A model generated the notes under the pieces. That model worked only from the letters and a program-made list of their open reading frames with translations, searched no databases and had not been told where the DNA came from. From IMG/VR virus record IMGVR_UViG_3300045988_070370, positions 3,495 to 67,494 of that record: 64,000 bases of DNA; one strand, written 5' to 3'. Below are positions 1-64,000 of this stretch, piece by piece (positions within the stretch are counted from its first letter, which is position 1; every line of letters begins with the position of its first letter). The position numbers were made by a program, and so were the translations under genes. This DNA comes from a virus.

Positions 1-411
1 ATAACCTAATATGATTAGCAGCATACAAAGTGCGCCAAATGACCATACAGCATACTTCAACTGAAACTGCTCCCACTTGGACAACTCCTTCTCTACAGGA
101 TAGGGCACTGGGACGGAATCTCTTTTCAGGAAGGAATCTACCTTAACCTTATACACATTCTTGAAGATAGTTTTCTCATGCCATCGGTCAAGGTAGCAGG
201 TATCTCCCTTTTGTCTGAGATATATAGAATCACGCACAAAAACGCTATCGTAAGTATGCAGCGTATCGTGTTTTATCACATCCTGATATACAATTTTTTC
301 CATCGGAATGTACTTCGTTTTGCATCCCGACAGAAGAAATGCCACCAGCAAGATACCAATCACGTAGAGTGCTACTTGCCAAAAATAAGTATCATACCAC
401 TTTGTTTTCAT
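1..411 (-). CDS. u-spanin-like lysis lipoprotein (C-terminus runs off the window start)
   Basis: Own translation of the minus strand from the ATG at 411-409 gives MKTKWYDTYFWQVALYVIGILLVAFLLSGCKTKY..., open to position 1 (137 codons). It is absent from the ORF track because no stop lies in the window. A lipobox LLSGC follows a signal helix, and a second hydrophobic helix (AVWSFGALCMLLIILGY) sits at the truncated end. The gene lies directly downstream of holin and endolysin. Confidence 0.5.
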   Translation of the reverse strand, partial: MKTKWYDTYFWQVALYVIGILLVAFLLSGCKTKYIPMEKIVYQDVIKHDTLHTYDSVFVRDSIYLRQKGDTCYLDRWHEKTIFKNVYKVKVDSFLKRDSVPVPYPVEKELSKWEQFQLKYAVWSFGALCMLLIILGY

Positions 412-414
412 AGA

Positions 415-963
415 CTAAACATTGAAAACCTTCTTTGCTCTTGTTAGGAACTTTCGCCTTGATTCCAATCCGTTAGTTCCACCATTGATGGTCTTGGTAA
501 TAGCCACGAAACAATCACTATCAGCCAGTTTGTTCAGGTCGTGCTTCCACCACCACCACATCGCACTCTTTGTTGCACCCAAAGGCTTCTCCAGCAATTC
601 AGGATGCTCCATGATGTCACCAGTACAGTGCTTGCTATTCTGATAAGCCTGATAGTTCGCCCTGCCTGTAATCTGTATCAATCCCCTACCACGATACTTA
701 TACCCGTCACCATCTTTCAGGTTTCCGAGCATATTCTTCAATCTACCAACATCATACTTACGGAAGTAGTTCCTGTTGCCGAGTTCCTTGGTATATCTCA
801 GTTCGCCACTCTCATGAGCAATCTGAGCCAAGAAGTGAGCCATACGTATAGGAGTATCAATATGATACGCCTCAGCATACCCATTAATGTAAGGCAGAAA
901 ATCATTCACCCTATCCTTTGCATTCGGCATGATAGCTAGAATCTGTTCTCTTGTTACCTTCAT
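415..963 (-). CDS. Endolysin, GH19-like (chitinase-class-I-like muramidase)
   Basis: 182 aa. Motifs AHFLAQIAHESGELRY and YRGRGLIQITGRANY are typical of GH19/COG3179-type phage endolysins. The start overlaps the holin stop (TAATG). Confidence 0.85.
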   Translation of the reverse strand: MKVTREQILAIMPNAKDRVNDFLPYINGYAEAYHIDTPIRMAHFLAQIAHESGELRYTKELGNRNYFRKYDVGRLKNMLGNLKDGDGYKYRGRGLIQITGRANYQAYQNSKHCTGDIMEHPELLEKPLGATKSAMWWWWKHDLNKLADSDCFVAITKTINGGTNGLESRRKFLTRAKKVFNV

Positions 964-1226
964 TACTTACCCTCCTTTACTTGTTTCAGCATACTTACGA
1001 GTTCGTCCTTCACCTTGCTCTCAAAGTTGCCTAATTTTGTCTTAAAATAAATGTTCACTCCGAATATTGCTCCAGAGTAAACAAGTGCTTGACTGATGTA
1101 CCAGAGCACACCATCCGAAATAATATAGTTGTTCAGAAAGAATGATAGGAAGGCAAGGACGATGCCGCTAACTACCATTCCAATGGCTGTACCATATTGC
1201 AATCCTTCACGTACGTTTGGAGTCAT
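963..1226 (-). CDS. Holin-like small membrane protein
   Basis: 87 aa with two hydrophobic helices (TAIGMVVSGIVLAFLSFFL, VLWYISQALVYSGAIFGVNIY) and a charged C-terminal tail. It lies immediately upstream of the endolysin. Confidence 0.55.
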   Translation of the reverse strand: MTPNVREGLQYGTAIGMVVSGIVLAFLSFFLNNYIISDGVLWYISQALVYSGAIFGVNIYFKTKLGNFESKVKDELVSMLKQVKEGK

Positions 1227-1294
1227 AACTTATCTTTTTATACTATTAATATTAATAATATGCAAAAATAAGTTATGCCTTTCAATTCATCATC

Positions 1295-1780
1295 TTATCC
1301 GTTAATGTTATGCCATATCTTGCTCGTTGGATGCAAACAGTCTGGGTCTTGAAGGTATTCTATCGCCATCAACACTACCATTTCTTTCAGCTCCCCTGCA
1401 TCCTCACTATATCGCTCCAGCAGAACATGATGGTCACTCCTCAGTAAATTCATAGTTACCGCCAAATCATGGATGGTATAGTCTGATATATCATCCTTAT
1501 GTTTATCGAAAACCTCCTTTATTTCTTCGTCCGTGAAGAAAGGAGCCATGTGCTTGGTTCCATCAGCATCCTCATACCACATCTTACTGATAGCATCATC
1601 AGCAAAGTACTTGTCAAAATGTTCTTCACTCAAAACACCATGCACCATCGCACAAAGATGATGCACCTCTACATCGCTCAACTTGTACGAGAGATACTTA
1701 CCCATAGCCTTAGCTATACTCAACATCTGTTCAGGAGTCATATCCTGCTGATACTTTTCGACAAACTCTATGAAATTCAT
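1295..1780 (-). CDS. Hypothetical protein
   Basis: ORF 1295-1852. I prefer the internal start MNFIEFVEKY (ATG at 1780-1778), about 31 nt downstream of a minus-strand TAtcTTTG box. No recognisable motif. Confidence 0.55.
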   Translation of the reverse strand: MNFIEFVEKYQQDMTPEQMLSIAKAMGKYLSYKLSDVEVHHLCAMVHGVLSEEHFDKYFADDAISKMWYEDADGTKHMAPFFTDEEIKEVFDKHKDDISDYTIHDLAVTMNLLRSDHHVLLERYSEDAGELKEMVVLMAIEYLQDPDCLHPTSKIWHNING

Positions 1781-1810
1781 ACCTATAAAATTTAAAAGTT
1801 TATGATGCTG

Positions 1811-1818
1811 CAAAGATA
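1811..1818 (-). promoter_or_regulatory. Bacteroidota-type -7 promoter box (TAtcTTTG on minus strand)
   Basis: The plus strand reads caaagata. The box lies upstream of the 1780 start codon, ahead of the lysis genes. Confidence 0.45.
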
Positions 1819-1913
1819 AGAATATCTTCAACGCAGCACCATAAACTCGCAAATATTCCTGTAGCTATCTGAGTATCAGACAAATACAGTTACGATAAAA
1901 ACACCTCCTTTCT

Positions 1914-2135
1914 TTATTCGTCCTTATATTTGGTTCGTTTCTCTTTGCCCCTCGCCCAGATGTCGTTTTTCTTGCGTTTCGACACCTTGCCGAGTACATC
2001 ATTTTCGTAAAGTTCGGGCTTATCTTCCCTACCTTTAGTCTCTGTAGCTATACCATTATTGGGATTGCTACCTTGGCTGGCATCGGGTTTTCCGTTGCCA
2101 TACCATTCCTTGTCGCTTGGTTTGTCTGCAATCAT
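1914..2135 (-). CDS. Small head-module protein carrying the shared GIATETKGRE...IWxRGxEKRT module
   Basis: ORF 1914-2174. The likely start is MIADKPSDKEW (2135). The C-terminal 45 aa are homologous to the scaffold C-terminus, and the central part to the MCP N-terminal region (see findings). Confidence 0.5.
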   Translation of the reverse strand: MIADKPSDKEWYGNGKPDASQGSNPNNGIATETKGREDKPELYENDVLGKVSKRKKNDIWARGKEKRTKYKDE

Positions 2136-2163
2136 ACTATTATCTATTAAAAGAATAACTAAA

Positions 2164-4200
2164 TTAAGCAGCAAGCGGTGGGGTCTGTCCGTCAGGACTC
2201 ACTCCCTGACCGCTCATCATCTGCTGCAACATCGCCTGAGCCTTCGGATTGCTCTGTGATGCCTGAGCCACTTGCGCTTGCAACTGAGGAGAGAATCCTT
2301 GTGGAGTCTCACCATTCTGTATGGCTTGCTGGTTGGATGCAACCGATTGCAGCAACTCCTCTCCAAATGGGAAATCTCCTACTTGCAGCAACTGCTCCAG
2401 CGTGATAGCCTGATTCTGCCACAAGGTCATAAGGAACTCATTCGCCATCTGTCTATAAACAGGAGTAGCCGTACTTTCCGTGATATTGATGTCAAACTCA
2501 ACGTCTCGTATCTTCTTAGGGTCATAGCGTACAATCTGCCCTGCCCTACCAACGATATTGAAGTTGCGAGCCACATCATAGTACTGCTGCATATTCTTCA
2601 CGGTCTTGTAAGCACCATCAATGATAAACTGGCTGAAACTCTCCAATATATCAAGCAGCGACATGGTGGCATTCTGAGTCTGCTGGGCATAGAGCGAACC
2701 GCTCGTTCCTGAAACTCCTGGCTTTCCTTGTAGAGCACCATTTACTCCAGATATATCTTCAAAGAACTTCAACTGATAACTGAGCAAATCACCGATACCG
2801 ATATTCGTTGAGTTGTTCGCCACTTGCTGAGGAACCTGACCGCTCTTGTTCGGCTTGTATCTCACCACACCATTGAACCTACTCCACTCATCGCAGAAAT
2901 CATCCCAACTCATATCGTCAGGCAGACAATCCTCAGGACAGAGCAGCACACCCTTGGCACTTGCACGCATAATGAAGTCGTACATCGTGATAAGTCGGTT
3001 AACATATCTCTGCTGGTCAATCACATCTTCCACGAAACTGTGAATCTCACCATCTATAAACGGATAGAACTTAAAGCAGTATGGATGCTCACCATGAGCA
3101 TAAGGAGTCTCACCCTCTCTCAGAATATCACCGAAAGGAGAAAGATAATAGAAATGCCAGTAATCATCCATGAACCACTCAGCTTCAATCAGAGGAATAT
3201 CATCTTCCACCATACCAGCAGCCAATCCTCTCTGTCTTCTGTCCGCATTCTCGGCATCTACAATATCTGCCTTATCCTCAATATCAATCTTGAAATCATC
3301 GCCATTGTTGTAGTCGTGGCATCGGTATCTCGGTTTACTCTCCTTGCGCCAAACCTCAATCACTCGGCAGAGCGAAGGGTTGGCAGGATTCATGAAGTCG
3401 ATGGTCTTAGGGTCGAACTCACCAAATCGCTGAGTGCAGTCAGCAATCACGAAATCTCGGTTAGCCGCCAGTCTGTATATCTCCTTCAACTTACGAGCCT
3501 CAGCAGGAGACTTGGCAAACTCTCGCAGTACGTTGCCGATGGTGATGTCATGCACCTCACCTAAGCAACTCACGTCCCAACCACGGAAATCCCTCATATT
3601 GTTGTCTATGAAGAAATTGTTCGGGTTCACGTAGTCCGTCCAGCAATCCAACCTACCTCTTCGCCATCCATACTTTTTCTTATAGATAGCAGCACCGCTT
3701 ATCAGGAACTCTTCCATGGTTCGGGCATCCAGCTCCGCCTCTCGGTTCAGTTGTCGGCTACATTGCAGCACCACGCTCATGGTCTCACCATATCGTTTCT
3801 CATCCTTATCTCTGGCGTTGCAGGTTGGTTCCTTGCTCTGGGAGCGATATACACCAAGCACATTCTTCACCAATCTTCTGATAAGGTTGTTCTTCAATGG
3901 CTCGCTACCCTGCTCACGGATATAGTCTTCCTCCCTGATACGCTTTTTAAAGCCACACTTACTTTTGAACTCAATGGTATCTCCCCACTGGTCTCCATAG
4001 CAGTATCGCTTGTTTCGTAATCTTCGCTTTCGGAAGTTATCCATGTTGTCGTAATATCGCTGAGCTTCAAACAGGACAGCATACGCTCGTTCATAGGGCT
4101 GGTCGTAGTTTTTGAAACTCTGCTTGACGGTATCAAGCTCATCTCTATCCACCACCTTGCTCAGCGACATCAACTTAGCCTTATCATTTTTCTTTGCCAT
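2164..4200 (-). CDS. Portal protein (probable)
   Basis: 678 aa, the largest head-module protein. It has an N-terminal RYYDN...YCYGDQWGD segment and a Q-rich acidic C-terminus, and there is no other portal-sized candidate. The call rests on size, position and general resemblance only. Confidence 0.6.
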   Translation of the reverse strand: MAKKNDKAKLMSLSKVVDRDELDTVKQSFKNYDQPYERAYAVLFEAQRYYDNMDNFRKRRLRNKRYCYGDQWGDTIEFKSKCGFKKRIREEDYIREQGSEPLKNNLIRRLVKNVLGVYRSQSKEPTCNARDKDEKRYGETMSVVLQCSRQLNREAELDARTMEEFLISGAAIYKKKYGWRRGRLDCWTDYVNPNNFFIDNNMRDFRGWDVSCLGEVHDITIGNVLREFAKSPAEARKLKEIYRLAANRDFVIADCTQRFGEFDPKTIDFMNPANPSLCRVIEVWRKESKPRYRCHDYNNGDDFKIDIEDKADIVDAENADRRQRGLAAGMVEDDIPLIEAEWFMDDYWHFYYLSPFGDILREGETPYAHGEHPYCFKFYPFIDGEIHSFVEDVIDQQRYVNRLITMYDFIMRASAKGVLLCPEDCLPDDMSWDDFCDEWSRFNGVVRYKPNKSGQVPQQVANNSTNIGIGDLLSYQLKFFEDISGVNGALQGKPGVSGTSGSLYAQQTQNATMSLLDILESFSQFIIDGAYKTVKNMQQYYDVARNFNIVGRAGQIVRYDPKKIRDVEFDINITESTATPVYRQMANEFLMTLWQNQAITLEQLLQVGDFPFGEELLQSVASNQQAIQNGETPQGFSPQLQAQVAQASQSNPKAQAMLQQMMSGQGVSPDGQTPPLAA

Positions 4201-4202
4201 GA

Positions 4203-4862
4203 TTATTGTGTTTTAGAAGGTTCTGTTATGTTGGCAAGTCCAAATGCCGTGGACTTCAAACTTGAAGCTGTATCAGTATCACCAAGTGTCGTACAAACCA
4301 AAGATGCAGCCATATAAAGAATTGACTCCTTCAATTTCTTGCACATGAATATGACACCATTGTCTATATAAGGAATAGGTATGTATGTACAGTTGAGCGT
4401 TTCCGTAGCAGTCTTGCAAGTATATAGCTCCAATTGTAAGTCACCATTGCTTTGAACCACGGCAGCGATTGGACGTTGAGGATTTCCACGGACTCCAAAA
4501 CGATTACTCTGCCAACCATACTCATCGTCCAACTCAGAAATTATCTTAGCAGGTCTCTCCCATCCAGACATCCTGACACTCAATAAGCGCAACAAGTCCT
4601 TTGGAAGCGGAACCTTACCAACATACATGCCGTTGTTAGCCTCCATCCGTAAGCTGCCATTGTCCTTGTAAGAATAGCCTGATAACATCTGCAATGGAGC
4701 ATTGAACTCTATCAGTTTCGTTGCGTCAACCAACTTGCTCTTGATAATCTCACCCTGAGAGAGCGTATCGGAATCCGTTGGTATCAACTCTGCATTTTCT
4801 TGGTTACGGTCAAGTATATTTTTGATTTCCCTAACCAAACCTTCAACCGCATAACTATCCAT
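4203..4862 (-). CDS. Hypothetical head/neck structural protein
   Basis: 219 aa, tightly packed between the 135-aa protein and the portal on the same strand. Confidence 0.5.
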   Translation of the reverse strand: MDSYAVEGLVREIKNILDRNQENAELIPTDSDTLSQGEIIKSKLVDATKLIEFNAPLQMLSGYSYKDNGSLRMEANNGMYVGKVPLPKDLLRLLSVRMSGWERPAKIISELDDEYGWQSNRFGVRGNPQRPIAAVVQSNGDLQLELYTCKTATETLNCTYIPIPYIDNGVIFMCKKLKESILYMAASLVCTTLGDTDTASSLKSTAFGLANITEPSKTQ

Positions 4863-4863
4863 A

Positions 4864-5271
4864 TTACTCCAGTCCTTCTAGTTCAACACCCTTTTCCTTA
4901 GCAATAGCCAAGATGTCTTCCTTGGTCTTCATCTTGGAACGGCTCACACCATAGGTCTCAGCCAGATAGTCCTTGGCATCCTCAACGTCTGTCACTACGT
5001 GTGTCTTCTTCTCGTCAGCCACTTTCTTCTTTGCCTTGGCAGCGGCCTTCTTCTTTGCCTCAGCAGCTTCCTTCTTCTCGTCAATACTCTCCGCCAAGAA
5101 GAACTTGTCGTTGAACCAATAATGAGACTCGATAGCCTTCTGTACCTTTGGGTCTCTTGTCATATAGACACTGCTGCCCATCGTTTTACCCTCAAAGACA
5201 ATACGCATTCTCTCATCACCTACCATAACGCTGAATGCTAAATCTGTACCAGCTTGATATTTATTAAACAT
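4864..5271 (-). CDS. Hypothetical head-associated protein with K/A/E-rich linker
   Basis: 135 aa. It has a central EKKEAAEAKKKAAAKAKKK stretch and lies immediately downstream of the MCP terminator. Confidence 0.5.
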   Translation of the reverse strand: MFNKYQAGTDLAFSVMVGDERMRIVFEGKTMGSSVYMTRDPKVQKAIESHYWFNDKFFLAESIDEKKEAAEAKKKAAAKAKKKVADEKKTHVVTDVEDAKDYLAETYGVSRSKMKTKEDILAIAKEKGVELEGLE

Positions 5272-5301
5272 GATTATACCTTATTATATATATGTGTTAC
5301 T

Positions 5302-5333
5302 AAAAAAGGGATGGGGCTAGTGCCCACACCCCT
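5302..5333 (-). terminator. Rho-independent terminator after the capsid gene
   Basis: The minus strand reads GAGGGGTGTGGGC-ACTA-GCCCCATCCC followed by TTTTTT. This is a roughly 10-bp stem with one bulge. Confidence 0.55.
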
Positions 5334-5370
5334 CACTATTTGATGAATAAATTTGCAATTCTACTTGCTG

Positions 5371-6909
5371 TTAGGCAGCAGCCTTGGTCTCTCCCGTCTC
5401 AGCCATACCATCTGTTGCAGGAACCGCAGCAAGGCGCATACGAGCGTGTGCCTTAGGGTACTTCAAGTACAGACAAGCAACCTCCTGAATGACTACAGCA
5501 TCGGTGTTGCGAATACCAGCCTTCTTCAAATCGAGTACGTTACGAGTCCAAGACAAGTGTACTCGCTTAACCAAGAACTCTGGGTCAAGAGCAAAGCCAC
5601 AGTCGCTCATACCGAAGATGTCAAACAACTCAGAGTGAATCATCAGAACCTCACCAAAGTCGGTCTCCCAACTCTTGAACTTCAAGTTCCAAACCTCTAC
5701 GGTGTCCTTCAAGCGGAACTTGTCAGAATCAATCTTGCTGAATGCACTCACGAAGTCAGAACCAGCGATAATCACCTTGCGCTTGTTGCCGATACCAGTG
5801 CCAACAAACAAGTCCTTGGAAATGTCAACCAACTCCAAATCTGTGATAACTCGCTCATTCTTGTTGTAACCCTTCTTCATATCATCAGCAGTTGCAACAT
5901 GACCAACTTCAATATCCTTACCAGCCATCCACCAGATACCCTTGGTAAACCACTGAGCAGAGTTGTTCTTGGTAGTATGCTTAATACAAGCCATATCACC
6001 GAAGAGGTAAGTACCCTCCATGGCAAGGCGCATATCGTAAATACTATCCTCTTCTATGTCTGAGAAGTCCCAATCCACTCGCTTAGCCGCAATCTTGTTG
6101 AAGGTACTCTCCTCAATCTGAATCATAAAGTTCTGACAGAACTGAGTCTCAGAATCAGGAAGGTTGTTGAAACGACCAGTCTGAACATCCAACTCGCCGC
6201 AACTCTTCGCCATACGGATAAGCACCTGACCCTTCTTCAAGGCTGGAATGCCGATAGCCTGCTTGTTGACCAATTCACCATTTACTGCAAACACAATAGG
6301 ATAACCCTCATTATCCTTGCCGCAAACACAAAGTTCCAAATCAGGAGTAGGAGCATCTTTAATAGTTGAATAAGCAACACCCTTATAGTTGGTAATTGCC
6401 TTCACATTTACCACTCGGATAGTATCATCCAGTGTGAACATTTCAGGGTCTTCCACCTTCAACACCATAGATGTACCAGTACTCTTCACGGTGTCCTCCT
6501 TGACAGTTGTCTTGATAGGACGAGTGCCGATACTCCAGTATTCTACCACAAACGAACTTGCAGACTTGGTTGTCGCATAGCGTGAAATCTGGTCAACAGG
6601 AGTAGCCATCGGACGAATCTTGGTAATCTTGTCGTTGATGTCGTTCTCATAGAACTCCGTACCTTTCTCGTTATAAGCTTCACGACCCTTGGTTTCGGTA
6701 GCGATACCATCATCCTGACGAGCCGCACCACCATTGCCAGCTTCATCGGCAGCGGTAGCACCGCCAGCCTCAGCAGCATGACCACTCTCGGTAGTACCGC
6801 CATCAGGCAGAGCAGCCTCAGCCATGACCACATTACCATTCACTCCAAAAATAACTGCCATAACCATCAGAAAAATGGAAAGCAGCCGATTAAATGTACT
6901 TTTCTTCAT
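5371..6909 (-). CDS. Major capsid protein (HK97-fold type, probable) with signal-peptide-like N-terminus
   Basis: 512 aa, directly after the scaffold-like gene and followed by a strong terminator. The KITKIRPMATPVDQISRYA segment and overall beta-rich composition fit a capsid protein. The N-terminal 30 aa look like a Sec signal (MKKSTFNR-LLSIFLMVMAVIFGV-NGNVVMA/EA). An alternative start is M29 at 6825. Confidence 0.65.
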   Translation of the reverse strand: MKKSTFNRLLSIFLMVMAVIFGVNGNVVMAEAALPDGGTTESGHAAEAGGATAADEAGNGGAARQDDGIATETKGREAYNEKGTEFYENDINDKITKIRPMATPVDQISRYATTKSASSFVVEYWSIGTRPIKTTVKEDTVKSTGTSMVLKVEDPEMFTLDDTIRVVNVKAITNYKGVAYSTIKDAPTPDLELCVCGKDNEGYPIVFAVNGELVNKQAIGIPALKKGQVLIRMAKSCGELDVQTGRFNNLPDSETQFCQNFMIQIEESTFNKIAAKRVDWDFSDIEEDSIYDMRLAMEGTYLFGDMACIKHTTKNNSAQWFTKGIWWMAGKDIEVGHVATADDMKKGYNKNERVITDLELVDISKDLFVGTGIGNKRKVIIAGSDFVSAFSKIDSDKFRLKDTVEVWNLKFKSWETDFGEVLMIHSELFDIFGMSDCGFALDPEFLVKRVHLSWTRNVLDLKKAGIRNTDAVVIQEVACLYLKYPKAHARMRLAAVPATDGMAETGETKAAA

Positions 6910-6962
6910 TGTTATTTTGAATATTAATTAAACATTATATATTATCTTTTCACCTTGTCGAA

Positions 6963-7778
6963 TTATCGAATGTGTGTTCTCTTCTCGTTTCCACGTTCCC
7001 AAATGTTACCCCTACGTGAAGCCCTACCAAGCGCACCAAGGTCAGGCTGGTTATCCGTCTGCTTGGTCTCTGCATTGGCAGAATCAAGGTCAGCAGTACC
7101 ATCACCCTTCTTTCTCAGTTCAAGGTTCTTGACGTGCTTGCTGTTCTTGCCGCGGACTTCACCCTCATGGGCAGCATCAGCCACATCGGTATCATGATTC
7201 TTTGCCTTGATGAACGCAGTAATCATTTCCTCAGTAAACTTGCCAGTCACCACATTGCGCATAGTCTGAAAGCATTGGTCGATAGCATTGTTCACCGCTT
7301 CCTCGCCATACTTCTCTTCCAATTTGTCGAAGACTTCATAGCTGGAAGGCATGTTCTTGTCATACTCCTCCTGCAACTTCTTGCCGTTGGCAGCATTCTG
7401 CAAGAACTCCGACTGAGCCGATGCAATCTCATCCGCATTGTCAGGGTCTGAATAGTAGTCAATAGCATCCTCGCCATGCGTGCGAATCAACTCAGCGTAA
7501 GGACTCTTGCCAGCCTTCATCGCTTGAAGGAAGGTAGCCGCCTCAGGGTCACTACCCAGCCAATCGCCCATCGCCTTTTCGTTATCCTTGTAACCCTGCA
7601 AAGCCTTCTGGTCGGCATCATAATCATCATTGATTGCCCCATAGATAGACTCATCATCCGCATACTCCGTATCAGGATGGCGGGTCTTCAAACGCTCCAA
7701 AGCCAAGTCTCTCTTGGTCTTGGTGTCTTGCTGTTTTGCAGCACCAGCATTCTGCTCAATATTTGTATTATCGTCCAT
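6963..7778 (-). CDS. Scaffolding protein (probable)
   Basis: ORF 6963-7805. I prefer the start MDDNTNIEQ (7778), about 22 nt after the predicted TSS of the 7810-7817 box. The protein is acidic and helix-prone, lies immediately upstream of the MCP, and has a basic C-terminal tail RRGNIWERGNEKRTHIR. Confidence 0.55.
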   Translation of the reverse strand: MDDNTNIEQNAGAAKQQDTKTKRDLALERLKTRHPDTEYADDESIYGAINDDYDADQKALQGYKDNEKAMGDWLGSDPEAATFLQAMKAGKSPYAELIRTHGEDAIDYYSDPDNADEIASAQSEFLQNAANGKKLQEEYDKNMPSSYEVFDKLEEKYGEEAVNNAIDQCFQTMRNVVTGKFTEEMITAFIKAKNHDTDVADAAHEGEVRGKNSKHVKNLELRKKGDGTADLDSANAETKQTDNQPDLGALGRASRRGNIWERGNEKRTHIR

Positions 7779-7809
7779 ATATATATGTGTAAATTTATAA
7801 ATCAATGCC

Positions 7810-7817
7810 CAAAAGTA
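7810..7817 (-). promoter_or_regulatory. -7 promoter box (TActTTTG on minus strand) for the head operon
   Basis: The plus strand reads caaaagta. The divergent intergenic region 7779-7919 holds one box per strand. Confidence 0.5.
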
Positions 7818-7900
7818 ACACTTTTCAACTTATTATTAATCTTATCCGTTAACTATACTTAATCATATCCGATTAATTTGGTTATTTCAATACATTTTTG

Positions 7901-7908
7901 TATCTTTG
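7901..7908 (+). promoter_or_regulatory. -7 promoter box TAtcTTTG for the packaging/tail operon
   Basis: tatctttg lies 12 nt upstream of the ATG at 7920. Confidence 0.45.
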
Positions 7909-7919
7909 CATCATAGACG

Positions 7920-8375
7920 ATGAAACATAAAGGCTCACGATGTGACTTTACAAAAGAACGTGACGCTGACATATTGAGAGCTTACAAAAAGATTATATCA
8001 GTAAGAGACGATATAGGCATCTTGGAGATTGAGCGAAGACTATTGCAATCTCCAAGCAAACGTTTTTGGGTTTCCTCTGACCGAGCATACAATGTCATTC
8101 TCAATATGCTCAATGGTAAATCCATCAGCAGCATGAATCCACAGAAAAGAGCAATGTTTCAGGAGATTTTCCGAAGATACAAGATTTATTCCAAGGAGCA
8201 TCCTTCTCTCACCAAGATGGATGCCATTTGGCATGTGTGCAATCAGGAAGCACCGAGTTTCTATCTCACTCCAAAATCCATGCACGTCATACTTCATCGG
8301 GTGAGGAAGGAGGAGAAGAAAAGATGCTACGAACTTCGTCAGAGAAGATTGCGCTTTATGCAGGGTACATTATAA
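7920..8375 (+). CDS. Hypothetical protein (possible DNA-binding or small-terminase role, unsupported)
   Basis: 151 aa, basic, first gene of the operon containing TerL. No motif recognised. Confidence 0.45.
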   Translation: MKHKGSRCDFTKERDADILRAYKKIISVRDDIGILEIERRLLQSPSKRFWVSSDRAYNVILNMLNGKSISSMNPQKRAMFQEIFRRYKIYSKEHPSLTKMDAIWHVCNQEAPSFYLTPKSMHVILHRVRKEEKKRCYELRQRRLRFMQGTL

Positions 8376-8803
8376 TAATATGTATCACGCTCATAGGATA
8401 TGATGGCATGGGTCTCTATGAAGGTTGCTCTATTCAGAACCGACTAAGTTACCCTTTCTTCCATCAGAACATCTTTCATGCAGCCATCAACCTCTATGTG
8501 TTTCACCAATGTTACCGAGCAATCCCTTGCGGTATCGGTCACATGGTAGCATTCTATCTCATAGCCGTAAGCTATCCTTTTGCATCATCCGCACCAATCA
8601 TCGGTCTCAGCGGATTTATCTATGCTTACATGGGCTTTATTGCCCCATACGTTGAGAATAAGGTAAGATACAATCTCACCATTCTCCTATATATCTGTGT
8701 TGGAATCTTCTTCCCTTGCATGGCTGCTGGAGTCCACATCTATTGCTATGTACTTGGTCTGTTGTGGGGTTATTTAAATGCACCGCTATGCCAAGACAAG
8801 TAA
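8324..8803 (+). CDS. Rhomboid-family intramembrane serine protease
   Basis: ORF 8228-8803, with likely start MLRTSSEK at 8324. There are six hydrophobic helices in about 159 aa. The TM2 motif HQNIFHAAIN matches HxxxxHxxxN, the TM4 motif is GLSGFIYAYMG (GxSG), and TM6 carries GVHIYCYVLGLLWG (His plus GxxxG). Confidence 0.75.
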   Translation: MLRTSSEKIALYAGYIIIICITLIGYDGMGLYEGCSIQNRLSYPFFHQNIFHAAINLYVFHQCYRAIPCGIGHMVAFYLIAVSYPFASSAPIIGLSGFIYAYMGFIAPYVENKVRYNLTILLYICVGIFFPCMAAGVHIYCYVLGLLWGYLNAPLCQDK

Positions 8804-10929
8804 AACTGACAGATGCTGTAGACAAACATGTACTGGGCATCCTGAAAGAGAACGAGAAACGCATCAAGGAAATCAACACACCATTCAATCCTATCAAGGG
8901 TGAAGGTTGTGGAGATAAGCGATTCCTGCTCTTCCTTCCCGACTTCCCGATTCAGAGACAGCAGCTTCCAGTTTCGATGAAGAAGATTCCGCTCGTCAAG
9001 ATGCTCATCGAGTTGGGTAGCTGCAAGGCAGTAATCGAGGAACTGCACAAGGATATAGACGAGCCGTACAACCTAGAGGAAGAAATGGAGCAACTGGTGG
9101 AGCAGTTCACTCGCATCAGGATGAAACACGACCCCTTCTTCTTCTTTGCGACATTCATCTATATCAAACCGAAAAGTTGCGGTTTACCATTCTTATTCAA
9201 ACTCAGAAGACCGCAGCGAAGGCTGCTCAGATGGTTGGAGGAGCGAAGAAAAAAGAATCGCCCTATCCGTCTCATTCTTCTGAAAGCAAGACAATGGGGA
9301 GGTTCTACGGTTATCCAGATGTACTTCCTTTGGCTACAACTCATGTGGAAGAAAGGTCTTAACTCGCTTATTATCGCTCAGGTTAAGGACACAGCAGAAA
9401 CCATCCGAGGTATGTTCGATGAGGCTTTGAAGATGTTTCCTGTAAAGTTCCTGCACGAAATGGGGGAAGCTTATTCTGAAAACGAACAAAAGTTTGTTGG
9501 ATTCGGTACATCAGGTAACGTAAAGAAAGTACCTCAGAGATTCTGCAAAATTAAGGTAGGTTCAATGGAACGTCCTAAATCTCTAAATGGTGAAGATTAT
9601 ACGCTAATCCACTGCTCCGAGGTTGGTTTATGGGAAGCAACAGATGGAAAAACACCAGAAGATGTTGTTAACAATGCCACAAATGGTGTACTCTACCGAC
9701 CATATACTATGATTGTATATGAATCAACCGCAAACGGTACAGGAAATTTCTTTCATAAGGAATGGTTGGCAGCAGAATCAGGGGAATCACAATTTGAGCC
9801 GTTTTTTGTCCCATGGTTCGAGATTTACGACCTATACCATCTTGATTTTGAAAGCAAGAAACAGAAAGAAGAATTTGCTAGATGGTTATACGAGAATCGC
9901 AACAACACCAACACGATGTCCGACCGTGAAGAGCCATGTACATATCTTTGGAAGTTGTGGCAAATGGGTGCGCCTTTAGAGGCGATTAACTGGTACATTA
10001 TGGAGCGAAGGAAGTTTTCTGACCATGGTGACATGGCTAGTGGTTATCCATCAAATCCAGTAGAGGCCTTCAAACACTCAGGAGCCAAGGTATTTGCCGA
10101 AGACAAGGTTGACCAGTTCAAGAAAGGTTGCCGTGCACCTAAGTTCATCGGTGATGTTTATGGCGATGGTTATAAGGGTAAGAAGTGCCTACAGAATGTG
10201 CGATTCTCAGAAGACAAGACTGGTCAGTTGTGGATATGGAGCAAGCCTGAGTACTTTGATGATTGCAAGGTAACCAACCGCTATCTGGTTGTTGTGGATA
10301 TTGGTGGTAGAGGTAGTAAGGCAGACTGGTCTGTTATCTGTGTCTTCGACCGCTATTGGATGATGGAAGGCGGCAAACCATACGTGGTAGCCCAATGGTA
10401 CGGACACATAGATATGGACTTGCTGGCATGGAAGGCAGCACAGATAGCCAAGTACTACGACAATGCCCTGCTGGTGATTGAATCCAACACCTTGGAGACG
10501 AAAGACAAGGAGCACATCTTGGAAGGTGGTGACCAGTCTGAGTTCATCCTGAATCAAATCAAGGATGAGTACGATAATCTCTATGCTCGCAAGCAGAGCG
10601 AAGCAGACATCAAGGAAGGTCTTCCACGTAAGTACGGATTCCATACCAATGTGGCAACCAAGCCGATGGTTATCTCTGTACTGGTTCAGGTAGTCAGAGA
10701 ACATCTATACGTTGAGCGAGACCAGCGATGCCTGAACGAGTTCCTTACCTACGAGCGTAAGAAGAACGGAGCATACGGAGCCATCGACGGAAAGCACGAT
10801 GATTTGCTCATGACCAGAGCCATCGGACTCCACATCTGTTTCAATGAAATGGAAATGCCTAAGATGATAGAGAATAAGACAAGAGTAATGACAAGAAAGG
10901 TTTCTGTTTCGGCAGCAACCATCATATAG
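8788..10929 (+). CDS. terL: Terminase large subunit
   Basis: ORF 8716-10929, with likely start MPRQVKL at 8788. It has the ATPase P-loop-like LLKARQWGGST, a Walker-B-like LIHCSEVGLW, and a C-terminal RNase-H-like nuclease segment VVVDIGGRGSKADWSVICVFDR. Confidence 0.85.
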   Translation: MPRQVKLTDAVDKHVLGILKENEKRIKEINTPFNPIKGEGCGDKRFLLFLPDFPIQRQQLPVSMKKIPLVKMLIELGSCKAVIEELHKDIDEPYNLEEEMEQLVEQFTRIRMKHDPFFFFATFIYIKPKSCGLPFLFKLRRPQRRLLRWLEERRKKNRPIRLILLKARQWGGSTVIQMYFLWLQLMWKKGLNSLIIAQVKDTAETIRGMFDEALKMFPVKFLHEMGEAYSENEQKFVGFGTSGNVKKVPQRFCKIKVGSMERPKSLNGEDYTLIHCSEVGLWEATDGKTPEDVVNNATNGVLYRPYTMIVYESTANGTGNFFHKEWLAAESGESQFEPFFVPWFEIYDLYHLDFESKKQKEEFARWLYENRNNTNTMSDREEPCTYLWKLWQMGAPLEAINWYIMERRKFSDHGDMASGYPSNPVEAFKHSGAKVFAEDKVDQFKKGCRAPKFIGDVYGDGYKGKKCLQNVRFSEDKTGQLWIWSKPEYFDDCKVTNRYLVVVDIGGRGSKADWSVICVFDRYWMMEGGKPYVVAQWYGHIDMDLLAWKAAQIAKYYDNALLVIESNTLETKDKEHILEGGDQSEFILNQIKDEYDNLYARKQSEADIKEGLPRKYGFHTNVATKPMVISVLVQVVREHLYVERDQRCLNEFLTYERKKNGAYGAIDGKHDDLLMTRAIGLHICFNEMEMPKMIENKTRVMTRKVSVSAATII

Positions 10930-10951
10930 TTCAAACTAAATAATTACGATT

Positions 10952-11257
10952 ATGAAAGTAACAAAGATTTTCAAGCGCATCAAGTGCGAAATCATGTACC
11001 GCCAAGCTACGGCTAAGGCAGACTACGCATCCAAGAAGAACAATGGAGAAATCTTCTATGTTCTTCCTACACAGAAGGGCAACCTGATGATTATGAACCG
11101 CTCACTATTCGAGACGTTCAAGAGAACAAAACTGGTTGACAACGACATGAAGGTTAGAGACCTGTTCAGGGATTGTGTCTATCATACCAACTGCAAGAGC
11201 AAGAAGGGTAAGGCGAGCCGCAAGCGCAAATTCCTAAGATGGAAAGGACTTATTTAA
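10952..11257 (+). CDS. Small basic hypothetical protein
   Basis: 101 aa with a K/R-rich C-terminus, between TerL and the tail fibre. Confidence 0.5.
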   Translation: MKVTKIFKRIKCEIMYRQATAKADYASKKNNGEIFYVLPTQKGNLMIMNRSLFETFKRTKLVDNDMKVRDLFRDCVYHTNCKSKKGKASRKRKFLRWKGLI

Positions 11258-11302
11258 CAGTACTTCATTAACTGATAAGGTTATACAATTAGAATAAAAA
11301 TA

Positions 11303-11310
11303 TAACTTTG
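11303..11310 (+). promoter_or_regulatory. -7 promoter box TAacTTTG upstream of the tail fibre gene
   Basis: taactttg lies 15 nt upstream of the ATG at 11325. Confidence 0.45.
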
Positions 11311-11324
11311 CAGAAAAAAAGGAC

Positions 11325-13400
11325 ATGGCAGAAACTATCAATACACAGACTACTGGATATGAATGCGTTGGCATTGAAAAGATAGAGCAGACTTACGAAG
11401 GTCTGTTCGACAACAAGCCAAACATCATAACCATATATCTTACAAACGGAGACACTCATCAGTTTAAGGTGATGAATGGCTCACAAGGAGTAGGTATAGA
11501 CAGGATTGAGCAAAGGCAAACGTCCACCGTTAGTGGTGGAAGAAACGAGTTTGCCATTATTCTCACGAATGGAAAGGAATATACGTTCTCTACATACAAC
11601 GGAAGCGGTGGCTCTGGGTCAAGTGGTAGTTTCAACCAAGTCCTACAGCAGCTGAACAACTTGTTGATGCCATCAGGAAAAAGCTACCTGTATTATAACG
11701 GAAGTGGCTTTGAGTGGAAATCTCCAGATGGTTCTACAGGTGGTGGCACGGCAGACCTCTCTGAGTACAGTTGGTGGGGAAGAAAGTTTGACCCTGCGTC
11801 TAAGTCGATTACAGGCGAAATGTCTAGTGTCACCTGTATAGAGTTTCAATCAACCAATGGCGAAACAGTCATCAGAAAGAAACTCCATCTTGACAAGAAC
11901 GGTGACTTGTGCTTTGACGGAAACTTATATGCCACTGGTGGAATAACAGCTTTAGGAGTAGGAACTACAACTGGTGGTGGTAGCTCATCTTCATCCCGCT
12001 ATCCGTTCACCATCTACAATGGTTCATCGGATAATGACTATATTACTTATGATGGTAGTTCTTCTGCATATTTAAGGTTCAAAAGCGGTTTTTCTATATC
12101 AAAAACAGGCTTGGGTTATGAGATTTCAGTTTCTGGTGGTGGAAGTGGTGGTTCTATACAAGTTGCACAAACACCAGAATATGCTGGAGAAAGTGAGAAT
12201 TGGGTTAGTACAACTAAATTACGTTTTGTAGGTATTACTGGTACAAAACCAACTATTAGAACAAATTCTGAAAAAAGTTGTGTAGATGTTGGTATTCCTG
12301 TTGGTGGTGGAAGTGGCTCTAGTGGTACTACTGCTGGTAAGTTACGTTTCTACCAAGATAGTTCAGAAGAAACGTGGAATGGTGAATCTGACTTCAAGAT
12401 AATCTTTGGCAGTGGAATCAACGTAACTTGGGATAGTCATTCACAGATTACTTTATCTGCTTTAGGCGGAAGTGGTGGTTCTACGTCAACAAGTGTATCT
12501 TGGTCAGACGTAACAAACAAGCCGAGCACGTTTACACCTAGCAGTCATACTCATTCAACAAGTGACATCAATGGTCTCTCTAATTACGTGCGGGGCATCA
12601 CAGTTAATAATGCTGACAAAGCAACGCAGTTGGCAAACCCACGACTCATTTGGGGACAGAGCTTCAATGGAACTGGTGACATCAACGGCAACTTGAAAAT
12701 GGGTTCGGCAGGAGGTGGTTCTATTCAGCTTTGGATGAACAATGGCAATATGCTCGATCGTACAAACAATATACTCCATATTGGTTATGGACTGAAAGAA
12801 TCGTCTTATGCAGAGATAAATTTGGATGCCTATGCAACGAAGGTTTATACCGACAACATGAGCAAGCACTATGATTTCAAGAGCAATGTCTTCGATGTTA
12901 ATTCAAACCAAATACACTTTGGTTCTGAAACTAATGGTGGTAAAATCTCTTGGGATGCAGCTAATAAAGCTTTCAAAATAGAAGGAAATATTTATGCTAC
13001 TGGAGGTATAACTGCACTTGGTGTAAGTAATAATGCTACTACAAGCAATAATGTTGACTTTACTTTTAAAAGTGTTACTGCAAATACTTTTAATGTTATA
13101 GATAGTATTCAACTATCTGATAGTCTTATCTTAAACAGGATTGACAGTAATGTTTACTTAGCTAGTACAGATGTTACTCAGGCTAGTTATATATATCTTG
13201 ATGGTAATGACCAAAATTATTATTTAAGTTCACAAGGAGACGCTTATTTTAATAGTTTAAATTGTGATATTTTTAATTTTTCTGGAGTTACAAATTTTGA
13301 AATTGTTGATGCAAATGATACAGGTTTTAACATTCAATTTAATTATAATGGTAAAACATATAAATTTTTTCCATCTGATAACAGTGTTACTGTAAGTTAA
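11325..13400 (+). CDS. Tail fibre protein
   Basis: 691 aa. Two N-terminal roughly 40-aa repeats are present (GIEKIEQ...ITIYLTNGDTHQFKVMNGSQG and GIDRIEQ...AIILTNGKEYTFSTYNGSGG). Several GGGS/GGSGGS linkers occur, and the motif YATGGITALGV appears twice. Confidence 0.75.
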   Translation: MAETINTQTTGYECVGIEKIEQTYEGLFDNKPNIITIYLTNGDTHQFKVMNGSQGVGIDRIEQRQTSTVSGGRNEFAIILTNGKEYTFSTYNGSGGSGSSGSFNQVLQQLNNLLMPSGKSYLYYNGSGFEWKSPDGSTGGGTADLSEYSWWGRKFDPASKSITGEMSSVTCIEFQSTNGETVIRKKLHLDKNGDLCFDGNLYATGGITALGVGTTTGGGSSSSSRYPFTIYNGSSDNDYITYDGSSSAYLRFKSGFSISKTGLGYEISVSGGGSGGSIQVAQTPEYAGESENWVSTTKLRFVGITGTKPTIRTNSEKSCVDVGIPVGGGSGSSGTTAGKLRFYQDSSEETWNGESDFKIIFGSGINVTWDSHSQITLSALGGSGGSTSTSVSWSDVTNKPSTFTPSSHTHSTSDINGLSNYVRGITVNNADKATQLANPRLIWGQSFNGTGDINGNLKMGSAGGGSIQLWMNNGNMLDRTNNILHIGYGLKESSYAEINLDAYATKVYTDNMSKHYDFKSNVFDVNSNQIHFGSETNGGKISWDAANKAFKIEGNIYATGGITALGVSNNATTSNNVDFTFKSVTANTFNVIDSIQLSDSLILNRIDSNVYLASTDVTQASYIYLDGNDQNYYLSSQGDAYFNSLNCDIFNFSGVTNFEIVDANDTGFNIQFNYNGKTYKFFPSDNSVTVS

Positions 13401-13406
13401 AATATT

Positions 13407-13760
13407 ATGAATAAGAATATAAATACAAATGGAAGAGCTGCTTTATATGCGAGTATATATCCAGCTATAGAAAGAACCTGTGTTGCTAATGGGTGGTGTA
13501 GTGCAGTTCATGGTAGTGTAGTTACTGACTTTGACTTAACACTACAACCTTATACAGATAAAGCAATACAAATTAAGGAACTTCTTTATAAGATAAGAGC
13601 AGCTTTAGAACTTGGTAATATTCCAGTTTTATATGCAGGTAAATCTCATCATAATAGATGTATGTTTGGTATTTGTATAACTGAGAATATGTATCTAGAT
13701 ATATCTGTTATTGATGATGGTACTATAGGTGTTGAACATTTAAAGAAAGGAATGGTATGA
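13407..13760 (+). CDS. Hypothetical protein in the low-GC tail cassette
   Basis: 117 aa. Its stop overlaps the next start (ATGA). Confidence 0.5.
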   Translation: MNKNINTNGRAALYASIYPAIERTCVANGWCSAVHGSVVTDFDLTLQPYTDKAIQIKELLYKIRAALELGNIPVLYAGKSHHNRCMFGICITENMYLDISVIDDGTIGVEHLKKGMV

Positions 13761-13945
13761 AAAAATTTATTCAGTGGTTGGCAAAGGTATTCAATGCCAA
13801 CATAACAACAGAGAAAGTAGTAACCAAGGAGGTAGTAAAATATGTATCTGCTGGTACTATTAGTGGTGATGTTTATGTAGATGGAAATCTTGTTGTAAAT
13901 GGCAAGATTGAAGCTACTGGTGGTATAACTTGTTTAAAGAATTAA
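13757..13945 (+). CDS. Small protein with tail-fibre-like DGNLxxNGKIEATGGITCL motif
   Basis: 62 aa. The C-terminal 25 aa parallel the (D/E)GN(L/I)YATGGITALG segments of the fibre. Confidence 0.5.
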   Translation: MKKFIQWLAKVFNANITTEKVVTKEVVKYVSAGTISGDVYVDGNLVVNGKIEATGGITCLKN

Positions 13946-13948
13946 GGC

Positions 13949-15379
13949 ATGAGTATAGTAAATGGAATTATAACTGCTCCAGTTAGTATTGAGGATGTAA
14001 AGAAAATCCTTAATGAGAGTAGTAATGATATTGCTACTCTATGTAAGAACCACAATATAAATATGTGGTCTAAGTATAAGCCAGTAAACCTTAGAAAGAA
14101 GTTTGTGACTGATACTTTAAATTCTGATGGTAGAAGTTGGACTGCACCTAGTGGAAAATTAGGTTGGTGGTTAGGAAATAATACTGTTAATGATGCAGCT
14201 TTGGTTATTCCTTTAGTGTCTAGAAAATCAGACTTTGATAGCGATAAAGCAAAATGGATATACAACAGACCTTATGGAGGTAATGAATCTCCTTATCGTC
14301 TTTCTGATTTTGCAGGCTATTATGATGACGCTCAACCACCAATTTATCCAGCATATCCAAATACTAATGAGTTTTTCATATCAGAGACTGCAACATTTAG
14401 TATATATGCTACTAATACAAGCGATATAGACTATCCTAATCAATGTGTATCATTAAAAGATATATTCCAAATACTTACGCAAATTACAGATGGTGAAGTA
14501 TATCCTGCTATTTATCTATATAATGTAACAAAGAAGAGAGGTAGTTATTATTCTAAACCTGACCCTATCGATACAGGTCTTGATGATGAAGGTTATCAAT
14601 TTTCTGTCAAGTTTAGCTCTGGTGCTCCTATATCAGAGGGAGGTTGTGGTTTTAGTTGTAATGTTGGTGATGTTATAAGAGTTTATCTTCTTCTATGCAC
14701 AACTGGAGGTGTAGAAGATAACTATTTCTTCAATAGTTTTTCGTTGCAACACAGTGTTTATGTAGGATATAAGGAATACACTTTGAAGTCTGACAAAGAT
14801 AAACCTTATGATTATGATACAGCAACAATTAATATAAGAGATAAAACTACTAATCAAAGAAATGATTATGCAGGTAAATATGTGCTTAATGGCGATGGAA
14901 ATCCTATGTTGCTTGCTGGTATTCTAGAAGTGTCGGGCAATTTCAACTACACATTCTCTTCCTCTCATCCACCAAAGGGAATGACATATACAATTCTTGC
15001 TCAATATCAGGATGCTAATGGTGATGTTTCTACTTGTGCTTCTGAAAGCAAATATGTTCGTGCAGCAAGTACTTTGACTGGTTATGATTTTAGTAACTTA
15101 GGTGTTACAGTATATCAAACTTTAAAAGATGCAGAGAATCAAGAAGGAGGTGTTAGAGTTGAAGGTATTCCACTTATAGAAAAAGAGGCTGGTAGTAGTT
15201 CTTCTATTGTTGCAACAGATATTAACTTGCATGTATATTTCGACCCTTATGAAGGAGATACACTTATTACTGCATATAATGTATCATATATTGGAAATCC
15301 TTTATATTCTTATGGTGATTTTACAAAAGCAAAGCCTGTTGAATTTAAACTTATAAATAGTTCTGATAAGATAGAATAA
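13949..15379 (+). CDS. Hypothetical distal tail / receptor-binding candidate
   Basis: 476 aa, beta-rich, low-GC, last large gene of the tail operon. The assignment is by position only. Confidence 0.45.
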   Translation: MSIVNGIITAPVSIEDVKKILNESSNDIATLCKNHNINMWSKYKPVNLRKKFVTDTLNSDGRSWTAPSGKLGWWLGNNTVNDAALVIPLVSRKSDFDSDKAKWIYNRPYGGNESPYRLSDFAGYYDDAQPPIYPAYPNTNEFFISETATFSIYATNTSDIDYPNQCVSLKDIFQILTQITDGEVYPAIYLYNVTKKRGSYYSKPDPIDTGLDDEGYQFSVKFSSGAPISEGGCGFSCNVGDVIRVYLLLCTTGGVEDNYFFNSFSLQHSVYVGYKEYTLKSDKDKPYDYDTATINIRDKTTNQRNDYAGKYVLNGDGNPMLLAGILEVSGNFNYTFSSSHPPKGMTYTILAQYQDANGDVSTCASESKYVRAASTLTGYDFSNLGVTVYQTLKDAENQEGGVRVEGIPLIEKEAGSSSSIVATDINLHVYFDPYEGDTLITAYNVSYIGNPLYSYGDFTKAKPVEFKLINSSDKIE

Positions 15380-15417
15380 AATATTGAAATAACAATAACA
15401 ATTTAAATATTATAATT

Positions 15418-15687
15418 ATGAAGAAGATTAATTTCGCTGCGTTGCAGATTGCAACAAACATCAAGAAGGACGAGTATATAACCAAAGACATCCGAGAGGA
15501 GTTGGCAAATGCCATGTACCAGAACGCCAGAGGCATCGGCTATATGGCATTGGCTATGAAGATATACAAGTCGGATGGTGAGGTTGAGCTTGACGATAAG
15601 GAGTTCAAGCTGTTGAAGGACTTCGGACAGGGATTCCCTCTCTTCTACCAAGATGCACTTGGACTGCTCGAAGAGGAGAAAAAGTAA
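15418..15687 (+). CDS. Hypothetical protein
   Basis: 89 aa, same strand, followed by a bidirectional terminator. Confidence 0.5.
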   Translation: MKKINFAALQIATNIKKDEYITKDIREELANAMYQNARGIGYMALAMKIYKSDGEVELDDKEFKLLKDFGQGFPLFYQDALGLLEEEKK

Positions 15688-15897
15688 CGAGTATTATAAA
15701 TAACAAGGTGTAAGATATGATTTACAAGATAGTACAAGGTAACAGCTTCAAGCTTCACATCTTGGTTCGCAAGCCAGATATATAAGTTAGAAAGGTTTGA
15801 ATTGGAGGATATTATCAGATACTCTTTTGTGATAATATTAGGCTCTATTATTTGTATTTTATTATGGCAATAATAAATAGCAAATAGCTTTACAGAT

Positions 15898-15934
15898 AAA
15901 AAGATAGGTAGATTAAATTTTACCTATCTTTTTT
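15898..15934. terminator. Bidirectional rho-independent terminator
   Basis: AAAAGATAGGTA-GATTAAATTT-TACCTATCTTTTTT is a perfect 9-bp stem flanked by an A-run and a T-run, between convergent genes. Confidence 0.7.
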
Positions 15935-16316
15935 ATTGTTGCACTACCTGAAAAAGCTGCTCGCACAAACTACCCATCATATAGCATGGTTCTTCGCTCA
16001 GCATATCTATTCCGTCCCGATCACAGATATGCGCTACCACATGAAGAAGCTCATGACCGATAGTATTGATGATGCCGCCATCAGATTCACACTCCCCAAT
16101 GGCAAGAACACTTCTTCTTTCCGATAGGTTGGAATAGGTAAGACCTCTGTCTGCACTCTCCTTGGTTAGATGTTCGTAGGCCTCTGATAGCGGAGTTCCG
16201 TTGCAGCCTATATCAGAAAGAGCATGGCATATCTTATCGGCATCAGGTGGCTGATAACCTATGAAACATACTATGCTCCATTCGTACTTCGGAAGGTATA
16301 TTTCTCTTCTCATCAT
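15933..16316 (-). CDS. Small standalone zincin-like metallopeptidase (HExxH)
   Basis: ORF 15933-16331. The start MMRREIY overlaps the upstream stop (ATGATGA). The motif is TIGHELLHVVAHICD. Confidence 0.5.
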   Translation of the reverse strand: MMRREIYLPKYEWSIVCFIGYQPPDADKICHALSDIGCNGTPLSEAYEHLTKESADRGLTYSNLSERRSVLAIGECESDGGIINTIGHELLHVVAHICDRDGIDMLSEEPCYMMGSLCEQLFQVVQQ

Positions 16317-16741
16317 AACACATCTTCCCAAGGGATAGGCACACCATTATGGCAGCAGTCGGCATAGAATCGGTTGAAGATAAAACCATCCTTCTGGTCG
16401 GCATCATCCACCATATCCTTGATGAACTGGGCTAACTGCTCCTCATCCTTTATGGAAGACTTGTAGAAGTCAGCCCTCGCCATATTCGCCACATATACAT
16501 GGTCGTAGCCTATCTTATTCTTCACCTCAATTCCCTGACCAAGCAGAAGGGAATCCACCTTCTCCTTATCCCAAAACGAGATACTTACATCACGCTTGGA
16601 GGAAGGGTCATACTTGTACATCAGGCTTACCGCCCACTCACACATCTTCTTGCTGAAATGATAGCCATTGTATCTGAGATAGGCAACCATTGCCTCAGGT
16701 TTGAGGTCATACATATCCAATGACATTCTGCATTTTCCCAT
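16313..16741 (-). CDS. Hypothetical protein
   Basis: 142 aa, translationally coupled to the zincin-like ORF. Confidence 0.5.
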   Translation of the reverse strand: MGKCRMSLDMYDLKPEAMVAYLRYNGYHFSKKMCEWAVSLMYKYDPSSKRDVSISFWDKEKVDSLLLGQGIEVKNKIGYDHVYVANMARADFYKSSIKDEEQLAQFIKDMVDDADQKDGFIFNRFYADCCHNGVPIPWEDVL

Positions 16742-16808
16742 ATTGCTGAATATTAAAGGGAGTCTGGTCCCGACATAAATGTCACTACCAAAACTCCCAA
16801 GTTAAACA

Positions 16809-17090
16809 TTAGCGACCGCCACCATTGTAGCCGCCACCACCTCTTTCACCATAGCGGTTCGGGTAGTTCCAATCATCGTTGACGTTGTTGAATCTGCGTC
16901 TGTTCTCACGCTCTTCACGCTCCTCACGTTCTCTTCTCCAATCGTCACGATAATCAGGCATACGTTCACCCATACGCTCCTGCTTCATCTTTTTCAGACA
17001 AGACATAGCCTTGCTGCCAAAACCAAGCATAGACTCGATGTTGTCATACAAATCATCGAACTTATCTTCTGTAATCTCAATCATTACCAT
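16809..17090 (-). CDS. Small acidic/RE-rich protein with RGG-like tail
   Basis: 93 aa, containing WRREREEREERENRRR and a C-terminal GERGGGGYNGGGR. Confidence 0.45.
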   Translation of the reverse strand: MVMIEITEDKFDDLYDNIESMLGFGSKAMSCLKKMKQERMGERMPDYRDDWRREREEREERENRRRFNNVNDDWNYPNRYGERGGGGYNGGGR

Positions 17091-17124
17091 AGCTATAAAT
17101 TAAAGTGAATAGATAGGTAGGAGA

Positions 17125-17625
17125 TTACTTGCTCATGGTCTGCTGGAGCCATCCCATCATCTTGTCAATCTTGCCCTCAATGCCTGAAACCTTACCTTCC
17201 AGTTTGTTGATTTTCTCGGTCTGTTCCTTCTCCTTGGCTATCTGGGGGTTGAGTTGCTGTAGCATTCCCTCACAAGATTCTACTACCCTCTTGTTGTAAT
17301 CTACGCTCTCCAGTATCGCCTTGGATTGTCTCAGCATGGCATCCACCTCGGCACTCATGGCATCCTTATTGTCGCTAACCACAAGGTTCTTGTCGTTGGC
17401 TATCTGTCCGTTTGCTGGAAGTTGCTTGAAATCCACTTCCTCGTCACCCAGCTTCACCTTCACATCAACCACAGTCTCCATAGGCTGAGGTGTGAAGCCG
17501 TTATTAAAGGTAGGGTATTTCGTCTGAGGATTGCTTACCGAAACCACCTGACCGATTCGCAAATTCGGGTTTTCGCCCTTGTCGAGAACATAAAATAAGG
17601 AATTAGTTCTTAAACCTTGAAACAT
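17125..17625 (-). CDS. Hypothetical protein with coiled-coil C-terminus
   Basis: 166 aa. Confidence 0.5.
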   Translation of the reverse strand: MFQGLRTNSLFYVLDKGENPNLRIGQVVSVSNPQTKYPTFNNGFTPQPMETVVDVKVKLGDEEVDFKQLPANGQIANDKNLVVSDNKDAMSAEVDAMLRQSKAILESVDYNKRVVESCEGMLQQLNPQIAKEKEQTEKINKLEGKVSGIEGKIDKMMGWLQQTMSK

Positions 17626-17651
17626 AATGTAATCTCCTATATCTATTCTTG

Positions 17652-17996
17652 TTAAACAATACCCGTCATAAGTTGAAGGGTGTTAGTGTCTCTCTCAAAC
17701 CAGAGTTGAACTACTCCAGTACCAGGCACATCTGCAACCGTCAATGGTGCGCCATTGAACTTGCTCACAGCTTGTGTCGCTCCGTTGGTCTCGAAAAGGA
17801 TAGGCAGCGTACCAGTCGTTCCAGTCGGAATAGCCTGACGTAGATTCACGAAAATCGTTCCTCTATAGTTGGCATTCACGAAAGCGTGATTCTTGAAGGT
17901 GAACACCACATTGGCAGTATTCACCGTCACACCAGTAGAAGCGATAGCCGCTGAGCCGTTACGATTCACCCAGGTAAATGGTCTTAACCAAAGCAT
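17652..17996 (-). CDS. Hypothetical beta-rich small protein
   Basis: 114 aa with T/V/N-rich beta-strand-like composition. Confidence 0.5.
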   Translation of the reverse strand: MLWLRPFTWVNRNGSAAIASTGVTVNTANVVFTFKNHAFVNANYRGTIFVNLRQAIPTGTTGTLPILFETNGATQAVSKFNGAPLTVADVPGTGVVQLWFERDTNTLQLMTGIV

Positions 17997-18014
17997 AGCA
18001 GCCTCCTTTCCTTA

Positions 18015-18953
18015 TTAACCCCAGAATCCTGCATTGTTAGCAGCATTCAAACCATACTGATAAGCCACGCAGTTAGGAACCGCAGTAAATGGACTGTAAG
18101 GAGTAGTCACGGTCTCAGGCAACTTACACTTGATACCAGCCACCTCGTTCTGCAATCCAGCCAATACCGCATTGATAGGAGCCACCGCCTGACCAACAAT
18201 CTGAGAGGTCATAGCAGAAGACTTGAAGGTGCTGTTCTCCTCACGGAGTGCATCAATCTTGTTCTGCATTTCCCTGAACTCAGCTTGCTTCTGACCATCA
18301 ACGATAGTCTGAGTACTTTCCTTGATAGCATTGTGCAAGTCGCAAGTCTGTCGCTGAGTCTCGTAAGCCACGTTAGAGAAGCCACGTTCCTGACCAGTAG
18401 CTACGTTGTTGATTGCATTCTGCAAGGTTCCAGTCTGCTGGCAGATAGCCAAGCGGTTCTCGCAGCAGCAGTTTGCAATCTGCTGAGCAATCTGCATATT
18501 ACCCTGCTGCAAGGCATTGATGGTCTGCATACCACTCATGCCTACCTGATTACCTACACTCTGAACCTGAGAGGTCAGGGCAGAAATTGCATTCTGAATC
18601 TGACCTTCTGTACAGTTCAACTGGGTAGCCAAGTTGCTGAGAGCATTGCGGTTGCCACCGATGGCATCCATCAGGAGACCACGACCATAGTCATTGTTAA
18701 TCTCGTTTGCGAGACCACCACGACCATTATTACCGAAACCTCCCCAGCCGTTTCCACCCCAGCCCATGAGGAAGAAAAGGAAGATTACCCACATAAACCA
18801 TCCACCTTCACCACCGAAACCATTGTTACCCTTCATGGCAAGGAGGACATTTGGGTCAACACCCTGCTTCTGGAGCAGAGGCGCAAGAAGACCAAGCATC
18901 CCATTGTTAGATGTGGAGCCTTCATTTCCGAATACATACGTTTTACTTTCCAT
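18015..18953 (-). CDS. Gly-rich membrane-inserting / Q-N-rich Cys-containing repeat protein
   Basis: 312 aa. A Trp/Phe-rich helix WFMWVIFLFFLMGW sits inside GGxG tracts. It is followed by three Cys-containing QNAI-type repeats. Confidence 0.5.
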   Translation of the reverse strand: MESKTYVFGNEGSTSNNGMLGLLAPLLQKQGVDPNVLLAMKGNNGFGGEGGWFMWVIFLFFLMGWGGNGWGGFGNNGRGGLANEINNDYGRGLLMDAIGGNRNALSNLATQLNCTEGQIQNAISALTSQVQSVGNQVGMSGMQTINALQQGNMQIAQQIANCCCENRLAICQQTGTLQNAINNVATGQERGFSNVAYETQRQTCDLHNAIKESTQTIVDGQKQAEFREMQNKIDALREENSTFKSSAMTSQIVGQAVAPINAVLAGLQNEVAGIKCKLPETVTTPYSPFTAVPNCVAYQYGLNAANNAGFWG

Positions 18954-19160
18954 ATTATCCTGAATCTTTTGTTAAACATTAATTGATTAATACTCTGTAA
19001 CGTTACGGACACAAAGATACGAATAATATGGATAGGTATTGATAAACTCGTAAAAGGTTGTTTAAGTGTTTGAATAGCAGCGATTTGTGATTACGGAAAA
19101 GGTCATAAGAGTATAGGAGAGGCTATTTAGTTTCTCCTATATGTATCAGTTTAGCTATTC

Positions 19161-19538
19161 CTAAATATTTATGCTATACTTCTTTGCTTGCTTACGGAAG
19201 AAAGCCTTCTTATTAGCAAAGAATCGGATAAGGGATTTATTCCACTTTTTCTCATGTCCGAACTGGTCATGGATGCCTTCTGGTATCTTGCCATCGTGAA
19301 CATACTTCTCGAATGACGAGATAGACTTACCCATTTCGTGGGCGCACCAACCCTTATTGGCTTGCGTATCATTCATCATGGCGGTAAGGAGTGCTACCAG
19401 TTCCAAGTCCCCTTCTGACAGACCACAAGGTATTGGTTTGCCTTCTTCTTGCGCTACTGCTGATTCATGCGCTTTATCAGCAAGAACACGAAGTCCTGCC
19501 TCTATGATTCTGTAATTTACTAATTGCGACATAAGCAT
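19161..19538 (-). CDS. Hypothetical protein
   Basis: 125 aa. Its 5' end overlaps the upstream ORF. Confidence 0.4.
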   Translation of the reverse strand: MLMSQLVNYRIIEAGLRVLADKAHESAVAQEEGKPIPCGLSEGDLELVALLTAMMNDTQANKGWCAHEMGKSISSFEKYVHDGKIPEGIHDQFGHEKKWNKSLIRFFANKKAFFRKQAKKYSINI

Positions 19539-19956
19539 ATAAAATTAGAATGAGTGTAATCAGGAACATATCACAATAATACATATCGTTTGTGACAACA
19601 ATAGAACCGAACATGATGTGTATCACATTGACTCCTGCAATATACAAGATAGGTATTCGCCATTCTACACACAATCTGTGTAACACCTGCCCTTTCCAAA
19701 GGGAAATAGGGTAAAGGATATAAGTGATGAAATAGAAGAACCAGACGGGTTCTTCGTTCTCTTCATACCAAAGGGTAATCTCCATATTGTTGTCATAGAA
19801 TTGAGATATACCATACCATCTGATAAGCATGACCAAGATTGGTGCATACTTAAAGTAAAGTAAATCTGTTTTTATTTTACTGCGTTCAGGGAGAAGTTTA
19901 GTTATCTCTCCTATCAATTTCCTGACCCGTTGGTCTTCATCATCATCTTGTTTCAT
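19477..19956 (-). CDS. Hypothetical multi-pass membrane protein
   Basis: 159 aa with at least three hydrophobic helices. Confidence 0.45.
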   Translation of the reverse strand: MKQDDDEDQRVRKLIGEITKLLPERSKIKTDLLYFKYAPILVMLIRWYGISQFYDNNMEITLWYEENEEPVWFFYFITYILYPISLWKGQVLHRLCVEWRIPILYIAGVNVIHIMFGSIVVTNDMYYCDMFLITLILILYAYVAISKLQNHRGRTSCSC

Positions 19957-20020
19957 AAGCCTTCATTTTTTAGTTTATTTTCGATTAAGAATTTTAAAAT
20001 TATAGAATTTATGAACATTC

Positions 20021-20039
20021 TTAGATTTGGCAAATCTAA
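20021..20039. promoter_or_regulatory. 19-bp perfect palindrome carrying TAgaTTTG on both strands
   Basis: TTAGATTTG-G-CAAATCTAA, in the AT-rich gap between the giant gene and the 19956 gene. Confidence 0.35.
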
Positions 20040-20160
20040 TAAAAATAAATGGAATATATTGATTTATATAAAACTTTAAATATTAAACTTTGCAAATACT
20101 AACAGATTGAAAGTTTTATCCAAATTAAAGAAACAAAAAGTTTCAGAATGAAAGTAAATA

Positions 20161-20190
20161 TCCCCCGAAAGCCTTATGCTTTCAGGGGAT
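20161..20190 (-). terminator. Hairpin immediately after the giant ORF stop
   Basis: CCCCGAAAGC-CTTAT-GCTTTCAGGGG is a 10-bp stem with one bulge. The downstream U-tract is weak. Confidence 0.45.
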
Positions 20191-20198
20191 AGCCATAT

Positions 20199-23100
20199 TT
20201 ATTTTTTCTTAGCATTCGCTTTCTGGTTAGCCACAACTACCTTGTTAGCCTTCTCCAGCACGGAAATAATCTTCTTTCTCAGTTCACGAATCTGTTTCAT
20301 GTCCTCAGCGTTGTAGGCATCCTTGCCATCATCCAGAAAACCTTTCTTCAACTCGGAAATCTCCTGCTTATCAAGGGAAATCTCATCAATGGCATCAATG
20401 GCAGCCTTGTTGGTGTTGTAGTAGCCATCACTCTGACTAGGAGCCGTATCAACCAAGAGGTCATAGGAAGTCTTGAATCCGTTCAGTTTGGTGTAGAGTT
20501 GTTTCAGCTTCAAGTCCTCGAAATCATCCTTTGGGGTAGCATGAGCCTTGTATATATCCTCGGCATTCAACTTGTGAGGTCTATACTCCTCCCCACTCTC
20601 CTCAGCACGTTCCTTCTTCTTGTCTTCCTCATACTTCTTCACCTTCACATCATCCTGCTTATACTGCTTATACTCCTCTGAGCCGTAGAACCGCTCCAGC
20701 ATAGAGTAATCTCCATCCACCTTAGCTTGTTTCTTCAACTTGCTCAGGGTATTGGCTGCACGGTCGTGGTTCTCCTTCATATCCCAGAACTCATCACCTT
20801 GTTTCTTTGTAACCGGTCTATCATCAGGATTGCTGACGAACTTGCTGAATAATGGAATATCAGCCACCTTGATTTCCTTCGGGTCGTTGAGTGACTTGGT
20901 AAGAACACCGAGCACCTGACTGCCCATGGTGTAAGCACCACCGAGATAAGAAGACAATACATGGTCAACCACAGCAGGGTTATTCAGATTGTATCTTGGG
21001 TCACCGAAAGCATCTATGCTATTCTGCTGCACATCAGGATAGTCGTTTCCGATTGAGTTAACCATCTTGGACGCACGAACCAACCAATCAGGAGTGCCCA
21101 CGTATGCCTTGGTAAAGTTAGGATCATACTTGTTGTACTCTGTGTCCTTGAATAATGGCTTGCCAGTGAAGTCAACATTGAAAGCCAACTCAAAGACTGG
21201 ACGAATAGCATTCGGCATCAGACTGACCGCAATATTGCCATCATATCCAGTAGGGTCGAGCGGAAGCATATCCACCACCTGACCGAGCAAGTCTTCACCA
21301 TACTGACTCCAACTCTCCTCAGCCAACTCGCCACCCATCATCTTGGATGCAATCATATCACCCAAGCCATAGAAAGCACGGAACTCCTGAGCAAGAGGAA
21401 TCTTCACAAACTCATGAGTAAACGGAACCCACATAATCAGGTTGTTTCGTCTATCCCACTTGGTGAACTGCCAGTACTTATCCTTATCATCATCACCACC
21501 CAACATACTCATCAAGGCAGCATTAACGATAGGAACCAGTACACCACTCGCCAACCATGATGCAGTAACAGCCGTAAACTTGAAAGGATGATGCTTGACA
21601 AGCGCACCCAAGGTCTGCAAACTCTGTACCGCTGGATTGATGAAGAGATAGAGGTTTCTAATCATCTGCCAGCCATATTCGCCAGTACCCTTGCGGTTGA
21701 AGTTCAGGGTCACGTCCTTGGCATCATTCACCGCCTCATCAATGGAACGTCCATACTGAATAGAGGTCATGTAAACCGCAAATCGGTTACTATCCTCGAT
21801 TGCTCTATTCAGGAACTCGATACCATCCATGATGGTGTGCCCTACCTTTACTGGGTTCGCCTTCCATCTATCCAAATCCTTCAAGTCGTTCTTGAATTTC
21901 TTCTTCAAGTCTTCCACGTCAAGCGAAGAGACAAAGCCAGTCTCGCCACCATTCATCATAAAGTCATAGAACATCTGTTCCTTTGGAGTAGCGTTTCCGT
22001 TGTTTACCTTCTCTCTCAACTTGCCGTTCTGATAGTCTCTCAGCATGAAACCGAGATTCCAAGAGGTAGCCAGATTCTTTCTTAGCATATAGTTGTATCT
22101 TCCATCCTCACGAATAGCGGTAGATGCAAGGGTCATGGTCAGGTCTCGGAAGTAGTTGGAAGGGATGAAGAGAGGTGAAAGACTGGTATAGGCAGCAGCC
22201 ATCTTTCTGCCCAACCAAGCAGCAGCCCTATCAAGTTTGCCGCTCTGAATCTCTCTTACTCGGTGTGCTCTAGTATTGTTCATCGCCTGAGCCAACTGAG
22301 GGTCACCATTCACATAGATAACGTACTCCTCGCCATCCTTCATCACTCTTACCTCATGTTCTCTCTCCTCGCTGTGAGTCTGAGGATAGGCTATGTTCAA
22401 TCCGTCTCTCTTCTGAGTAGCATCGCCAGTCTGAGCCATCTGCTCCATCTTCTTCTCGAAAGCATCAATGGCAGTCTTCACCTGATTACTATTCATCTGA
22501 GAAGTAATCTGAGGTGTAGCAGGAATCCACTCTTCGTTTCCGTTGGCATCCGTACTCTTCACGTACCAAGCCTTGCTCAGGGTCAGCAGGGAAGTTGGAT
22601 GATTCTGAGCCAAGAGCATCAGGTGTTGCTTCACCCAGTTCTTGTTGTTCAGCAGGATTCCACTCTCTGCCATATTCTCGATGTAGGCGATAGGGTCGTC
22701 AGCGATAGAGGTTCGTCCGTGTGCCGTTTTCAAGGTTTGATTGAACGCACCCTTGCCACCACCAATATAGTCCCATACTTGGTCGGCAGTAGTGCCATCC
22801 CAGCCACGGAGAGGAATATAATGGCTATACATATCTCGCACATACTGATAAGTATCTTTGCTCATCATGCCAGCCTTATAGCCATCACGGAGAATCTTCT
22901 TGGTAGCCGCATTCGTTGCGTCCCAGAGGTTGTGAGTCTCGGTTATATACTTACTCTCAATATCCTTTATCAGTTTGTGGGCAGCTTCCTCGAAGTCTGA
23001 GCCATCAAATAGAGCAGACAAGCCTGAGTAATCGTAGGCGATACCCATCTTATCATAACGATAGTTCATATAGGATGGAGAGTATTTCACTCTGAGTGCA

Positions 23101-26100
23101 TTATCTCTCTGTCTCCAAGTAGTGAAGTCTATGTAGCCAAGTTCAAAGCCGCTATCATTGCCCATTCGGTTCATGTCGCCCTTGTAAGCCCTGTATGCCG
23201 CACTTCTCTGAGCCACGTCCTCATAGTCAGCTTCCAGAGACTTCTTGAAAGCCATCTGAGCATCACGCTCCAAACCATGCTTAGCCATCATGTAGATACG
23301 GACATTGTCATAACTATCACCCAGCACCTTCTTCATCTGATGATAAGCCTTTCTCAATGGCTGCAAGAACTCATTGTTGTACTCCTCGAACTCGTTCTTA
23401 CCCTTGCCATGACTTCTGTTCTCGGCAGTATAGGCATCCTCAGCCATGTTCAGGCGGTCAACACCCACTTCCTTCATAATAGCTTCCTGAGCCTTGCGGA
23501 TAGCCAGCATACTATCTTGGAAGGCGATTCTTTTGAGCACAGAACCACGCTGCAACTCTCGGTTGAACTCTCCAAGGGCAGTATCATCACTCAGAAGATG
23601 CTGTTCGTAGGTTGGAGCAGTCTTCCACAGAGCCATCTGTTTGCGGTAGTCGTCCACTCTCCTCAGGAAGTCAACGGCACTCTCGCCAGCGTTGCGTTGT
23701 GGGATGGATGGTCGCTTGGCATCCTTAGGCAGATTATTATCCTTCTTCCACTGGTTCAGGTCGTGCTCAAACTGGTCATAGCGCAAGGAGAATCGGGTAT
23801 TACCAACGATATTGGCATTGTTCTCATCGAATATCACGTAGTTGTAATCGCCTTCCTTAGCACCGCCAAATATATTACCAGCCTTATACTTGATACCAGT
23901 GAAACCAATAGAAGACAGGAACTTACTAACTGCACGACTAGCATCTACATCTTTCCACTTTTTTGTTCTTCTTAAAGCATACATTAGAAAATCATAGGCA
24001 TTACCGCCAAATGAACCATCAAAAGAAAAACCACGCTTTTTAAAGTCGTCAAAATCTATTTTTAATCGCCTTAATTCTTTAATGATTGTATTCTTCTGTT
24101 TATCTGTCAAAGGAGCATCCCAATCAAGATAATCTCCATTATCATCAGGAATATCCACATCATAAAGATAAGCAATATTATCAGGAACAGCTATTTCCTC
24201 ATTCTTCTTTGCAAGAATATTGCTAAGTTCCTTTAAATCATCATCATCAGGGAACATTTCTAGAGCAGAAGGAAGGTCTTTTCTCATAGCATCCAATCCC
24301 TTGTTTACATCTTTATATTTATAGATATATTGTCTTACCATATCTTTGTTATTGGCAGACATATCTGTCACAAATTCAAAACCGCCATTATCTTTCCTTA
24401 TCTTGGCACGTCTTGTGTAGTCCTCAGCAATATCCTTAGAGTTAGTAACATAACCACCCCAGCCAAACGCTTGTGAACCTTCGCCTTCACCCATGTGGCT
24501 GAAATCGAACTTATCAAAGCTAGCCCCAGTACCATGATAGGTGCGGATGCTAAACTTAGGGTCAGAACCAGTAAGCAGTGGAGCAATCACATGCTCGGTC
24601 AACTGGGTAGGGATTCCGTTGCCGATGATGGTATGGCTCAGATTTTCAGAGAATGGCATCTTGTAATCATCGCTCACTCCTGATACTCTTGCGAGCACTC
24701 TGCCCATAGCACGATACACCTTGCCATCAGGCATAACAATCACATCACCACTCTTGGTTCGGAGCGTTGGCAGGAGTTCGTCAGCAAAGGCATGAGGAAT
24801 CTTGCCATCAGCATAAGCACTACCCATCACATACAATGGCTTGTCAATGTTTCTCCAGTCAATGCCATCAGCCTTCAAGCGAACGTCCATCCAAGGAGCC
24901 ACACCATTCTTCTTCTCGGTCAGTGTCGGGATAATATCAGCCACAGCTTCATACCATCCGCTCTTGTGTGCCATCTTCTTTGGCTTGTCAGGAAGTTTGC
25001 CATCACGAACCGCACGGACAATCAATCTCTCTCGGTTGGTGTAGCCGCCATAGTCAGCAGCATTATAGACATCAGCATCCCAAGTATAGCCATTGGCATC
25101 CAGCGCATCCGTGATAGTCTTCATCGCTTCTGAATCCTTATATCCCTTCACGTTTTCAATGGTCACAACCTTTGGCTTGATAGCATTGATGAACTCGGCA
25201 GTACTTGCAGCAGTCTCCTTGTCAAGTTCCAACTCAGCATGGTTACTCTTCGCCTGAGAGTAGTTCTTGCAGACTGGGCTGGCATGGAAGTACTCTACCT
25301 CGCCATCTATCTGTTTCACCAACTCCTTAGGGTCAACATCACGAACATCAGCAGTAACGATGTGCTGTCCGAAGTTGTTGCGATATACACCGCTTATCTT
25401 CTCATCATACTCCACTGCCACTACTGGGTCGATGATACCCTTCAAGCCTTCCTCAACAAGACCGCCACCGCTAAAGTATGTTCCAGCCTTAATGAGAGTG
25501 CCATCCTTCAGGGAGAACTTAGGCTCCTCGCCAGCAATCTCTGCCTTGCGGTTCTCGCCCAGAGCCTGAGCAATATGAATCATCTTCCTGTTAGCCATCT
25601 GCCAGCCGCTCGGCATATCATCAATGGCAGTCTTGATAGCATCATCCACCTCATCAGGAGTGTTCAGACTCTTCAAGTCCTCAGCCATATCAGCCGCCCC
25701 ACTCTCCTTTCCGTCAGCCATATCACGGAGAGAGAAGGACACATCGCCAACGCCCAAGAAAATCTGGTCTTTGCGAGCCACGTCCTCAGTAGATTCAGCG
25801 AGAGTTTTTCTTCTCTCCTCAGGAGTCATGTTAATTCGGGCAGACACATTACGAGCTTCCACCTCTCCAGCGAGTGACTTGTAACTGTTGTAATCATCAT
25901 TCGCCTGATAAGCATTATAAAGACCTCTGTTCTTCTCAACAATAGCCTTAGCCTCATCTTCCTTGCCTTCTGCACGCAACTGGCGAATCTGCTTAGTAAC
26001 CTCTGCTAATCTCTTCTTAATCTCACCTCTAACCAATCTAGGGCTACCTCCTCTATCAAAGCCCTCAATAGACTGGATTGCATGCTGAATCTCGTGATTC

Positions 26101-29100
26101 AATATACTATTCATATATTTCAGCTCGTCAGCATGGATGGTAATGGTGTTTGTCTTGGCATTATATTCACCATTTGAAGGCATATCGTTCATAATGGCAT
26201 CCGTTTCAATACGTACATCTTTCAACTGAGGATAAGCCTTAAATAATTCAGGTGCATCAATCACCTTAGATAGTTTGCCGCCATTCCAGAGCATATCCTC
26301 CTCATAACGCTTAACGATTTGTCCACCGCCTACGTCCATCGTGTCCTTTATCTTGGCATCAGGCATTTCGTATCTCCACTTGCCATCGGCACCACGCTCC
26401 CAGCCAGTAGCCATCTTGATAGCCTTGGCATCCTTCTTCTCCTCTTCCATCTTGCGAGCCACTGAAAGGAAATCCATACGAGCAGTACGCTCCTCTGCCT
26501 TGTCAGCAGCAGCCGCACCACGCTCACCAGCGAGAGAGAAACGAATATCATTGTTGTCGGCAGAGAAATCGCCATTGTTATTCTCGGCAGACTTGATTTG
26601 GTTGGCATTAAATGCTACATAAGAAGTCCCACCAAACTCCTCATCATCTATAACAACACCATCATATCCATCCCTTATCTGCTCTTCTCTAAAATTATTT
26701 CCCGCCTCAATTATTGGAGCAACATTTTCATAATCTTCCTCGTAAGAATTGAAATCTTCATCGCTTATATAATTATTCAGATAATCAGCAAGACCTTCCA
26801 AAGTGTAGCCATCGAATGGTTCTACTATATTTAGGAAACACGCCATAGGTTTACCCATATATTCAGGTTGTTTTTTATTTGATGTAAACCAATGACCGAT
26901 AGTTGTTGTTGCAGCATAACTCGCATTAGTGGCATTGCCAAATGTATTTTTGCCAACTTCTTTATCTTTCCCAAATATAGTAAAGCTCTCATCCGTATAA
27001 TGGTACATCACCATAGGCTCGCCATTCTCATCCACCACCTTGGAAGCATTCTCAGGGTCATTCTCCCAATCACCGAACCAGTTCTTGAAGTTGGCAGTAC
27101 GGACGGTTGCCCATTGTTCTGCATCCAGTTTGGTCTTCTCACCATTAGGAGCCGTCATATAGGTTCCGTTTGACTTGGCATCAGCCACAATCTTCTCCTT
27201 CTCTGCTTTCAGAGAGAATCGTATATTGTCACTACTATTGATAGCTTCATTGAAGGCACGACTGCGGTCACCTTCCTTATTCGGGTCGTAGTCATACATT
27301 GGTAAGCCAGCATCCTCAATGCCCTTGCGTACATCTTCGCCCAAGTTGTCAGGAACCACGGCAGCAGCAAACTCGTTTAGACGGAGAGGTCTGTTGTATT
27401 TAGTCTCAAAGTACGCACTCTTCAACTCAGTCTGTACTGCATTCTTCAAGGCATCCAGTTTCTTCATGAAGGTAGGAGTAAGGGTAATGCCATATTCTTT
27501 CTTGGCATACTTCTTAGGGTCAGACTGCAATACAATATCGTGAAGTCTCTGCTCACCATAGAACACATCATTATACAAGAACTTGGCAAGGTCATAATAA
27601 ACCTCACTCCATTTCTCGTAAAAAGCTTCCTTATCCTCATTAGAAGATAACTTATCCTTGTTGGCACGCATTTCGTCTGTAGAATCAACACGACTAGCCA
27701 ACTTTGCGATAAAGCTACCAAACGAGGTATATTCGCTTCCATTGGTCTGCCCATCTGCTTCTTCCCTCATAGCCTTTGAAACATTTTCAAGAGTCTCAGG
27801 CACATACTTTCGGGAACCATCCTTAGTATAGCCACGGAAGATACGGTTCTTCGTTCCGAACTCATCCAGTTTGTTCTCCTGCCATCTGATGTAATCATCA
27901 TAAAGACCATTCTTGTTGACGTAATTACTAGCCTTCACCTTAGACAGATAGAAGTCATACTTCTTGGTATCGTTATGCTCCTTCACAATATCCTCAACAA
28001 CCTTCTTCACATCTTTTTTTCTTGGACTTCCGTCCTTGTTAAGCAAGGTTGATTTATAGTCACGCTCAAAGATTTCCTTAGTCTGTTTTCTTACTTGTGG
28101 ATTGATAGGGCTAGCCTTAACGCCAGTCTCCTTATACATCTTTCTTCTTACCTCCAAAGAAACCTTTTCCCAAGTAGGATGGATGATGGCATGCTTAGCC
28201 AGACTTGTAACCTTTTCATTCAGTTCAGGGTCATTCTGCATACTGCTCAGAATATCCTCGGCAGTAGGATGGTCATTGATAATCTCTTTCCAGCGATAAT
28301 CAATTCTTGAATCATACGCTTTAATATCAATGCCCTTTTCTTTAAGATACATCAACTCCCAAGCAGGAACACCATTGTCTTCCATTACATCCTTGGTCTG
28401 TCTCTTAATCTCTGCCTTAGCAGCACTAGGGTATTCAAGGCTGTCAACCCAGTCTTCAAACTTCTGACTGCCCTTTTCGCTCATTTGCCGCTCTACGGAA
28501 GGATAACGCTGAGTATAGGCATCAGTTATCCAAGTACCAGCAGTCTTGCCAGTGCGCTTATCTACAAGGGCAGAAGGAGCAATAAAAGAAATCTCTCCAA
28601 AGTTGTCGTGACCACTCTTGTTGGTATCAATCACAGCCAAAGAAGGATTGGCAAAGCCACCCAGTTTCAAAGCCTTTCTCAGCTTCTCCTCTGTAATGTT
28701 ATGCACTCCTGCAAGAGTTTTTTCATCCTTCAATGAAAACTTTTCTCCATTTTCCTTGGCAGTTTCAGAAGAATTGTCTATCTTTGCAGCAGATAAGTCA
28801 TCCGTAAGGTTGGAAAGACCACCAACCTCTTCTGATTGTTCAGAAGGCAGTATGAGGACTTGGTCGCCCTCACGGATGGCTTGTTTCTTTATCAATCCCA
28901 AATTTTTATCATTCACAAAGTGCCAATGAACGATTTCCACATTGTCTTTATTAGGATTTACCTCTAATAATACTGTGCGGTTATTGCCCTTCTCGTCCTT
29001 CGTGTTGATAAGCACCCAATTATATGGTCTAGTTTTCTTTTGATTCTGACCATACAAATCAGGATTGTACAAAGCAGACTTAAAGATTACTTTACTCAAT

Positions 29101-32100
29101 TCAGGAGTAACGTCCTTATGTCTCATATAATTACGCTCAAAGATATTCTTCTTGATAACAACTGGCTTGCCTTCTGTTCCGATAGCATCAGCAATTTTCT
29201 TTGGTAAACTAGGCAATTCTACATTTCTGGTAGGATGCAAGAAGTCTTCATCCGTCAATTCATCAACGGACTTAATCTTATCCAGCTTCAAAGTACCATC
29301 CTGATTCAGAGGATTCCCCTGATTATCCTTCAACGAGAACTTTACCTTAGTATAGTCTTTAAATGGCTTTAGCTTACGTTTGCTTGTATCAAGCCACTTG
29401 TCGAACTCATCCTTACTTACTCCAGTAATATTTCCAAGACCTTTCCATCCCTTGCTATAGTTGGCGAGATAAGCCTTTTCTGCATCATCCATGGAGTCAT
29501 AGCCGTACATCACCTTATGCTCATCAAACGAGCCATCAGGATTCACTTGGTCAACGACAAACACATCACCATCCCAATTATCAAGGTCTGCCTTGTCGTT
29601 AATAAACATATCCAGATGGTCGCCATCCTTACCGAACTTACCACGGATATAGCCATAGGTATCGTGCATGGTTACTTTCCACTCTTTGCCATTAGCATCC
29701 TTGCCTGAGCGAGTCGAACCCTTTGGATTCTCTATAGTATAATCGTAGCCACCGAACTTGATGTGTCCCTTCTTGTAGTTGCCACTCTCTTTCTGTGCGT
29801 CAGACGGATTGGTTTCTGTTTCTTCAATAGCAGACTTCAAACGGAGAGAGAACTTGGTGTGATTAGTAATTTGAGCATTGTTCTCGTCAAAGATAACATA
29901 GTTCATCTTGCCTTCCTTGTTACCGCCAGTAGTGCGGTCTGCAATAACCTTAACTCCAACAATACCTTGCTTATTTAAAGCCAAAGATGCTAACTTATCG
30001 GAATGCAGGACTTTGGAAAGTTCGCTGTAAAGCCCATTACCTTTTTGTCTATTCCACAACTGCCAATACTGATACTTTCCATTCTCTGTCTTCTCAAAGT
30101 AATCGTAGTTCCCATCAGAATCATACATAGTATAGCCATCTTCCTCCATAACACGTCTCTTTGCTTCGAGCATTTTAGGAGTGATAGGCTCATCCCATCC
30201 GATGTAGTTATCACCAGTATCATCAGGAATATCAACAGAGTAAAGGTTTCGTGGTTTTCCTATGGAATCCAACTTCTTCTGCAAAGCGTCAATCTTAGTC
30301 TTTACATCTTTGATGTCACTTTCCTTAGTTTTTACATTCTGCTTATATTTTTCAACCTGTTCGCTATAATACATAACATCAGATTCGTACATGTCAACAC
30401 CAAGACCTGTGCCACTTTCCTTTGCCTTTGAAAGTTCTCCCTTAGCCTCATCAAGTCTTGATTGGTACAAATCTACATAGGATTTTGCATCTTTCAACTC
30501 ATCCTCCAATAAATCAAGACCAGACTTGGTATCTGCCAAATTCTGTGCGACAGTATCATAGTCTTCATTAATCTTAAAGTCAGAAGGATTCAAACCTTTC
30601 AAAACATTCAGCTCATCTTGAACTTGCTTGGCTTTCATCTTCGCAAACGGGGTGTCGTCAACGGATGCAAGTTTCTTCTCACCAGCATCTATCATCTGTG
30701 ATATAGCCTCTTTAGCGGAAATGTTAAACTTATCCATATTAAAGGCAACTTGATAGATAATTGATGGAGTTTTATACGTCATAGGTTTATCTTGATACAT
30801 CAGTCTTGAAGGTGCATTCTTCTTTGCATTCTGCTTAGCATAAGCCTTGGCAATACCTTCCACCTCGCTTACATAGGTTCCCCAGCCATAAGCCTGAGCA
30901 CCCTCACCACTACCCATGAAGGAGTGGTCGAACTTGTCAAACGATGCTTGGGAGCCGTGATAAGTCTTGATGGAGAACTTAGGAGCATCAGCTATCTCCT
31001 GATTAATGCTGTTCACAACATCATCAGTAACAATATCGCCCTCCTGAATCTGCTGAGGTTCACGACCAGCCTTGCTTACCAAGTCAGCTTGCTCTGCTCT
31101 GGTCAAGATACGGTTCACCTTCATCGCACCAGTAATCACCCAAGGGTCAGTCTCAGGGTTCGGATTGGTACGATACATATAATAGCCATCAGTAGGCAGA
31201 TGTTTCAGACCAGCCAATGAATGCTGATACTTACCAGATGGATTGATACCCTCTTGGCGAGCTTCCTCCTGATAATCAACATCAGCAGCATATTCCACCT
31301 CAGCGAAGACGAAGTTCTTAGGAAAAAGAGTCTTGTTTCCCTCAGCATCCTTGCGGTTGAACTGGATAGCGTAAGGCACTACACCAAGATGCCAGCCTGG
31401 TCTATAGGCTAGCTTACCGCTACCGCCTTGTGTTCCCTTGCCGCCCTGCTTAACCTGAGGTCTGCCAGTCTTGCTTTCTCCTGCTATAGGAGCCGCATCG
31501 GCATCGAGCCATACACCAACTGGAGTAGCAGCACCATCAGGGTTCGCTACCATTGGTGGATAGAGTTTGCCATCCTTTAGCACGAACACCTTGTAGCCGA
31601 CACCCTTCTTCTTAGGTTCAGGCTTTTGACGGAGAGAGAACGAAACATCTTCGCCAGTCTCAGAGTTTGTCACCTCACCTTTGGCAGTCTTCACGTAGGC
31701 TTGTTCGATAGAGCGGATGATGTTCTTGGTCACATCGCTATACTCAGTACCAAAGAATGCCAACTTAATCTTCTGCAATATCTCATGGATAGCAGCGAGC
31801 AGAGGATGAGACATCTTCATAGCGAGAGTATGAGCCAAGTTGAGGTCACGAATCATTTCACCTACCGCATCAGCAACAACCTCCTCAGCATAGTAATCTC
31901 TAGCACGTCCAGAGAATCCAGCATCGGAATATCTCAGCATGGTCTCATCTACCGCCTTGTCGAAGGCATCAGAGCCATAGGTATCAAGCACAAGCTGAGT
32001 CAACTCATTGTATGCAGCAGGGTTCAGGCTCTTGATTTGGTGAGTCATTTCGTGACCGAAGATGAACTGGGCACCTTCCGTGATGGAAGAGTCTAGAGTG

Positions 32101-35100
32101 ATGAAGATTGTACGATGAACGTTGCCATCAGCATCCTTGGTCTCCTGAATCCAGCCGTTGCCCAACTTGTCGGAGTACTGCCACTGAATGTTGGCACCCA
32201 TCATCTTAGCCAGTCTCTCGAAAGCCTTGCGAGTTTTCTGCCCCACGATGTTGTCAACGACCTTCATATCATCCACCTTATTCTTCTCTACGTCGGCTGC
32301 ACGCTCGGCAGTTGTCTGCTGCTTGCCATTCTCCTTAGCAGAGAAAGGAAGGTCAGATTCATCAAGTTGTTCACCCAAAGGCTTCTCATCCGTTGCATCC
32401 TCGGGAGCCTCAATAGCATTGCTACCCTCTCTTAGTGTGTCAGGGAACTTTGTCTGCTCATTTACAAAATCTCTAAACTCTTTAGCGGTAGCAGCATCAT
32501 AGAACGTTGCACCTTCTGTGATTTCGCTATCTATATTAGAAGAATGATTGAGGTCACGTCCTGCATTGAACTCCTCTTGCAGTTTTCCGAGTTGCTCAAC
32601 GACTTCCGCATTGTCTGGGAAATAAATCACTTGGTTTATATTCTTGCCCTCATCAGGAACAAGAGTACTAACACCAAAGCCATCTTTGCACATCAAGAAC
32701 AAATCAGCGTAGCTATTTAACTTAGATGTAGGGTCTATCTCTAAGCCTTGCTTCTTTGCCCATTTTGCAAGTTCTATAATATTGTTATTAATAGGTTCTC
32801 CTTGTTTATCAATAGCTGGTAAATCTATATTCTCCTCAGCCTTTTTCTTTTCCTCTTCTGCTTTCTTCTCCAGTTCAGCCTTTTTCTTTTCTTCCTCCTC
32901 CTTAGCTTTCTGTTGCTCGTAATATGCAGCATTCTCAGCAGCAGTCCTTTCTTCTTCAATGAGTTTTTCTGCCTGAGCGATACGAATATTCTCAATAAAA
33001 CTTCTTGCTTCCGAAGCCTTGAAACCGCTTGTGAGCACATCAATAAGAGCATTACGAATATCTTGTGTATCGAGAGATTCAAGGTTGGATGGACGATTAT
33101 CCCACAGACTATGTACGAGTGCATCTATAGTCGTTCCTTTGCCATCAGCAGCGAGCAACTGGGTCTTGGCAAAGTCTTCTCTGCTCAATCCAGTCTCTTG
33201 CTTAACACCCTTGCTTGTTTCTGTTCCCTCATAGTTGAGAGAGTGAGCACCGAGGTTGCTAGCCACATACTCCTCAGCAGTAAGCGGAATGGTATCTGTC
33301 ACATCAATGCCTGTACCATCATACAGACGATGCAGCAGAGTTCCAACCGTCTCCTTATAGATTTGAGCAACAGCCTCTGCATCATCCTTCACCGCACTCT
33401 TCAAGCGAGCAAACTTTCTTCTTGCCTTCTCAATAAGATTCTTTCTGCCCTCAGCAGTATCTTCCACCTTGGCAAGTTGTCGCTCATTATAGGCATCACG
33501 GATAGCGATAGCAGAGTCATAAGCCGCCTGAGCATCAGCAATAGCCTTCTCCTTAGCATCCTTGGAAGCCTTCTGTTCTAAGAAAGTCTTACCCTTCACG
33601 GTCATGTTGTTAGCCTTGTCGAGTGCCTTCTTTGCATCAGACACATATCCAGATACGATACTATCTGCATCCTCACCAAACTGATTATCATATAGCTCAG
33701 CAGTCTGTGCGGCAGTCAGCTTCGAGAAGTCAGGATTGCCATCCTCCAGCATAGGTACGATGGTTCCATCTTCAAGGGTAATGGTAGGAGCAGCAGGAGT
33801 CTGTTCTGTTGCAGGAGTCTCAGTAGTCTCATCAGAAGGAGCAGTAGTCTCTGTATTCTCTGCTACCTCAGGAGTTGTTTCATCCTCTATTGTAGGAGAT
33901 TCCACCTCTATCTCACCTCTATTCTCTCCACTATTATCCTCTATCATTGAGGAGGCAGCAAATGCTTGCTTATACTCATCGAGCGACATAGAAGAGATTG
34001 TAGCCACATCTTCTTTGTTCACAGCATGAGGAACAATAGTACCATCACTCTTCAACTCAACTACCTTAGCCTTAGCACCAGTATCACGAATAAGGAACAA
34101 CTTGGAGTCAGGGTATTTAGTGTTACCATCCTCATCAAGTACATCAACGAGCACCACGTTTCCATTATCATTAAGTATTTGATTGAAATCAAATGAAGGT
34201 TGAGTCTCTTCTGTCTCCTGAGTCTGTTGGTCTGCACGTTCCTTCTCCAACTGCTCACGCTGAGCCTTAGCAGCTTCCAGTCTCTTCTGGTCTTCCAAGT
34301 CTTTCATCTGCTGCAAGTCTGCAAGCGAATAAGGATTCTCCACCACGTTACCATCTATAGAGACAGCAGCAGTACCATCACCATAATCAGCCAACACCTC
34401 ATAGGTATGTTCAATACCATCAGTATCAGTCACATTGAACTGAGAGCCAACCTCTACAGTTCCGTCAATGATGCCAGCAATCTCTTTGATAGCATTCTCT
34501 TTTGCATCAGCTACCGCCTGAGCCTTCACATCATCAGCAGGAAGTTCTTCACCCAGTTCAGCAAACATCAACGCATCAGCATGTTCTACACTATTCGTTG
34601 TCGGGTCGTAGTAGAGAATCATATCATCACTATTGCTTACATCAATAGAACCATCTTCATGAGTAGCAATATTACCGCTGATAATATACACACCATAATC
34701 TTCCAAACCGCCTGATGCTTTGATGGTAGCGTTACGAACGGAGCCACGACTTCGGTCTGTGTACATATCCACTTTCTGTGCCGCCTGATGAGCAGCTATA
34801 TCAACCTTGTCTTGTGCATCATCAATCACACCTTGGTATCGGGCAGAAGACAACTGATAATCATAGATAGCTTGGTCAAGTTTATCATCCTGTCCTGTCA
34901 GGGATTCCAGTTCCTCATCACTCATGGCAGATAGCTGCTGCTCAGAGATGCCAAATGCTGCTGCAAGAGTCTTCATCTGGTCTTCCTGCTGAATCTGAAT
35001 ATCATGCTTGTCTGCATCATCTGCATTATGACCTTCCGTATAAGCATCATCAAGGTCGTTTGATAATGTTGGAGCAGTATCACCTTCTTCAACCTTATCT

Positions 35101-37253
35101 TTTGTCTTTGCATCTGATGCCTGATTGAATCCACGAAGTTTGCTAAGGAACATAGCATAATTGATAACTGCACCTTTTTGCTTAGCAGTCATGGAGTCTG
35201 AGCGAGTAGCATCCAAGACAGTCTTAGTCAAGTCTGCATTGGTTGACACATCAATTTTGCTTTTTATTTCGTCCCAATTATCATTAAACAACCATTGACC
35301 GAACTTGTCTGCTTTGTTGACCTGATGCTTAATCTTGAAATATTGAACTGCATTTATAGCGCCAACAGCAGTTCGAGGAGCCTGCATGAAACCAACAGAA
35401 TAGAACATTCCAAGGCAAGTATCAATCTGCTTTTCTCTCGCATCAGGATTTGTGAAAACATTGAAGTCACTCCAGCTTCCGTCTCCATCACCCCATGCAG
35501 CATGAAGGGCAGTACCAAATTCCTCTTCGGAAATCTCAGCCATCACACCTTGTATTCCAGACTTGTTGGTTGCATTGCTCAACCATTTATAGTAAGCATT
35601 ATTGCCTATCTTTTCAAAGAAGGAAGATACTTTTGAAAGACCCAACTTAGACAACAACTTAGACGCACCAGGCAGATACTCACCGAACATTTCCGAGAAG
35701 TTCTCTATTGTAGCTGAGCCAAAGCCATCCTTGATAGCCTTACCAAGACTGACACCTTCATTGAACTTCAAATCGCCATTCTTGTCTTGGGTCACACCTC
35801 CATTCTCGTTGTTCATTCCAACATAACGTTCTATCACATTATTATATGTAGAACCAAGTTGGTTGGTAGCTGCCAATGCTGCACTACCAGTCATATCACC
35901 GAGCATACGACCAGTATTTTTAGTAAACCATTTGCCAAGAGCACCGAGAGCCATTTTCTCTCCAACCTTTTCTCCTGTCTTGGTGAAACCAGTGGTCATA
36001 ACATTTCTCCAGCCGCTTAACGCAAAGTCTCCCATGAACTTTAAGGAGCGACCGCTCACATCTCCATACTGATAAGCCTTTGTGCCATACTGCTGCTGTT
36101 TAGCAGCTTCTCCTTGTTGCTGCTGAATAGCACCAAGCATAGCTTGTGCTGCATTTCCTGCATTGGAACCTTTCTTGATTGTTCCATCTTCCATGCCCTT
36201 CTTTACTTGGAGCAAATTGTTTGATATAGCTGCATCCATAACACCCTGAGAATATAACTTCGGGTCAAGCATGGTATTAAACATCGCACCAAAATAATTG
36301 GAAACGTCATTCCACTTATCTTTCCACCAACCAGCATTTTCATTTCTCTGCTTTTGTTCCTTCAACTCCTGAAGCAGAGTTGTACGCAACATCTGATTGT
36401 AAGCCTTGGCGGTATTATAAGCACCATACTCTACATCAGACAAGCGGTTTGCCTCATTGCTTATAGCTGTATTAAATGAAGAAGGAGCAACTGCTCCACC
36501 AGATGCAACAAAAGGAGAACCCTGCAAGTGCATAGACTCATTCAATTCCTTAGAACGTCTGTCCTGATTCTCGTTAAGCCACTCTTGTCTTCTCTCCATT
36601 TGTCGCATAGCAACATCTGTGTCGGACAAATCTGGGTCAGCCTTATCCAATTCAGAAGGAACAATGCCCATATCAACTGCATTGTTCCACTCTTCCCCAT
36701 ATTTATCCAACTGGTTCTGATACTGGGAAGCATCATACTCGTTGTCGAACTCTACACCATCTGTTGTAGTATAGGTTCCAGTCTTGCCTGTTGTCGAATT
36801 GTAGTTGAACTCATTCTTCTGTACATTCTTATTCTGTAAAGGATTCTTGAAACCGATAGTCACCTTACCACCATTTGCATTAAACTTCTTTGCTCGCTCA
36901 ACCGTCTTACGGATATTGCCAGATGCACGCTTAACTTGTCTAGCAGTATTCAGGACAGATTGTGTCACAGACAAGTAACGAGCACGGTCAGCAGCACTCA
37001 TAGGTACACTACCACCCTTCGCCCTTGATGATGTCCTACTACGAGGTACAAAGAGTGCAGAATAGAAACGCTCATAAGTAGATGGAACATCAAAGTTCTG
37101 AGCCTTCAAGTTCTCATAAATAGCGTGTCTGTTATCTGCACCGCTCTTTCCGTCTCTGGTCAGGGCACTTTCAAACTTATTGTAATCATCAGGCACATCA
37201 TAGTTCTGTGCTTTCAGATTCTTGTATAAAGTGTATAATGGTCTTTCTGCCAT
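20199..37253 (-). CDS. Giant polyvalent virion/ejection protein (5,684 aa) with multiple embedded enzyme modules
   Basis: One uninterrupted 17,055-nt ORF, co-oriented and tightly spaced with two ejection-like protein genes. Modules read from motifs are listed as separate features below. Confidence 0.85.
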   Translation of the reverse strand: MAERPLYTLYKNLKAQNYDVPDDYNKFESALTRDGKSGADNRHAIYENLKAQNFDVPSTYERFYSALFVPRSRTSSRAKGGSVPMSAADRARYLSVTQSVLNTARQVKRASGNIRKTVERAKKFNANGGKVTIGFKNPLQNKNVQKNEFNYNSTTGKTGTYTTTDGVEFDNEYDASQYQNQLDKYGEEWNNAVDMGIVPSELDKADPDLSDTDVAMRQMERRQEWLNENQDRRSKELNESMHLQGSPFVASGGAVAPSSFNTAISNEANRLSDVEYGAYNTAKAYNQMLRTTLLQELKEQKQRNENAGWWKDKWNDVSNYFGAMFNTMLDPKLYSQGVMDAAISNNLLQVKKGMEDGTIKKGSNAGNAAQAMLGAIQQQQGEAAKQQQYGTKAYQYGDVSGRSLKFMGDFALSGWRNVMTTGFTKTGEKVGEKMALGALGKWFTKNTGRMLGDMTGSAALAATNQLGSTYNNVIERYVGMNNENGGVTQDKNGDLKFNEGVSLGKAIKDGFGSATIENFSEMFGEYLPGASKLLSKLGLSKVSSFFEKIGNNAYYKWLSNATNKSGIQGVMAEISEEEFGTALHAAWGDGDGSWSDFNVFTNPDAREKQIDTCLGMFYSVGFMQAPRTAVGAINAVQYFKIKHQVNKADKFGQWLFNDNWDEIKSKIDVSTNADLTKTVLDATRSDSMTAKQKGAVINYAMFLSKLRGFNQASDAKTKDKVEEGDTAPTLSNDLDDAYTEGHNADDADKHDIQIQQEDQMKTLAAAFGISEQQLSAMSDEELESLTGQDDKLDQAIYDYQLSSARYQGVIDDAQDKVDIAAHQAAQKVDMYTDRSRGSVRNATIKASGGLEDYGVYIISGNIATHEDGSIDVSNSDDMILYYDPTTNSVEHADALMFAELGEELPADDVKAQAVADAKENAIKEIAGIIDGTVEVGSQFNVTDTDGIEHTYEVLADYGDGTAAVSIDGNVVENPYSLADLQQMKDLEDQKRLEAAKAQREQLEKERADQQTQETEETQPSFDFNQILNDNGNVVLVDVLDEDGNTKYPDSKLFLIRDTGAKAKVVELKSDGTIVPHAVNKEDVATISSMSLDEYKQAFAASSMIEDNSGENRGEIEVESPTIEDETTPEVAENTETTAPSDETTETPATEQTPAAPTITLEDGTIVPMLEDGNPDFSKLTAAQTAELYDNQFGEDADSIVSGYVSDAKKALDKANNMTVKGKTFLEQKASKDAKEKAIADAQAAYDSAIAIRDAYNERQLAKVEDTAEGRKNLIEKARRKFARLKSAVKDDAEAVAQIYKETVGTLLHRLYDGTGIDVTDTIPLTAEEYVASNLGAHSLNYEGTETSKGVKQETGLSREDFAKTQLLAADGKGTTIDALVHSLWDNRPSNLESLDTQDIRNALIDVLTSGFKASEARSFIENIRIAQAEKLIEEERTAAENAAYYEQQKAKEEEEKKKAELEKKAEEEKKKAEENIDLPAIDKQGEPINNNIIELAKWAKKQGLEIDPTSKLNSYADLFLMCKDGFGVSTLVPDEGKNINQVIYFPDNAEVVEQLGKLQEEFNAGRDLNHSSNIDSEITEGATFYDAATAKEFRDFVNEQTKFPDTLREGSNAIEAPEDATDEKPLGEQLDESDLPFSAKENGKQQTTAERAADVEKNKVDDMKVVDNIVGQKTRKAFERLAKMMGANIQWQYSDKLGNGWIQETKDADGNVHRTIFITLDSSITEGAQFIFGHEMTHQIKSLNPAAYNELTQLVLDTYGSDAFDKAVDETMLRYSDAGFSGRARDYYAEEVVADAVGEMIRDLNLAHTLAMKMSHPLLAAIHEILQKIKLAFFGTEYSDVTKNIIRSIEQAYVKTAKGEVTNSETGEDVSFSLRQKPEPKKKGVGYKVFVLKDGKLYPPMVANPDGAATPVGVWLDADAAPIAGESKTGRPQVKQGGKGTQGGSGKLAYRPGWHLGVVPYAIQFNRKDAEGNKTLFPKNFVFAEVEYAADVDYQEEARQEGINPSGKYQHSLAGLKHLPTDGYYMYRTNPNPETDPWVITGAMKVNRILTRAEQADLVSKAGREPQQIQEGDIVTDDVVNSINQEIADAPKFSIKTYHGSQASFDKFDHSFMGSGEGAQAYGWGTYVSEVEGIAKAYAKQNAKKNAPSRLMYQDKPMTYKTPSIIYQVAFNMDKFNISAKEAISQMIDAGEKKLASVDDTPFAKMKAKQVQDELNVLKGLNPSDFKINEDYDTVAQNLADTKSGLDLLEDELKDAKSYVDLYQSRLDEAKGELSKAKESGTGLGVDMYESDVMYYSEQVEKYKQNVKTKESDIKDVKTKIDALQKKLDSIGKPRNLYSVDIPDDTGDNYIGWDEPITPKMLEAKRRVMEEDGYTMYDSDGNYDYFEKTENGKYQYWQLWNRQKGNGLYSELSKVLHSDKLASLALNKQGIVGVKVIADRTTGGNKEGKMNYVIFDENNAQITNHTKFSLRLKSAIEETETNPSDAQKESGNYKKGHIKFGGYDYTIENPKGSTRSGKDANGKEWKVTMHDTYGYIRGKFGKDGDHLDMFINDKADLDNWDGDVFVVDQVNPDGSFDEHKVMYGYDSMDDAEKAYLANYSKGWKGLGNITGVSKDEFDKWLDTSKRKLKPFKDYTKVKFSLKDNQGNPLNQDGTLKLDKIKSVDELTDEDFLHPTRNVELPSLPKKIADAIGTEGKPVVIKKNIFERNYMRHKDVTPELSKVIFKSALYNPDLYGQNQKKTRPYNWVLINTKDEKGNNRTVLLEVNPNKDNVEIVHWHFVNDKNLGLIKKQAIREGDQVLILPSEQSEEVGGLSNLTDDLSAAKIDNSSETAKENGEKFSLKDEKTLAGVHNITEEKLRKALKLGGFANPSLAVIDTNKSGHDNFGEISFIAPSALVDKRTGKTAGTWITDAYTQRYPSVERQMSEKGSQKFEDWVDSLEYPSAAKAEIKRQTKDVMEDNGVPAWELMYLKEKGIDIKAYDSRIDYRWKEIINDHPTAEDILSSMQNDPELNEKVTSLAKHAIIHPTWEKVSLEVRRKMYKETGVKASPINPQVRKQTKEIFERDYKSTLLNKDGSPRKKDVKKVVEDIVKEHNDTKKYDFYLSKVKASNYVNKNGLYDDYIRWQENKLDEFGTKNRIFRGYTKDGSRKYVPETLENVSKAMREEADGQTNGSEYTSFGSFIAKLASRVDSTDEMRANKDKLSSNEDKEAFYEKWSEVYYDLAKFLYNDVFYGEQRLHDIVLQSDPKKYAKKEYGITLTPTFMKKLDALKNAVQTELKSAYFETKYNRPLRLNEFAAAVVPDNLGEDVRKGIEDAGLPMYDYDPNKEGDRSRAFNEAINSSDNIRFSLKAEKEKIVADAKSNGTYMTAPNGEKTKLDAEQWATVRTANFKNWFGDWENDPENASKVVDENGEPMVMYHYTDESFTIFGKDKEVGKNTFGNATNASYAATTTIGHWFTSNKKQPEYMGKPMACFLNIVEPFDGYTLEGLADYLNNYISDEDFNSYEEDYENVAPIIEAGNNFREEQIRDGYDGVVIDDEEFGGTSYVAFNANQIKSAENNNGDFSADNNDIRFSLAGERGAAAADKAEERTARMDFLSVARKMEEEKKDAKAIKMATGWERGADGKWRYEMPDAKIKDTMDVGGGQIVKRYEEDMLWNGGKLSKVIDAPELFKAYPQLKDVRIETDAIMNDMPSNGEYNAKTNTITIHADELKYMNSILNHEIQHAIQSIEGFDRGGSPRLVRGEIKKRLAEVTKQIRQLRAEGKEDEAKAIVEKNRGLYNAYQANDDYNSYKSLAGEVEARNVSARINMTPEERRKTLAESTEDVARKDQIFLGVGDVSFSLRDMADGKESGAADMAEDLKSLNTPDEVDDAIKTAIDDMPSGWQMANRKMIHIAQALGENRKAEIAGEEPKFSLKDGTLIKAGTYFSGGGLVEEGLKGIIDPVVAVEYDEKISGVYRNNFGQHIVTADVRDVDPKELVKQIDGEVEYFHASPVCKNYSQAKSNHAELELDKETAASTAEFINAIKPKVVTIENVKGYKDSEAMKTITDALDANGYTWDADVYNAADYGGYTNRERLIVRAVRDGKLPDKPKKMAHKSGWYEAVADIIPTLTEKKNGVAPWMDVRLKADGIDWRNIDKPLYVMGSAYADGKIPHAFADELLPTLRTKSGDVIVMPDGKVYRAMGRVLARVSGVSDDYKMPFSENLSHTIIGNGIPTQLTEHVIAPLLTGSDPKFSIRTYHGTGASFDKFDFSHMGEGEGSQAFGWGGYVTNSKDIAEDYTRRAKIRKDNGGFEFVTDMSANNKDMVRQYIYKYKDVNKGLDAMRKDLPSALEMFPDDDDLKELSNILAKKNEEIAVPDNIAYLYDVDIPDDNGDYLDWDAPLTDKQKNTIIKELRRLKIDFDDFKKRGFSFDGSFGGNAYDFLMYALRRTKKWKDVDASRAVSKFLSSIGFTGIKYKAGNIFGGAKEGDYNYVIFDENNANIVGNTRFSLRYDQFEHDLNQWKKDNNLPKDAKRPSIPQRNAGESAVDFLRRVDDYRKQMALWKTAPTYEQHLLSDDTALGEFNRELQRGSVLKRIAFQDSMLAIRKAQEAIMKEVGVDRLNMAEDAYTAENRSHGKGKNEFEEYNNEFLQPLRKAYHQMKKVLGDSYDNVRIYMMAKHGLERDAQMAFKKSLEADYEDVAQRSAAYRAYKGDMNRMGNDSGFELGYIDFTTWRQRDNALRVKYSPSYMNYRYDKMGIAYDYSGLSALFDGSDFEEAAHKLIKDIESKYITETHNLWDATNAATKKILRDGYKAGMMSKDTYQYVRDMYSHYIPLRGWDGTTADQVWDYIGGGKGAFNQTLKTAHGRTSIADDPIAYIENMAESGILLNNKNWVKQHLMLLAQNHPTSLLTLSKAWYVKSTDANGNEEWIPATPQITSQMNSNQVKTAIDAFEKKMEQMAQTGDATQKRDGLNIAYPQTHSEEREHEVRVMKDGEEYVIYVNGDPQLAQAMNNTRAHRVREIQSGKLDRAAAWLGRKMAAAYTSLSPLFIPSNYFRDLTMTLASTAIREDGRYNYMLRKNLATSWNLGFMLRDYQNGKLREKVNNGNATPKEQMFYDFMMNGGETGFVSSLDVEDLKKKFKNDLKDLDRWKANPVKVGHTIMDGIEFLNRAIEDSNRFAVYMTSIQYGRSIDEAVNDAKDVTLNFNRKGTGEYGWQMIRNLYLFINPAVQSLQTLGALVKHHPFKFTAVTASWLASGVLVPIVNAALMSMLGGDDDKDKYWQFTKWDRRNNLIMWVPFTHEFVKIPLAQEFRAFYGLGDMIASKMMGGELAEESWSQYGEDLLGQVVDMLPLDPTGYDGNIAVSLMPNAIRPVFELAFNVDFTGKPLFKDTEYNKYDPNFTKAYVGTPDWLVRASKMVNSIGNDYPDVQQNSIDAFGDPRYNLNNPAVVDHVLSSYLGGAYTMGSQVLGVLTKSLNDPKEIKVADIPLFSKFVSNPDDRPVTKKQGDEFWDMKENHDRAANTLSKLKKQAKVDGDYSMLERFYGSEEYKQYKQDDVKVKKYEEDKKKERAEESGEEYRPHKLNAEDIYKAHATPKDDFEDLKLKQLYTKLNGFKTSYDLLVDTAPSQSDGYYNTNKAAIDAIDEISLDKQEISELKKGFLDDGKDAYNAEDMKQIRELRKKIISVLEKANKVVVANQKANAKKK
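23796..24542 (-). other. YHGT module copy 2, aa about 4238-4486
   Basis: KFSIRTYHGTGASFDKFDFSHMGEGEGSQAFGWGGY ... GDYNYVIFDENNANI. Confidence 0.35.
24558..25505 (-). other. Complete C5 cytosine DNA methyltransferase module, aa about 3917-4232
   Basis: Motif I is YFSGGGLVEEG (25461-25475). Motif IV is HASPVCKNYS. Motif VI is IENVKGY. Motif VIII is YTNRERLIV. Motif X is IGNGIPTQL. Confidence 0.8.
25740..26528 (-). other. Zincin module 2 (HEIQH at 26082-26096), aa about 3572-3838
   Basis: TGWERGADGKWRYEMPD...ITIHADELKYMNSILNHEIQHAIQSIEGF. Confidence 0.55.
26544..27206 (-). other. YHYT module (divergent third copy of the YH[GY][ST] module), aa about 3346-3570
   Basis: VMYHYTDESFTIFGKDK...GYDGVVIDDEEFGGTSYVAFNANQI. 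The start and end architecture matches the two YHG[ST] modules. Confidence 0.3.
29343..29840 (-). other. Inorganic-pyrophosphatase-like module, aa about 2470-2637
   Basis: GNYKKGHIKFGGYDYTIENPKGSTRSG...TYGYIRGKFGKDGDHLDMFI...VFVVDQ...FDEHKVMYGY parallels the NYGYI...DGDPVDV core of family I PPases. Confidence 0.45.
29856..30980 (-). other. YHGS module copy 1 (possible H-Y-E-type ADP-ribosyltransferase-like), aa about 2092-2466
   Basis: It starts KFSIKTYHGSQASFDKFDHSFMGSGEGAQAYGWGTY and ends GKMNYVIFDENNAQI. It contains a coiled-coil insert. Confidence 0.35.
32040..32054 (-). other. Zincin motif 1 (HEMTH) in the giant protein, about aa 1734
   Basis: The reverse complement reads FIFGHEMTHQ. 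Confidence 0.6.
37053..37238 (-). repeat. Tandem protein repeat LYxNLKAQNxDVPxxYxxFxSAL (2 copies) at the giant-protein N-terminus
   Basis: PLYTLYKNLKAQNYDVPDDYNKFESAL and HAIYENLKAQNFDVPSTYERFYSAL. Confidence 0.7.
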
Positions 37254-37272
37254 GATATATGTATATTATTAA

Positions 37273-38409
37273 TTAACACAACCAGTTCACACCAGTCTTC
37301 TTCTTACCACCTTTGTTGGATGATGGCTTATGGTTCAGTTTACCCTTACCATGCTTACGCTGATAAGCAATCTTCTGAGCCTTCTTTCCAGCAGCAGTCT
37401 TCGGTGAGTAACCCATCTTCTTCACTTCCCTTGCAGCCTCAGCCATGCCCTCAGGGTCTTTTTCCATCAAATCCATGTACTCATCTACCTCTCCTGAGTA
37501 TGAGCCAGTTCTCGAACTGCCACCGCCCGACGACTTGTTAGCACGAATACGACCAGTCTCAGCATTCATACGCTGGATAGCCTCCTGCGCTTGCCAATGA
37601 GAAATCTGCCCATCAGCCAGAGCCTTCTTGATAGCTAAGACAGACTTCTTATAATCAGCATCAGTATCATACTTCATCTTCGATAAGTCAAGTCTTCTGT
37701 TACCTTGGTCAATTCTCTGTTGACTCTGGTCTAGCTTTGTTTTAGCGATACCCTCATTCTCCACGTTATGTCTAATCTGCTCACCGAGAGTCAGGTTATT
37801 CTTTCGAGCTTCCTCATCAAGAGCCATCGCCCTCTGATAACCAGCCAGCCATGCCGCCCGATTCCTTTCTCTCTGAGCATCCATGTACTCCTTGCGCTTA
37901 TTCACTACCTTAGTCATATCCGACTCAGGATTGTGTACCACCTTGGCACCTTTGGTAGAGAAGTAGATATTAGAGAGCGCACGGAGACCATCACCCAGTG
38001 CAGCGATACGAGCCTTGGTACGTTCCTTCTTCTCTCTATTCGCCTTCTGTTCGGCAGTCTCTTCACGCTCAGGATTCAGTATCTTATACATATCTGCATA
38101 AGATAACTGCTTAGGCTGAGGTTTCTGCTCATCCTTCTTCACGATAGGAACGGAAGGCTTGTCTGTAGGAATAGAGCCATTGAGCATACCCTCAGCAGTC
38201 TGCTGGTTCATCCTTGCAGCCTGTTCGTGTGCATTCTTGGGAGGAGTAAGTTGTTCTCCTTTCCCTTGCAACATAGCTTGTGCAGTATTCATATTCATCT
38301 GCTCAGGACTCGCCTTTTGTGCAGCATCTACACCGCTCTGCTGCTTGTTGAGTACACTCTGTGTAGTCTTCAAGCCATTGTTGTTACGTAACATATCTGA
38401 TGCTTTCAT
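37273..38409 (-). CDS. Internal virion / ejection-like protein (Q/K-rich, coiled coil)
   Basis: ORF 37273-38457. I prefer the start MKASDML (38409), 5 nt after the upstream stop. The protein is highly charged and low-complexity, with a basic C-terminus. Confidence 0.5.
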   Translation of the reverse strand: MKASDMLRNNNGLKTTQSVLNKQQSGVDAAQKASPEQMNMNTAQAMLQGKGEQLTPPKNAHEQAARMNQQTAEGMLNGSIPTDKPSVPIVKKDEQKPQPKQLSYADMYKILNPEREETAEQKANREKKERTKARIAALGDGLRALSNIYFSTKGAKVVHNPESDMTKVVNKRKEYMDAQRERNRAAWLAGYQRAMALDEEARKNNLTLGEQIRHNVENEGIAKTKLDQSQQRIDQGNRRLDLSKMKYDTDADYKKSVLAIKKALADGQISHWQAQEAIQRMNAETGRIRANKSSGGGSSRTGSYSGEVDEYMDLMEKDPEGMAEAAREVKKMGYSPKTAAGKKAQKIAYQRKHGKGKLNHKPSSNKGGKKKTGVNWLC

Positions 38410-38413
38410 AAGG

Positions 38414-39073
38414 CTATGCATTAATCTTCTTTGGCGCATTATCGCCAACCATATCATTCAATTCACTCGCTACCTGCTGCTGGGAAGGAGCCGCACCAAC
38501 CTTGGCATCCAACTTAGCCATGTCTGAATCAGTAGGCGATGTCACGTCAGGACGCTTAGGAGTCTTGCTACTACCACCACTATCAAGCGTAGCAGCGATG
38601 TTGGCAGCAGTACCAGCCACACCAGCTGCAACGTTAGCAGTATCAGCAGACTTCTCGGCTTCCATCTGCATCTGTTGCCCCTGAATAGAACGCTTATTCT
38701 GCTGATACTGCTGCTCGATAGCATCCTTACGAGATTCGTTTGCAGCTACAATCTGAGAGGTCGTATCAGCAAGAGTCTTGTTGTTCGCCTCCTTCACCGC
38801 AGTAGTAGAATCTTCCGTACCGCCCATTACGGCTTGTCTGCCCTTAGCTGCTCTGTTTCTGTTCTTAATCTGCTCCTGCATCTGAGTGAGCAACCTGACT
38901 GTATCGGCACGTTTGGTAGGGTCTTCGTTATACTTTCTATCATACCATGCCTGATTATCTCTCTGCTGCTGGGCAAGCATCTGCTCCTGCTTTTTTCTCG
39001 CCTTGCGGTTAGCTATACCGCCAGCGATACTGCTTGCAAGCCCAAGCCCAGCACCTATTAATGTACCAATCAT
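38414..39073 (-). CDS. Internal virion / pilot-like protein with N-terminal glycine-zipper helix
   Basis: 219 aa. MIGTLIGAGLGLASSIAGGIANRK is followed by a Q-rich coiled coil. It is the first gene after the 39105-39112 promoter box. Confidence 0.5.
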   Translation of the reverse strand: MIGTLIGAGLGLASSIAGGIANRKARKKQEQMLAQQQRDNQAWYDRKYNEDPTKRADTVRLLTQMQEQIKNRNRAAKGRQAVMGGTEDSTTAVKEANNKTLADTTSQIVAANESRKDAIEQQYQQNKRSIQGQQMQMEAEKSADTANVAAGVAGTAANIAATLDSGGSSKTPKRPDVTSPTDSDMAKLDAKVGAAPSQQQVASELNDMVGDNAPKKINA

Positions 39074-39104
39074 ATATATGAAATTAAAATTATTAATAAT
39101 GATA

Positions 39105-39112
39105 CAAAGATA
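39105..39112 (-). promoter_or_regulatory. -7 promoter box (TAtcTTTG on minus strand) for the ejection-protein operon
   Basis: The plus strand reads caaagata, 32 nt upstream of the ATG at 39073. Confidence 0.5.
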
Positions 39113-39207
39113 ATCATACCTTATATTATAGTAACCTTATCTATTAATTAAGGTGTCTGCAATTCCACAAAGTTAATGGATAAGGTTTACACATATCAGG
39201 ATATAGC

Positions 39208-39215
39208 TAACTTTG
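39208..39215 (+). promoter_or_regulatory. -7 promoter box TAacTTTG
   Basis: taactttg lies 20 nt upstream of the ATG at 39235. Confidence 0.45.
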
Positions 39216-39234
39216 CAGCAAAATAGTTTTGATA

Positions 39235-39543
39235 ATGGCAGCAGACAGAAACACTAAAGGTCAGTTCGAGAAAGGTAGAGCAAAAACTGGCGGCAAACAA
39301 AAAGGTTACGAGTCTCCTATCACAAAGGAGTTTCGTGAACTGTGTGCTGACTTTTCTAGAGAGGCTTGGGAAGATTTCATGGCTGCTTGGTATAAGTGTG
39401 AGCCTAAGGATAAGGTGGCAACATTTATCAAGATATTGGAGTTCAACTGTCCTAAGCTACAGACTGTCACTCTTGACGATAAGCGTGAGGTTCACAACGC
39501 TCTCACCGAGAAGTTAAAACAGATGTCAGAAGAAGAAGGTTAG
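39235..39543 (+). CDS. Hypothetical protein (basic G/K-rich N-terminus; possible small terminase, weak)
   Basis: The track ORF is 39229-39543. The ATG at 39235 gives MAADRNTKGQFEKGRAKTGGKQKG. Confidence 0.4.
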   Translation: MAADRNTKGQFEKGRAKTGGKQKGYESPITKEFRELCADFSREAWEDFMAAWYKCEPKDKVATFIKILEFNCPKLQTVTLDDKREVHNALTEKLKQMSEEEG

Positions 39544-39611
39544 TGTTGTTTTCAAACATAAGTTTTTGAGTTATAGGTTTTTGATTAAGGTTAAAAGATT
39601 ATTAGGACGAC

Positions 39612-39645
39612 AATGGGGAATGCGTGAGCACTCCCCATTTTATTT
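39612..39645 (+). terminator. Rho-independent terminator
   Basis: AATGGGGA-ATGCGTGAGCAC-TCCCCATT followed by TTATTT. Confidence 0.6.
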
Positions 39646-39674
39646 ATCACTATCAGCGACCACCTCTTGCCCTT

Positions 39675-40055
39675 CTATCTCCAATAAAGTTCACGATGTT
39701 CCTTCTTTAACAAATTCCCAGTTCTACACCACCAGTCATTCGGACTCATTTTAAGATACTCCTCAAACTCAGGGCAGTACTCTTCGTGAGTAAGATCAGG
39801 ATGAGAGGTTGGTTTGAACTGATGCACACACAGAAAGTCTGCATGATTGCCGCCATAAATACTTGGCGGCATAACATCTTTCGCCTGATGCCAAACCTTG
39901 TTGAGGTCAATGAGGTCAACCCCATCCAGTTCTTTCAGGACATTATCAATCTTATCTAGCACACGATTCAGGACTTCTGCCCTATCCGTGCCACCCTTGG
40001 CAATTAACCACTGAGCATCACTCAGGGCATCTCTAATCAACATATCAAGTTCCAT
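39675..40055 (-). CDS. Hypothetical protein
   Basis: 126 aa. Confidence 0.5.
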   Translation of the reverse strand: MELDMLIRDALSDAQWLIAKGGTDRAEVLNRVLDKIDNVLKELDGVDLIDLNKVWHQAKDVMPPSIYGGNHADFLCVHQFKPTSHPDLTHEEYCPEFEEYLKMSPNDWWCRTGNLLKKEHRELYWR

Positions 40056-40066
40056 AAGCCAAAATT

Positions 40067-40771
40067 TTAATGTCTTTTCGATTTCTCGATGTTATATTGG
40101 TCGCAAATGTCGCAGTATGCGCCATAAGCCAAGCTATCAACCATTTCATTGTACTTGTCACCATTGTGACCTTTCACCCAGTGGAAACGGACTCCTGCCA
40201 AATGAGCAGAACATTTCTTGTATAACTCGTAGAGGTCAGGATTCTTCTTTGGCGGAGTACTCTTCCCCAACACAAGTATGCAGTACTGACTATCCGTATA
40301 AATATCAAGATAAGCACCATCAGGACAAGACTTAGCTGCACTAATGATAGCAAGCAACTCCATACGGTTGTTGGTTGTCTGCAATCTGCCGTGATTCTTC
40401 ATCTTGACAATATCGCCATCCTTCAACACGATGTAAGCCGAACCTCCAGCCTTATACTTAGAGTTATTATCACAACTTCCATCCGTATAGGCAACATAGT
40501 TCATGCCATTATCTGGAAAAGGCTCTACTGGGTCAAAATCATCCGACTTTTCTGCCATTTTTTCTCTGATAGTCTTAGAAAATTTCCCTTTAGCGTTGAA
40601 CACTCCATAATTGGCATCCGTGAGAATCATCCAATTTACAGGTTCTTCTCCATTTGCCTTCTTCCATTTTCTATCATCAAGATAATCATAAAGACTTTTG
40701 ATGAATTTATCAGTTCCATAGTTCTTAGATACACAATATCTTTTGAACTTTTCATAAGTTGGTTTATCCAT
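40067..40771 (-). CDS. RNase HI with about 90-aa N-terminal extension
   Basis: DEDD residues appear in context: YTDGSC, NNRMELLAI, IYTDSQY, NEMVDSLA. WVKGHNGDKYNE is also present. Confidence 0.85.
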   Translation of the reverse strand: MDKPTYEKFKRYCVSKNYGTDKFIKSLYDYLDDRKWKKANGEEPVNWMILTDANYGVFNAKGKFSKTIREKMAEKSDDFDPVEPFPDNGMNYVAYTDGSCDNNSKYKAGGSAYIVLKDGDIVKMKNHGRLQTTNNRMELLAIISAAKSCPDGAYLDIYTDSQYCILVLGKSTPPKKNPDLYELYKKCSAHLAGVRFHWVKGHNGDKYNEMVDSLAYGAYCDICDQYNIEKSKRH

Positions 40772-40837
40772 AACTAATAATTTACTTAATATATTTTCTT
40801 TCTTTCAATGTAGGTTACCAGAATAAACACATAAGAA

Positions 40838-41641
40838 TTAACAGAAAAATCCGTCAGGGATTCCTCCAATATTCATGCCTCTCTGGATAACCTTTTCACT
40901 CTGCTTGCCATAGATAAGATGTCTGAATCCATCCGACACCGCTCTATCAGCGATAGAATAGGAACAGGCAAGAACTACAAAACCAAGAGTACCAATAATG
41001 AAATCAGCTTTTGTTTTTCTCGTTCTCAGCAAAGTTCTCTTTGTTTCTTCGTTATTCCTTATGTCAAAGGAATGTTTCTCTGAAAGAGTAGAATTAATTC
41101 TTCCACTGGCAATGAGCCTTTTCTTGACTCTTGAAACAGAACTAATACTTGTATTGAGAGCCTTATGAAATTGCTTTAATGTGATTGCTTTACCTTTGGC
41201 ACCGACTTTTTCACCCTCAGGTGCTTTCATGCAACAGTCCTTATGCTCGGCAGCACAAATCTGAAACTCAAAAAGCTTCTCATTAATAAGATTGAATAAT
41301 TCCTTCAATGTATATTCTTTCACCTCAAACTTACAGACCATAGCACCACGATACTCATGCCCCTTACGAGTCCACTTTATCGTGTTGTCACGGAATGAAT
41401 GAACAATAACCTTGTTTCCGTCAACGGTAAACAAGTCATCATCCTTCATATCTTGAATAAGTCTTTCTGCTTTTGGCTTTCCAATATGTAACTCCTTTCT
41501 TAATCTATATTCCGTAACATTCCACATTACAGAATTACTATGCTGCATCTTTATCCAAATAGCAACTGCAAGAAGTTCTTTCATGCTCTTGCTTGAAGAG
41601 TATGCTTTCAAAAGTTCTATAGTTATATTTATATACTGCAT
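40838..41641 (-). CDS. Hypothetical HTH-containing protein with C-terminal hydrophobic helix
   Basis: ORF 40838-41671, with an alternative start MQYINITIE at 41641. It has the HTH-like segment ITLKQFHKALNTSISSVSRVKKRLIASG and the helix FIIGTLGFVVLACSYSIA. Confidence 0.45.
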   Translation of the reverse strand: MQYINITIELLKAYSSSKSMKELLAVAIWIKMQHSNSVMWNVTEYRLRKELHIGKPKAERLIQDMKDDDLFTVDGNKVIVHSFRDNTIKWTRKGHEYRGAMVCKFEVKEYTLKELFNLINEKLFEFQICAAEHKDCCMKAPEGEKVGAKGKAITLKQFHKALNTSISSVSRVKKRLIASGRINSTLSEKHSFDIRNNEETKRTLLRTRKTKADFIIGTLGFVVLACSYSIADRAVSDGFRHLIYGKQSEKVIQRGMNIGGIPDGFFC

Positions 41642-41761
41642 AGCATAAAAAAAGAGGAATCCCAAGGTCATGTTGCGCTAACCAAGGGATTCCATATCTA
41701 AAAAGGCATAAAGCCTGAAAGGAGGACAAATCTGTATGTGTCAATCGCAACTTTGACGATG

Positions 41762-41769
41762 CAAATATA
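41762..41769 (-). promoter_or_regulatory. -7 promoter box (TAtaTTTG on minus strand)
   Basis: The plus strand reads caaatata, upstream of the 41671/41641 starts. Confidence 0.35.
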
Positions 41770-41846
41770 GAGGCTTTTTCCGAAACTACCAAATGTGAAA
41801 AATCACTAAATTGTAAAACATTGAGATTTTAGCATTAGTGGATATG

Positions 41847-41862
41847 TAGTGGATATATAGTA
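41847..41862 (+). repeat. Direct repeat A copy 1 (TAGTGGATATATAGTA), preceded by an 11-bp tandem copy
   Basis: It matches 42187-42202 with one mismatch. Locally it reads TAGTGGATATG-TAGTGGATATA-TAGTA. Confidence 0.6.
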
Positions 41863-41973
41863 CAACATATTTTTAGAATGGTTAATCTTGGTTAAAGTAG
41901 TTGTCGGTATAAAATATAATCACTACTTTTGCAATGATACAAATGTGTTACTTTTCAAAATTTAACATTTGAA

Positions 41974-41992
41974 TGTTACTATTTTGTTACTC
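41974..41992 (+). repeat. Direct repeat B copy 1 (TGTTACTATTTTGTTACTC)
   Basis: A perfect 19-bp match to 42217-42235. Confidence 0.7.
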
Positions 41993-42186
41993 ACGCAAAG
42001 CTAATGAACACATAAGTGTCTGATTATTAGTACTTTACAATAGAAATACAAATTGATGGAATTTACCGCTCAGCAATCAAAGAAAAATAGCTTACTAATA
42101 CCTATTACATAGCTAATAACACCTAAAATACTTATTATCAACCACTTACAAATAGCAATCTGATAAATATCTCCGTTTTAGATATT

Positions 42187-42202
42187 AGTAGATATATAGT
42201 AG
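42187..42202 (+). repeat. Direct repeat A copy 2 (TAGTAGATATATAGTA)
   Basis: See 41847-41862. Confidence 0.6.
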
Positions 42203-42216
42203 GTATTAGCATATCT

Positions 42217-42235
42217 TGTTACTATTTTGTTACTC
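42217..42235 (+). repeat. Direct repeat B copy 2 (TGTTACTATTTTGTTACTC)
   Basis: A perfect 19-bp repeat, 50 nt upstream of the integrase promoter box. Confidence 0.7.
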
Positions 42236-42284
42236 GTTCTTAACATTTATCTCCCATTTTCTTGCAAGTAACAAAAAATATAAT

Positions 42285-42292
42285 TATCTTTG
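42285..42292 (+). promoter_or_regulatory. -7 promoter box TAtcTTTG for the integrase
   Basis: tatctttg lies 27 nt upstream of the ATG at 42319. Confidence 0.5.
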
Positions 42293-42318
42293 CAGCGAAA
42301 ACCATAATAAGGAGGCTT

Positions 42319-43479
42319 ATGAAAGAAAAGAACAATTCAAAAGAACCAGTCACTATCAGATACAAGGAGTTAGCCAATGGCAACCTCAGTATCTACCTTG
42401 ACATCTACAAGGATGGCAAGAGGGCATACGAATTTCTCAAACTTTATCTCCTGCCCGAAACAGGTAAGGATAGAATGGAGCACAAGAGGAAGAACAAGGA
42501 GACCAGGGAAGTAGCCAATCTCATCAAATCACAACGCATCCTTGACATCAAGAACGGAATGGCAGGGATAGAGAGCAAAAACAAAGGAAAAATGAAACTC
42601 TCTGACTACATAGACAAATTCATAAAATACAAGAAGGGAGTAAACCCTACCTATAATGACTCCTTCCTTAATCGAACGAAATCGCTTGTTGTAGAATACA
42701 AAGGCGATAATGTACTTATGAAGGATATAAACAAAGAATGGTGCTTAGGCTACATTAGATTCCTGAATACAACAACCTCTCACAGAGGTAAACCGCTCGG
42801 TAAGAACTCAATAAAGACATACTACAGATACTTTGGTTCTGTTATCATCAAGGCTGCAAAGGATGAAATCATACAGAAGAATCCTTTGGATCAGATTGAA
42901 ACAGAAGAAAAGCCAAAGGCAAATGATGATGCAGGAAGGGTGTACCTGACCATAGACGAGATAAGAAAGATGGCAGAGACTGAATGCGAGAAAGAGGTCA
43001 TTAAACGTGCATTCATGTTTTCCTGTTTTTGCGGATTGCGAATATCAGACATCAGGAAGCTGAAATGGACAGATATAGAGCAGACAACAGATGGCGATGG
43101 AAATACTCACTACCGCCTTTCAACGACCATGCAGAAGACTCAGAAGACCATCACCTACCAGTTATCCAATGAAGCTGTCAAATGGCTACCTGAAAGAAGT
43201 GAAGGCGAACTTGTGTTCGACCATCTTACCAAGAAGTCCAAGTTGAGTATGGTAGTGAAAGACTGGGCAAAGGCAGCAGGAATAGATAAGTATGTTACAT
43301 TCCATACCGCCAGACATTCTTTTGCCACAATGATGCTGACACTTGGAGCAGACATCTACACTACCAGCAAGTTACTTGGGCACTCCAAGATACAGACAAC
43401 CGAGATATATGCTAAGATAATTGATAAGAAGAAGGATGAAGCCATGGGACTCATTGATAAGTTCTTTGATAAAGGTTAA
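42319..43479 (+). CDS. int: Tyrosine recombinase / phage integrase (Bacteroidota type)
   Basis: ORF 42262-43479, with likely start MKEKNNSKEPV. The catalytic context is CGLRISDIRKLKW, HTARHSFATMML and LLGHSKIQTTEIYAKI (R..HxxR..H..Y). Confidence 0.9.
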   Translation: MKEKNNSKEPVTIRYKELANGNLSIYLDIYKDGKRAYEFLKLYLLPETGKDRMEHKRKNKETREVANLIKSQRILDIKNGMAGIESKNKGKMKLSDYIDKFIKYKKGVNPTYNDSFLNRTKSLVVEYKGDNVLMKDINKEWCLGYIRFLNTTTSHRGKPLGKNSIKTYYRYFGSVIIKAAKDEIIQKNPLDQIETEEKPKANDDAGRVYLTIDEIRKMAETECEKEVIKRAFMFSCFCGLRISDIRKLKWTDIEQTTDGDGNTHYRLSTTMQKTQKTITYQLSNEAVKWLPERSEGELVFDHLTKKSKLSMVVKDWAKAAGIDKYVTFHTARHSFATMMLTLGADIYTTSKLLGHSKIQTTEIYAKIIDKKKDEAMGLIDKFFDKG

Positions 43480-43523
43480 TAGTTAAACTATGTAATTTGC
43501 TTCTGATTCTCAGGAGAAAACCG

Positions 43524-43531
43524 TAATTTTG
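43524..43531 (+). promoter_or_regulatory. -7 promoter box TAatTTTG
   Basis: taattttg lies 29 nt upstream of the ATG at 43560. Confidence 0.45.
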
Positions 43532-43559
43532 CCTCATAAACTTTATAAACTCATTGCTT

Positions 43560-43964
43560 ATGAATGCTTTAGATGTAGATTTATATGTGCTTCTTGATTT
43601 TCAGTACCAAAAAAGCGAAAAAGAAATCAGGGCATACCGTTACTTGCACGAAAGTCAGCGTGTATTTAGCGACCTTCTTTACAAAGACAGAGTAAAATGT
43701 CTAACAAAGCTTGGCTACCTTGCTCATGGTATCGGAATGAGCGATGATGGTGTCAGAGACCATTGGTGGGTTACCGAAGAAGGAAAAGAAAAAATCAAGG
43801 AGTGTATGGAACGCTCTTCAATATACAAAATAAGAAGACTCTCCAAAAAGTATGGAGTTGTAAGAGACCAGCTACATATCTTTTGGGAAAGCCTTCCTTA
43901 TGCGTTCATTATATACTTCATCGGTCTAATTATATTTAGCTTCATCAGAAAATGGATATTCTAA
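43560..43964 (+). CDS. Tail-anchored small protein, paralog A (soluble N-domain plus C-terminal TM)
   Basis: The ATG at 43560 gives MNALDVDLYVLLDF.... The C-terminal helix is LPYAFIIYFIGLIIFSFI. The architecture and the LYVLLD / YL..G / VT..G motifs are shared with 44007-44432. Confidence 0.55.
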   Translation: MNALDVDLYVLLDFQYQKSEKEIRAYRYLHESQRVFSDLLYKDRVKCLTKLGYLAHGIGMSDDGVRDHWWVTEEGKEKIKECMERSSIYKIRRLSKKYGVVRDQLHIFWESLPYAFIIYFIGLIIFSFIRKWIF

Positions 43965-44006
43965 ATGATAAGATAGCATTAGGCGCAATAATTGGGATTT
44001 CTTTAG

Positions 44007-44432
44007 CTATCGTTGTTTCAGTACTATATATGTAACTACAGAACCGACAATAGCCCCAATGAAAGCGTCTGCAACCATCCACATAATCTTGTAGATTACA
44101 CCATGTTGTTCCTTAAATGAAGACTCCTTCTTTAGAGCCTTCACTTCCTCCTCATGCTCCTTTTTTAACATACTGCCATTCCAAAGGATTGGTATCTGGC
44201 TCCTGCCCTGCTTGGTAACACTATACACCACCCTGGATTCTTGGTTACTATAGGCATACCCTCGGTTGAGGTATTCGCTCTTCACCAATAGTTCTGCAAC
44301 ACCCTCTTTCCAAGCACCATCAGGAGATACGTTATCATAAATGATACTCCATATCTCCTGCTCATACTCAGACTTGTCTCGGATGCTATCCAGCAGCACG
44401 TAAAGCTTCTGTTCATTTGTTATCTCAGCCAT
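44007..44432 (-). CDS. Tail-anchored small protein, paralog B
   Basis: 141 aa, containing KLYVLLDSIRDKSEYE and the C-terminal helix MWMVADAFIGAIVGSVVTYIVL. Its start overlaps the upstream stop. Confidence 0.55.
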   Translation of the reverse strand: MAEITNEQKLYVLLDSIRDKSEYEQEIWSIIYDNVSPDGAWKEGVAELLVKSEYLNRGYAYSNQESRVVYSVTKQGRSQIPILWNGSMLKKEHEEEVKALKKESSFKEQHGVIYKIMWMVADAFIGAIVGSVVTYIVLKQR

Positions 44433-45622
44433 TATTTTATCCCCAAACTTTGTATTTGATTTTTTAAGATTTTTGATTTTGTTATATAATCAATGTTATT
44501 TAAACGGCAATGATTTATGGTTACATCATTGCCAGACATTGCGCCAAAAACCAAACTACAAATATACCCATTATAATCACCTCGTTTCTGAGAAATAGTT
44601 GCCATCATAAGAAAACAACTTCCTATTGTATCGTTAACTCGACCTTTTCCATCAAGTACATCTATTTTGGATAAGCCATATCTATCTTGTAATACAGACA
44701 AACTTTTCTCGAAACAAGAATTTGCTAACGTGTACGCATTTTTGTCGTAATATGCAAAGCCTTGCATATAATATGCATCTCCCAAAAGTTCATTCAACAA
44801 ATTAGAGGAAAGAGATAAGTATTGTCTCTTGTGCTCAATACAATCTATCAGTTTTTCCGAATATAATATCGTGTTATCTCTATCCTTTAAACCGTCATAG
44901 GCTATCATTCGATAATAATATGAATAGAAATAAGAATCGTCTGACAAATATATATAAGGGTCATCAATCCATTCGTTACATACATCAATACACTCTCTAT
45001 CTTTATGTGTACTAAGATAACATCTTGCTAAGTATCTGTAGCCTTTATCCGTTAAAAGGTTTTTATATTTAAAATCTTCCATTTGATGAATAATCATACT
45101 ATAACTTCCAGAAGAAAAATTAGATTCTAAACCTTCATATACTTTATCTATATACTCAGGGCTATAATTTGCCGTTGATTTATTTATAATAAGCTTGTTC
45201 CCATCTATACCAACCTTACCAATTTTCTGAATTGCAGACAAACCTAACAATAAAGGTGCTCTTTGACTATCCAATATAACAGCCTCGACATCATCAATTT
45301 TAATACCACCTATCTCTAATCTTTTTATTTTAACAACAATATGGTCTATACTTTCACCAGACGCAATAGTAGAAGACCCCTCGCCAATAACGTCTGTTTC
45401 ACGCAACAATCCATTACGGAACATATAAGACGCAACCTTAGAAGACAGACTAACATCGGATGCTCCTGTGTCAAATATCATACTAACTTTATAGCCATTA
45501 ACTGTACACGGAACCGTAAAAACACCACCATCTTTTGTCATTTCTATAACTGTTTGTGAAAAAACACATAAGCTAATTAACATAAAAGACAAAACAAACA
45601 TTACTCTTTTCATACCTACCAC
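44432..45622 (-). CDS. Secreted retropepsin-like aspartyl protease domain fused to a TPR-like helical domain
   Basis: The signal peptide is MKRVMFVLSFMLISLCVFSQ. The clan-AA motif is VSMIFDTGASDVSL, with LLLGLSAIQKIG as the flap/closing segment. The C-terminal 230 aa are Y/L/D-rich helical repeats. The region is low in GC. Confidence 0.65.
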   Translation of the reverse strand: MVGMKRVMFVLSFMLISLCVFSQTVIEMTKDGGVFTVPCTVNGYKVSMIFDTGASDVSLSSKVASYMFRNGLLRETDVIGEGSSTIASGESIDHIVVKIKRLEIGGIKIDDVEAVILDSQRAPLLLGLSAIQKIGKVGIDGNKLIINKSTANYSPEYIDKVYEGLESNFSSGSYSMIIHQMEDFKYKNLLTDKGYRYLARCYLSTHKDRECIDVCNEWIDDPYIYLSDDSYFYSYYYRMIAYDGLKDRDNTILYSEKLIDCIEHKRQYLSLSSNLLNELLGDAYYMQGFAYYDKNAYTLANSCFEKSLSVLQDRYGLSKIDVLDGKGRVNDTIGSCFLMMATISQKRGDYNGYICSLVFGAMSGNDVTINHCRLNNIDYITKSKILKNQIQSLGIK

Positions 45623-45629
45623 ACATTAA

Positions 45630-46013
45630 TTATCCTACACTTCTCTTACCCATAACACCGCCAAGATTAGACACCAACATATCGTAGCAATCCTTAATAG
45701 CTTCGTACTTCGCCTTCCAGACAGAATCATGTTCTACTACATCAGATTCTCTTCCTTTAGTATCTTGCATTTTTGCAAGAGTCATTTGTTCACTAATAAG
45801 CATTTCGCCTTTTCCACGCAATAACCATTCGGCAGAAACGTCAGGAAAGACAGAAAGGACTCCCTCTATCACCTTAGATGACAAAGCTTGGTCTCCTTTT
45901 AATTGTCTATTAACCGTACTCGGAATCATTTCAAGCATATTTGCAAGACCATTTGGAGTTTTACAAAAATGCTTTAAAACAACGTTAATACGTTCAATTA
46001 CAGATACTTCCAT
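45630..46013 (-). CDS. HTH repressor-like protein (CI-like; no S24 peptidase domain)
   Basis: 127 aa. The N-terminal HTH is LANMLEMIPSTVNRQLKG, with the conserved AEWLLRGKGEM seen in Bacteroidota phage/ICE regulators. It is divergent from a Cro-like gene. Confidence 0.6.
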   Translation of the reverse strand: MEVSVIERINVVLKHFCKTPNGLANMLEMIPSTVNRQLKGDQALSSKVIEGVLSVFPDVSAEWLLRGKGEMLISEQMTLAKMQDTKGRESDVVEHDSVWKAKYEAIKDCYDMLVSNLGGVMGKRSVG

Positions 46014-46062
46014 ACATTTTACATTTTTATACCATAATTAAATATTGTTAATTTGCGCAACT

Positions 46063-46092
46063 TTTTCGACAAAAGCTTGCATTTTTTGCAAG
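46063..46092. promoter_or_regulatory. Operator-like palindromes in the divergent switch region
   Basis: TTGCGCAA (46063-46070) and CTTGCA-TTTTT-TGCAAG (46076-92) abut the TAccTTTG box. Confidence 0.4.
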
Positions 46093-46100
46093 ATATTATA

Positions 46101-46108
46101 TACCTTTG
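46101..46108 (+). promoter_or_regulatory. -7 promoter box TAccTTTG (early rightward)
   Basis: tacctttg lies 60 nt upstream of the ATG at 46168. Confidence 0.45.
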
Positions 46109-46167
46109 CACTCGTAATCAATAAGTGCTTAATTATTAAAAGCAAAAATACAACAAAAAATTAAGTT

Positions 46168-46365
46168 ATGCAAGCAAAAAAGATAAAAATTATCAAAGTT
46201 CCGCTTGAAGGACGAAAAAAACTTGCAGAGCGATATGGTTGTTGCAGAGAGACAATCTTCAACGCTCTTGCATTTAGGAGTCAGAGCAAGCAGTCCGAGG
46301 ACATCAGGCAAGATGCTCTGAATGACTTCGGAGGAGTGGAGACTGACAAGGTTGTGTTCTATTAA
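46168..46365 (+). CDS. Cro-like small regulator (putative)
   Basis: 65 aa, first gene divergent from the repressor. The possible HTH is LAERYGCCRETIFNAL. Confidence 0.4.
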   Translation: MQAKKIKIIKVPLEGRKKLAERYGCCRETIFNALAFRSQSKQSEDIRQDALNDFGGVETDKVVFY

Positions 46366-46379
46366 AAAAGGAGGTGAGC

Positions 46380-46619
46380 ATGATTAAAAGATTATTCAGA
46401 ACATGGCTGAGGTATAAACTCGTAAGAATGATTGGCGAACGTGAAACCAACTTTGAAGAAGTTTTTGAATGGATTTACAATTCGCCAATCACGGATTGGA
46501 AGATAATGCTCTACTTGGCAAACAAATTCGATGGGTGTATAGATTCACAATCGCATCCGAACAAATTTAAAGTTGATTTGGATAGAGCAAAGGAAGTTTT
46601 AAATTTTATCAAGAACTAA
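46380..46619 (+). CDS. Hypothetical protein
   Basis: The track ORF is 46374-46619. The ATG at 46380 gives MIKRLFRTW. Confidence 0.45.
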   Translation: MIKRLFRTWLRYKLVRMIGERETNFEEVFEWIYNSPITDWKIMLYLANKFDGCIDSQSHPNKFKVDLDRAKEVLNFIKN

Positions 46620-46799
46620 CAATATTGTTATTCTGGTATTTTCACTTCCACCTCGTGTAACTTGCGTACTATTACAAGTTGATACGCTTGATACTTTCCA
46701 ACCATCAAGATTGGATTGACTGACAATAGAGTTAAGATAACTCTCCAAATCATTTAGCTCATCTATTGAGCGTGTGATTGCAACGATTTTCTGTTTCAT
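46599..46799 (-). CDS. Small hypothetical protein
   Basis: The internal start MKQKIVAITRS (46799) lies about 40 nt downstream of the minus-strand TAccTTTG box at 46839-46846. Confidence 0.4.
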   Translation of the reverse strand: MKQKIVAITRSIDELNDLESYLNSIVSQSNLDGWKVSSVSTCNSTQVTRGGSENTRITILLVLDKI

Positions 46800-46838
46800 A
46801 CGAAATTGAATTAAGTTAAAATAAAAATTTGTCAACCG

Positions 46839-46846
46839 CAAAGGTA
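46839..46846 (-). promoter_or_regulatory. -7 promoter box (TAccTTTG on minus strand)
   Basis: The plus strand reads caaaggta. Confidence 0.4.
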
Positions 46847-46955
46847 CAAAATAAAAACTACAATCGGGCAACGGTAGATATAATAATGTATAAAATGAAA
46901 ATTTGTCACTTTCTGTTTCATACACTACCGCCCGATTTTAAAACTGGAGGAAAAT

Positions 46956-47831
46956 ATGAATGAAATTGTTTACAGAGGTGAAAGCAACCAACCTCTAACA
47001 AATAGCAAACTGGTTGCTGAGGTCTTCGGCAAAGAGCACCGCAATGTTGTAAGAGACATTAAAAACCTCATCGAAGGGGGTGTGCTCAAAAATGAGCAGA
47101 CCCCGATGTTTGAAGAAACTACCTACATCAACGAGCAGAACAAACAGAGTTATCCTATGTTCATCATGAACCAAGATGGTTTCACCTTGCTGGCGATGGG
47201 ATTCAATGGCAAGAAAGCGATGGAGTTCAAACTTAAATACATTGAAGCCTTCAACGCTATGAAGAGACAGATTGAGCAATCCAAGCCATCAGTCCCTCAG
47301 AACTATCTCGAAGCTCTCAAATCTCTGGTCAAGGCAGAAGAGGAGAAACAGCAGTTAGCCTTGGAGAACAAGCAGCAGCAAGCAACCATCCTCACTATCA
47401 GCAAGGAGAACATGGAACTTGGGAACAAGATTACCGAAATGCTGCCTAAGGTAAGCTACTACGACCAAATCCTGCAAAGCAATGCCACCATGACCATCAC
47501 CCAGATAGCGCAGGACTACGGAATGAGTGCGGTGAGAATGAACAAAGAGTTGGAATCTATGAGAATCCAGCATAAGGTTCGAGGTCAGTGGATATTGTAC
47601 GGACAGTTCCTTACTGGCGGCTACGTTCATAGCAGAGCAGTTGACATCATCCGTTCAGACGGAAGGCATGACGTGAAGTATAACACCGAGTGGACAACCA
47701 AGGGAAGAATCTTCCTTTATGATGCACTCAAAGCGAAGGGCATTCTCCCCTTAATAGAGCAGGAATGTACTCCCAGTAGTAAAGGCACTGGTAGAACAGA
47801 GTCGTCAAAGACAACTGGTGCCTGTCAGTAA
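46956..47831 (+). CDS. Antirepressor, Rha N-terminal domain plus KilAC/ANT C-terminal domain
   Basis: The N-terminal part is LTNSKLVAEVFGKEHRNVVRDIKNL (Rha-type). The C-terminal part is MTITQIAQDYGMSAVRMNKELESMRIQHKVRGQWILYGQF (KilAC-type). Confidence 0.8.
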   Translation: MNEIVYRGESNQPLTNSKLVAEVFGKEHRNVVRDIKNLIEGGVLKNEQTPMFEETTYINEQNKQSYPMFIMNQDGFTLLAMGFNGKKAMEFKLKYIEAFNAMKRQIEQSKPSVPQNYLEALKSLVKAEEEKQQLALENKQQQATILTISKENMELGNKITEMLPKVSYYDQILQSNATMTITQIAQDYGMSAVRMNKELESMRIQHKVRGQWILYGQFLTGGYVHSRAVDIIRSDGRHDVKYNTEWTTKGRIFLYDALKAKGILPLIEQECTPSSKGTGRTESSKTTGACQ

Positions 47832-47850
47832 ACCATCAAATTCAACTGAT

Positions 47851-48132
47851 ATGATAGACCCACAGATTAAGGAGCAGTTAGACCGCATCGAGCAGTATTC
47901 GATGATAGCTGCAAAGAATGTGCTCAACATTCAGGAAGCTGCAATCATCCTTGGCATGACGGTAGAAGGTGTGAGGTATAATGTTAGAAACAACAAACTT
48001 CCCTGCTACAAACCGAACGTCAACCGACTCTACTTCAAGAAGAGTGAGCTGGAAGACTGGATGATGCAGAACCGCTCGAAGAGTATGGCAGAGATAGAAT
48101 CAGAGGCAGCAGCCTATTGTACAACCCATTAA
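47851..48132 (+). CDS. Excisionase-like HTH (MerR/HTH_17-type) protein
   Basis: ORF 47818-48132, with likely start MIDPQIKEQ. The motif is NIQEAAIILGMTVEGVRYNVRNNKLPCYKPNVNRLYFKKSELEDWM. Confidence 0.6.
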   Translation: MIDPQIKEQLDRIEQYSMIAAKNVLNIQEAAIILGMTVEGVRYNVRNNKLPCYKPNVNRLYFKKSELEDWMMQNRSKSMAEIESEAAAYCTTH

Positions 48133-48143
48133 AAATATAGAAT

Positions 48144-48236
48144 ATGTTCTCAACAGTTATGTTATTATTGTCAATTATCACTTTTTGCGTGATGACAAAC
48201 GAGATTTACCGCTCATTCAAGGAATGGGGCAAATAA
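48144..48236 (+). CDS. Possible 30-aa hydrophobic peptide
   Basis: Own reading gives MFSTVMLLLSIITFCVMTNEIYRSFKEWGK. It is below the ORF-track size cut-off and has no other support. Confidence 0.25.
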   Translation: MFSTVMLLLSIITFCVMTNEIYRSFKEWGK

Positions 48237-48377
48237 GAGACATGGTGAGTGAACCTCAAATAAAGTTCATATAGATAAAAATTTAGTTAGCGTTATTGAT
48301 ATTGTTTAAGTGGAGGTTTTTGAAGTTCACTACTTCCACTCACCACAAGCCAGAAATGTTTTATGTTGATGCGTAAG

Positions 48378-48455
48378 ACGCAAGTAGTTCAGTTGGTAGA
48401 ACAGAAGGTTCCCCATCCTTCGATGTCGTGGGTTCGAGTCCCACCTTGCGTCCCA
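48378..48455 (+). tRNA. tRNA-Gly-like gene with apparent 8-nt anticodon loop (UUCCCCAU) and encoded CCA
   Basis: Manual cloverleaf parse. Acceptor ACGCAAG/CTTGCGT. D arm GTTC-AGTTGGTA-GAAC. Anticodon stem GAAGG/CCTTC (48404-08/48417-21) with loop TTCCCCAT. Variable region GATGTC. T arm GTGGG-TTCGAGT-CCCAC. Discriminator C, then CCA. The D arm resembles bacterial tRNA-Gly(CCC). Confidence 0.75.
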
Positions 48456-48753
48456 ATAGCCTGATTCCAAGGCTTCATATCGGATAGGATAAACCTTCCT
48501 GAAGAGGTACTCGCAGCCAAGAGCAGCGTATGCAACCACAACATACGATTAGACGAGGAAGTGGCAAGACTATTACCTGCACCGCAACAGGTGGAATTGG
48601 GAACGTCTTGGAGTTCACTTGTGAAGATGCAGACCTGATGCCGTGACCATTATTATATAAGGTAGCATTAAGAGGTAGGAGCGCACAACTACAATTCGGT
48701 TCTAATGCAGCCAGCATGAAACAGAATAGATGAAATATTGTAACTACATATTT

Positions 48754-48761
48754 TAATTTTG
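48754..48761 (+). promoter_or_regulatory. -7 promoter box TAatTTTG inside the non-coding region
   Basis: taattttg lies about 120 nt upstream of a strong terminator, with no credible ORF between them. Confidence 0.4.
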
Positions 48762-48767
48762 CTCTTT

Positions 48768-48924
48768 AATCATTTATAATGTATGCGGAAATAGTGCTGG
48801 GAGTCCTAAGCCTCCATGAATGCAGAAGGGAACTTGAAGACACATGTCCTTAGGCGAAAGCGTGGCTCGGCTTGTGTCTTTGGGCGCACGGATTGGATCA
48901 AAGGCCTCGGACGTGCGCCCTTTT
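48768..48924 (+). ncRNA. Predicted roughly 155-nt structured small RNA
   Basis: It is bounded by the 48754 box and the 48882-48924 terminator. Internal helices are CCTAAG/CTTAGG and AAGACACA/TGTGTCTT (48837-44/48873-80). Confidence 0.4.
48882..48924 (+). terminator. Rho-independent terminator
   Basis: GGGCGCACG-(21 nt)-CGTGCGCCC is a perfect 9-bp GC-rich stem followed by TTTT. Confidence 0.7.
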
Positions 48925-48996
48925 CAATAGAAGTTTTTTCATTAGATTCCATACATTTTGCGGTAGCGACCGCTCAGGTGATAAAGAAAACACTCG

Positions 48997-49030
48997 CCCC
49001 ACCATTCGTGAGAATCGTGGGGTTTTATTT
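48997..49030 (+). terminator. Rho-independent terminator with GNRA loop
   Basis: CCCCAC-C-ATTC-GTGA-GAAT-C-GTGGGG followed by TTTTATTTT. Confidence 0.7.
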
Positions 49031-49060
49031 TGAAAGTCAAACAATTAAATATTATAGCTT

Positions 49061-49399
49061 ATGAACAACTCAGCAAGTGGAAACTATCCACCAGGCGCAG
49101 CCAACGACCCTTCTGCACCTTACAATCAGCCAGAATATCCTGAGTATCAGGACTACGATGTTACGGCATCATTCGTACTTGACAAGTCGTTTACAGTTAC
49201 CTCTTCTTCTGATGATGAGGAAGGCATCAAGCAAGACCTCATTGAAGACTACATGACACCTTTAGACCTCATCAAAGAGTTGAAAAAAAGGCTGCAAGGC
49301 GAGTTGAAATTAGACCCGACAAACAAAGTAACCAAGAGTCTTATCAAGGAGTGTGATGGATGGACGTGTGACTGTGACATCTGTGTTGACAACATTTAA
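49061..49399 (+). CDS. Acidic hypothetical protein
   Basis: 112 aa, first gene of the long plus-strand operon. Confidence 0.5.
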   Translation: MNNSASGNYPPGAANDPSAPYNQPEYPEYQDYDVTASFVLDKSFTVTSSSDDEEGIKQDLIEDYMTPLDLIKELKKRLQGELKLDPTNKVTKSLIKECDGWTCDCDICVDNI

Positions 49400-49410
49400 A
49401 TAATATAGGT

Positions 49411-50076
49411 ATGGGCAACTTAGACTTATACAACAAACTCAAAGTCGTACCAGCGGAAGCAATAAAACCAATCCAGAATGGGCGACTTAAAGGCAAGAGT
49501 GACATCAATCCGATGTGGCGCATCAAGACGATAACAGAACATTTTGGTGTTTGCGGAATTGGTTGGAAGTATGTTATTACAAAGCAATGGACTGAAACGT
49601 ATGGCACGGAGACTAAAGCGTACTGCAATATAGACCTTTTCGTCAAGGTTGATGGTCAATGGTCAGATGCTATTCAGGGAACTGGAGGTTCATCTGAGGT
49701 TACGATGGAACGTAATGGTTCATACGTATCTGACGAATGCTACAAAATGGCACTCACAGACGCACTCTCTGTAGCAATGAAGGCACTTGGTGTTGGAGCA
49801 GACATTTACTTTGAGAAAGGAAAGCAAATGGACTATTCATCAAAGTACGATATGCAAGAGGATTTAGCAAAAACTCAGCAGCAAGAAGCCAAGACGCAGC
49901 AGCAGACCGCTACACAGTATCACCCTAACGAACTGAATGAAGGATTGTGTTATCTGAGCAGATGTGTCAACAAGGACAATCTGATATGGGTAGTTCAGAC
50001 ATACAAGCCGCTTACCGCCAACCCTCAGTTTATGCAAGCAGTATCGGCTAAGAAGAAACAATTAGGAATACAATAA
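49411..50076 (+). CDS. Single-strand annealing protein (Rad52/Sak-like)
   Basis: Motifs NGRLKGKSDINPMWRIKTITEHFGVCGIGWKY and YKMALTDALSVAMKALGVGADIY. It is followed by an exonuclease and an SSB. Confidence 0.6.
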   Translation: MGNLDLYNKLKVVPAEAIKPIQNGRLKGKSDINPMWRIKTITEHFGVCGIGWKYVITKQWTETYGTETKAYCNIDLFVKVDGQWSDAIQGTGGSSEVTMERNGSYVSDECYKMALTDALSVAMKALGVGADIYFEKGKQMDYSSKYDMQEDLAKTQQQEAKTQQQTATQYHPNELNEGLCYLSRCVNKDNLIWVVQTYKPLTANPQFMQAVSAKKKQLGIQ

Positions 50077-50996
50077 TGACAGAAGTAAAGAAAATTACAT
50101 TGAATGAACCAAAGGTTACATTCATTGAAGAATCTCATCAGTACTTCCTCGGAAAGAAGGAACTGAAAGGTGTAACAGGAACGCTCATCAAGAAAGCCTT
50201 CCCTGACACATACAAGAATATTCCAGAGTCTGTACTGATGAAGGCAGCAGAGCGTGGAGGTCTCATCCACAACACGTTTGAAACCTTCTGTTCCATCTTC
50301 GATGCAGACATCAAACAGTACCCGAACCCTACCGAAGAGATTCAAGCCTTCCATAGTATGTTAGTCGCATACGATTTACACTATGTAGCATCCGAGTATC
50401 TTGTTACAGATGGAGAGAACTTTGCATCTGCTATAGATGGTATCTTCTCTGATAATGAAGGCAACATCTATCTGGTAGATTACAAGACCACCTCCACTCT
50501 CCATTACGACAATGTATCTCTCCAGTTATCCATCTATGCAAAATGGTTCGAGGAGCAGAATCCCGACTTGAAAGTGAAGGAGATTGTTTGTATGTGGTTT
50601 AAGAACGGACAGAGCAAGTTCCAGCCTCTCCCAAGGGTAGCGGATGAGCAGATAGACGAGTTAATTAACGCTTATCTCACAGACGATGCAGACTATCAGT
50701 ATAAGGTAGAAGTACCTGAACAGTTCTCGGCACTGGAGCAAGAGTATCGCCTGATAACTGCCCGTATTGATGCGATGAAAATTGTGCAGGACGGATTGAA
50801 GGAGAAGATAATGAAAATGATGGAGGCTAACAAGCAGAAATCCATCAAGACTAATATCGGTTCCTACTCTTATGTGGCAGCTACCACCAAGAAGGTCTTC
50901 GACACGAAGCTGTTCAAAGATACGGAGCCAGACCATTACGAGTATTATCTGAAGGAAACGGCTACCAAGCCATCGTTAAGAATCAAACTTAATTAA
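50076..50996 (+). CDS. PD-(D/E)XK recombination exonuclease (Cas4/RecB-like)
   Basis: ASAIDGIF...NIYLVDYKTTS gives the D...(D/E)xK context. It is ATGA-coupled to the annealase. Confidence 0.7.
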   Translation: MTEVKKITLNEPKVTFIEESHQYFLGKKELKGVTGTLIKKAFPDTYKNIPESVLMKAAERGGLIHNTFETFCSIFDADIKQYPNPTEEIQAFHSMLVAYDLHYVASEYLVTDGENFASAIDGIFSDNEGNIYLVDYKTTSTLHYDNVSLQLSIYAKWFEEQNPDLKVKEIVCMWFKNGQSKFQPLPRVADEQIDELINAYLTDDADYQYKVEVPEQFSALEQEYRLITARIDAMKIVQDGLKEKIMKMMEANKQKSIKTNIGSYSYVAATTKKVFDTKLFKDTEPDHYEYYLKETATKPSLRIKLN

Positions 50997-51000
50997 GAAT

Positions 51001-51420
51001 ATGAACGTAAAGTTTACAGGCAAGATTATTGCAGCAGGGCAAGTTCAAATGGGAACTTCCCAAAACGGAACTCCATGGAGTTCTTGTGAGTATGTTATCG
51101 AAGAATTGAACGAGCAGTACCCTTCAAGAGCCGTTATCCAAGTGTATGGCTCTGACAAGTTGCAGCAGTTCAATATCCAGTTAGGAGAAATCATCACCGC
51201 TCACATCGGACTGAAAGCACGTCAGTCTAAGGAAGGACGCTGGTTCAATCAGTTAGACTGCTGGAAAGTTGAACGACCTAATGTTCAGCAGCAAGGTCAG
51301 GTTGCTCAGAACCCTCAGCAACAATTTCCCCCACAGGTTAATGCGAGCGGTCAAGCTACTCAGCAGGGTGTTCAATATTCAGGAGGTCAGCAACAAAATA
51401 TCCCATTCCCTCAACGTTAA
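51001..51420 (+). CDS. DUF3127-type OB-fold ssDNA-binding protein
   Basis: FTGKIIAAGQVQMGTSQNGTPWSSCEYVIEE..QYPSRAVIQVYGSDKLQQF...GRWFNQLDCWKVE matches the remembered DUF3127 pattern. It has a Q-rich tail ending NIPFPQR. Confidence 0.65.
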   Translation: MNVKFTGKIIAAGQVQMGTSQNGTPWSSCEYVIEELNEQYPSRAVIQVYGSDKLQQFNIQLGEIITAHIGLKARQSKEGRWFNQLDCWKVERPNVQQQGQVAQNPQQQFPPQVNASGQATQQGVQYSGGQQQNIPFPQR

Positions 51421-51430
51421 TATATAAGGT

Positions 51431-51868
51431 ATGGAAATCCATCTTGTACGAACATCAACAGGTCTTCGTCCATACTCGGATGATGATTACGAGGAAATGA
51501 AAAAGATAAAGGTTGGTTCCATCGTCAAGGCAAACATAGTTCGACCAAGGAACATCAAGTTTCATCGCAAATTCTTCTCCCTTATCCGTGCGGCATGGGA
51601 TTGTCTTACAGAGCAGCAGCGCACCAACCTACGCTCAGTAGATACATTTCGTGAGCAACTTCTGATAACATCAGGATTCAGCGAACCGCTCTACGACCTG
51701 AACGGACAGAAGTTCTTAGAGAGAGCAAAATCTATCTCCTTCGCCAAGATGGATGAGCCAGCCTTTAATGAAGTATATTCCAAGGTCTTAGACACCATTC
51801 TTACCATCATGGTAGCCAATGGTGTTACAGAAGACGAGTTTAATAACATATTACAAAATTATAGTTGA
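51431..51868 (+). CDS. Hypothetical protein (DUF1367-like)
   Basis: 145 aa, containing VRPRNIKFHRKFFSLIRAAW. Confidence 0.45.
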   Translation: MEIHLVRTSTGLRPYSDDDYEEMKKIKVGSIVKANIVRPRNIKFHRKFFSLIRAAWDCLTEQQRTNLRSVDTFREQLLITSGFSEPLYDLNGQKFLERAKSISFAKMDEPAFNEVYSKVLDTILTIMVANGVTEDEFNNILQNYS

Positions 51869-51869
51869 T

Positions 51870-52622
51870 ATGACACGTAGAAACGACAAGCGCAACAACA
51901 GACATAATCGTCAGCGCAACAACAAAACAGAGTTATCACCATTTGCATCAATGCTTTTCGGAGCACTACTTGGCAAGGGTACGGAAATGATTGCTAAAAA
52001 AATGGCAGAAGAAGCAAAAAAGACTCCTGATATTCATGCAGAAGGCATCAACAATGAGGACATCAACAACATCAACAATGGAAATGCAACCTTATCTAAG
52101 TTGCGCATTCCTGCTGATGGTTCGGCAGTTGAGTACCCTATCCCTGATGGTCTTTCTTTCTTCTTCAACGAAGAAGGCAAGTTGATGGTGCACAAGAAGC
52201 AGGAACAAGAATCCGCTCCTGATACTAAGAATGGCGACCCTATTACTTACGATGATATTTGCAAGGAACTCTTCTTTGGAAAGAACGCATACTGGGTTCA
52301 TTATAACAAAATCAAGAAAGGTGTTATAAGATATTCTTATAGCGATATAGACAACTACACCAGTCTCGCTCAGGCGAAACGCACGCTTGCTTTTAACAAG
52401 TTGCAGAACATCGCCAAGTATCTCAACAAGGGATGGAAACCTGACTTTCGCAGCCCCGAAAAAAAATGGTATATCGTTAAGGGTGGAAAAAGTTACTCTC
52501 CTGTATATGTTCTGGCAATAAACGACGCAAACGTTTACTTCAAGAGTAAAGACCTTGCACTCGAAGCCATCCGTCTGATGGGCGAAGAATCTCTCAACGA
52601 CCTTTTCTCAACTGACTGGTAA
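51870..52622 (+). CDS. Hypothetical protein
   Basis: ORF 51819-52622. The start MTRRNDKRNN at 51870 is 2 nt after the upstream stop. Confidence 0.5.
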   Translation: MTRRNDKRNNRHNRQRNNKTELSPFASMLFGALLGKGTEMIAKKMAEEAKKTPDIHAEGINNEDINNINNGNATLSKLRIPADGSAVEYPIPDGLSFFFNEEGKLMVHKKQEQESAPDTKNGDPITYDDICKELFFGKNAYWVHYNKIKKGVIRYSYSDIDNYTSLAQAKRTLAFNKLQNIAKYLNKGWKPDFRSPEKKWYIVKGGKSYSPVYVLAINDANVYFKSKDLALEAIRLMGEESLNDLFSTDW

Positions 52623-53041
52623 TGACAAGTTACGCTGAAATAAAAGCAAAGTTAGAACAGGAAGGCAAGAAGATACGCAAGCGTTCATCCTATGATGAGC
52701 ACAACTTGCAAGCCGCAGAGGTCAGGTATATCCGTGGGGTATATCCTGACCTTGAAGGTGTCTTCTTTGCCGTTCCGAATGGCGGCAAGCGAACCTCACG
52801 ACAAGCCGCATGGCTGAAAGAAGAAGGTATGAAGGCAGGAGTTTCTGATATGCTACTCCTGAAGCGCACCTCCCAATATGGATTCCTATGTATAGAGAAC
52901 AAGACTCCCAAGGGCAGGCAGGAACCAGCGCAGAGAGTATTTCAGTTTGAAGTAGAACGGCATGGTGGCAAGTATATCATCGTCCGCTCTATAGATGAAT
53001 TTATGGAAGCTATCGACAATTATCTAAATGGTGAACTATGA
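52622..53041 (+). CDS. VRR-NUC domain nuclease
   Basis: FFAVPNGGKR...GVSDMLLL...LCIENKTPKGRQEPAQ gives the PD-(D/E)xK context. Confidence 0.7.
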   Translation: MTSYAEIKAKLEQEGKKIRKRSSYDEHNLQAAEVRYIRGVYPDLEGVFFAVPNGGKRTSRQAAWLKEEGMKAGVSDMLLLKRTSQYGFLCIENKTPKGRQEPAQRVFQFEVERHGGKYIIVRSIDEFMEAIDNYLNGEL

Positions 53042-53580
53042 CAGAAGAAATCAGACAAGCCATCCAACTTCTTGAAGAAAACGGCTACAAGGTTACTGCT
53101 CCTCCCAAGGAAGTCAAAGACGAATATACCTTTGAGCGAGCATGGAACTTGTACGACAAAAAGGTAGGCTGCAAAGCCAAACTCGAAAAGAAGTGGAACT
53201 CCATGAGCCAAAAAGACCGCAAGGCAGCTATAGAGTATATTCCATTATATGTGATTGCAACCGAGGATAAAAAGTATCGCAAGAACTTCCAAACTTTCCT
53301 CAATCAGCGAGGATGGGAAGACGAACTTATCGGAGCGACACCACCGCCAGCAGTTATCAACGAGCAACCATCTGAGATAAGCCAACTTATCGCCAAAACA
53401 AGGGCAGAACAGGAGCGTAATACGGACGATGCAAAGAATCATGCCCTTCGACAACGCATCTTTGGCATGATAGAGGTTCTTGAAAAGAATCCAAAGAGCT
53501 TCTGTAAATCTCTGTTGGAGATATATCGTGAAAATGGTACGTTAGAGCGTTTGGGTATAGAATGGAATCCACAGACATAA
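53038..53580 (+). CDS. Hypothetical protein
   Basis: 180 aa, ATGA-coupled. Confidence 0.5.
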   Translation: MTEEIRQAIQLLEENGYKVTAPPKEVKDEYTFERAWNLYDKKVGCKAKLEKKWNSMSQKDRKAAIEYIPLYVIATEDKKYRKNFQTFLNQRGWEDELIGATPPPAVINEQPSEISQLIAKTRAEQERNTDDAKNHALRQRIFGMIEVLEKNPKSFCKSLLEIYRENGTLERLGIEWNPQT

Positions 53581-54344
53581 ATAAAATGATAGCAATCAAC
53601 AAATACAACAAGCAGCATCCTCTAAGAGTATTCGAGGCATTCGCTGGTTATGGCAGCCAGAGTCTCGCCTTCAAGTACCTTCAAGAGAACCATCCTGAGT
53701 TTGACTTCAAGGTAGTAGGATATTCGGAGATAGAACCTTCTGCCATTCAAGCCTACAGGCTCCTGCATGGGTGGAATATTCCTAATTTCGGAGACGTGAC
53801 AAGAATTGACTGGAACGAGGTTCCCGACTTCGACTTCATCAGTTGGTCTTCTCCATGCCAAGACTTCTCAAATGCTGGTCTCAGGCAAGGTGGCGAGGAA
53901 GGGAGCGGTACACGTTCATCCCTTATCTTTCAGGAGAAGAGGATGCTGACAGTCAAGAAACCGAAATATGTAATGCTGGAGAACGTGAAAGGTCTCCTAT
54001 CCGAGAAAATGAGAAAGTACTTCTTCCAATATCTCAGAGACCTCGACTCTTTCGGCTACACGTCATTTTACAAGGTTCTTAATTCTAAGGACTATGGAAT
54101 ACCACAGAATCGTGAACGTATCTTCGTAATCTCTATCCTAAGAACAGAAGACGAGCCGAACCCTGAGTATCATTTCCCTTCTCCTATCAAGTTAGAGACT
54201 ACGGTTGAGGATATGTTAGAAGACAATGTTTCTCCCGAATATTTCATGTCCCAACAACTCCTCGAAAAGTATCTATCCAAAGCAGACATCAATGAAGCAA
54301 TCCAAAAACTATACCCAGAAGATAGCGATACCGAAAACGGCTGA
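53562..54344 (+). CDS. C5 cytosine DNA methyltransferase, N-terminal part (motifs I-VIII)
   Basis: Motif I is RVFEAFAGYGSQSLAF. Motif IV is SWSSPCQDFSNAG. Motif VI is LENVKGL. Motif VIII is PQNRERIFVI. Confidence 0.85.
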   Translation: MESTDINKMIAINKYNKQHPLRVFEAFAGYGSQSLAFKYLQENHPEFDFKVVGYSEIEPSAIQAYRLLHGWNIPNFGDVTRIDWNEVPDFDFISWSSPCQDFSNAGLRQGGEEGSGTRSSLIFQEKRMLTVKKPKYVMLENVKGLLSEKMRKYFFQYLRDLDSFGYTSFYKVLNSKDYGIPQNRERIFVISILRTEDEPNPEYHFPSPIKLETTVEDMLEDNVSPEYFMSQQLLEKYLSKADINEAIQKLYPEDSDTENG

Positions 54345-54912
54345 TGGATGCTCTGTTGCAGTTACAGCCAGTATAGGTATGTCAAGTGTAATGAACTTCA
54401 TTGATACGGCTCATTATCCGAAAGGTGGAGTTTTAATCATCAAACCAGTATGATAATATACAGAAATAAACACGGAAGTTTTAAAGGTGGTTTGTTTGAA
54501 ACAAAAATATCACCAACCATAACAATAGCATCCTTTGAACATAACACATTTATCTTAAAAATAAAAGAATGTGCGACAAAATTATAAAGCTGGCAAACCT
54601 CCAAATCAAAGGCAGAATAGAGCAGCAGACCAGAGTCTATTCCACCAAGGGAATCTCTCCTACTCTCAATTCTGCTATGGGTCACGGAGGTAACTGCATT
54701 CCACTATTCTTAATTGTCAAAGAGATATGAGAAAAGCCATCCTCTACAAGGAACGAACAGCCGATGGAAGGATGCTACGCAAAGCATACGACACTCATAA
54801 GTGCAGCTTCCACGCAAAGATGAAACATAGAACACCACGTACAGACGGACTCAGTAATACCATCACAAGTTTCTTCACTGACAACTTAGTATTAATCGTA
54901 AGCGAGATATGA
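54226..54912 (+). pseudogene. String of four short overlapping ORFs, each with a C5-MTase target-recognition-like [SAN][PN]T[ILM] segment
   Basis: The ORFs are 54226-54453, 54450-54587, 54569-54730 and 54727-54912, in frames 1, 0, 2 and 1. Their motifs are SVAVTAS, ISPTITIAS, GISPTLNSAMGHGG and LSNTITSFF. Junctions are ATGA or short overlaps. Confidence 0.5.
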
Positions 54913-55361
54913 TAACTGGAGGAAAACGTATGAAATCCCTACTCCTATCAGGGAAGGTCAAGCCTGATATGGGGGGGCAAGTCTTAGACCTCTATAACCA
55001 GCAAGTCTATGACAATATTGCTCCAACAATGCTAACAACCATTGATTCTTCATCAATGACATTCGTAACCATCATGAACAAAGAAATCATTCACACCGCT
55101 CCCAACGGCAAGAAATACTCCATCCAAATCAGGAAGTACACTCCAAGAGATTGTTTCCGCCTGATGGGAGTGCATGAAGCTGACATAGATAAACTCCTGA
55201 GCAAGGAGAAGTCTGGTCAACTCATTATCTGTAAGAGCAAACTCTACGCACTTGCAGGAAACTCAATAGTCACCAACTGCCTGACTGCCATGTTCGAGGA
55301 ACTGATATTTCCATCAGGGAATCACTATCACGACAAGAGCGGTCAGCTTTCACTCTTTTAG
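54909..55361 (+). CDS. C5 cytosine DNA methyltransferase, C-terminal part (TRD remnant plus motifs IX-X)
   Basis: IAPTMLTT, IRKYTPRDCFRLMGV (motif IX) and ALAGNSIVTNCL (motif X). A G7 tract lies at 54971-54977. Confidence 0.75.
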   Translation: MITGGKRMKSLLLSGKVKPDMGGQVLDLYNQQVYDNIAPTMLTTIDSSSMTFVTIMNKEIIHTAPNGKKYSIQIRKYTPRDCFRLMGVHEADIDKLLSKEKSGQLIICKSKLYALAGNSIVTNCLTAMFEELIFPSGNHYHDKSGQLSLF

Positions 55362-55364
55362 CTT

Positions 55365-55622
55365 ATGAATAATTTCGGATATATCAAGATAGGCAAGCGC
55401 ATCAGCAAAGCGCACAAAGCCCTCTTTACCCACAAGACCATGGTACTATGGTACAAAGGCAACCCAATCATCGGGACAATGCACGATGATTTGTGGTACC
55501 AACAAGACATGAACGGAAAATTGGAGCAATTAATGTTCCAGCAACAAGTAACTCACGTATCATTCTTACCATCCCCACCAAATGAAGACAGAAAAAGAAC
55601 AAATCTTAGCCATCATCGCTGA
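55365..55622 (+). CDS. Hypothetical protein
   Basis: 85 aa. Confidence 0.45.
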   Translation: MNNFGYIKIGKRISKAHKALFTHKTMVLWYKGNPIIGTMHDDLWYQQDMNGKLEQLMFQQQVTHVSFLPSPPNEDRKRTNLSHHR

Positions 55623-55794
55623 GATTCAGGAAGAGCGTAAGGCAGCGCATATCGTGCCAAATCATGTTCTTGCCAAAGAAATCATCAACCGAGGATTCCA
55701 TCAGCCGCAGCAAGCCCTCAACGAATTATGCGCAGAAGGCAAGATAGACTGGTGCAGAACCCTCAACGATATAGCATTCACTATCAGGTCATAG
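55582..55794 (+). CDS. Hypothetical protein (possible wHTH)
   Basis: 70 aa. Confidence 0.4.
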   Translation: MKTEKEQILAIIAEIQEERKAAHIVPNHVLAKEIINRGFHQPQQALNELCAEGKIDWCRTLNDIAFTIRS

Positions 55795-55849
55795 CAAAGC
55801 TATGTGGATTGAAACAAATACTATCAGAAATTTATAAATCAAAAACAAT

Positions 55850-56455
55850 ATGGAAGAAAAGTTAGAAATAATCACAAAGGAAGACTTGGAGGTATTATCT
55901 AAGCAAGCCTACGAGTCAGCAAAGGATAAGGGCTTCTACCCTGGTATTAGTACTACATTTCACCTGATGTTCATTATCGTAGAAATGGGTGAAGTGCTGC
56001 AAGCGGACAGAAAAGATAGACATGGCTCCATCGAAGACTACGAAAGCGAAATTGAAATTGGCAGGGATATTCCTACCGCCTACAAAAACACGCTTGAAGG
56101 TACAGTAGAGTCTGAGTTTGCCGACATCGCTATTCGTATTCTCTCGCTCTTGGGTAGCATCATATCAAGCGAGAAAATCGAACTAACAGAAGACGAAGAC
56201 CTGACAGACGAATACAAATTGGCTAAATTTATCTTTGGGTTTGATTTAGTCGAAGACCTATACAGACTCATCGAAAAGATAGGAGTCTGTGACTTGGATG
56301 ATTCTCCAAACTGGTATCTCGTCAAGCATTTACAAGAAATACTGATGGATATTTTTGCGATTGCCCATAGTAACAATATCAACCTGATGGAGCACATCAA
56401 ACTGAAAATGAAGTACAACGAAACTCGTCCGTATCTACACGGATATAAATATTAG
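55850..56455 (+). CDS. MazG-like all-alpha NTP pyrophosphohydrolase
   Basis: ExxE...ExxD context: IIVEMGEVLQA and VESEFADIAIRILSL. Confidence 0.7.
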   Translation: MEEKLEIITKEDLEVLSKQAYESAKDKGFYPGISTTFHLMFIIVEMGEVLQADRKDRHGSIEDYESEIEIGRDIPTAYKNTLEGTVESEFADIAIRILSLLGSIISSEKIELTEDEDLTDEYKLAKFIFGFDLVEDLYRLIEKIGVCDLDDSPNWYLVKHLQEILMDIFAIAHSNNINLMEHIKLKMKYNETRPYLHGYKY

Positions 56456-56466
56456 GAGGACAAAAT

Positions 56467-56667
56467 ATGTTTGGAATAGAACAGATTTCAAGAAGATGCT
56501 TAATGACTTTGAGTGATTGTAGCAAGATTCAAGCTACCATCACCATCCCAAAGCCGACCAAACCCATCTTTCCTGAGCAGATGGAAAGAGAGTTTATCAA
56601 GAACATAAACAACTCACAACCTCTTGCAAAAAACAAGGTTGTAAAGTTACATATAATGAGGAATTAA
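56467..56667 (+). CDS. Hypothetical protein
   Basis: 66 aa. Confidence 0.4.
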   Translation: MFGIEQISRRCLMTLSDCSKIQATITIPKPTKPIFPEQMEREFIKNINNSQPLAKNKVVKLHIMRN

Positions 56668-56671
56668 GCTT

Positions 56672-56848
56672 ATGGAAGATTTACCTATTGGTTCTGAGAT
56701 TACACTGAAAGTGGTTGAAAGTAATAGTTGTGATGGTTGCTTTTTCGCTGAGTTAGCTACCGATATTTATGAAAATGTTTGCAAGCGCATTAAATGTACG
56801 GCTAACGAGCGTAAGGACGGTAAAAATGTTCAATTCAAAAAGAGTTAA
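56672..56848 (+). CDS. Small Cys-containing hypothetical protein (58 aa)
   Basis: Own reading gives MEDLPIGSEITLKVVESNSCDGCFFAELATDIYENVCKRIKCTANERKDGKNVQFKKS. It fills the gap between flanking plus-strand genes. Confidence 0.4.
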   Translation: MEDLPIGSEITLKVVESNSCDGCFFAELATDIYENVCKRIKCTANERKDGKNVQFKKS

Positions 56849-56853
56849 ATGAT

Positions 56854-57849
56854 ATGGAAGAAAAGATTAATATAGCAGAGATACTAAAGGATAAGCCGCA
56901 AGGAACGAAGTTATATGACTTATTACGGAATATTGACGTAGAGTTAGATAAAGTTCATATAACAGATGTTGGGTCTTACATTGTATGTACAGCAACCAAT
57001 GAAGCGGGCAGCACTCGTTCGTTTGGTTATTCAAAATTAGGTACAGAAGAATGTTGGCTTGATGGTTTACAGATTCTCTTTCCTTCAAAATCAATGCAAG
57101 ATTGGTCTAAGTTCGTTTGGAAGAAAGGCGATGTCTTGATTTGTAAAGATAACACACACATTATCTTTGAAAAGTTTGAGGATAATACCTACACAAGATT
57201 TAAAGGCAAGTATTATCTTTCTAAATTATATGCTAAAGAAGATTTTTATGAATCTTGTAAAGAGATACCCAAAATGTTTACTTCTTCGTTTGAGAAAGCC
57301 AACGATTATGATGCTCAGACCTACATCAAAACCGTCGAGGAACGCTTGGGTGGCAAGCTCAATCTTGAATCTTTAGAGATTGAAAAGCAGCCAGAGTTCA
57401 AGGATGGGGATATTCTCTATGCAGAAAAAGATGAATCACATACAGATACGATATTTATTTTAAGAATAGTTGAAGGAGAAAGAAAAGATTACGCTTGTCT
57501 AATTCTTAATCGATGTCCGACGTGTGACTATAGTGGCTTTGGTTTTATAGGCAATGAAACACTTCGCTATGCTACAGAAGAAGAGAAGCGTCAGCTCTTT
57601 GATGCTTTAGCAAAGAAAGGCAAGGCTTGGGATGCTGAGCATAAAATGATTGTGGACTTGAAGCCAAAGGTCGAGCTGAAACCATTCGATAAGGTACTTG
57701 TCAAAGATAATCCTTATGGAAGTTGGGAGCCTGCTCTCTTTTGGAAAAGAGTGGACGTAAAAGACATTCACACCTACAAGATTATAGGAGGTAAAAGATA
57801 TAGATATTGTGAACCTTACGAAGGTAATGAGCACTTGTTGGACAATTAA
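56854..57849 (+). CDS. Hypothetical protein
   Basis: 331 aa. Confidence 0.55.
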   Translation: MEEKINIAEILKDKPQGTKLYDLLRNIDVELDKVHITDVGSYIVCTATNEAGSTRSFGYSKLGTEECWLDGLQILFPSKSMQDWSKFVWKKGDVLICKDNTHIIFEKFEDNTYTRFKGKYYLSKLYAKEDFYESCKEIPKMFTSSFEKANDYDAQTYIKTVEERLGGKLNLESLEIEKQPEFKDGDILYAEKDESHTDTIFILRIVEGERKDYACLILNRCPTCDYSGFGFIGNETLRYATEEEKRQLFDALAKKGKAWDAEHKMIVDLKPKVELKPFDKVLVKDNPYGSWEPALFWKRVDVKDIHTYKIIGGKRYRYCEPYEGNEHLLDN

Positions 57850-57867
57850 AGATGTGGAGGGCTAATT

Positions 57868-58005
57868 ATGGGCAATGAAGATTTAACGAATTGCATACCT
57901 TGGTATTGTAAACCACACTTTAAATGTGAAGATATACAAGATGGTAAGACGCAGAGAAGAATGCATAGAAAGAATCAACTTAGAAAAAGAAAGGGTAGAT
58001 TATGA
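57868..58005 (+). CDS. Possible 45-aa basic peptide
   Basis: Own reading gives MGNEDLTNCIPWYCKPHFKCEDIQDGKTQRRMHRKNQLRKRKGRL. Its stop overlaps the next ATG (ATGA). Confidence 0.3.
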   Translation: MGNEDLTNCIPWYCKPHFKCEDIQDGKTQRRMHRKNQLRKRKGRL

Positions 58006-58340
58006 TTGACGAAAATAAAATAAAAAATGCAGCACGAAGATATTGTAAAGCTACTTATGGCACTGTCGATGACAATCCTTTCATAGCAGAATCTTTTAGG
58101 AAAGGTGCTAAGTGGGCTATCAACAAGTTCTTGAAAGACTTGTGGCATCCTGCTGAGGAAGAGCCTAATCACGAAGCGATAAGAACCTATATCTTGGGGG
58201 AAACAGAAGCAAGTGAGTCAGGTACACTTCCTATGCTATTAAGACCAAACACAAATTGGAAAGAGTTTGTTGTATCTCATAGTGTTACTCACTGGCTTTA
58301 CGTTGACGATTTGCTTCCAAAGGAAGGAGGAAAACTATGA
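58002..58340 (+). CDS. Hypothetical protein
   Basis: 112 aa. Confidence 0.5.
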   Translation: MIDENKIKNAARRYCKATYGTVDDNPFIAESFRKGAKWAINKFLKDLWHPAEEEPNHEAIRTYILGETEASESGTLPMLLRPNTNWKEFVVSHSVTHWLYVDDLLPKEGGKL

Positions 58341-58552
58341 TTAAGCCAGTAACAATGTACTCTGTCGTATGTGACAGATGTGGAAAGACCTTCACTGATG
58401 AGTTTAATGGCATTGTGGCTTGGGTGGACGAAGGAACTGCAAAAGAACAAGCAATGGAAAGCGAATGGGCAGAGATAGGCGATAAGCACTACTGCCCAGA
58501 CTGCTATGAATTTGACGATAAGTTAGATGAGTATATTCCTAAAAAGAAATGA
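58337..58552 (+). CDS. Small zinc-ribbon protein
   Basis: CDRCGK...HYCPDCY. Confidence 0.5.
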   Translation: MIKPVTMYSVVCDRCGKTFTDEFNGIVAWVDEGTAKEQAMESEWAEIGDKHYCPDCYEFDDKLDEYIPKKK

Positions 58553-58845
58553 GTAAGAAAATGAAACAGAAATTATTAAATATCAGGCACAAGTTAATCG
58601 CTTTGTGGTGGTTCTTGACAAGAAAAAACTACTATCTTTTGTCTTACAATGGAAGAAAAAGTGAATTCTTGGAAAGCGGTAATGTTGTAATTCCAGAGTT
58701 CATCGAATGGGTAAGAAAGAAGCATGGTGTTCCTACCAATCACGAGATAATCATGGAGTTGAAGAATATTGGAAACCTCTGTAGAAGCACAGATATTCTT
58801 GCATATAATGAGATTAAGGCATTGATCAAGAAACTTGAAAAGTAA
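58549..58845 (+). CDS. Hypothetical protein
   Basis: 98 aa. Confidence 0.45.
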   Translation: MSKKMKQKLLNIRHKLIALWWFLTRKNYYLLSYNGRKSEFLESGNVVIPEFIEWVRKKHGVPTNHEIIMELKNIGNLCRSTDILAYNEIKALIKKLEK

Positions 58846-59119
58846 GCGTATGGATAAGTTAGAATACATTCCAGGAGATTTGGTAAATTATATATCTTTG
58901 TATAAAGAACCAGTGGCAGAAATCTGTGAGGTTTGTGAGACATCTTATCTTATAAGATTTATGAAAGGGAATTTTTCGAGAGTAGCAAAAGAAGAACTCA
59001 AACCAATTCCTTTAACTCCAGAGATTTTAGAAAAGAATGGATGGGAATATGATGATGCAACATGGATTTTTAAAAAAGGAAATATTAGTATATTTATACT
59101 TCTTGATGATAAAACTTAA
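58835..59119 (+). CDS. Hypothetical protein
   Basis: 94 aa. Confidence 0.45.
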   Translation: MKSKRMDKLEYIPGDLVNYISLYKEPVAEICEVCETSYLIRFMKGNFSRVAKEELKPIPLTPEILEKNGWEYDDATWIFKKGNISIFILLDDKT

Positions 59120-59223
59120 GCCGCATATCTATTAGGAGTGCGAGTTTTAGAATTTCATTTTGTGCATCAGCTTCAACATCTTCTCTTCGGTCTTGGTATT
59201 AATAACGAAATGGAGGTGTAGGT

Positions 59224-59385
59224 ATGGCAAGATTATATACAAACCATGACCATTATTGCAATATCTGTGGTAAGCGCATAGATGATGGTGAGGATTATTA
59301 CAGATGTTCAAGAAACATTGAAGTATGTCTTCCATGCAACGAAAAATACGGAATATGTAATAGTTGCACATTATGTAATAGATAA
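59224..59385 (+). CDS. Small Cys-rich zinc-finger-like protein (53 aa)
   Basis: Own reading gives MARLYTNHDHYCNICGKRIDDGEDYYRCSRNIEVCLPCNEKYGICNSCTLCNR. It is co-oriented with its neighbours, and I prefer it over the antisense track ORF 59147-59371. Confidence 0.45.
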   Translation: MARLYTNHDHYCNICGKRIDDGEDYYRCSRNIEVCLPCNEKYGICNSCTLCNR

Positions 59386-59419
59386 TTGTTTAACGCCTTC
59401 GGGCATAAATAGATAGAAT

Positions 59420-60460
59420 ATGAATGAAAAAGTAATCACCTCGTACAAGGCTTTCAACAAGAATATGCAATGCCGTAATTTCCAGTACGAAGTTGGAAAA
59501 GAGTATGAAATGGACGGAGAAATTAAGTGTTGTAACCGAGGTTTCCACGCTTGCAAGTCTCCAATGGAAGTGTGGGACCACTACGATATGCTTAACTCTC
59601 GCTATGCAGAGGTAGAACAGTCTGGTAAAATTGATGAAGAAGGAGATTCGACAAAGGTTTGTTCTTCGCATATCAAGATTAAGGCTGAGTTGAAGCTGGC
59701 AGACATCATTAAGGTTGGTGTCGAGTGGCTGAAAGATATTACCTCACCATCAAAGTTTAAGACAGATGGTGCGTTGTATGATAACGGAGACAGAAACAAA
59801 CAGATTGGTTCAAGCGGTGACTATGCTCAGATTGGTTCAAGCGGTTACTCTGCTAAGATTGGTTCAAGCGGTGACTCTGCTCAGATTGGTTCAAGCGGTG
59901 ACTCTGCTCAGATTGGTTCAAGCGGTTACTCTGCTAAGATTGGTTCAAGCGGTGACTATGCTAAGATTGGTTCAAGCGGTGACTATGCTCAGATTGGTTC
60001 AAGCGGTGACTCTGCTCAGAATGGTTCAAGCGGTGACTCTGCTCAGATTGGTTCAAGCGGTGACAATGCTCAGATTGGTTCAAGCGGTGACTCTGCTCAG
60101 ATTGGTTCAAGCGGTGACTCTGCTCAGATTGGTTCAAGCGGTGACTCTGCTCAGATTGGTTCAAGCGGTTACTCTGCTAAGATTGGTTCAAGCGGTGACT
60201 ATGCTAAGATTGGTTCAAGCGGTGACTATGCTAAGATTGATAGCACTGGAGAAGATTCTGTTATTATGTGTGCTGGAAACAAATCCAAAGTCAAAGCAAA
60301 GGTAGGCTCATGGATAACGCTGGCAGAGTGGAAATGGAGCGATGAGAAAAATCATAATGTTCCAGTATGCGTTAAGACAGAGTACGTTGACGGAGAAAAC
60401 ATCAAGGCTGATACTTGGTATCAACTTAAAAACGGAAAATTTGTTGAAGTTCAGAAGTAA
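59420..60460 (+). CDS. Repeat protein: Cys/His N-domain (DUF7666-like) plus 16 x IGSSGxxAx nonapeptide solenoid plus C-terminal beta domain
   Basis: 346 aa. The N-terminal part is YKAFNKNMQCRNFQYEVGKEYEMDGEIKCCNRGFHACKSP. The central part has sixteen 9-aa repeats. Confidence 0.7.
   Translation: MNEKVITSYKAFNKNMQCRNFQYEVGKEYEMDGEIKCCNRGFHACKSPMEVWDHYDMLNSRYAEVEQSGKIDEEGDSTKVCSSHIKIKAELKLADIIKVGVEWLKDITSPSKFKTDGALYDNGDRNKQIGSSGDYAQIGSSGYSAKIGSSGDSAQIGSSGDSAQIGSSGYSAKIGSSGDYAKIGSSGDYAQIGSSGDSAQNGSSGDSAQIGSSGDNAQIGSSGDSAQIGSSGDSAQIGSSGDSAQIGSSGYSAKIGSSGDYAKIGSSGDYAKIDSTGEDSVIMCAGNKSKVKAKVGSWITLAEWKWSDEKNHNVPVCVKTEYVDGENIKADTWYQLKNGKFVEVQK
59804..60235 (+). repeat. 27-bp in-frame tandem repeat, 16 near-identical units
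   Basis: The unit is ATTGGTTCAAGCGGTGACTCTGCTCAG. Variants are limited to GAC/TAC, TCT/TAT/AAT, CAG/AAG and one ATT/AAT. A degenerate 17th unit lies at 60236-60262. Confidence 0.95.
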
Positions 60461-60670
60461 CTAACCATCCTCTCCTTGGCAACAGGGAGAGGGTAAAAAG
60501 AAGAGAATATGATAGATTTGTTGTTGTTGGCAATAAATTCGATAAGGATAAGTAAGATAAAGCTATGGTAGATGTAAGTAATCAGCACTGGAATGAAGAT
60601 GGAAGCATTACTATTATACTGAATAGTATTGAAGAAGTTGAGGAGTTCGTTGAGTGCATAAATATATCAA

Positions 60671-60916
60671 ATGGAGTATATGATGAAGAATAATATTTTA
60701 AACTTAATCAAGTCAGCCGTTTGGTTTGTCTTGTGTTTGCTAGTAGGCGCATTGATATTTGAGGGCATTCGCTCGTTGGCTAATAGCAATAAACCCGCAA
60801 ATAAAATTGGTATGTCAGTATTCACAGAGGAAGGACACGATTATCTGGTTGTGGACACGAAACACGGAGTCTGTGTTATTCACGCAGAAAGTTGCCCTTG
60901 TCGCAAAAATAAGTAG
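60671..60916 (+). CDS. Small membrane protein
   Basis: 81 aa (or a start at MKNN, 60683). The helix is AVWFVLCLLVGALIF. Confidence 0.5.
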   Translation: MEYMMKNNILNLIKSAVWFVLCLLVGALIFEGIRSLANSNKPANKIGMSVFTEEGHDYLVVDTKHGVCVIHAESCPCRKNK

Positions 60917-60919
60917 TAT

Positions 60920-61213
60920 ATGAAAAAATTAATATTAGTAGTACTTGCAACTATTCTTATGATAGGTTGCAAAAAGAGTGGAACTCCAGTTAAAACAACT
61001 GATTCCGAAAACAAGTTTAATGTTGTTAAACTATTTGAGATTGATGGAGTTTCTGTGTACCGGTTTTATGATGGTGGTAATTCTGTGTATTTCACTAATA
61101 GTAATGGTAAAGTACAATCTATAAGCAGACGTACATATTACAACCCAACAACCAAGACTACAATGACAGATATTGAGACGACAGAAACTATATGTAATAA
61201 AGATAACGTATGA
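60920..61213 (+). CDS. Lipoprotein
   Basis: MKKLILVVLATILMIGCKKSG contains a lipobox. Confidence 0.6.
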   Translation: MKKLILVVLATILMIGCKKSGTPVKTTDSENKFNVVKLFEIDGVSVYRFYDGGNSVYFTNSNGKVQSISRRTYYNPTTKTTMTDIETTETICNKDNV

Positions 61214-61470
61214 AAAAACTATTATTAGCGTATGCGATATTACTTGCAGGTTGCGCTGGCAGGACAGAAACCGAGCATAAGCATATCGTGATTAGCAATG
61301 ATTATCAGGACACCTGTATGATTGTTGCTAATGGATATAGAACAATACCAATAGAATGCAAGAAAGGCTGGTCGAAAAGCAAGAGCCATGGAACAATTAC
61401 CATATTCTTGTCCGACAAAGGTAACAGTCAAGTATGTAATGTTAATAAGATAATTTGCAAAATAGAATAA
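61210..61470 (+). CDS. Lipoprotein
   Basis: MKKLLLAYAILLAGCAGR contains a lipobox. Confidence 0.6.
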   Translation: MKKLLLAYAILLAGCAGRTETEHKHIVISNDYQDTCMIVANGYRTIPIECKKGWSKSKSHGTITIFLSDKGNSQVCNVNKIICKIE

Positions 61471-62048
61471 TGAAAATAGAAATTACAAGAGTAACCGACT
61501 GGCAGCGTGTTGTAGATGCCGCTCGGTTTACGCAAGGCAAGAAGTCTTTAGGACGTGAGCCAAGCGATGAGTTCAAGAAACAGATGATTCTCAGCGAGCA
61601 TTCACCGCTCAGAGAATTGGAGTTTGATATTAAAATGTATGGCATACCATACTGGGTGAGCAACCACTTTGTTCGCCACGTCCATGCCCAGCCATTCGTC
61701 TCCACATCACGACCAGATATTACTGGCTCCAAGGTATCTCGCCACGATATGCGTCAGGATGATTTGGTCAACTTGCAGCTATCCCTCAACGCTCAGGAGA
61801 TTATCAATATCTCAAAGCTAAGACTATGCAACAAGGCATCCAAGGAAACAAGAGAGGTATGGTATAAGGTAATTGACGAGTTGGTTCAAATAGAGCCTTA
61901 TCTTGCATCCGCTTGCGTTCCTCAATGCGTTTACAGAGGATTCTGCCCTGAGGCAAAGTCATGTGGCAGAAGTTGTGCTGGAACATTTAAATACAACAGA
62001 CAAATGTATATAAAACAAAACATTTACATACCAGACGAAACCAAATGA
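61470..62048 (+). CDS. Divergent ThyX-like (Thy1-fold) protein with Cys-rich C-terminal extension
   Basis: ORF 61455-62048, with start MKIEITR overlapping the upstream stop (TAATG). [41 protein letters not shown] parallels ThyX GHxxxxEHxxFTFxIxxxSRxxxxQxxRHRxxSxxxxSxRY. [13 protein letters not shown] parallels NARSLxNFxxLR. The tail is [23 protein letters not shown]. Confidence 0.5.
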   Translation: [192 protein letters not shown]

Positions 62049-62236
62049 AATATCCAAAATATAACGTAAACGAATTTATAGGAGGGCATTTCGAGTACAC
62101 CACTCCATGCCATTTCGCCATACAAGGCAGATACACTCACGAAATCCTGATGGTAGGTAGTCTTGCTTGCCAGCGATGTGAATACTATCGAGGTATCAAC
62201 AAAGAAGATTGCATCGTATCTTGCGGAATAGTATAG
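62045..62236 (+). CDS. Small Cys-containing hypothetical protein
   Basis: 63 aa, ATGA-coupled. Confidence 0.45.
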   Translation: MKYPKYNVNEFIGGHFEYTTPCHFAIQGRYTHEILMVGSLACQRCEYYRGINKEDCIVSCGIV

Positions 62237-62281
62237 TGCAGCCTATCTGCACTCATCATAATAATTAATCAGATTAACAAA

Positions 62282-62578
62282 ATGAATACAAAGAAAATCT
62301 CAATTATCCAGCGTATCAAGGAGAAATTCCTTGGCAAGCAGTTCTTTATTGCAGTTATCGCAAACAAGGGAACCAGTTCTTACTTCGTCAACTCTTCTAT
62401 CTACCGCTCTGAGAAGGAAGTGAAGGCTTACAAGAAGTACATCACCACCGATGAGAGAATGAAACAGAGCTTCGATTTCGTAGGCTACTACTCCTTCCGT
62501 TCCAAGTTCGACTTCCGTATTCCTCTTAGCGGAAAGCCAGTATCACTTGAAGAAGCGAAGGAACTGGCAAATAAGTAG
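62282..62578 (+). CDS. Hypothetical protein
   Basis: 98 aa. Confidence 0.5.
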   Translation: MNTKKISIIQRIKEKFLGKQFFIAVIANKGTSSYFVNSSIYRSEKEVKAYKKYITTDERMKQSFDFVGYYSFRSKFDFRIPLSGKPVSLEEAKELANK

Positions 62579-62639
62579 TATCGGAGATAAAGTTAATAGA
62601 TAATACATATCTTATCAATTTACTTATTATTTTTGTGAA

Positions 62640-63080
62640 ATGAAATTCAAATATATAATAGATAAAGTCAATGGTTTCAGGCATCGCAACAATTTTGTGA
62701 TACTGGACGGAAGAGCGAACTCTGTCATACTCTCCAAGGGTATCTACGACCATATCATGCAGAAGGAACGAACAGATTACTCTGTCTTCGTGTTCAGGTT
62801 ATCAGACAGAAGAACATACGGATTCTGTATGCGTGAGGACTGGGAAGAACTTCGCAAGTCAAACACCGCCTTCACTCAGCTTCAATTCAATCAGGAGCAT
62901 AAGAAGGTGGGGTTCCGAAGTGACCTTCCTTCCATCACCGCCATCCTTGATGATTACAATCTTCCGCTCAACAGAATGGTTCGCCTGACCTGTATTCCAC
63001 GTAAGTCAGGCAAAGGCGAGCCATACTACGAAATCATGCGACCAAACTTAAATTCAAGCACATGGCAAGACAAGAAGTAA
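62640..63080 (+). CDS. Hypothetical protein
   Basis: 146 aa. Confidence 0.5.
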   Translation: MKFKYIIDKVNGFRHRNNFVILDGRANSVILSKGIYDHIMQKERTDYSVFVFRLSDRRTYGFCMREDWEELRKSNTAFTQLQFNQEHKKVGFRSDLPSITAILDDYNLPLNRMVRLTCIPRKSGKGEPYYEIMRPNLNSSTWQDKK

Positions 63081-64000
63081 TATTCCAAGGACTCACCAAC
63101 TCTCCATCCGACTATGATTGTCAGGATGGGGAGTTGGCAACCTGCCTCAACCTCATCAACGAGGATGGGGCACTACACCCTATCCACCAGCCAGTAGTAG
63201 CAGAGCCGAACATCACGCTTCCAAACAACTCCTGTTCAATCAGGTACGTACATAATGTGACACATGCGAACAAAAATCATTCACACTATATTGTGAATTG
63301 CACTAACAGTTCTCCTTATTCATGGTACTGGACAGAAAAGGGAGGAGACGGAACACCTCATGAGTTAAACCTCGGAGACTTCAAGGTTAACTCAGTTACT
63401 GCTATAGGAAATATTATTTGCTTTGTAGGAGACAAAAACATACTTTATGCTTTTTGGAATAAAGATTCTTACAATATTTTTAATAAGAACGCATTCAACT
63501 ATACTTTTTCCGTAACAAACACGTCAGGAGTTGAAGTTGATGCCATAGCTCAACTTGGCGATGATTTTCAAGGTTGCTTTTGGACGTCATCTTTTGGTTC
63601 GCAAGATTACGATAATTTGATTTTTGAAGGAACCAAACCAAATGGAACTAAAACAATTTGGAATGCCATTGACTCAATGATTAATAAGGCTATGAGTGAA
63701 AATGGAAATACTTACTTCAAATATTTAGTATTTGGAGTAGTTGCTTTGAGACTATACGATGGAACTTATAGTAACATTTCAAACTTGTTCGTCCTTTGCC
63801 CAAAGGATAATCTAAATAACAGCTTTTATTATAACGCAGACAAAGAGACAATAAAAAATACAGAATACTATAAATTTGTTCGTGCCAGCGGCTATATTCA
63901 CAGACATCGGATAAATGTTCAACTCGACCTAACTGGTATAGAAGATTTTGTTCAAGGAGTAGATGTTTTCCTAACAAAAGGAACTGATTTTCTTTACTTA
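63062..64000 (+). CDS. Large hypothetical protein, 5' part only (open to window end)
   Basis: Own translation from the ATG at 63062 gives MARQEVIFQGLTNSPSDYDCQDGELATCLNLINEDGALHPIHQP..., 313 codons with no stop before position 64000. It is absent from the ORF track. GC drops after about 63400. Confidence 0.6.
   Translation, partial: MARQEVIFQGLTNSPSDYDCQDGELATCLNLINEDGALHPIHQPVVAEPNITLPNNSCSIRYVHNVTHANKNHSHYIVNCTNSSPYSWYWTEKGGDGTPHELNLGDFKVNSVTAIGNIICFVGDKNILYAFWNKDSYNIFNKNAFNYTFSVTNTSGVEVDAIAQLGDDFQGCFWTSSFGSQDYDNLIFEGTKPNGTKTIWNAIDSMINKAMSENGNTYFKYLVFGVVALRLYDGTYSNISNLFVLCPKDNLNNSFYYNADKETIKNTEYYKFVRASGYIHRHRINVQLDLTGIEDFVQGVDVFLTKGTDFLYL

What the first reader, a model, noticed from the sequence alone, without database searches (positions are those of the whole stretch)
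43560..46013. The repressor operon carries a secreted retropepsin-like/TPR protein and a tail-anchored protein, plus a convergent paralog, in a rexAB-like position
Seen: the CI-like HTH gene (46013-45630) is followed on the same strand, with 8-nt and overlapping junctions, by two genes. The first is a 396-aa protein with a signal peptide, a clan-AA aspartyl-protease motif (MIFDTGASDVSL) and a roughly 230-aa TPR-like helical domain. The second is a 141-aa protein with a soluble N-domain and a single C-terminal TM helix. A 134-aa paralog of that small protein shares the LYVLLD, YL..G and VT..G motifs and the C-terminal TM. It sits convergently at 43560-43964 with its own TAatTTTG box, directly after the integrase. 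The protease gene is visibly lower in GC than its surroundings. Established: genes co-transcribed with the prophage repressor (lambda cI-rexA-rexB, sieB and others) are classic lysogen-expressed exclusion or defence cargo. Inference: this is a candidate lysogen-expressed envelope-located exclusion or defence system. It would pair a periplasmic or outer-surface protease/TPR sensor with membrane-anchored partners. I do not recognise this composition as a named system.
Basis: partly seen in the sequence, partly recalled or inferred. Interest (0 to 1): 0.75.

Follow-up and report, generated by a model that had tools for sequence, protein, structure and literature searches.

The report
Phage repressor-operon cargo slot: secreted protease
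A temperate phage of gut Segatella/Prevotella has a swappable cargo slot just downstream of its repressor gene. In this strain the slot holds a borrowed secreted retropepsin-type protease, and the two small membrane proteins beside it are fixed parts of the phage backbone rather than partners of the protease, so this is a familiar kind of prophage 'moron' locus with unusual, untested cargo.

Summary
A CI-like gene (46013-45630) is followed by a Sec-exported retropepsin + TPR protein (45613-44432), a 141-aa tail-anchored protein (44432-44007) and a convergent 134-aa paralog (43560-43964) next to the integrase.

The three-gene "system" reading does not hold. About 30 related phage loci share the backbone ant<-cro<-|->repressor->[slot]->small protein<-integrase. 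The slot holds at least 10 alternative cassette families, nearly all signal-peptide, lipoprotein or membrane proteins. The protease is one single-ORF cassette:
- It has low GC (31.6% against 41.8% for the window).
- Homology breaks exactly at the ORF ends.
- It combines with at least 3 repressor types and at least 5 small-protein alleles, with or without the paralog.
- Its nearest non-phage relative (64% identity) is a lone low-GC gene in the Prevotella pectinovora chromosome.

The small proteins are backbone genes found only in this phage lineage. They are predicted to be PadR-like winged-helix domains on a C-terminal membrane anchor with almost no periplasmic part. All three genes are under purifying selection. 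No known defence family matches.

Best reading: a lysogeny-module moron hotspot carrying envelope cargo, probably for exclusion or lysogenic conversion. Its function is untested.

Side observation: a phage tRNA with hypervariable 7- or 8-nt anticodon loops.

The parts
46168..46365 (+). cro-like 65-aa gene, divergent from the repressor operon
   Evidence: ORF. phrog_16858 E 3.6e-10. Conserved at 81-100% identity in most related loci, and at 45% in one lineage.
46076..46150 (.). Switch region. It holds the perfect palindrome CTTGCATTTTTTGCAAG (46076-46092, candidate operator), a TAnnTTTG box on the - strand (46143-46150, candidate repressor-operon promoter) and one on the + strand (46101-46108, candidate cro promoter).
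   Evidence: The function of these sites is inferred, not shown.
45630..46013 (-). CI-like repressor candidate, 127 aa, first gene of the operon
   Evidence: PHROG repressor/regulator families E 4e-6 to 6e-4. Synteny with cro and Rha/ANT. Relatives carry at least 3 repressor types at 38-53% identity, plus the 99% type.
44432..45613 (-). Secreted retropepsin-like aspartic protease + TPR-like protein, 393 aa (alternative GTG start at 45622). It is a single-ORF cargo cassette.
   Evidence: Pfam and NCBIfam scores above cut-off. AF2/Foldseek results. Homology to slot-variant phages stops at the repressor stop and resumes 1-6 nt before the small-gene ATG. GC 31.6%. dN/dS 0.087.
45557..45613 (-). 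Predicted Sec signal peptide, residues 1-19. Predicted cleavage is before the near-invariant Gln20.
   Evidence: Hydrophobic segment 1-19. Q20 is near-invariant. There is no lipobox. The cleavage site is an inference.
45173..45556 (-). Retropepsin domain, residues 20-147. The catalytic D48-T-G is encoded at 45464-45472.
44444..45160 (-). TPR-like all-alpha repeat domain, residues 152-390
   Evidence: Helix pairs with pLDDT mostly above 90. Foldseek matches to consensus TPR, BamD, BtubC and KLC TPRs at E about 3e-4 to 1e-3. Pfam TPR_2 scores 19.7 bits, below its cut-off.
44007..44432 (-). 141-aa tail-anchored protein, a backbone gene. It has a PadR-like winged helix (residues 1-87, 44172-44432), a charged helix, and a hydrophobic C-terminal helix with GxxxG (about residues 111-137, 44022-44102).
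   Evidence: AF2 pLDDT 86. Foldseek top hits are all PadR/MarR proteins. Hydropathy. It is the last gene of the operon in all 20 hand-annotated related loci. The family has only 12 clusters at 50% identity among 1.84e9 proteins.
43560..43964 (+). 134-aa paralog of the tail-anchored protein. It lies downstream of the integrase and is co-directional with it. It is optional in the family.
   Evidence: It is present in the window lineage and in L012-L017, and absent in L006, L018-L033 and L127-129. dN/dS 0.02-0.27.
43524..43531 (+). TAATTTTG, a Bacteroidota-type -7 promoter box upstream of the paralog
   Evidence: Promoter function is not shown.
42262..43479 (+). Tyrosine integrase (probably 386 aa, starting at 42319)
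   Evidence: Pfam Phage_integrase, Arm-DNA-bind_5 and Phage_int_SAM_5. In integrated copies it abuts pyrF/prfA/purM of Segatella/Prevotella.

Best explanation
The region is the lysogeny module of a roughly 65-kb temperate phage of gut Segatella/Prevotella. The window shows the circular (attP) form of the genome.

The repressor operon has a fixed first gene (a CI-like repressor) and a fixed last gene (a small tail-anchored protein). Between them is a recombinational cargo slot. Across the phage family this slot holds one to five interchangeable cassettes, almost all encoding signal-peptide, lipoprotein or membrane proteins.

In this lineage the slot holds a single horizontally acquired ORF for a retropepsin-like aspartic protease fused to a TPR-like domain. 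The proposed mechanism is inferred:
- The protein is exported by Sec and cleaved before Gln20.
- It dimerises through the retropepsin half-barrel to form the two-Asp active site.
- It uses the TPR solenoid to hold a peptide or protein substrate in the periplasm.
- There it remodels or degrades an envelope or incoming protein. The most likely role is superinfection exclusion. The alternative is lysogenic conversion of the cell surface.

The 141-aa protein and its 134-aa paralog are not partners of the protease. They are backbone genes specific to this phage lineage. Each is predicted to put a cytoplasmic PadR-like winged-helix domain on the inner face of the membrane through a C-terminal helix. 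Their role is unknown; they may be a membrane-tethered regulator or exclusion factor.
For: Backbone and slot:
- The order ant<-cro<-|->rep->slot->small[<-paralog]<-int is conserved in L006, L012-L045 and L127-129.
- There are at least 10 cargo families, clustered. None hits Pfam or PADLOC.
- Almost all have a signal-peptide-like N-terminus, a lipobox or TM segments.

Cassette nature of the protease:
- DNA homology to relatives ends at the repressor stop and resumes 1-6 nt before the small-gene ATG.
- The P. pectinovora copy aligns at 70.7% over the ORF only.
- GC is 31.6% against 41.8% in the phage, and 27.7% against 50-54% in P. pectinovora.

Combinatorial independence:
- Copies at 91% identity or more occur with repressors at 99% or 42-47% identity.
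- They occur with at least 5 small-protein alleles.
- The paralog accompanies the protease only in the window lineage.
- L028 and L029 have the window's repressor (99%) but a 289-aa lipoprotein plus a 158-aa 4-TM protein in the slot.

The gene is functional:
- dN/dS is 0.087 at dS 0.46.
- The catalytic motif is invariant.
- The AF2 model is confident, with a retropepsin fold plus a TPR-like fold.
- The identical gene was found in three independent metagenome assemblies. All 10 loci shown that carry the window's exact small protein have the same gene order, protease included.

Temperate phage:
- The window carries portal, terminase, tail and exonuclease genes.
- Integrated copies lie next to Segatella/Prevotella pyrF/prfA.

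Small protein:
- AF2 model and PadR-like Foldseek hits.
- A single C-terminal hydrophobic helix.
- The family is confined to this phage lineage.
Against: - No expression data exist. Co-transcription with the repressor is inferred only from the 16-nt gap, the 1-nt overlap and the absence of terminator-like sites.
- No phenotype data exist, and no homology to any characterised exclusion or defence protein was found.
- Within the window's own lineage the trio is tightly and stably linked, and the protease is translationally abutted to the small gene. A lineage-specific cooperation therefore cannot be excluded.
- Signal peptide, cleavage site and membrane topology come from hydropathy and conservation, not from dedicated predictors or experiment.
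- The C-terminal helix of one small-protein allele is amphipathic rather than clearly transmembrane.
Confidence: 0.7

Rival explanations
1. The protease/TPR protein, the 141-aa protein and the 134-aa paralog form one envelope defence or exclusion system. A periplasmic protease/TPR sensor signals to, or acts with, the membrane-anchored partners.
For: - The genes are adjacent and the protease stop overlaps the small-gene start (TAATG).
- The trio has the same gene order in all 10 places shown from many human gut studies.
- A small tail-anchored protein is always present next to whatever cargo is in the slot. It could therefore be a generic adaptor.
Against: - The protease is present in only 2 of 17, and 2 of 61, related IMG/VR contigs.
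- The small protein occurs with at least 10 other cargo sets.
- The protease occurs with different small-protein alleles, including a B-type only 26% identical, and without the paralog.
- The protease occurs alone in the P. pectinovora chromosome. Distant homologues have other conserved neighbours, namely a 170-179-aa secreted protein or a Sel1 protein.
- The small protein exposes only about 3 residues to the periplasm.
- There is no PADLOC hit.
Confidence: 0.1
2. The protease is a host-fitness (lysogenic conversion) or interbacterial-immunity factor unrelated to phage exclusion. For example, it might process host surface or periplasmic proteins, or destroy periplasm-delivered toxins. It would simply be hitch-hiking in the phage moron slot.
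For: - The nearest relative is a stand-alone chromosomal gene.
- The family is widespread in Bacteroidota chromosomes as forms of about 380 aa and of 610-690 aa.
- Distant members sit in operons of secreted proteins.
- The characterised bacterial retropepsin APRc processes surface autotransporters in vitro (PMC4140852).
Against: - The slot position between repressor and integrase is where exclusion genes sit in other temperate phages, for example ltp in the lysogeny module of TP-J34 (PMC3952083).
- Other family members lie beside HigBA, HipBA and AbiH in accessory islands, which suggests a conflict-related role.
- None of this discriminates strongly between the two readings.
Confidence: 0.3
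3. The protease is a phage life-cycle enzyme, for virion maturation or lysis, rather than lysogen cargo.
For: Retropepsins are classic viral maturation proteases (own knowledge). The gene is under purifying selection.
Against: - It lies in the lysogeny module on the repressor strand, far from the portal and terminase genes.
- It has a secretion signal.
- It is absent from most members of the same phage family, which have otherwise syntenic genomes.
- It has no homologue in 50,697 GenBank phage records and no PHROG family.
Confidence: 0.03

Closest known systems
Lambda cI-rexA-rexB and P22 sieB-type cargo co-transcribed with the prophage repressor (own knowledge)
   Same: The genes lie immediately downstream of, and on the same strand as, the repressor. 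They are compatible with one transcript. They are accessory to the phage life cycle.
   Different: There is no sequence or family relationship. The cargo here is a single exported protease in a multi-allelic cassette slot. Expression and exclusion are untested.
Sie/Ltp-type superinfection-exclusion genes in the lysogeny modules of Streptococcus thermophilus TP-J34 and lactococcal P335 phages (PMC3952083; Sie2009 from own knowledge)
   Same: The position is inside the lysogeny module between repressor and integrase. The products are envelope-located, and gene content varies between related phages. Ltp is itself a membrane-tethered protein built from HTH-like domains (Bebeacua et al. 2013, cited in PMC3952083), loosely like the tail-anchored winged-helix proteins here.
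   Different: Ltp is an externally exposed lipoprotein, whereas the small proteins here lack a signal peptide, so their domain should be cytoplasmic. No homology was found. The host is Gram-negative Bacteroidota. A protease as cargo has not been described for Sie.
Variable integrase-repressor defence loci of Cluster N mycobacteriophages (Dedrick et al. 2017; own knowledge, not checked here)
   Same: A hypervariable set of lysogen cargo genes lies between integrase and repressor in otherwise similar temperate phages, with mix-and-match cassettes.
   Different: The phage and host phyla are different. The cargo here is almost entirely envelope-directed. No defence phenotype is known.
Rickettsia APRc (RC1339), a retropepsin-like aspartic protease (PMC4140852; PDB 5c9f)
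   Same: It is the best structural match to the N-terminal domain (E 6e-8, TM 0.76 on the target). It has a DTG active site and is a bacterial envelope-located enzyme. It is dimeric, and its activity depends on the catalytic Asp.
   Different: APRc is membrane-embedded and located in the outer membrane, has no TPR domain, and is chromosomal. Sequence similarity is marginal (E 0.026). The protein here is predicted to be soluble and periplasmic, and it is phage-borne.
PadR-family winged-helix regulators (e.g. PDB 3l7w, 5zi8, 3hhh, 5h20), and membrane-bound one-component regulators such as ToxR/CadC (own knowledge)
   Same: The small proteins have the H1-H2-H3-beta-hairpin-H4 topology followed by a C-terminal helix. 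Like ToxR/CadC, the DNA-binding-type domain would be tethered to the inner face of the membrane.
   Different: There is no Pfam PadR hit. The N-domain is acidic (pI 4.7). There is no periplasmic sensor domain. DNA binding is not shown. The family is confined to one phage lineage.

Membership tests
Retropepsin-like clan AA aspartic proteases (Pfam PF13975/PF13650; NCBIfam TIGR02281) | Profile score above the curated cut-off | tested here: met
   PF13975 57.5 bits (cut-off 28.2), PF13650 52.8 bits (24.3), TIGR02281 60.7 bits (57.95).
Retropepsin-like clan AA aspartic proteases (Pfam PF13975/PF13650; NCBIfam TIGR02281) | Catalytic Asp-Thr/Ser-Gly triad plus the downstream hydrophobic-hydrophobic-Gly motif | tested here: met
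   F47-D48-T49-G50-A51 and P120-L-L-L-G124 are invariant in 41 homologues.
Retropepsin-like clan AA aspartic proteases (Pfam PF13975/PF13650; NCBIfam TIGR02281) | Retropepsin half-barrel fold | tested here: met
   AF2 pLDDT 87.7. Foldseek matches APRc 5c9f at E 6e-8, and HIV, SIV and FIV proteases and Ddi1 at E 3e-4 to 1e-3.
Retropepsin-like clan AA aspartic proteases (Pfam PF13975/PF13650; NCBIfam TIGR02281) | Homodimer formation and Asp-dependent proteolysis | not testable with these tools
   Needs biochemistry, for example a D48A mutant and pepstatin or HIV-protease inhibitor sensitivity.
TPR repeat proteins | Tandem helix-turn-helix repeats recognised by TPR profiles or fold | tested here: inconclusive
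   Sequence: only TPR_2 at 19.7 bits, below the cut-off of 27. Fold: paired helices over residues 152-390 match consensus TPR, BamD and KLC TPRs at E about 3e-4 to 1e-3 but with low TM scores. The domain is TPR-like, not a proven canonical TPR.
Repressor-operon exclusion cargo (lambda rexAB / sieB type) | Co-transcription with the repressor in lysogens | not testable with these tools
   Compatible features only: 16-nt gap, same strand, no terminator-like site between the genes.
Repressor-operon exclusion cargo (lambda rexAB / sieB type) | Homology to RexA/RexB/SieB or any catalogued defence protein | tested here: not met
   No PADLOC hit for the protease or either small protein. No relevant Pfam or PHROG hit.
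Repressor-operon exclusion cargo (lambda rexAB / sieB type) | Exclusion or abortive-infection phenotype | not testable with these tools
   Requires phage challenge of a Segatella/Prevotella host expressing the genes.
Multi-gene system (obligate partnership of protease, 141-aa and 134-aa proteins) | Co-occurrence of the component families across independent elements | tested here: not met
   The small protein occurs without the protease in most relatives: the protease is present in only 2 of 17 and 2 of 61 contigs. The protease occurs without the paralog and with other small-protein alleles. The protease occurs alone in a bacterial chromosome.
Lysogeny-module moron / cargo hotspot | Fixed flanks with variable, dispensable gene content among otherwise syntenic temperate phages; compositionally foreign cargo | tested here: met
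   Breakpoints lie at the repressor stop and the small-gene start. Cargo GC ranges from 29.6% to 42.8% against 41% for the phage.
PadR-family winged-helix proteins (small proteins) | PadR profile match | tested here: not met
   No Pfam hit at E <= 0.1. The profile search against PDB gives only 3l7w at E 0.11.
PadR-family winged-helix proteins (small proteins) | wHTH fold with a C-terminal helix | tested here: met
   AF2 pLDDT 86. The top 50 PDB hits are nearly all PadR/MarR-type winged-helix proteins, with probability about 1.0, E 7e-3 to 5e-2 and target-normalised TM up to 0.59. BFVD gives a phage PadR-family regulator at rank 2.
PadR-family winged-helix proteins (small proteins) | Sequence-specific DNA binding | not testable with these tools
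   The N-domain is acidic overall (pI 4.7), but helix 3 plus the wing is basic (pI 9.2).

The most novel reading that the evidence does not exclude
The retropepsin-TPR protein could be the first example of a protease-based periplasmic superinfection-exclusion or anti-effector factor. It would cut an incoming phage ejection protein, a receptor domain or a delivered toxin. It would belong to a wider, unrecognised Bacteroidota family of conflict-related secreted retropepsins that sit in islands with toxin-antitoxin and Abi genes. Separately, the universally retained tail-anchored PadR-like protein could be a new membrane-tethered component of lysogeny control or exclusion in Bacteroidota phages.
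Probability: 0.15. Interest if true: 0.7.

Novelty: new member of a known kind. Interest (0 to 1): 0.4.

Why it matters
Temperate phages of Segatella/Prevotella, which are dominant human gut bacteria, are almost unstudied. This locus defines where one abundant family of them keeps its lysogen cargo, and shows that the cargo is overwhelmingly envelope-directed. That gives a compact, well-delimited panel of at least 10 cassette families, including a secreted retropepsin-TPR protease with no homologue in catalogued phages. The panel can be tested for superinfection exclusion or surface conversion in a clinically relevant genus. It also corrects a tempting over-interpretation, that three adjacent genes form one system, and it flags a lineage-specific membrane-tethered winged-helix protein as a conserved part of the immunity operon. 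As it stands the locus is an example of a known principle with uncharacterised content, not a demonstrated new mechanism.

Tried and rejected
1. Known defence systems. PADLOC found nothing for the three proteins or for 10 alternative cargo proteins.

2. Known phages. Megablast of 42000-48200 and tblastn of the protease against 50,697 GenBank phage records gave no match.

3. Hypervariability of the 141-aa protein. Its 657 clusters at 90% identity suggested a DGR target or diversifying selection. I rejected this. dN/dS is 0.10-0.18, and dS is as elevated as dN relative to the neighbouring paralog, which points to mosaic recombination rather than positive selection. No reverse transcriptase gene was noticed in the parts of the window I annotated, but I did not search for one or for template/variable repeats.

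4. A wider family for the small protein. Exhaustive phmmer against 1.84e9 representatives gave 12 clusters. A profile search added 11 hits (668 against 657). There is no link beyond this phage lineage.

5. Prophages in species-representative genomes. Two genome-contig scans, one with a single sequence and one with an alignment, found nothing. One alignment was too diverse to use.

6. A 'housekeeping' origin for the protease. The P. pectinovora copy is flanked by rlmN/pdxA/lptE/secG and 5'-nucleotidase/NUDIX. However, the gene itself has 27.7% GC in a 50-54% GC region. It lies next to an ORF that resembles an IS/transposase fragment by eye; I did not test that resemblance. I therefore read it as acquired there too.

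7. Homology between the phage 169-aa secreted cargo and the 170-aa secreted partner of distant chromosomal protease homologues. BLASTP found no match.

8. A terminator between the convergent small genes. None is convincing (z = -1.24).

9. Literature searches for Bacteroidota retropepsin-TPR proteins and for Segatella temperate phages returned nothing specific.

Full report
OBSERVATION

On the minus strand lie a 127-aa gene (46013-45630), a 396-aa ORF (45622-44432) and a 141-aa ORF (44432-44007). On the plus strand an integrase (42262-43479) is followed by a 134-aa ORF (ATG at 43560, ending at 43964).

The protease ORF most likely starts at the ATG at 45613 (393 aa), as in most database copies. 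This leaves 16 nt after the repressor stop. Its TAA stop overlaps the ATG of the small gene by one base.

The protease assignment is solid:
- Pfam gag-asp_proteas and Asp_protease_2 and NCBIfam TIGR02281 all score above their curated cut-offs.
- F47-D-T-G-A51 and P120-LLLG124 are invariant in an alignment of 41 homologues.
- An AlphaFold2 model (pLDDT 87.7) has a beta-rich domain whose best PDB match is the Rickettsia retropepsin APRc (5c9f, E 6e-8, target-normalised TM 0.76), followed by HIV, SIV and FIV proteases and Ddi1. Its all-alpha C-terminal half (residues 152-390) matches consensus TPR, BamD and kinesin-light-chain TPR solenoids.

Export is predicted from sequence. The N-terminus is a hydrophobic signal segment ending at a near-invariant Gln20. 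There is no lipobox. I found no type IX C-terminal domain: the C-terminus is helical.

The two small proteins are real paralogs (34% identity over 73 aa, E 8e-6; shared invariant L10, Y11, L13, L14 and G76). Each has one C-terminal hydrophobic helix.

The protease gene has 31.6% GC against 41.8% for the window. The TAATTTTG box upstream of the paralog is present (43524-43531), and TAnnTTTG is enriched in the window (87 sites against 53.5 expected).

The CI-like label for the first gene rests on three things: weak PHROG repressor hits; divergent synteny with a cro-like gene and a Rha/ANT antirepressor; and a perfect palindrome in the intergenic region.

WHAT THE WINDOW IS

The window carries portal, large terminase, tail, tail-fibre and recombination exonuclease genes. 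It also carries a 5,684-aa ORF whose relatives have polyvalent-protein domains. Contigs with the same genes are 64-68 kb long.

In some assemblies the integrase abuts bacterial pyrF, prfA and purM (L036, L043). Their products are identical, or at least 90% identical, to proteins named Segatella or Prevotella. In other assemblies, and in the window, the integrase is followed by a 248-277-aa gene and an RNase H gene of the phage. That is the circular attP form.

This is therefore a temperate, apparently active phage of gut Segatella/Prevotella. The same lysogeny-module gene order was recovered from many independent human gut studies. The protease gene is nucleotide-identical in three of them.

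COMPARATIVE ANATOMY

I collected about 30 related loci from metagenome assemblies and IMG/VR, plus 78 further IMG/VR stretches. They share one backbone: Rha/ANT <- cro-like <- | -> repressor -> [variable stretch of 0.85-2.1 kb] -> small tail-anchored protein [<- paralog, only in some] <- integrase.

The variable stretch holds at least 10 protein families in different combinations:
- a 169-aa secreted protein;
- a 91-aa lipoprotein, which is the commonest (25 of 61 IMG/VR stretches);
- 147-aa and 193-aa secreted proteins;
- a 289-aa lipoprotein;
- a 158-aa protein with four TM segments;
- 171-, 177-, 142-, 94- and 65-aa membrane proteins;
- a 262-441-aa family;
- the protease.

None of them hits Pfam or PADLOC. 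Nearly all have a signal-peptide-like N-terminus, a lipobox or TM segments.

DNA similarity between the window and relatives with different cargo stops within about 25 nt of the repressor stop. It resumes 1-6 nt before the ATG of the small gene. The protease is therefore a clean one-ORF cassette.

INDEPENDENCE OF THE THREE GENES

- Protease copies at 91% identity or more are found only in this phage family and only in this slot.
- They sit behind repressors that are 99% or only 42-47% identical to the window's.
- They sit in front of at least five small-protein alleles, including a B-type that shares only the first 13 residues and about 26% identity.
- The paralog accompanies the protease only in the window lineage.
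- Conversely, L028 and L029 have the window's repressor (99%) but carry a lipoprotein and a 4-TM protein instead of the protease.
- Among IMG/VR contigs, the protease is present in 2 of 17 with the small protein and in 2 of 61 with the repressor.
- The next-closest protease (64% protein identity; 70.7% DNA identity over the ORF only) is a solitary gene in the Prevotella pectinovora chromosome, between rlmN/pdxA/lptE/secG and a 5'-nucleotidase/NUDIX pair. There it has 27.7% GC in a 50-54% GC region. It lies beside an ORF that looks like a transposase remnant by eye, which I did not test. It looks acquired there as well.
- More distant homologues (about 30% identity) are common in Bacteroidota as forms of about 380 aa and of 610-690 aa. 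They lie in accessory regions with other secreted proteins, Sel1 proteins, HigBA, HipBA, AbiH and Bro-N genes.
- The small tail-anchored family is never nearby in those chromosomal contexts.
- The small protein leaves only about three residues beyond its hydrophobic helix. A periplasmic TPR or protease domain would have nothing to contact (inference).

Together these points argue against an obligate three-part system.

ARE THE GENES FUNCTIONAL?

Yes. dN/dS is 0.087 between the two phage protease alleles (dS 0.46) and 0.14 against the chromosomal copy. It is 0.10-0.18 for the 141-aa gene and 0.02-0.27 for the paralog.

The hundreds of 87-94%-identical variants of the 141-aa protein therefore reflect a large recombining phage population, not diversifying selection.

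THE SMALL PROTEINS

AlphaFold2 (pLDDT 86) predicts helix-helix-helix-beta hairpin-helix followed by a helix of about 50 residues. The last roughly 27 residues of that helix are hydrophobic and contain GxxxG.

Nearly all of the top 50 PDB matches are PadR/MarR-type winged-helix proteins (probability about 1.0, E 7e-3 to 5e-2). A phage PadR-family regulator is second in the viral structure library. The only PDB sequence-profile hit is the PadR-like 3l7w (E 0.11).

There is no Pfam hit. The family has only 12 clusters at 50% identity among 1.84 billion representatives. A profile search does not extend it.

The protein is mosaic. It has a near-invariant 13-residue N-terminus, two N-domain types and at least five C-terminal helices. 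The N-domain is acidic overall, but helix 3 plus the wing is basic, so DNA binding is possible but unproven.

I read these as backbone genes that tether a winged-helix domain to the cytoplasmic face of the membrane. Their role is unknown; it could be regulation of lysogeny or exclusion at the membrane.

MECHANISM (INFERRED)

The repressor promoter region lies upstream of 46013; the TAnnTTTG box at 46143-46150 is one candidate. It would drive repressor, cargo and small gene as one lysogen-expressed transcript. This fits the 16-nt gap, the 1-nt overlap and the absence of terminator-like sites.

The protease would be exported, cleaved before Gln20 and dimerised. It would then act on a protein held by its TPR-like domain in the periplasm.

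Two things favour superinfection exclusion: the envelope bias of all cassettes in this slot, and the position between repressor and integrase. [quoted passage not shown] I therefore favour exclusion, at roughly 0.4-0.5, over surface or fitness conversion or anti-toxin immunity, at roughly 0.3. APRc shows that a bacterial retropepsin can process envelope proteins (PMC4140852). None of this was tested here.

COMPARISON AND NOVELTY

- The locus works like the repressor-linked or lysogeny-module cargo of lambda (rexAB), P22 (sieB), TP-J34 (ltp) and Cluster N mycobacteriophages.
- It is not a member of any of those protein families.
- The protease is a bona fide retropepsin-like clan AA enzyme.
- The TPR call is at fold level only.
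- The small proteins are PadR-like by fold but not by profile.
- A secreted retropepsin-TPR protein as phage cargo has no counterpart in 50,697 GenBank phage records or in PHROGs.

I classify the finding as a new member of a known kind, a lysogeny-module moron hotspot, with interesting but uncharacterised content. Interest is 0.4.

SIDE OBSERVATION

The phage tRNA at 48378-48455 (Rfam tRNA, 52 bits) has an 8-nt anticodon loop, TTCCCCAT. The sequence is identical in eight independent assemblies.

In 78 IMG/VR contigs the same scaffold carries TTTATGAG (33), TTCCCCAT (16), TTCATCC (14, a normal 7-nt loop with CAT), TTCTTCCC (9), TTCATGAG (3) and three rarer loops.

A conserved tRNA body with a hypervariable, mostly 8-nt anticodon loop is unusual. 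I found no report of such a phage tRNA in the held literature. It deserves its own follow-up.

Noticed in passing
window 48378-48455 (+); syntenic tRNAs in L006, L012, L017-L033, L036-L045, L046-L123: This phage tRNA (Rfam 52 bits) has an 8-nt anticodon loop, TTCCCCAT ('CCCC', sufD-like). The sequence is identical in 8 independent assemblies. Across 78 IMG/VR contigs the same tRNA scaffold carries hypervariable loops: TTTATGAG 33, TTCCCCAT 16, TTCATCC (7 nt, CAT) 14, TTCTTCCC 9, TTCATGAG 3, and TTCCCTAT, TTTCTCCC and TTCATCT once each. These could be quadruplet-decoding or +1-frameshifting tRNAs, or anticodon-loop variants that evade or decoy tRNA-targeting nucleases. I found no literature precedent.
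   Followed up: partly
window 20199-37253 (-): A single 5,684-aa ORF. Relatives in L013 and L044 (4,886-5,197 aa) carry ART-PolyVal, PBECR1/5, LPD13/23/38, InPase and DNA-methylase domains, so this is a giant 'polyvalent protein' of the kind found in phages and conjugative elements.
   Followed up: no
L001-L005 (Prevotella pectinovora JXQH01000013.1 and metagenome copies), gene at 8001-9185: The closest non-phage homologue of the protease (64% identity) is a lone gene with 27.7% GC in a 50-54% GC chromosomal region between rlmN/pdxA/lptE/secG and 5'-nucleotidase/NUDIX. The ORF next to it (7376-7888) looks like an IS/transposase fragment by eye. The gene therefore looks horizontally acquired in the bacterium too.
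   Followed up: partly
L007, L010, L124, L125, L126: Distant (about 30% identity) retropepsin-TPR homologues sit in accessory islands beside HigB/HTH_3, HipA/HTH_31, AbiH, Bro-N and DUF3990/DUF3791. They have a conserved upstream 170-179-aa secreted partner (61% identical between L007 and L010) or a downstream Sel1 protein. L007 has two retropepsin-TPR paralogs (384 and 677 aa) within an array of unknown secreted or membrane proteins.
   Followed up: partly
window 44393-44432 (first 13 codons of the 141-aa gene) and equivalents in all related loci: The N-terminus MAEITNEQKLYVL(L) is almost invariant even between small-protein types that are otherwise about 26% identical, and DNA homology resumes exactly there. 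It may act as the right-hand recombination boundary of the cargo slot. The C-terminal helices are swapped independently, with at least 5 types.
   Followed up: partly
window 45763-45780 and 46076-46092: The operator-like palindrome CTTGCA-N5-TGCAAG in the cro/repressor intergenic region has a near-copy with a 1-nt shorter spacer (TCTTGCATTTTTGCAAGA) inside the repressor coding sequence. It may be a second operator.
   Followed up: no
L012, L014, L032, L033 (about 0.4-0.5 kb beyond the integrase); L036, L043: Two integration specificities exist in the family. Phages whose integrase is about 55% identical to the window's have a tRNA-Cys(GCA) next to the integrase. In the integrated copies L012 and L014, rarA and a GH10 gene lie beyond it. 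The window-type integrase is found next to pyrF/prfA/purM of Segatella/Prevotella.
   Followed up: partly
window 40067-40771 (-) and 40838-41671 (-): An RNase H gene and a variable 248-278-aa gene flank the integrase/attP side. The 277-aa gene is present in the window, L019, L027 and L044. A possibly related 270-278-aa gene is present in L012 and L014; its homology was not tested. The gene is absent in L013, L015 and L016, which suggests a second small cargo site near attP.
   Followed up: no

What the first reader, a model, noticed from the sequence alone, without database searches (positions are those of the whole stretch)
53562..55361. The second C5-MTase is split into six ORFs, with four or five tandem TRD-like mini-ORFs joined by ATGA overlaps
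Seen: 53562-54344 encodes motifs I-VIII, and 54909-55361 encodes a TRD segment plus motifs IX-X. The 565 nt between them hold four short ORFs in frames 1, 0, 2 and 1. Each has its own ATG, and each contains a TRD-like core followed by a hydrophobic strand: SVAVTASIG..VLIIKPV, ISPTITIAS..TFILKI, GISPTLNSAMGHGGNCIPLFLIVKEI and LSNTITSFFTDNLVLIVSEI. The last ORF then begins with IAPTMLTT..TFVTI. Two junctions share the same GAGATATGA sequence, and their preceding peptides are paralogous (LIVKEI / LIVSEI). The stop/start overlap was therefore duplicated together with the module rather than arising by random decay. Established: multispecific Bacillus-phage MTases (SPR, phi3T, rho11s) carry several TRDs in tandem. 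M.AquI is a natural two-subunit C5-MTase split within the TRD. Inference: there are three possibilities. This may be a heterodimeric MTase (the first and last ORFs) with leftover TRD fragments. It may be a decayed multispecific enzyme. Or it may be a system in which frameshifting or reinitiation chooses among alternative TRDs. The last would be new.
Basis: partly seen in the sequence, partly recalled or inferred. Interest (0 to 1): 0.65.

Follow-up and report, generated by a model that had tools for sequence, protein, structure and literature searches.

The report
C5 methyltransferase with free-standing TRD minigenes
A Segatella (Prevotella) copri prophage encodes a multi-target DNA cytosine methyltransferase in six overlapping genes, with four sequence-recognition modules as separate, conserved ~50-residue genes rather than parts of one protein, an arrangement I found no description of.

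Summary
ORF A (53562-54344) carries motifs I-VIII. ORF F (54909-55361) carries one TRD plus motifs IX-X. Four mini-ORFs (B, C, D, E) tile the gap, three junctions being ATGA overlaps.

This is not decay. In 105 distinct relatives, including a complete S. copri genome, none has a TRD-bearing single-chain gene. The 120 best F homologues are all 95-237 aa. Every module has pN/pS of 0.05-0.20, only in its TRD frame, like the catalytic parts (0.07-0.10). Stop/start overlaps persist whatever the neighbouring module. No slippery heptamers are present.

The nearest single-chain homologues (45-55% identity) carry TRDs like C, D, E and the relatives' G in one ORF. In 17 relatives no TRD is attached to either catalytic half, yet all parts stay under purifying selection.

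Best reading (inferred): a translationally coupled, multi-subunit multispecific C5-MTase whose TRDs act in trans and shuffle as cassettes. A G7 tract in F (54971-54977) is G6 or G8, and out of frame, in relatives, suggesting a phase switch. A second phage lineage has arrays of at least 11 TRD minigenes with a different junction.

No biochemical or read-level evidence was available.

The parts
53562..54344 (+). ORF A: catalytic N-half, motifs I (FEAFAGYG), IV (SSPCQDFS), VI (ENVKGL), VIII (QNRERIF), plus the proximal part of the variable region. Stop is TGA.
   Evidence: (PF00145 3.7e-53). Core pN/pS 0.10.
54292..54453 (+). ORF B (53 aa from the conserved ATG; the ORF listing starts it at 54226): TRD module B. 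It overlaps the last 53 nt of A in the +1 frame.
   Evidence: The ATG lies 50 nt before A's TGA in 91/105 relatives. In the overlap the B frame has pN/pS 0.18 against 0.68 for the A frame. Module pN/pS 0.19.
54450..54587 (+). ORF C (45 aa): TRD module C (KGGLFETKISPTITIASFEHNTFILK). Its start overlaps B's stop as ATGA.
   Evidence: B>C ATGA 11/11; matches the TRDs of P0006/P0007. pN/pS 0.13.
54569..54730 (+). ORF D (53 aa): TRD module D, M.HhaI-like (RVYSTKGISPTL). Present in about 93 relative loci.
   Evidence: pN/pS 0.05. ATG at module position 0 in 87/100 copies.
54727..54912 (+). ORF E (61 aa): TRD module E (PRTDGLSNTIT..DNLVLIV). Its start overlaps D's stop as ATGA.
   Evidence: D>E ATGA 11/11; E about 1e-8 to the TRDs of P0022/P0007/P0042/P0006. 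pN/pS 0.12.
54909..55361 (+). ORF F (150 aa): TRD module F (54909-55055) fused in frame to the C-terminal core. Its start overlaps E's stop as ATGA.
   Evidence: F-TRD pN/pS 0.08.
55056..55361 (+). Z core inside F: beta-strand MTFVTIMNKEI, motif IX (RKYTPRDCFRLMG) and motif X (GNSIV). Its ATG(A) at 55056 is the actual start codon in relatives where D is followed directly by Z.
   Evidence: D>Z ATGA 15/17; Z-only proteins of 95-110 aa. pN/pS 0.07.
54428..54456 (+). Junction repeat copy 1 (end-of-module strand + ATGA). The other copies are at 54705-54733 and 54887-54915. Cassette breakpoints in relatives fall here.
54705..54733 (+). Junction repeat copy 2 (D/E junction, GAGATATGA).
54887..54915 (+). 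Junction repeat copy 3 (E/F junction, GAGATATGA).
54971..54977 (+). G7 homopolymer inside F (codons for MGGQ). It is in frame here.
   Evidence: among relatives with this F allele, G7 occurs in 26 (24 with an intact F), G6 in 3 and G8 in 6 (all frameshifted).

Best explanation
The locus encodes a multispecific DNA cytosine-5 methyltransferase made in pieces. A is the catalytic N-half. F supplies the C-terminal core (motifs IX-X) with one TRD attached. B, C, D and E are free-standing TRD mini-proteins of about 45-61 aa. Each is translated from its own ATG by termination-reinitiation coupling with the preceding ORF.

The TRD mini-proteins are proposed to dock non-covalently on the A+Z core. A plausible docking element is the hydrophobic C-terminal strand every module carries, which is homologous to Z's N-terminal strand MTFVTIMNKEI. 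One catalytic core would then serve several target sequences. This would protect prophage, phage and possibly host DNA from several restriction systems.

Because each cassette brings its own start and borrows its stop from the next cassette's ATGA or TAATG, cassettes can be gained, lost or reordered by recombination at the conserved junctions without breaking anything downstream. Homopolymer tracts (G7 in F here, G6-G10 in module B' of relatives) probably switch individual specificities on and off.

Shown: the ORF structure, TRD homology, purifying selection per frame, conservation of overlaps and starts, absence of slippery sites, cassette mosaicism, and tract-length polymorphism.

Inferred: separate translation, assembly in trans, strand docking, phase variation, and the biological role.
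For: (1) pN/pS is 0.05-0.20 for B, C, D, E, F-TRD, B' and G only in the TRD frame, against 0.10 and 0.07 for the catalytic parts. The other frames give 0.7-12 and contain stops. In D, third-position diversity is 0.168 against 0.032 and 0.023 at positions 1 and 2.
(2) Stop/start overlaps are conserved regardless of neighbour: D>F ATGA 67/71, D>E 11/11, B>C 11/11, D>Z 15/17, B>D TAATG 35/36, G>D 37/40. D's last codon plus stop is ATATGA in 94/98 copies, although ATA is only 29% of Ile codons in A. D's first 7 codons are invariant even at synonymous sites.
(3) B's head is the constrained frame in the A/B overlap (0.18 against 0.68), and its ATG is kept in 91/105 relatives.
(4) In 17 relatives no TRD is covalently joined to A or Z, yet A, D and Z have pN/pS of 0.08, 0.02 and 0.06.
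(5) No close relative is single-chain. The architecture is present in the complete genome of the isolate S. copri HDE04.
(6) The nearest single-chain homologues carry the same TRD types in one ORF. A+D+Z aligns with M.HhaI over its full length.
(7) A second lineage has arrays of at least 11 TRD minigenes with a different overlap (TATGAAGATTGA, +1 steps) and groups with different single-chain enzymes.
(8) Two-piece C5-MTases and fragment complementation are established (PMC3404938).
Against: No C5-MTase assembled from three or more pieces, or with a free TRD, is known. D alone gives a low-confidence AlphaFold model (pLDDT 57.7), so autonomous folding is not supported. In D>Z relatives the docking strand would be present twice. 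Module G in relatives often lacks an ATG (28 of 45 B'>G junctions), so not every module can be explained by simple reinitiation. Rare in-frame fusions (L077, L107, L111, L071, L125, L059) show that covalent linkage is also tolerated. Purifying selection shows the peptides matter, not that they act in trans.
Confidence: 0.55

Rival explanations
1. Recoding: ribosomes shift frame (-1 at B/C, C/D, D/E and E/F; +1 at A/B) or otherwise continue across the junctions. A single long multi-TRD polypeptide, or a nested set of fusions, is made, equivalent to the single-chain homologues.
For: Single-chain homologues with the same TRDs exist. All four downstream junctions shift in the same direction (-1). 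The B frame is conserved upstream of A's stop, as in programmed frameshift overlaps. Occasional relatives are fused in frame by 1-nt indels.
Against: There is no X_XXY_YYZ heptamer in the last 60 nt of any of the five ORFs, and no homopolymer at the junctions. The P-site codons at the stops (ATA, GTA, TTA) cannot re-pair in the -1 frame. An ATG is conserved exactly at every junction, which frameshifting does not require. Five successive shifts would give very little full-length product.
Confidence: 0.15
2. Only A+F (an M.AquI-like heterodimer) is the enzyme. B-E are a reservoir of silent TRD cassettes that become functional only after recombination into the expressed slot next to Z. They are kept intact because they are used often.
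For: There is cassette mosaicism with breakpoints at module boundaries. F is the only TRD in frame with motifs IX-X in the window. HNH homing endonucleases sit in some arrays.
Against: D is in frame with Z in essentially none of about 95 copies, yet has the strongest constraint (pN/pS 0.05, and 0.02 in the D>Z subset). In 17 relatives no TRD occupies the 'expressed' slot and A and Z are still conserved. Silent cassettes would not need conserved start codons and stop/start overlaps.
Confidence: 0.12
3. The mini-proteins are real but have another job, for example modulating or inhibiting the methyltransferase, or acting as decoys against host restriction or methyl-dependent nucleases, rather than supplying specificity.
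For: Selection shows only that the peptides are useful. D alone has no confident autonomous fold.
Against: Their conserved residues are exactly the TRD recognition core. R22, V23, Y24, S25, G28, S30, P31 and T32 are invariant in D and correspond to the M.HhaI loop and TL motif. They occupy the TRD position in the gene order, and homologous TRDs act in cis in single-chain relatives.
Confidence: 0.1
4. Pseudogene or sequencing/assembly artefact: a multispecific methyltransferase broken by frameshifts.
For: Automated annotation would read it this way. S. copri HDE04 has an extra in-frame stop in F. Some relatives carry odd indels.
Against: The same frame structure recurs in 105 distinct relatives from many samples and in a complete isolate genome. 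All close F and D homologues are short. There is strong frame-specific purifying selection.
Confidence: 0.02

Closest known systems
Multispecific C5-MTases of Bacillus phages (M.SPRI, M.Phi3TI, M.Rho11sI, M.H2I) and uncharacterised metagenomic single-chain multi-TRD homologues (P0006, P0007, P0012, P0022, P0042)
   Same: Several TRDs lie in tandem between motifs VIII and IX of one catalytic framework. They are phage-borne. The metagenomic homologues are 45-55% identical in the N-half, end with the same ...QLSLF, and carry TRDs homologous to C, D, E and G.
   Different: In those enzymes all TRDs are in one polypeptide. Here each TRD (except F) is its own overlapping ORF with its own start. Similarity to the classical Bacillus-phage enzymes is only about 25%.
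M.AquI (naturally two-subunit C5-MTase)
   Same: Motifs I-VIII plus the proximal variable region are on one polypeptide, and the distal variable region plus IX-X on another (PMC3404938). A and F match this split.
   Different: M.AquI has two subunits and one specificity. Here there are six ORFs and five TRDs. In 17 relatives neither catalytic half carries a TRD.
M.EcoHK31I (alpha/beta, beta encoded in an alternative frame within alpha)
   Same: A C5-MTase that needs a second small polypeptide encoded in an overlapping alternative reading frame (PMC3404938).
   Different: There the small subunit carries motif IX, not a TRD. There is no array and no cassettes.
Type I restriction-modification HsdM/HsdS
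   Same: Sequence specificity resides in a separate subunit that is translationally coupled to the methyltransferase gene by a stop/start overlap (abstract of PMC3510504, listed). TRDs are exchanged by recombination.
   Different: It has different enzyme chemistry (N6-adenine) and unrelated folds. One S subunit carries two TRDs, rather than an array of single-TRD minigenes.
Phase-variable methyltransferases (phasevarions; Type III mod genes)
   Same: A simple-sequence tract inside the coding region varies in length between close relatives and toggles the frame.
   Different: Known cases switch the whole enzyme of a bacterial host. Here the tract would switch one TRD of a phage enzyme while Z keeps its own start. 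Switching itself was not observed.

Membership tests
DNA cytosine-5 methyltransferase (PF00145) | Motifs I, IV (PCQ), VI (ENV) and VIII (QxRxR) in order | tested here: met
   ORF A: PF00145 E=3.7e-53, profile positions 2-227. Motifs read.
DNA cytosine-5 methyltransferase (PF00145) | Motifs IX and X at the C-terminus | tested here: met
   F has RKYTPRDCFRLMG and GNSIV. The Pfam hit alone is below threshold (0.0046), but A+D+Z aligns to M.HhaI and M.MpeI through motif X.
DNA cytosine-5 methyltransferase (PF00145) | One polypeptide carrying the catalytic motifs and the TRD | tested here: not met
   Six ORFs in the window, and the same in 105 relatives.
DNA cytosine-5 methyltransferase (PF00145) | m5C methyltransferase activity | not testable with these tools
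   No methylome or read data.
Multispecific phage C5-MTase | Two or more TRDs in tandem between motifs VIII and IX | tested here: met
   Five TRD modules. C, D and E match individual TRDs of multi-TRD homologues.
Multispecific phage C5-MTase | TRDs contiguous in a single reading frame | tested here: not met
   Frames are 0,1,0,2,1,0 with stops between them. This is conserved.
Multispecific phage C5-MTase | Each TRD confers a distinct target sequence | not testable with these tools
   Needs methylome or expression assays.
M.AquI-type split C5-MTase | I-VIII and IX-X on separate polypeptides, with the break in the variable region | tested here: met
   A ends in the proximal variable region and F starts with a TRD. 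Definition from PMC3404938.
M.AquI-type split C5-MTase | Two subunits together contain a complete TRD and suffice | tested here: inconclusive
   True on paper for A+F in the window. Not true in 17 D>Z relatives, where neither half has a TRD. Activity not testable.
Programmed -1 ribosomal frameshift site | Slippery heptamer X_XXY_YYZ in the zero frame before the junction | tested here: not met
   None in the last 60 nt of A, B, C, D or E.
Programmed -1 ribosomal frameshift site | Downstream stimulatory RNA structure | not tested
   Not pursued once no slippery site was found.
Pseudogene | Relaxed selection (pN/pS near 1) and lineage-specific lesions | tested here: not met
   pN/pS 0.05-0.20 in frame. 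The lesions are shared by the whole lineage.
Homopolymer phase-variable gene | Homopolymer tract inside the ORF whose length differs among close relatives and sets the frame | tested here: met
   G7 at 54971-54977. G6/G7/G8 = 3/26/6 among relatives, with only G7 in frame.
Homopolymer phase-variable gene | Length heterogeneity within one population (reversible switching) | not testable with these tools

The most novel reading that the evidence does not exclude
Phage C5-methyltransferases can use free-standing TRD mini-proteins of about 50 residues as exchangeable specificity subunits. These would dock on a two-piece catalytic core by beta-strand complementation. They are encoded as self-contained, translationally coupled cassettes that shuffle between phages, and in some cases are switched individually by homopolymer tracts. 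This would be the first C5-MTase with separable specificity subunits. The arrangement appears to have arisen at least twice in gut phages.
Probability: 0.45. Interest if true: 0.9.

Novelty: new variant of a known kind. Interest (0 to 1): 0.8.

Why it matters
If the TRD minigenes act in trans, sequence recognition and catalysis in C5-methyltransferases can be physically separated, as they are in Type I systems. That would change how these enzymes are annotated. At present the pieces appear as a 'partial' or frameshifted methylase plus 53-aa hypothetical proteins.

It would explain how phages of a dominant human gut bacterium (Segatella copri) gain and lose protection against many restriction systems quickly. 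It would also offer a natural plug-in scaffold for engineering methylation specificity.

Even if the pieces are joined by some unknown recoding, the conserved frame-hopping array would be an unusual expression mechanism worth dissecting.

Tried and rejected
- Near-identity search against cultured phages found no match. Protein-level hits there are all below 60% identity (best listed about 50%).
D folded alone with its shallow alignment gave pLDDT 57.7 and pTM 0.28, too weak for a fold search or any conclusion.
- A TGA-recoding idea was considered, since the frame-0 stops between A and the end of C are both TGA. I dropped it because the whole window, including a 5684-aa ORF, reads well in the standard code, and because the selected frames are not frame 0.
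- A conserved 46-aa alternative-frame ORF inside D was rejected as coding: pN/pS is about 2 in those frames.
- Literature searches for split or arrayed TRD minigenes (papers read) found only the known two-piece enzymes and fragment-complementation work.
- P0024-like short N-halves turned out to be mostly single-chain enzymes in viral contigs.
- The lineage-2 selection estimate is rough, because synonymous sites are near saturation.
- The neighbour-joining tree has no bootstrap support values.
Full report
**What is in the window**

- A (53562-54344, frame 0, 260 aa) has motifs I, IV, VI and VIII and matches PF00145 at 3.7e-53.
- F (54909-55361, frame 0, 150 aa) has a TRD-like N-terminus followed by motif IX (RKYTPRDCFRLMG) and motif X (GNSIV).
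- Between them lie B (frame 1), C (54450-54587, frame 0), D (54569-54730, frame 2) and E (54727-54912, frame 1).
- The B/C, D/E and E/F junctions are ATGA overlaps. C/D overlap by 19 nt.
- A 29-nt junction repeat (end-of-module hydrophobic strand plus ATGA) occurs three times.
- From B onward every step is a -1 frame shift. A to B is +1.

**The modules are TRDs**

A conceptual A+D+Z protein aligns over its whole length with M.HhaI and M.MpeI. Z is the part of F from 55056 onward. D lies over the HhaI recognition loops: RVYSTKGISPTL against RIYSTRGIAITL, with the equivalents of Q237 and R240 kept.

The nearest homologues outside this phage lineage are 45-55% identical in the N-half. They are long single-chain enzymes of 372-648 aa that end in the same ...QLSLF and carry several TRDs in tandem in one ORF.

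Window modules C, D and E, and module G of relatives, each match one particular TRD of those proteins. E, for example, matches P0022, P0007, P0042 and P0006 at about 1e-8 in a small database.

The locus therefore descends from a multispecific-type C5-MTase. B and the F TRD have only weak matches. Similarity to the classical Bacillus-phage enzymes (rho11s, H2, SPR) is remote, about 25%.

**It is not decay or error**

I fetched 160 related loci from viral contigs, giving 105 distinct versions of the A-to-F region.

None has a single ORF running from motif I to motif X with a TRD. The only continuous one (L009) is an in-frame deletion of all TRDs.

The 120 best homologues of F in a 5.8-billion-protein collection share 62-99% identity with it. 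Their clusters have up to 833 members, and all are 95-237 aa long. All 42 homologues of D are 47-93 aa, mostly exactly 53 aa.

The architecture is also present in the complete chromosome of the cultured isolate Segatella copri HDE04 and in two Prevotella/Segatella MAGs. This identifies the host and excludes a metagenome assembly artefact.

The window also holds a Bacteroidota-type integrase at 42262-43479.

**Selection**

| Module | pN/pS in the TRD frame |
|---|---|
| A core | 0.10 |
| B | 0.19 |
| C | 0.13 |
| D | 0.05 |
| E | 0.12 |
| F TRD | 0.08 |
| Z | 0.07 |
| B' (relatives) | 0.20 |
| G (relatives) | 0.17 |

- In each case the low ratio appears only in the frame that reads the TRD peptide. 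The other two frames give 0.7-12 and contain stops.
- In D, nucleotide diversity is 0.032, 0.023 and 0.168 at codon positions 1, 2 and 3.
- In the 51-nt A/B overlap the B frame is the constrained one (0.18 against 0.68 for A's tail). B's ATG at 54292 is conserved in 91 of 105 relatives.
- The mini-ORFs are thus protein-coding and as constrained as the catalytic parts.

**Junctions**

The stop/start overlap is kept whatever module is adjacent.

| Junction | Overlap type | Conserved in |
|---|---|---|
| D>F | ATGA | 67/71 |
| D>E | ATGA | 11/11 |
| B>C | ATGA | 11/11 |
| D>Z | ATGA | 15/17 |
| B>D | TAATG | 35/36 |
| G>D | TAATG | 37/40 |

- D ends in ATATGA in 94 of 98 copies, although ATA is only 29% of the Ile codons in A.
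- The first seven codons of D are invariant even at synonymous sites, as expected of a translation-initiation region.
- No X_XXY_YYZ heptamer precedes any of the five stops, and there is no homopolymer at the junctions.
- This pattern fits termination-reinitiation coupling producing separate polypeptides. It does not fit programmed frameshifting.

**Cassette behaviour**

- Alignment of relatives to the window shows a mosaic. Breakpoints fall at 54353, 54443, 54568, 54730-36, 54886-92 and 55056, which are the module boundaries.
- I found 48 different module orders among the 105 relatives plus the window. The window's own order, A-B-C-D-E-F, is unique.
- Relatives also carry modules absent from the window: B', G, a D variant, and an HNH homing endonuclease (NUMOD4+HNH_3) that occupies a cassette slot and keeps the end-of-module strand.
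- Each cassette starts with its own ATG and takes its stop from the next cassette's ATGA or TAATG. Insertion or loss of a cassette therefore never disturbs the downstream genes.

**A natural experiment**

In 17 distinct relatives D is followed directly by Z. Z starts at the ATG(A) that corresponds to 55056.

In these relatives no TRD is covalently attached to either catalytic half. Even so, A, D and Z have pN/pS of 0.08, 0.02 and 0.06 within this subset.

If these phages keep a working enzyme, as the selection implies, the TRD must be supplied in trans or by an unknown recoding. This also argues against the idea that the internal cassettes are silent donors for an expressed slot. D is essentially never in frame with Z, yet it is the most constrained module.

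**Switches**

F in the window contains a G7 tract (54971-54977).
- Among relatives with this F allele, the tract is G7 in 26 (24 with an intact F), G6 in 3 and G8 in 6. All G6 and G8 copies truncate F after 25-34 codons.
- 46 relatives have a synonymous allele without a tract.
- Z has its own ATG, so an out-of-frame tract would remove only the F specificity.

In relatives, the B'/G junction contains a G tract of 6-10 (G7 in 10, G8 in 11, G9 in 10). It sets whether B' is complete, truncated or fused to G.

These are the hallmarks of homopolymer phase variation. Switching within a population could not be checked, and consensus errors at G tracts cannot be fully excluded.

**Generality**

A second phage lineage has an N-half about 53% identical to A (loci L161-L165 and L261, from other metagenomes).
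- The N-half is 231-245 aa and is followed by arrays of TRD minigenes, at least 11 in L162.
- Each minigene reads M(K/R)I ... TRD core ... hydrophobic strand-YED.
- The next ATG is embedded in the TAT GAA GAT codons, and each step is a +1 frame shift.
- Orthologous minigenes there show pN/pS of 0.14-0.35 for the closer pairs.

On a rough neighbour-joining tree the two split lineages group with different single-chain enzymes. Their junction geometries also differ, so TRD-by-TRD splitting probably arose more than once. A two-piece relative also exists (L196).

**Mechanism proposed**

The best-supported reading has these elements:
- A is the catalytic N-half and F/Z the C-terminal core.
- B-E are free TRD mini-proteins made by translational coupling.
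- Cassettes are exchanged at the conserved junctions.
- Individual specificities are possibly toggled by homopolymer tracts.

Natural two-polypeptide C5-MTases (M.AquI, M.EcoHK31I) and fragment complementation with breaks in the proximal variable region are established (PMC3404938). A three-or-more-piece enzyme, or one with a free TRD, is not described in anything I could find.

Every module ends in a hydrophobic strand homologous to Z's N-terminal strand (LFLIVKEI, LVLIVSEI, VLIIKPV and TFILKIKE against MTFVTIMNKEI). I suggest this strand is the docking element. That is inference only. Assembly in trans, the number of methylated motifs, and phase switching are all unproven.

**Verdict**

The finding is a conserved, selected and widespread new architecture of a known enzyme class. 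Its mode of action still needs experiments. No step in this analysis raised a safety concern.

Noticed in passing
window 20199-37253 (-): A 5684-aa 'polyvalent protein' ORF. It contains a complete C5-MTase domain (PF00145 1.5e-28, about residues 3927-4223), two ART-PolyVal domains, InPase, LPD13/23/38 and a PBECR5 nuclease domain. This is the 'first' C5-MTase implied by the finding's title.
   Followed up: partly
L055 878-1249; also L023, L034, L049, L051, L054, L060, L264; L261 3753-4169 in the second lineage: An HNH homing endonuclease (NUMOD4 + HNH_3) sits inside the TRD array as a cassette. It ends in the usual module strand (EVLIIKRVS) and is coupled by TAATG to the next module. It may drive cassette exchange.
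   Followed up: partly
relatives with module B' (e.g. L077 ~840-850, L027, L010): A poly-G tract of 6-10 at the B'/G junction (G7 in 10, G8 in 11, G9 in 10). Its length decides whether B' is complete, truncated or fused in frame to G. G often has no ATG of its own.
   Followed up: partly
L162 3184-5333; L161, L163-L165, L261: A second phage lineage with arrays of at least 11 TRD minigenes of about 50 aa. The junction is conserved as ...YED*/MKI... (TATGAAGATTGA), and the frame steps by +1.
   Followed up: partly
L009 (IMGVR_UViG_3300045988_103769): One relative has an exact in-frame deletion joining A residue 249 to F residue 71. This gives a 329-aa TRD-less methyltransferase ORF.
   Followed up: no
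L265 4104-4106 (Segatella copri HDE04, NZ_CP152346.1); same in L072 and L078: F carries an in-frame stop just after ...KPDMGG. In this sublineage F is interrupted, while Z could still start at its own ATG.
   Followed up: no
L077, L107 (A4 instead of A5 at the run corresponding to window 54304-54308); L111; L071; L014: Rare relatives fuse A in frame to the first TRD through 1-nt indels, or to D by loss of A's TGA or by deletion. Covalent linkage is therefore tolerated.
   Followed up: partly
window 42262-43479 (+) and 44432-45622 (-): A Bacteroidota-type tyrosine integrase (Arm-DNA-bind_5 + SAM_5 + Phage_integrase) lies next to an aspartyl-protease/TPR gene that may be host DNA. The window probably spans a prophage end or a permuted junction.
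   Followed up: no
window 54569-54589: The first seven codons of D (ATGTGCGACAAAATTATAAAG) are invariant in 82 distinct sequences, including at synonymous sites. This indicates a nucleotide-level constraint beyond the protein, such as an initiation region or a recombination site.
   Followed up: partly
window 59420-60460 (+) and 61455-62048 (+): A DUF7666 protein with collagen-like repeats, and an ORF with only the C-terminal part of ThyX (Thy1 profile positions 149-190).
   Followed up: no
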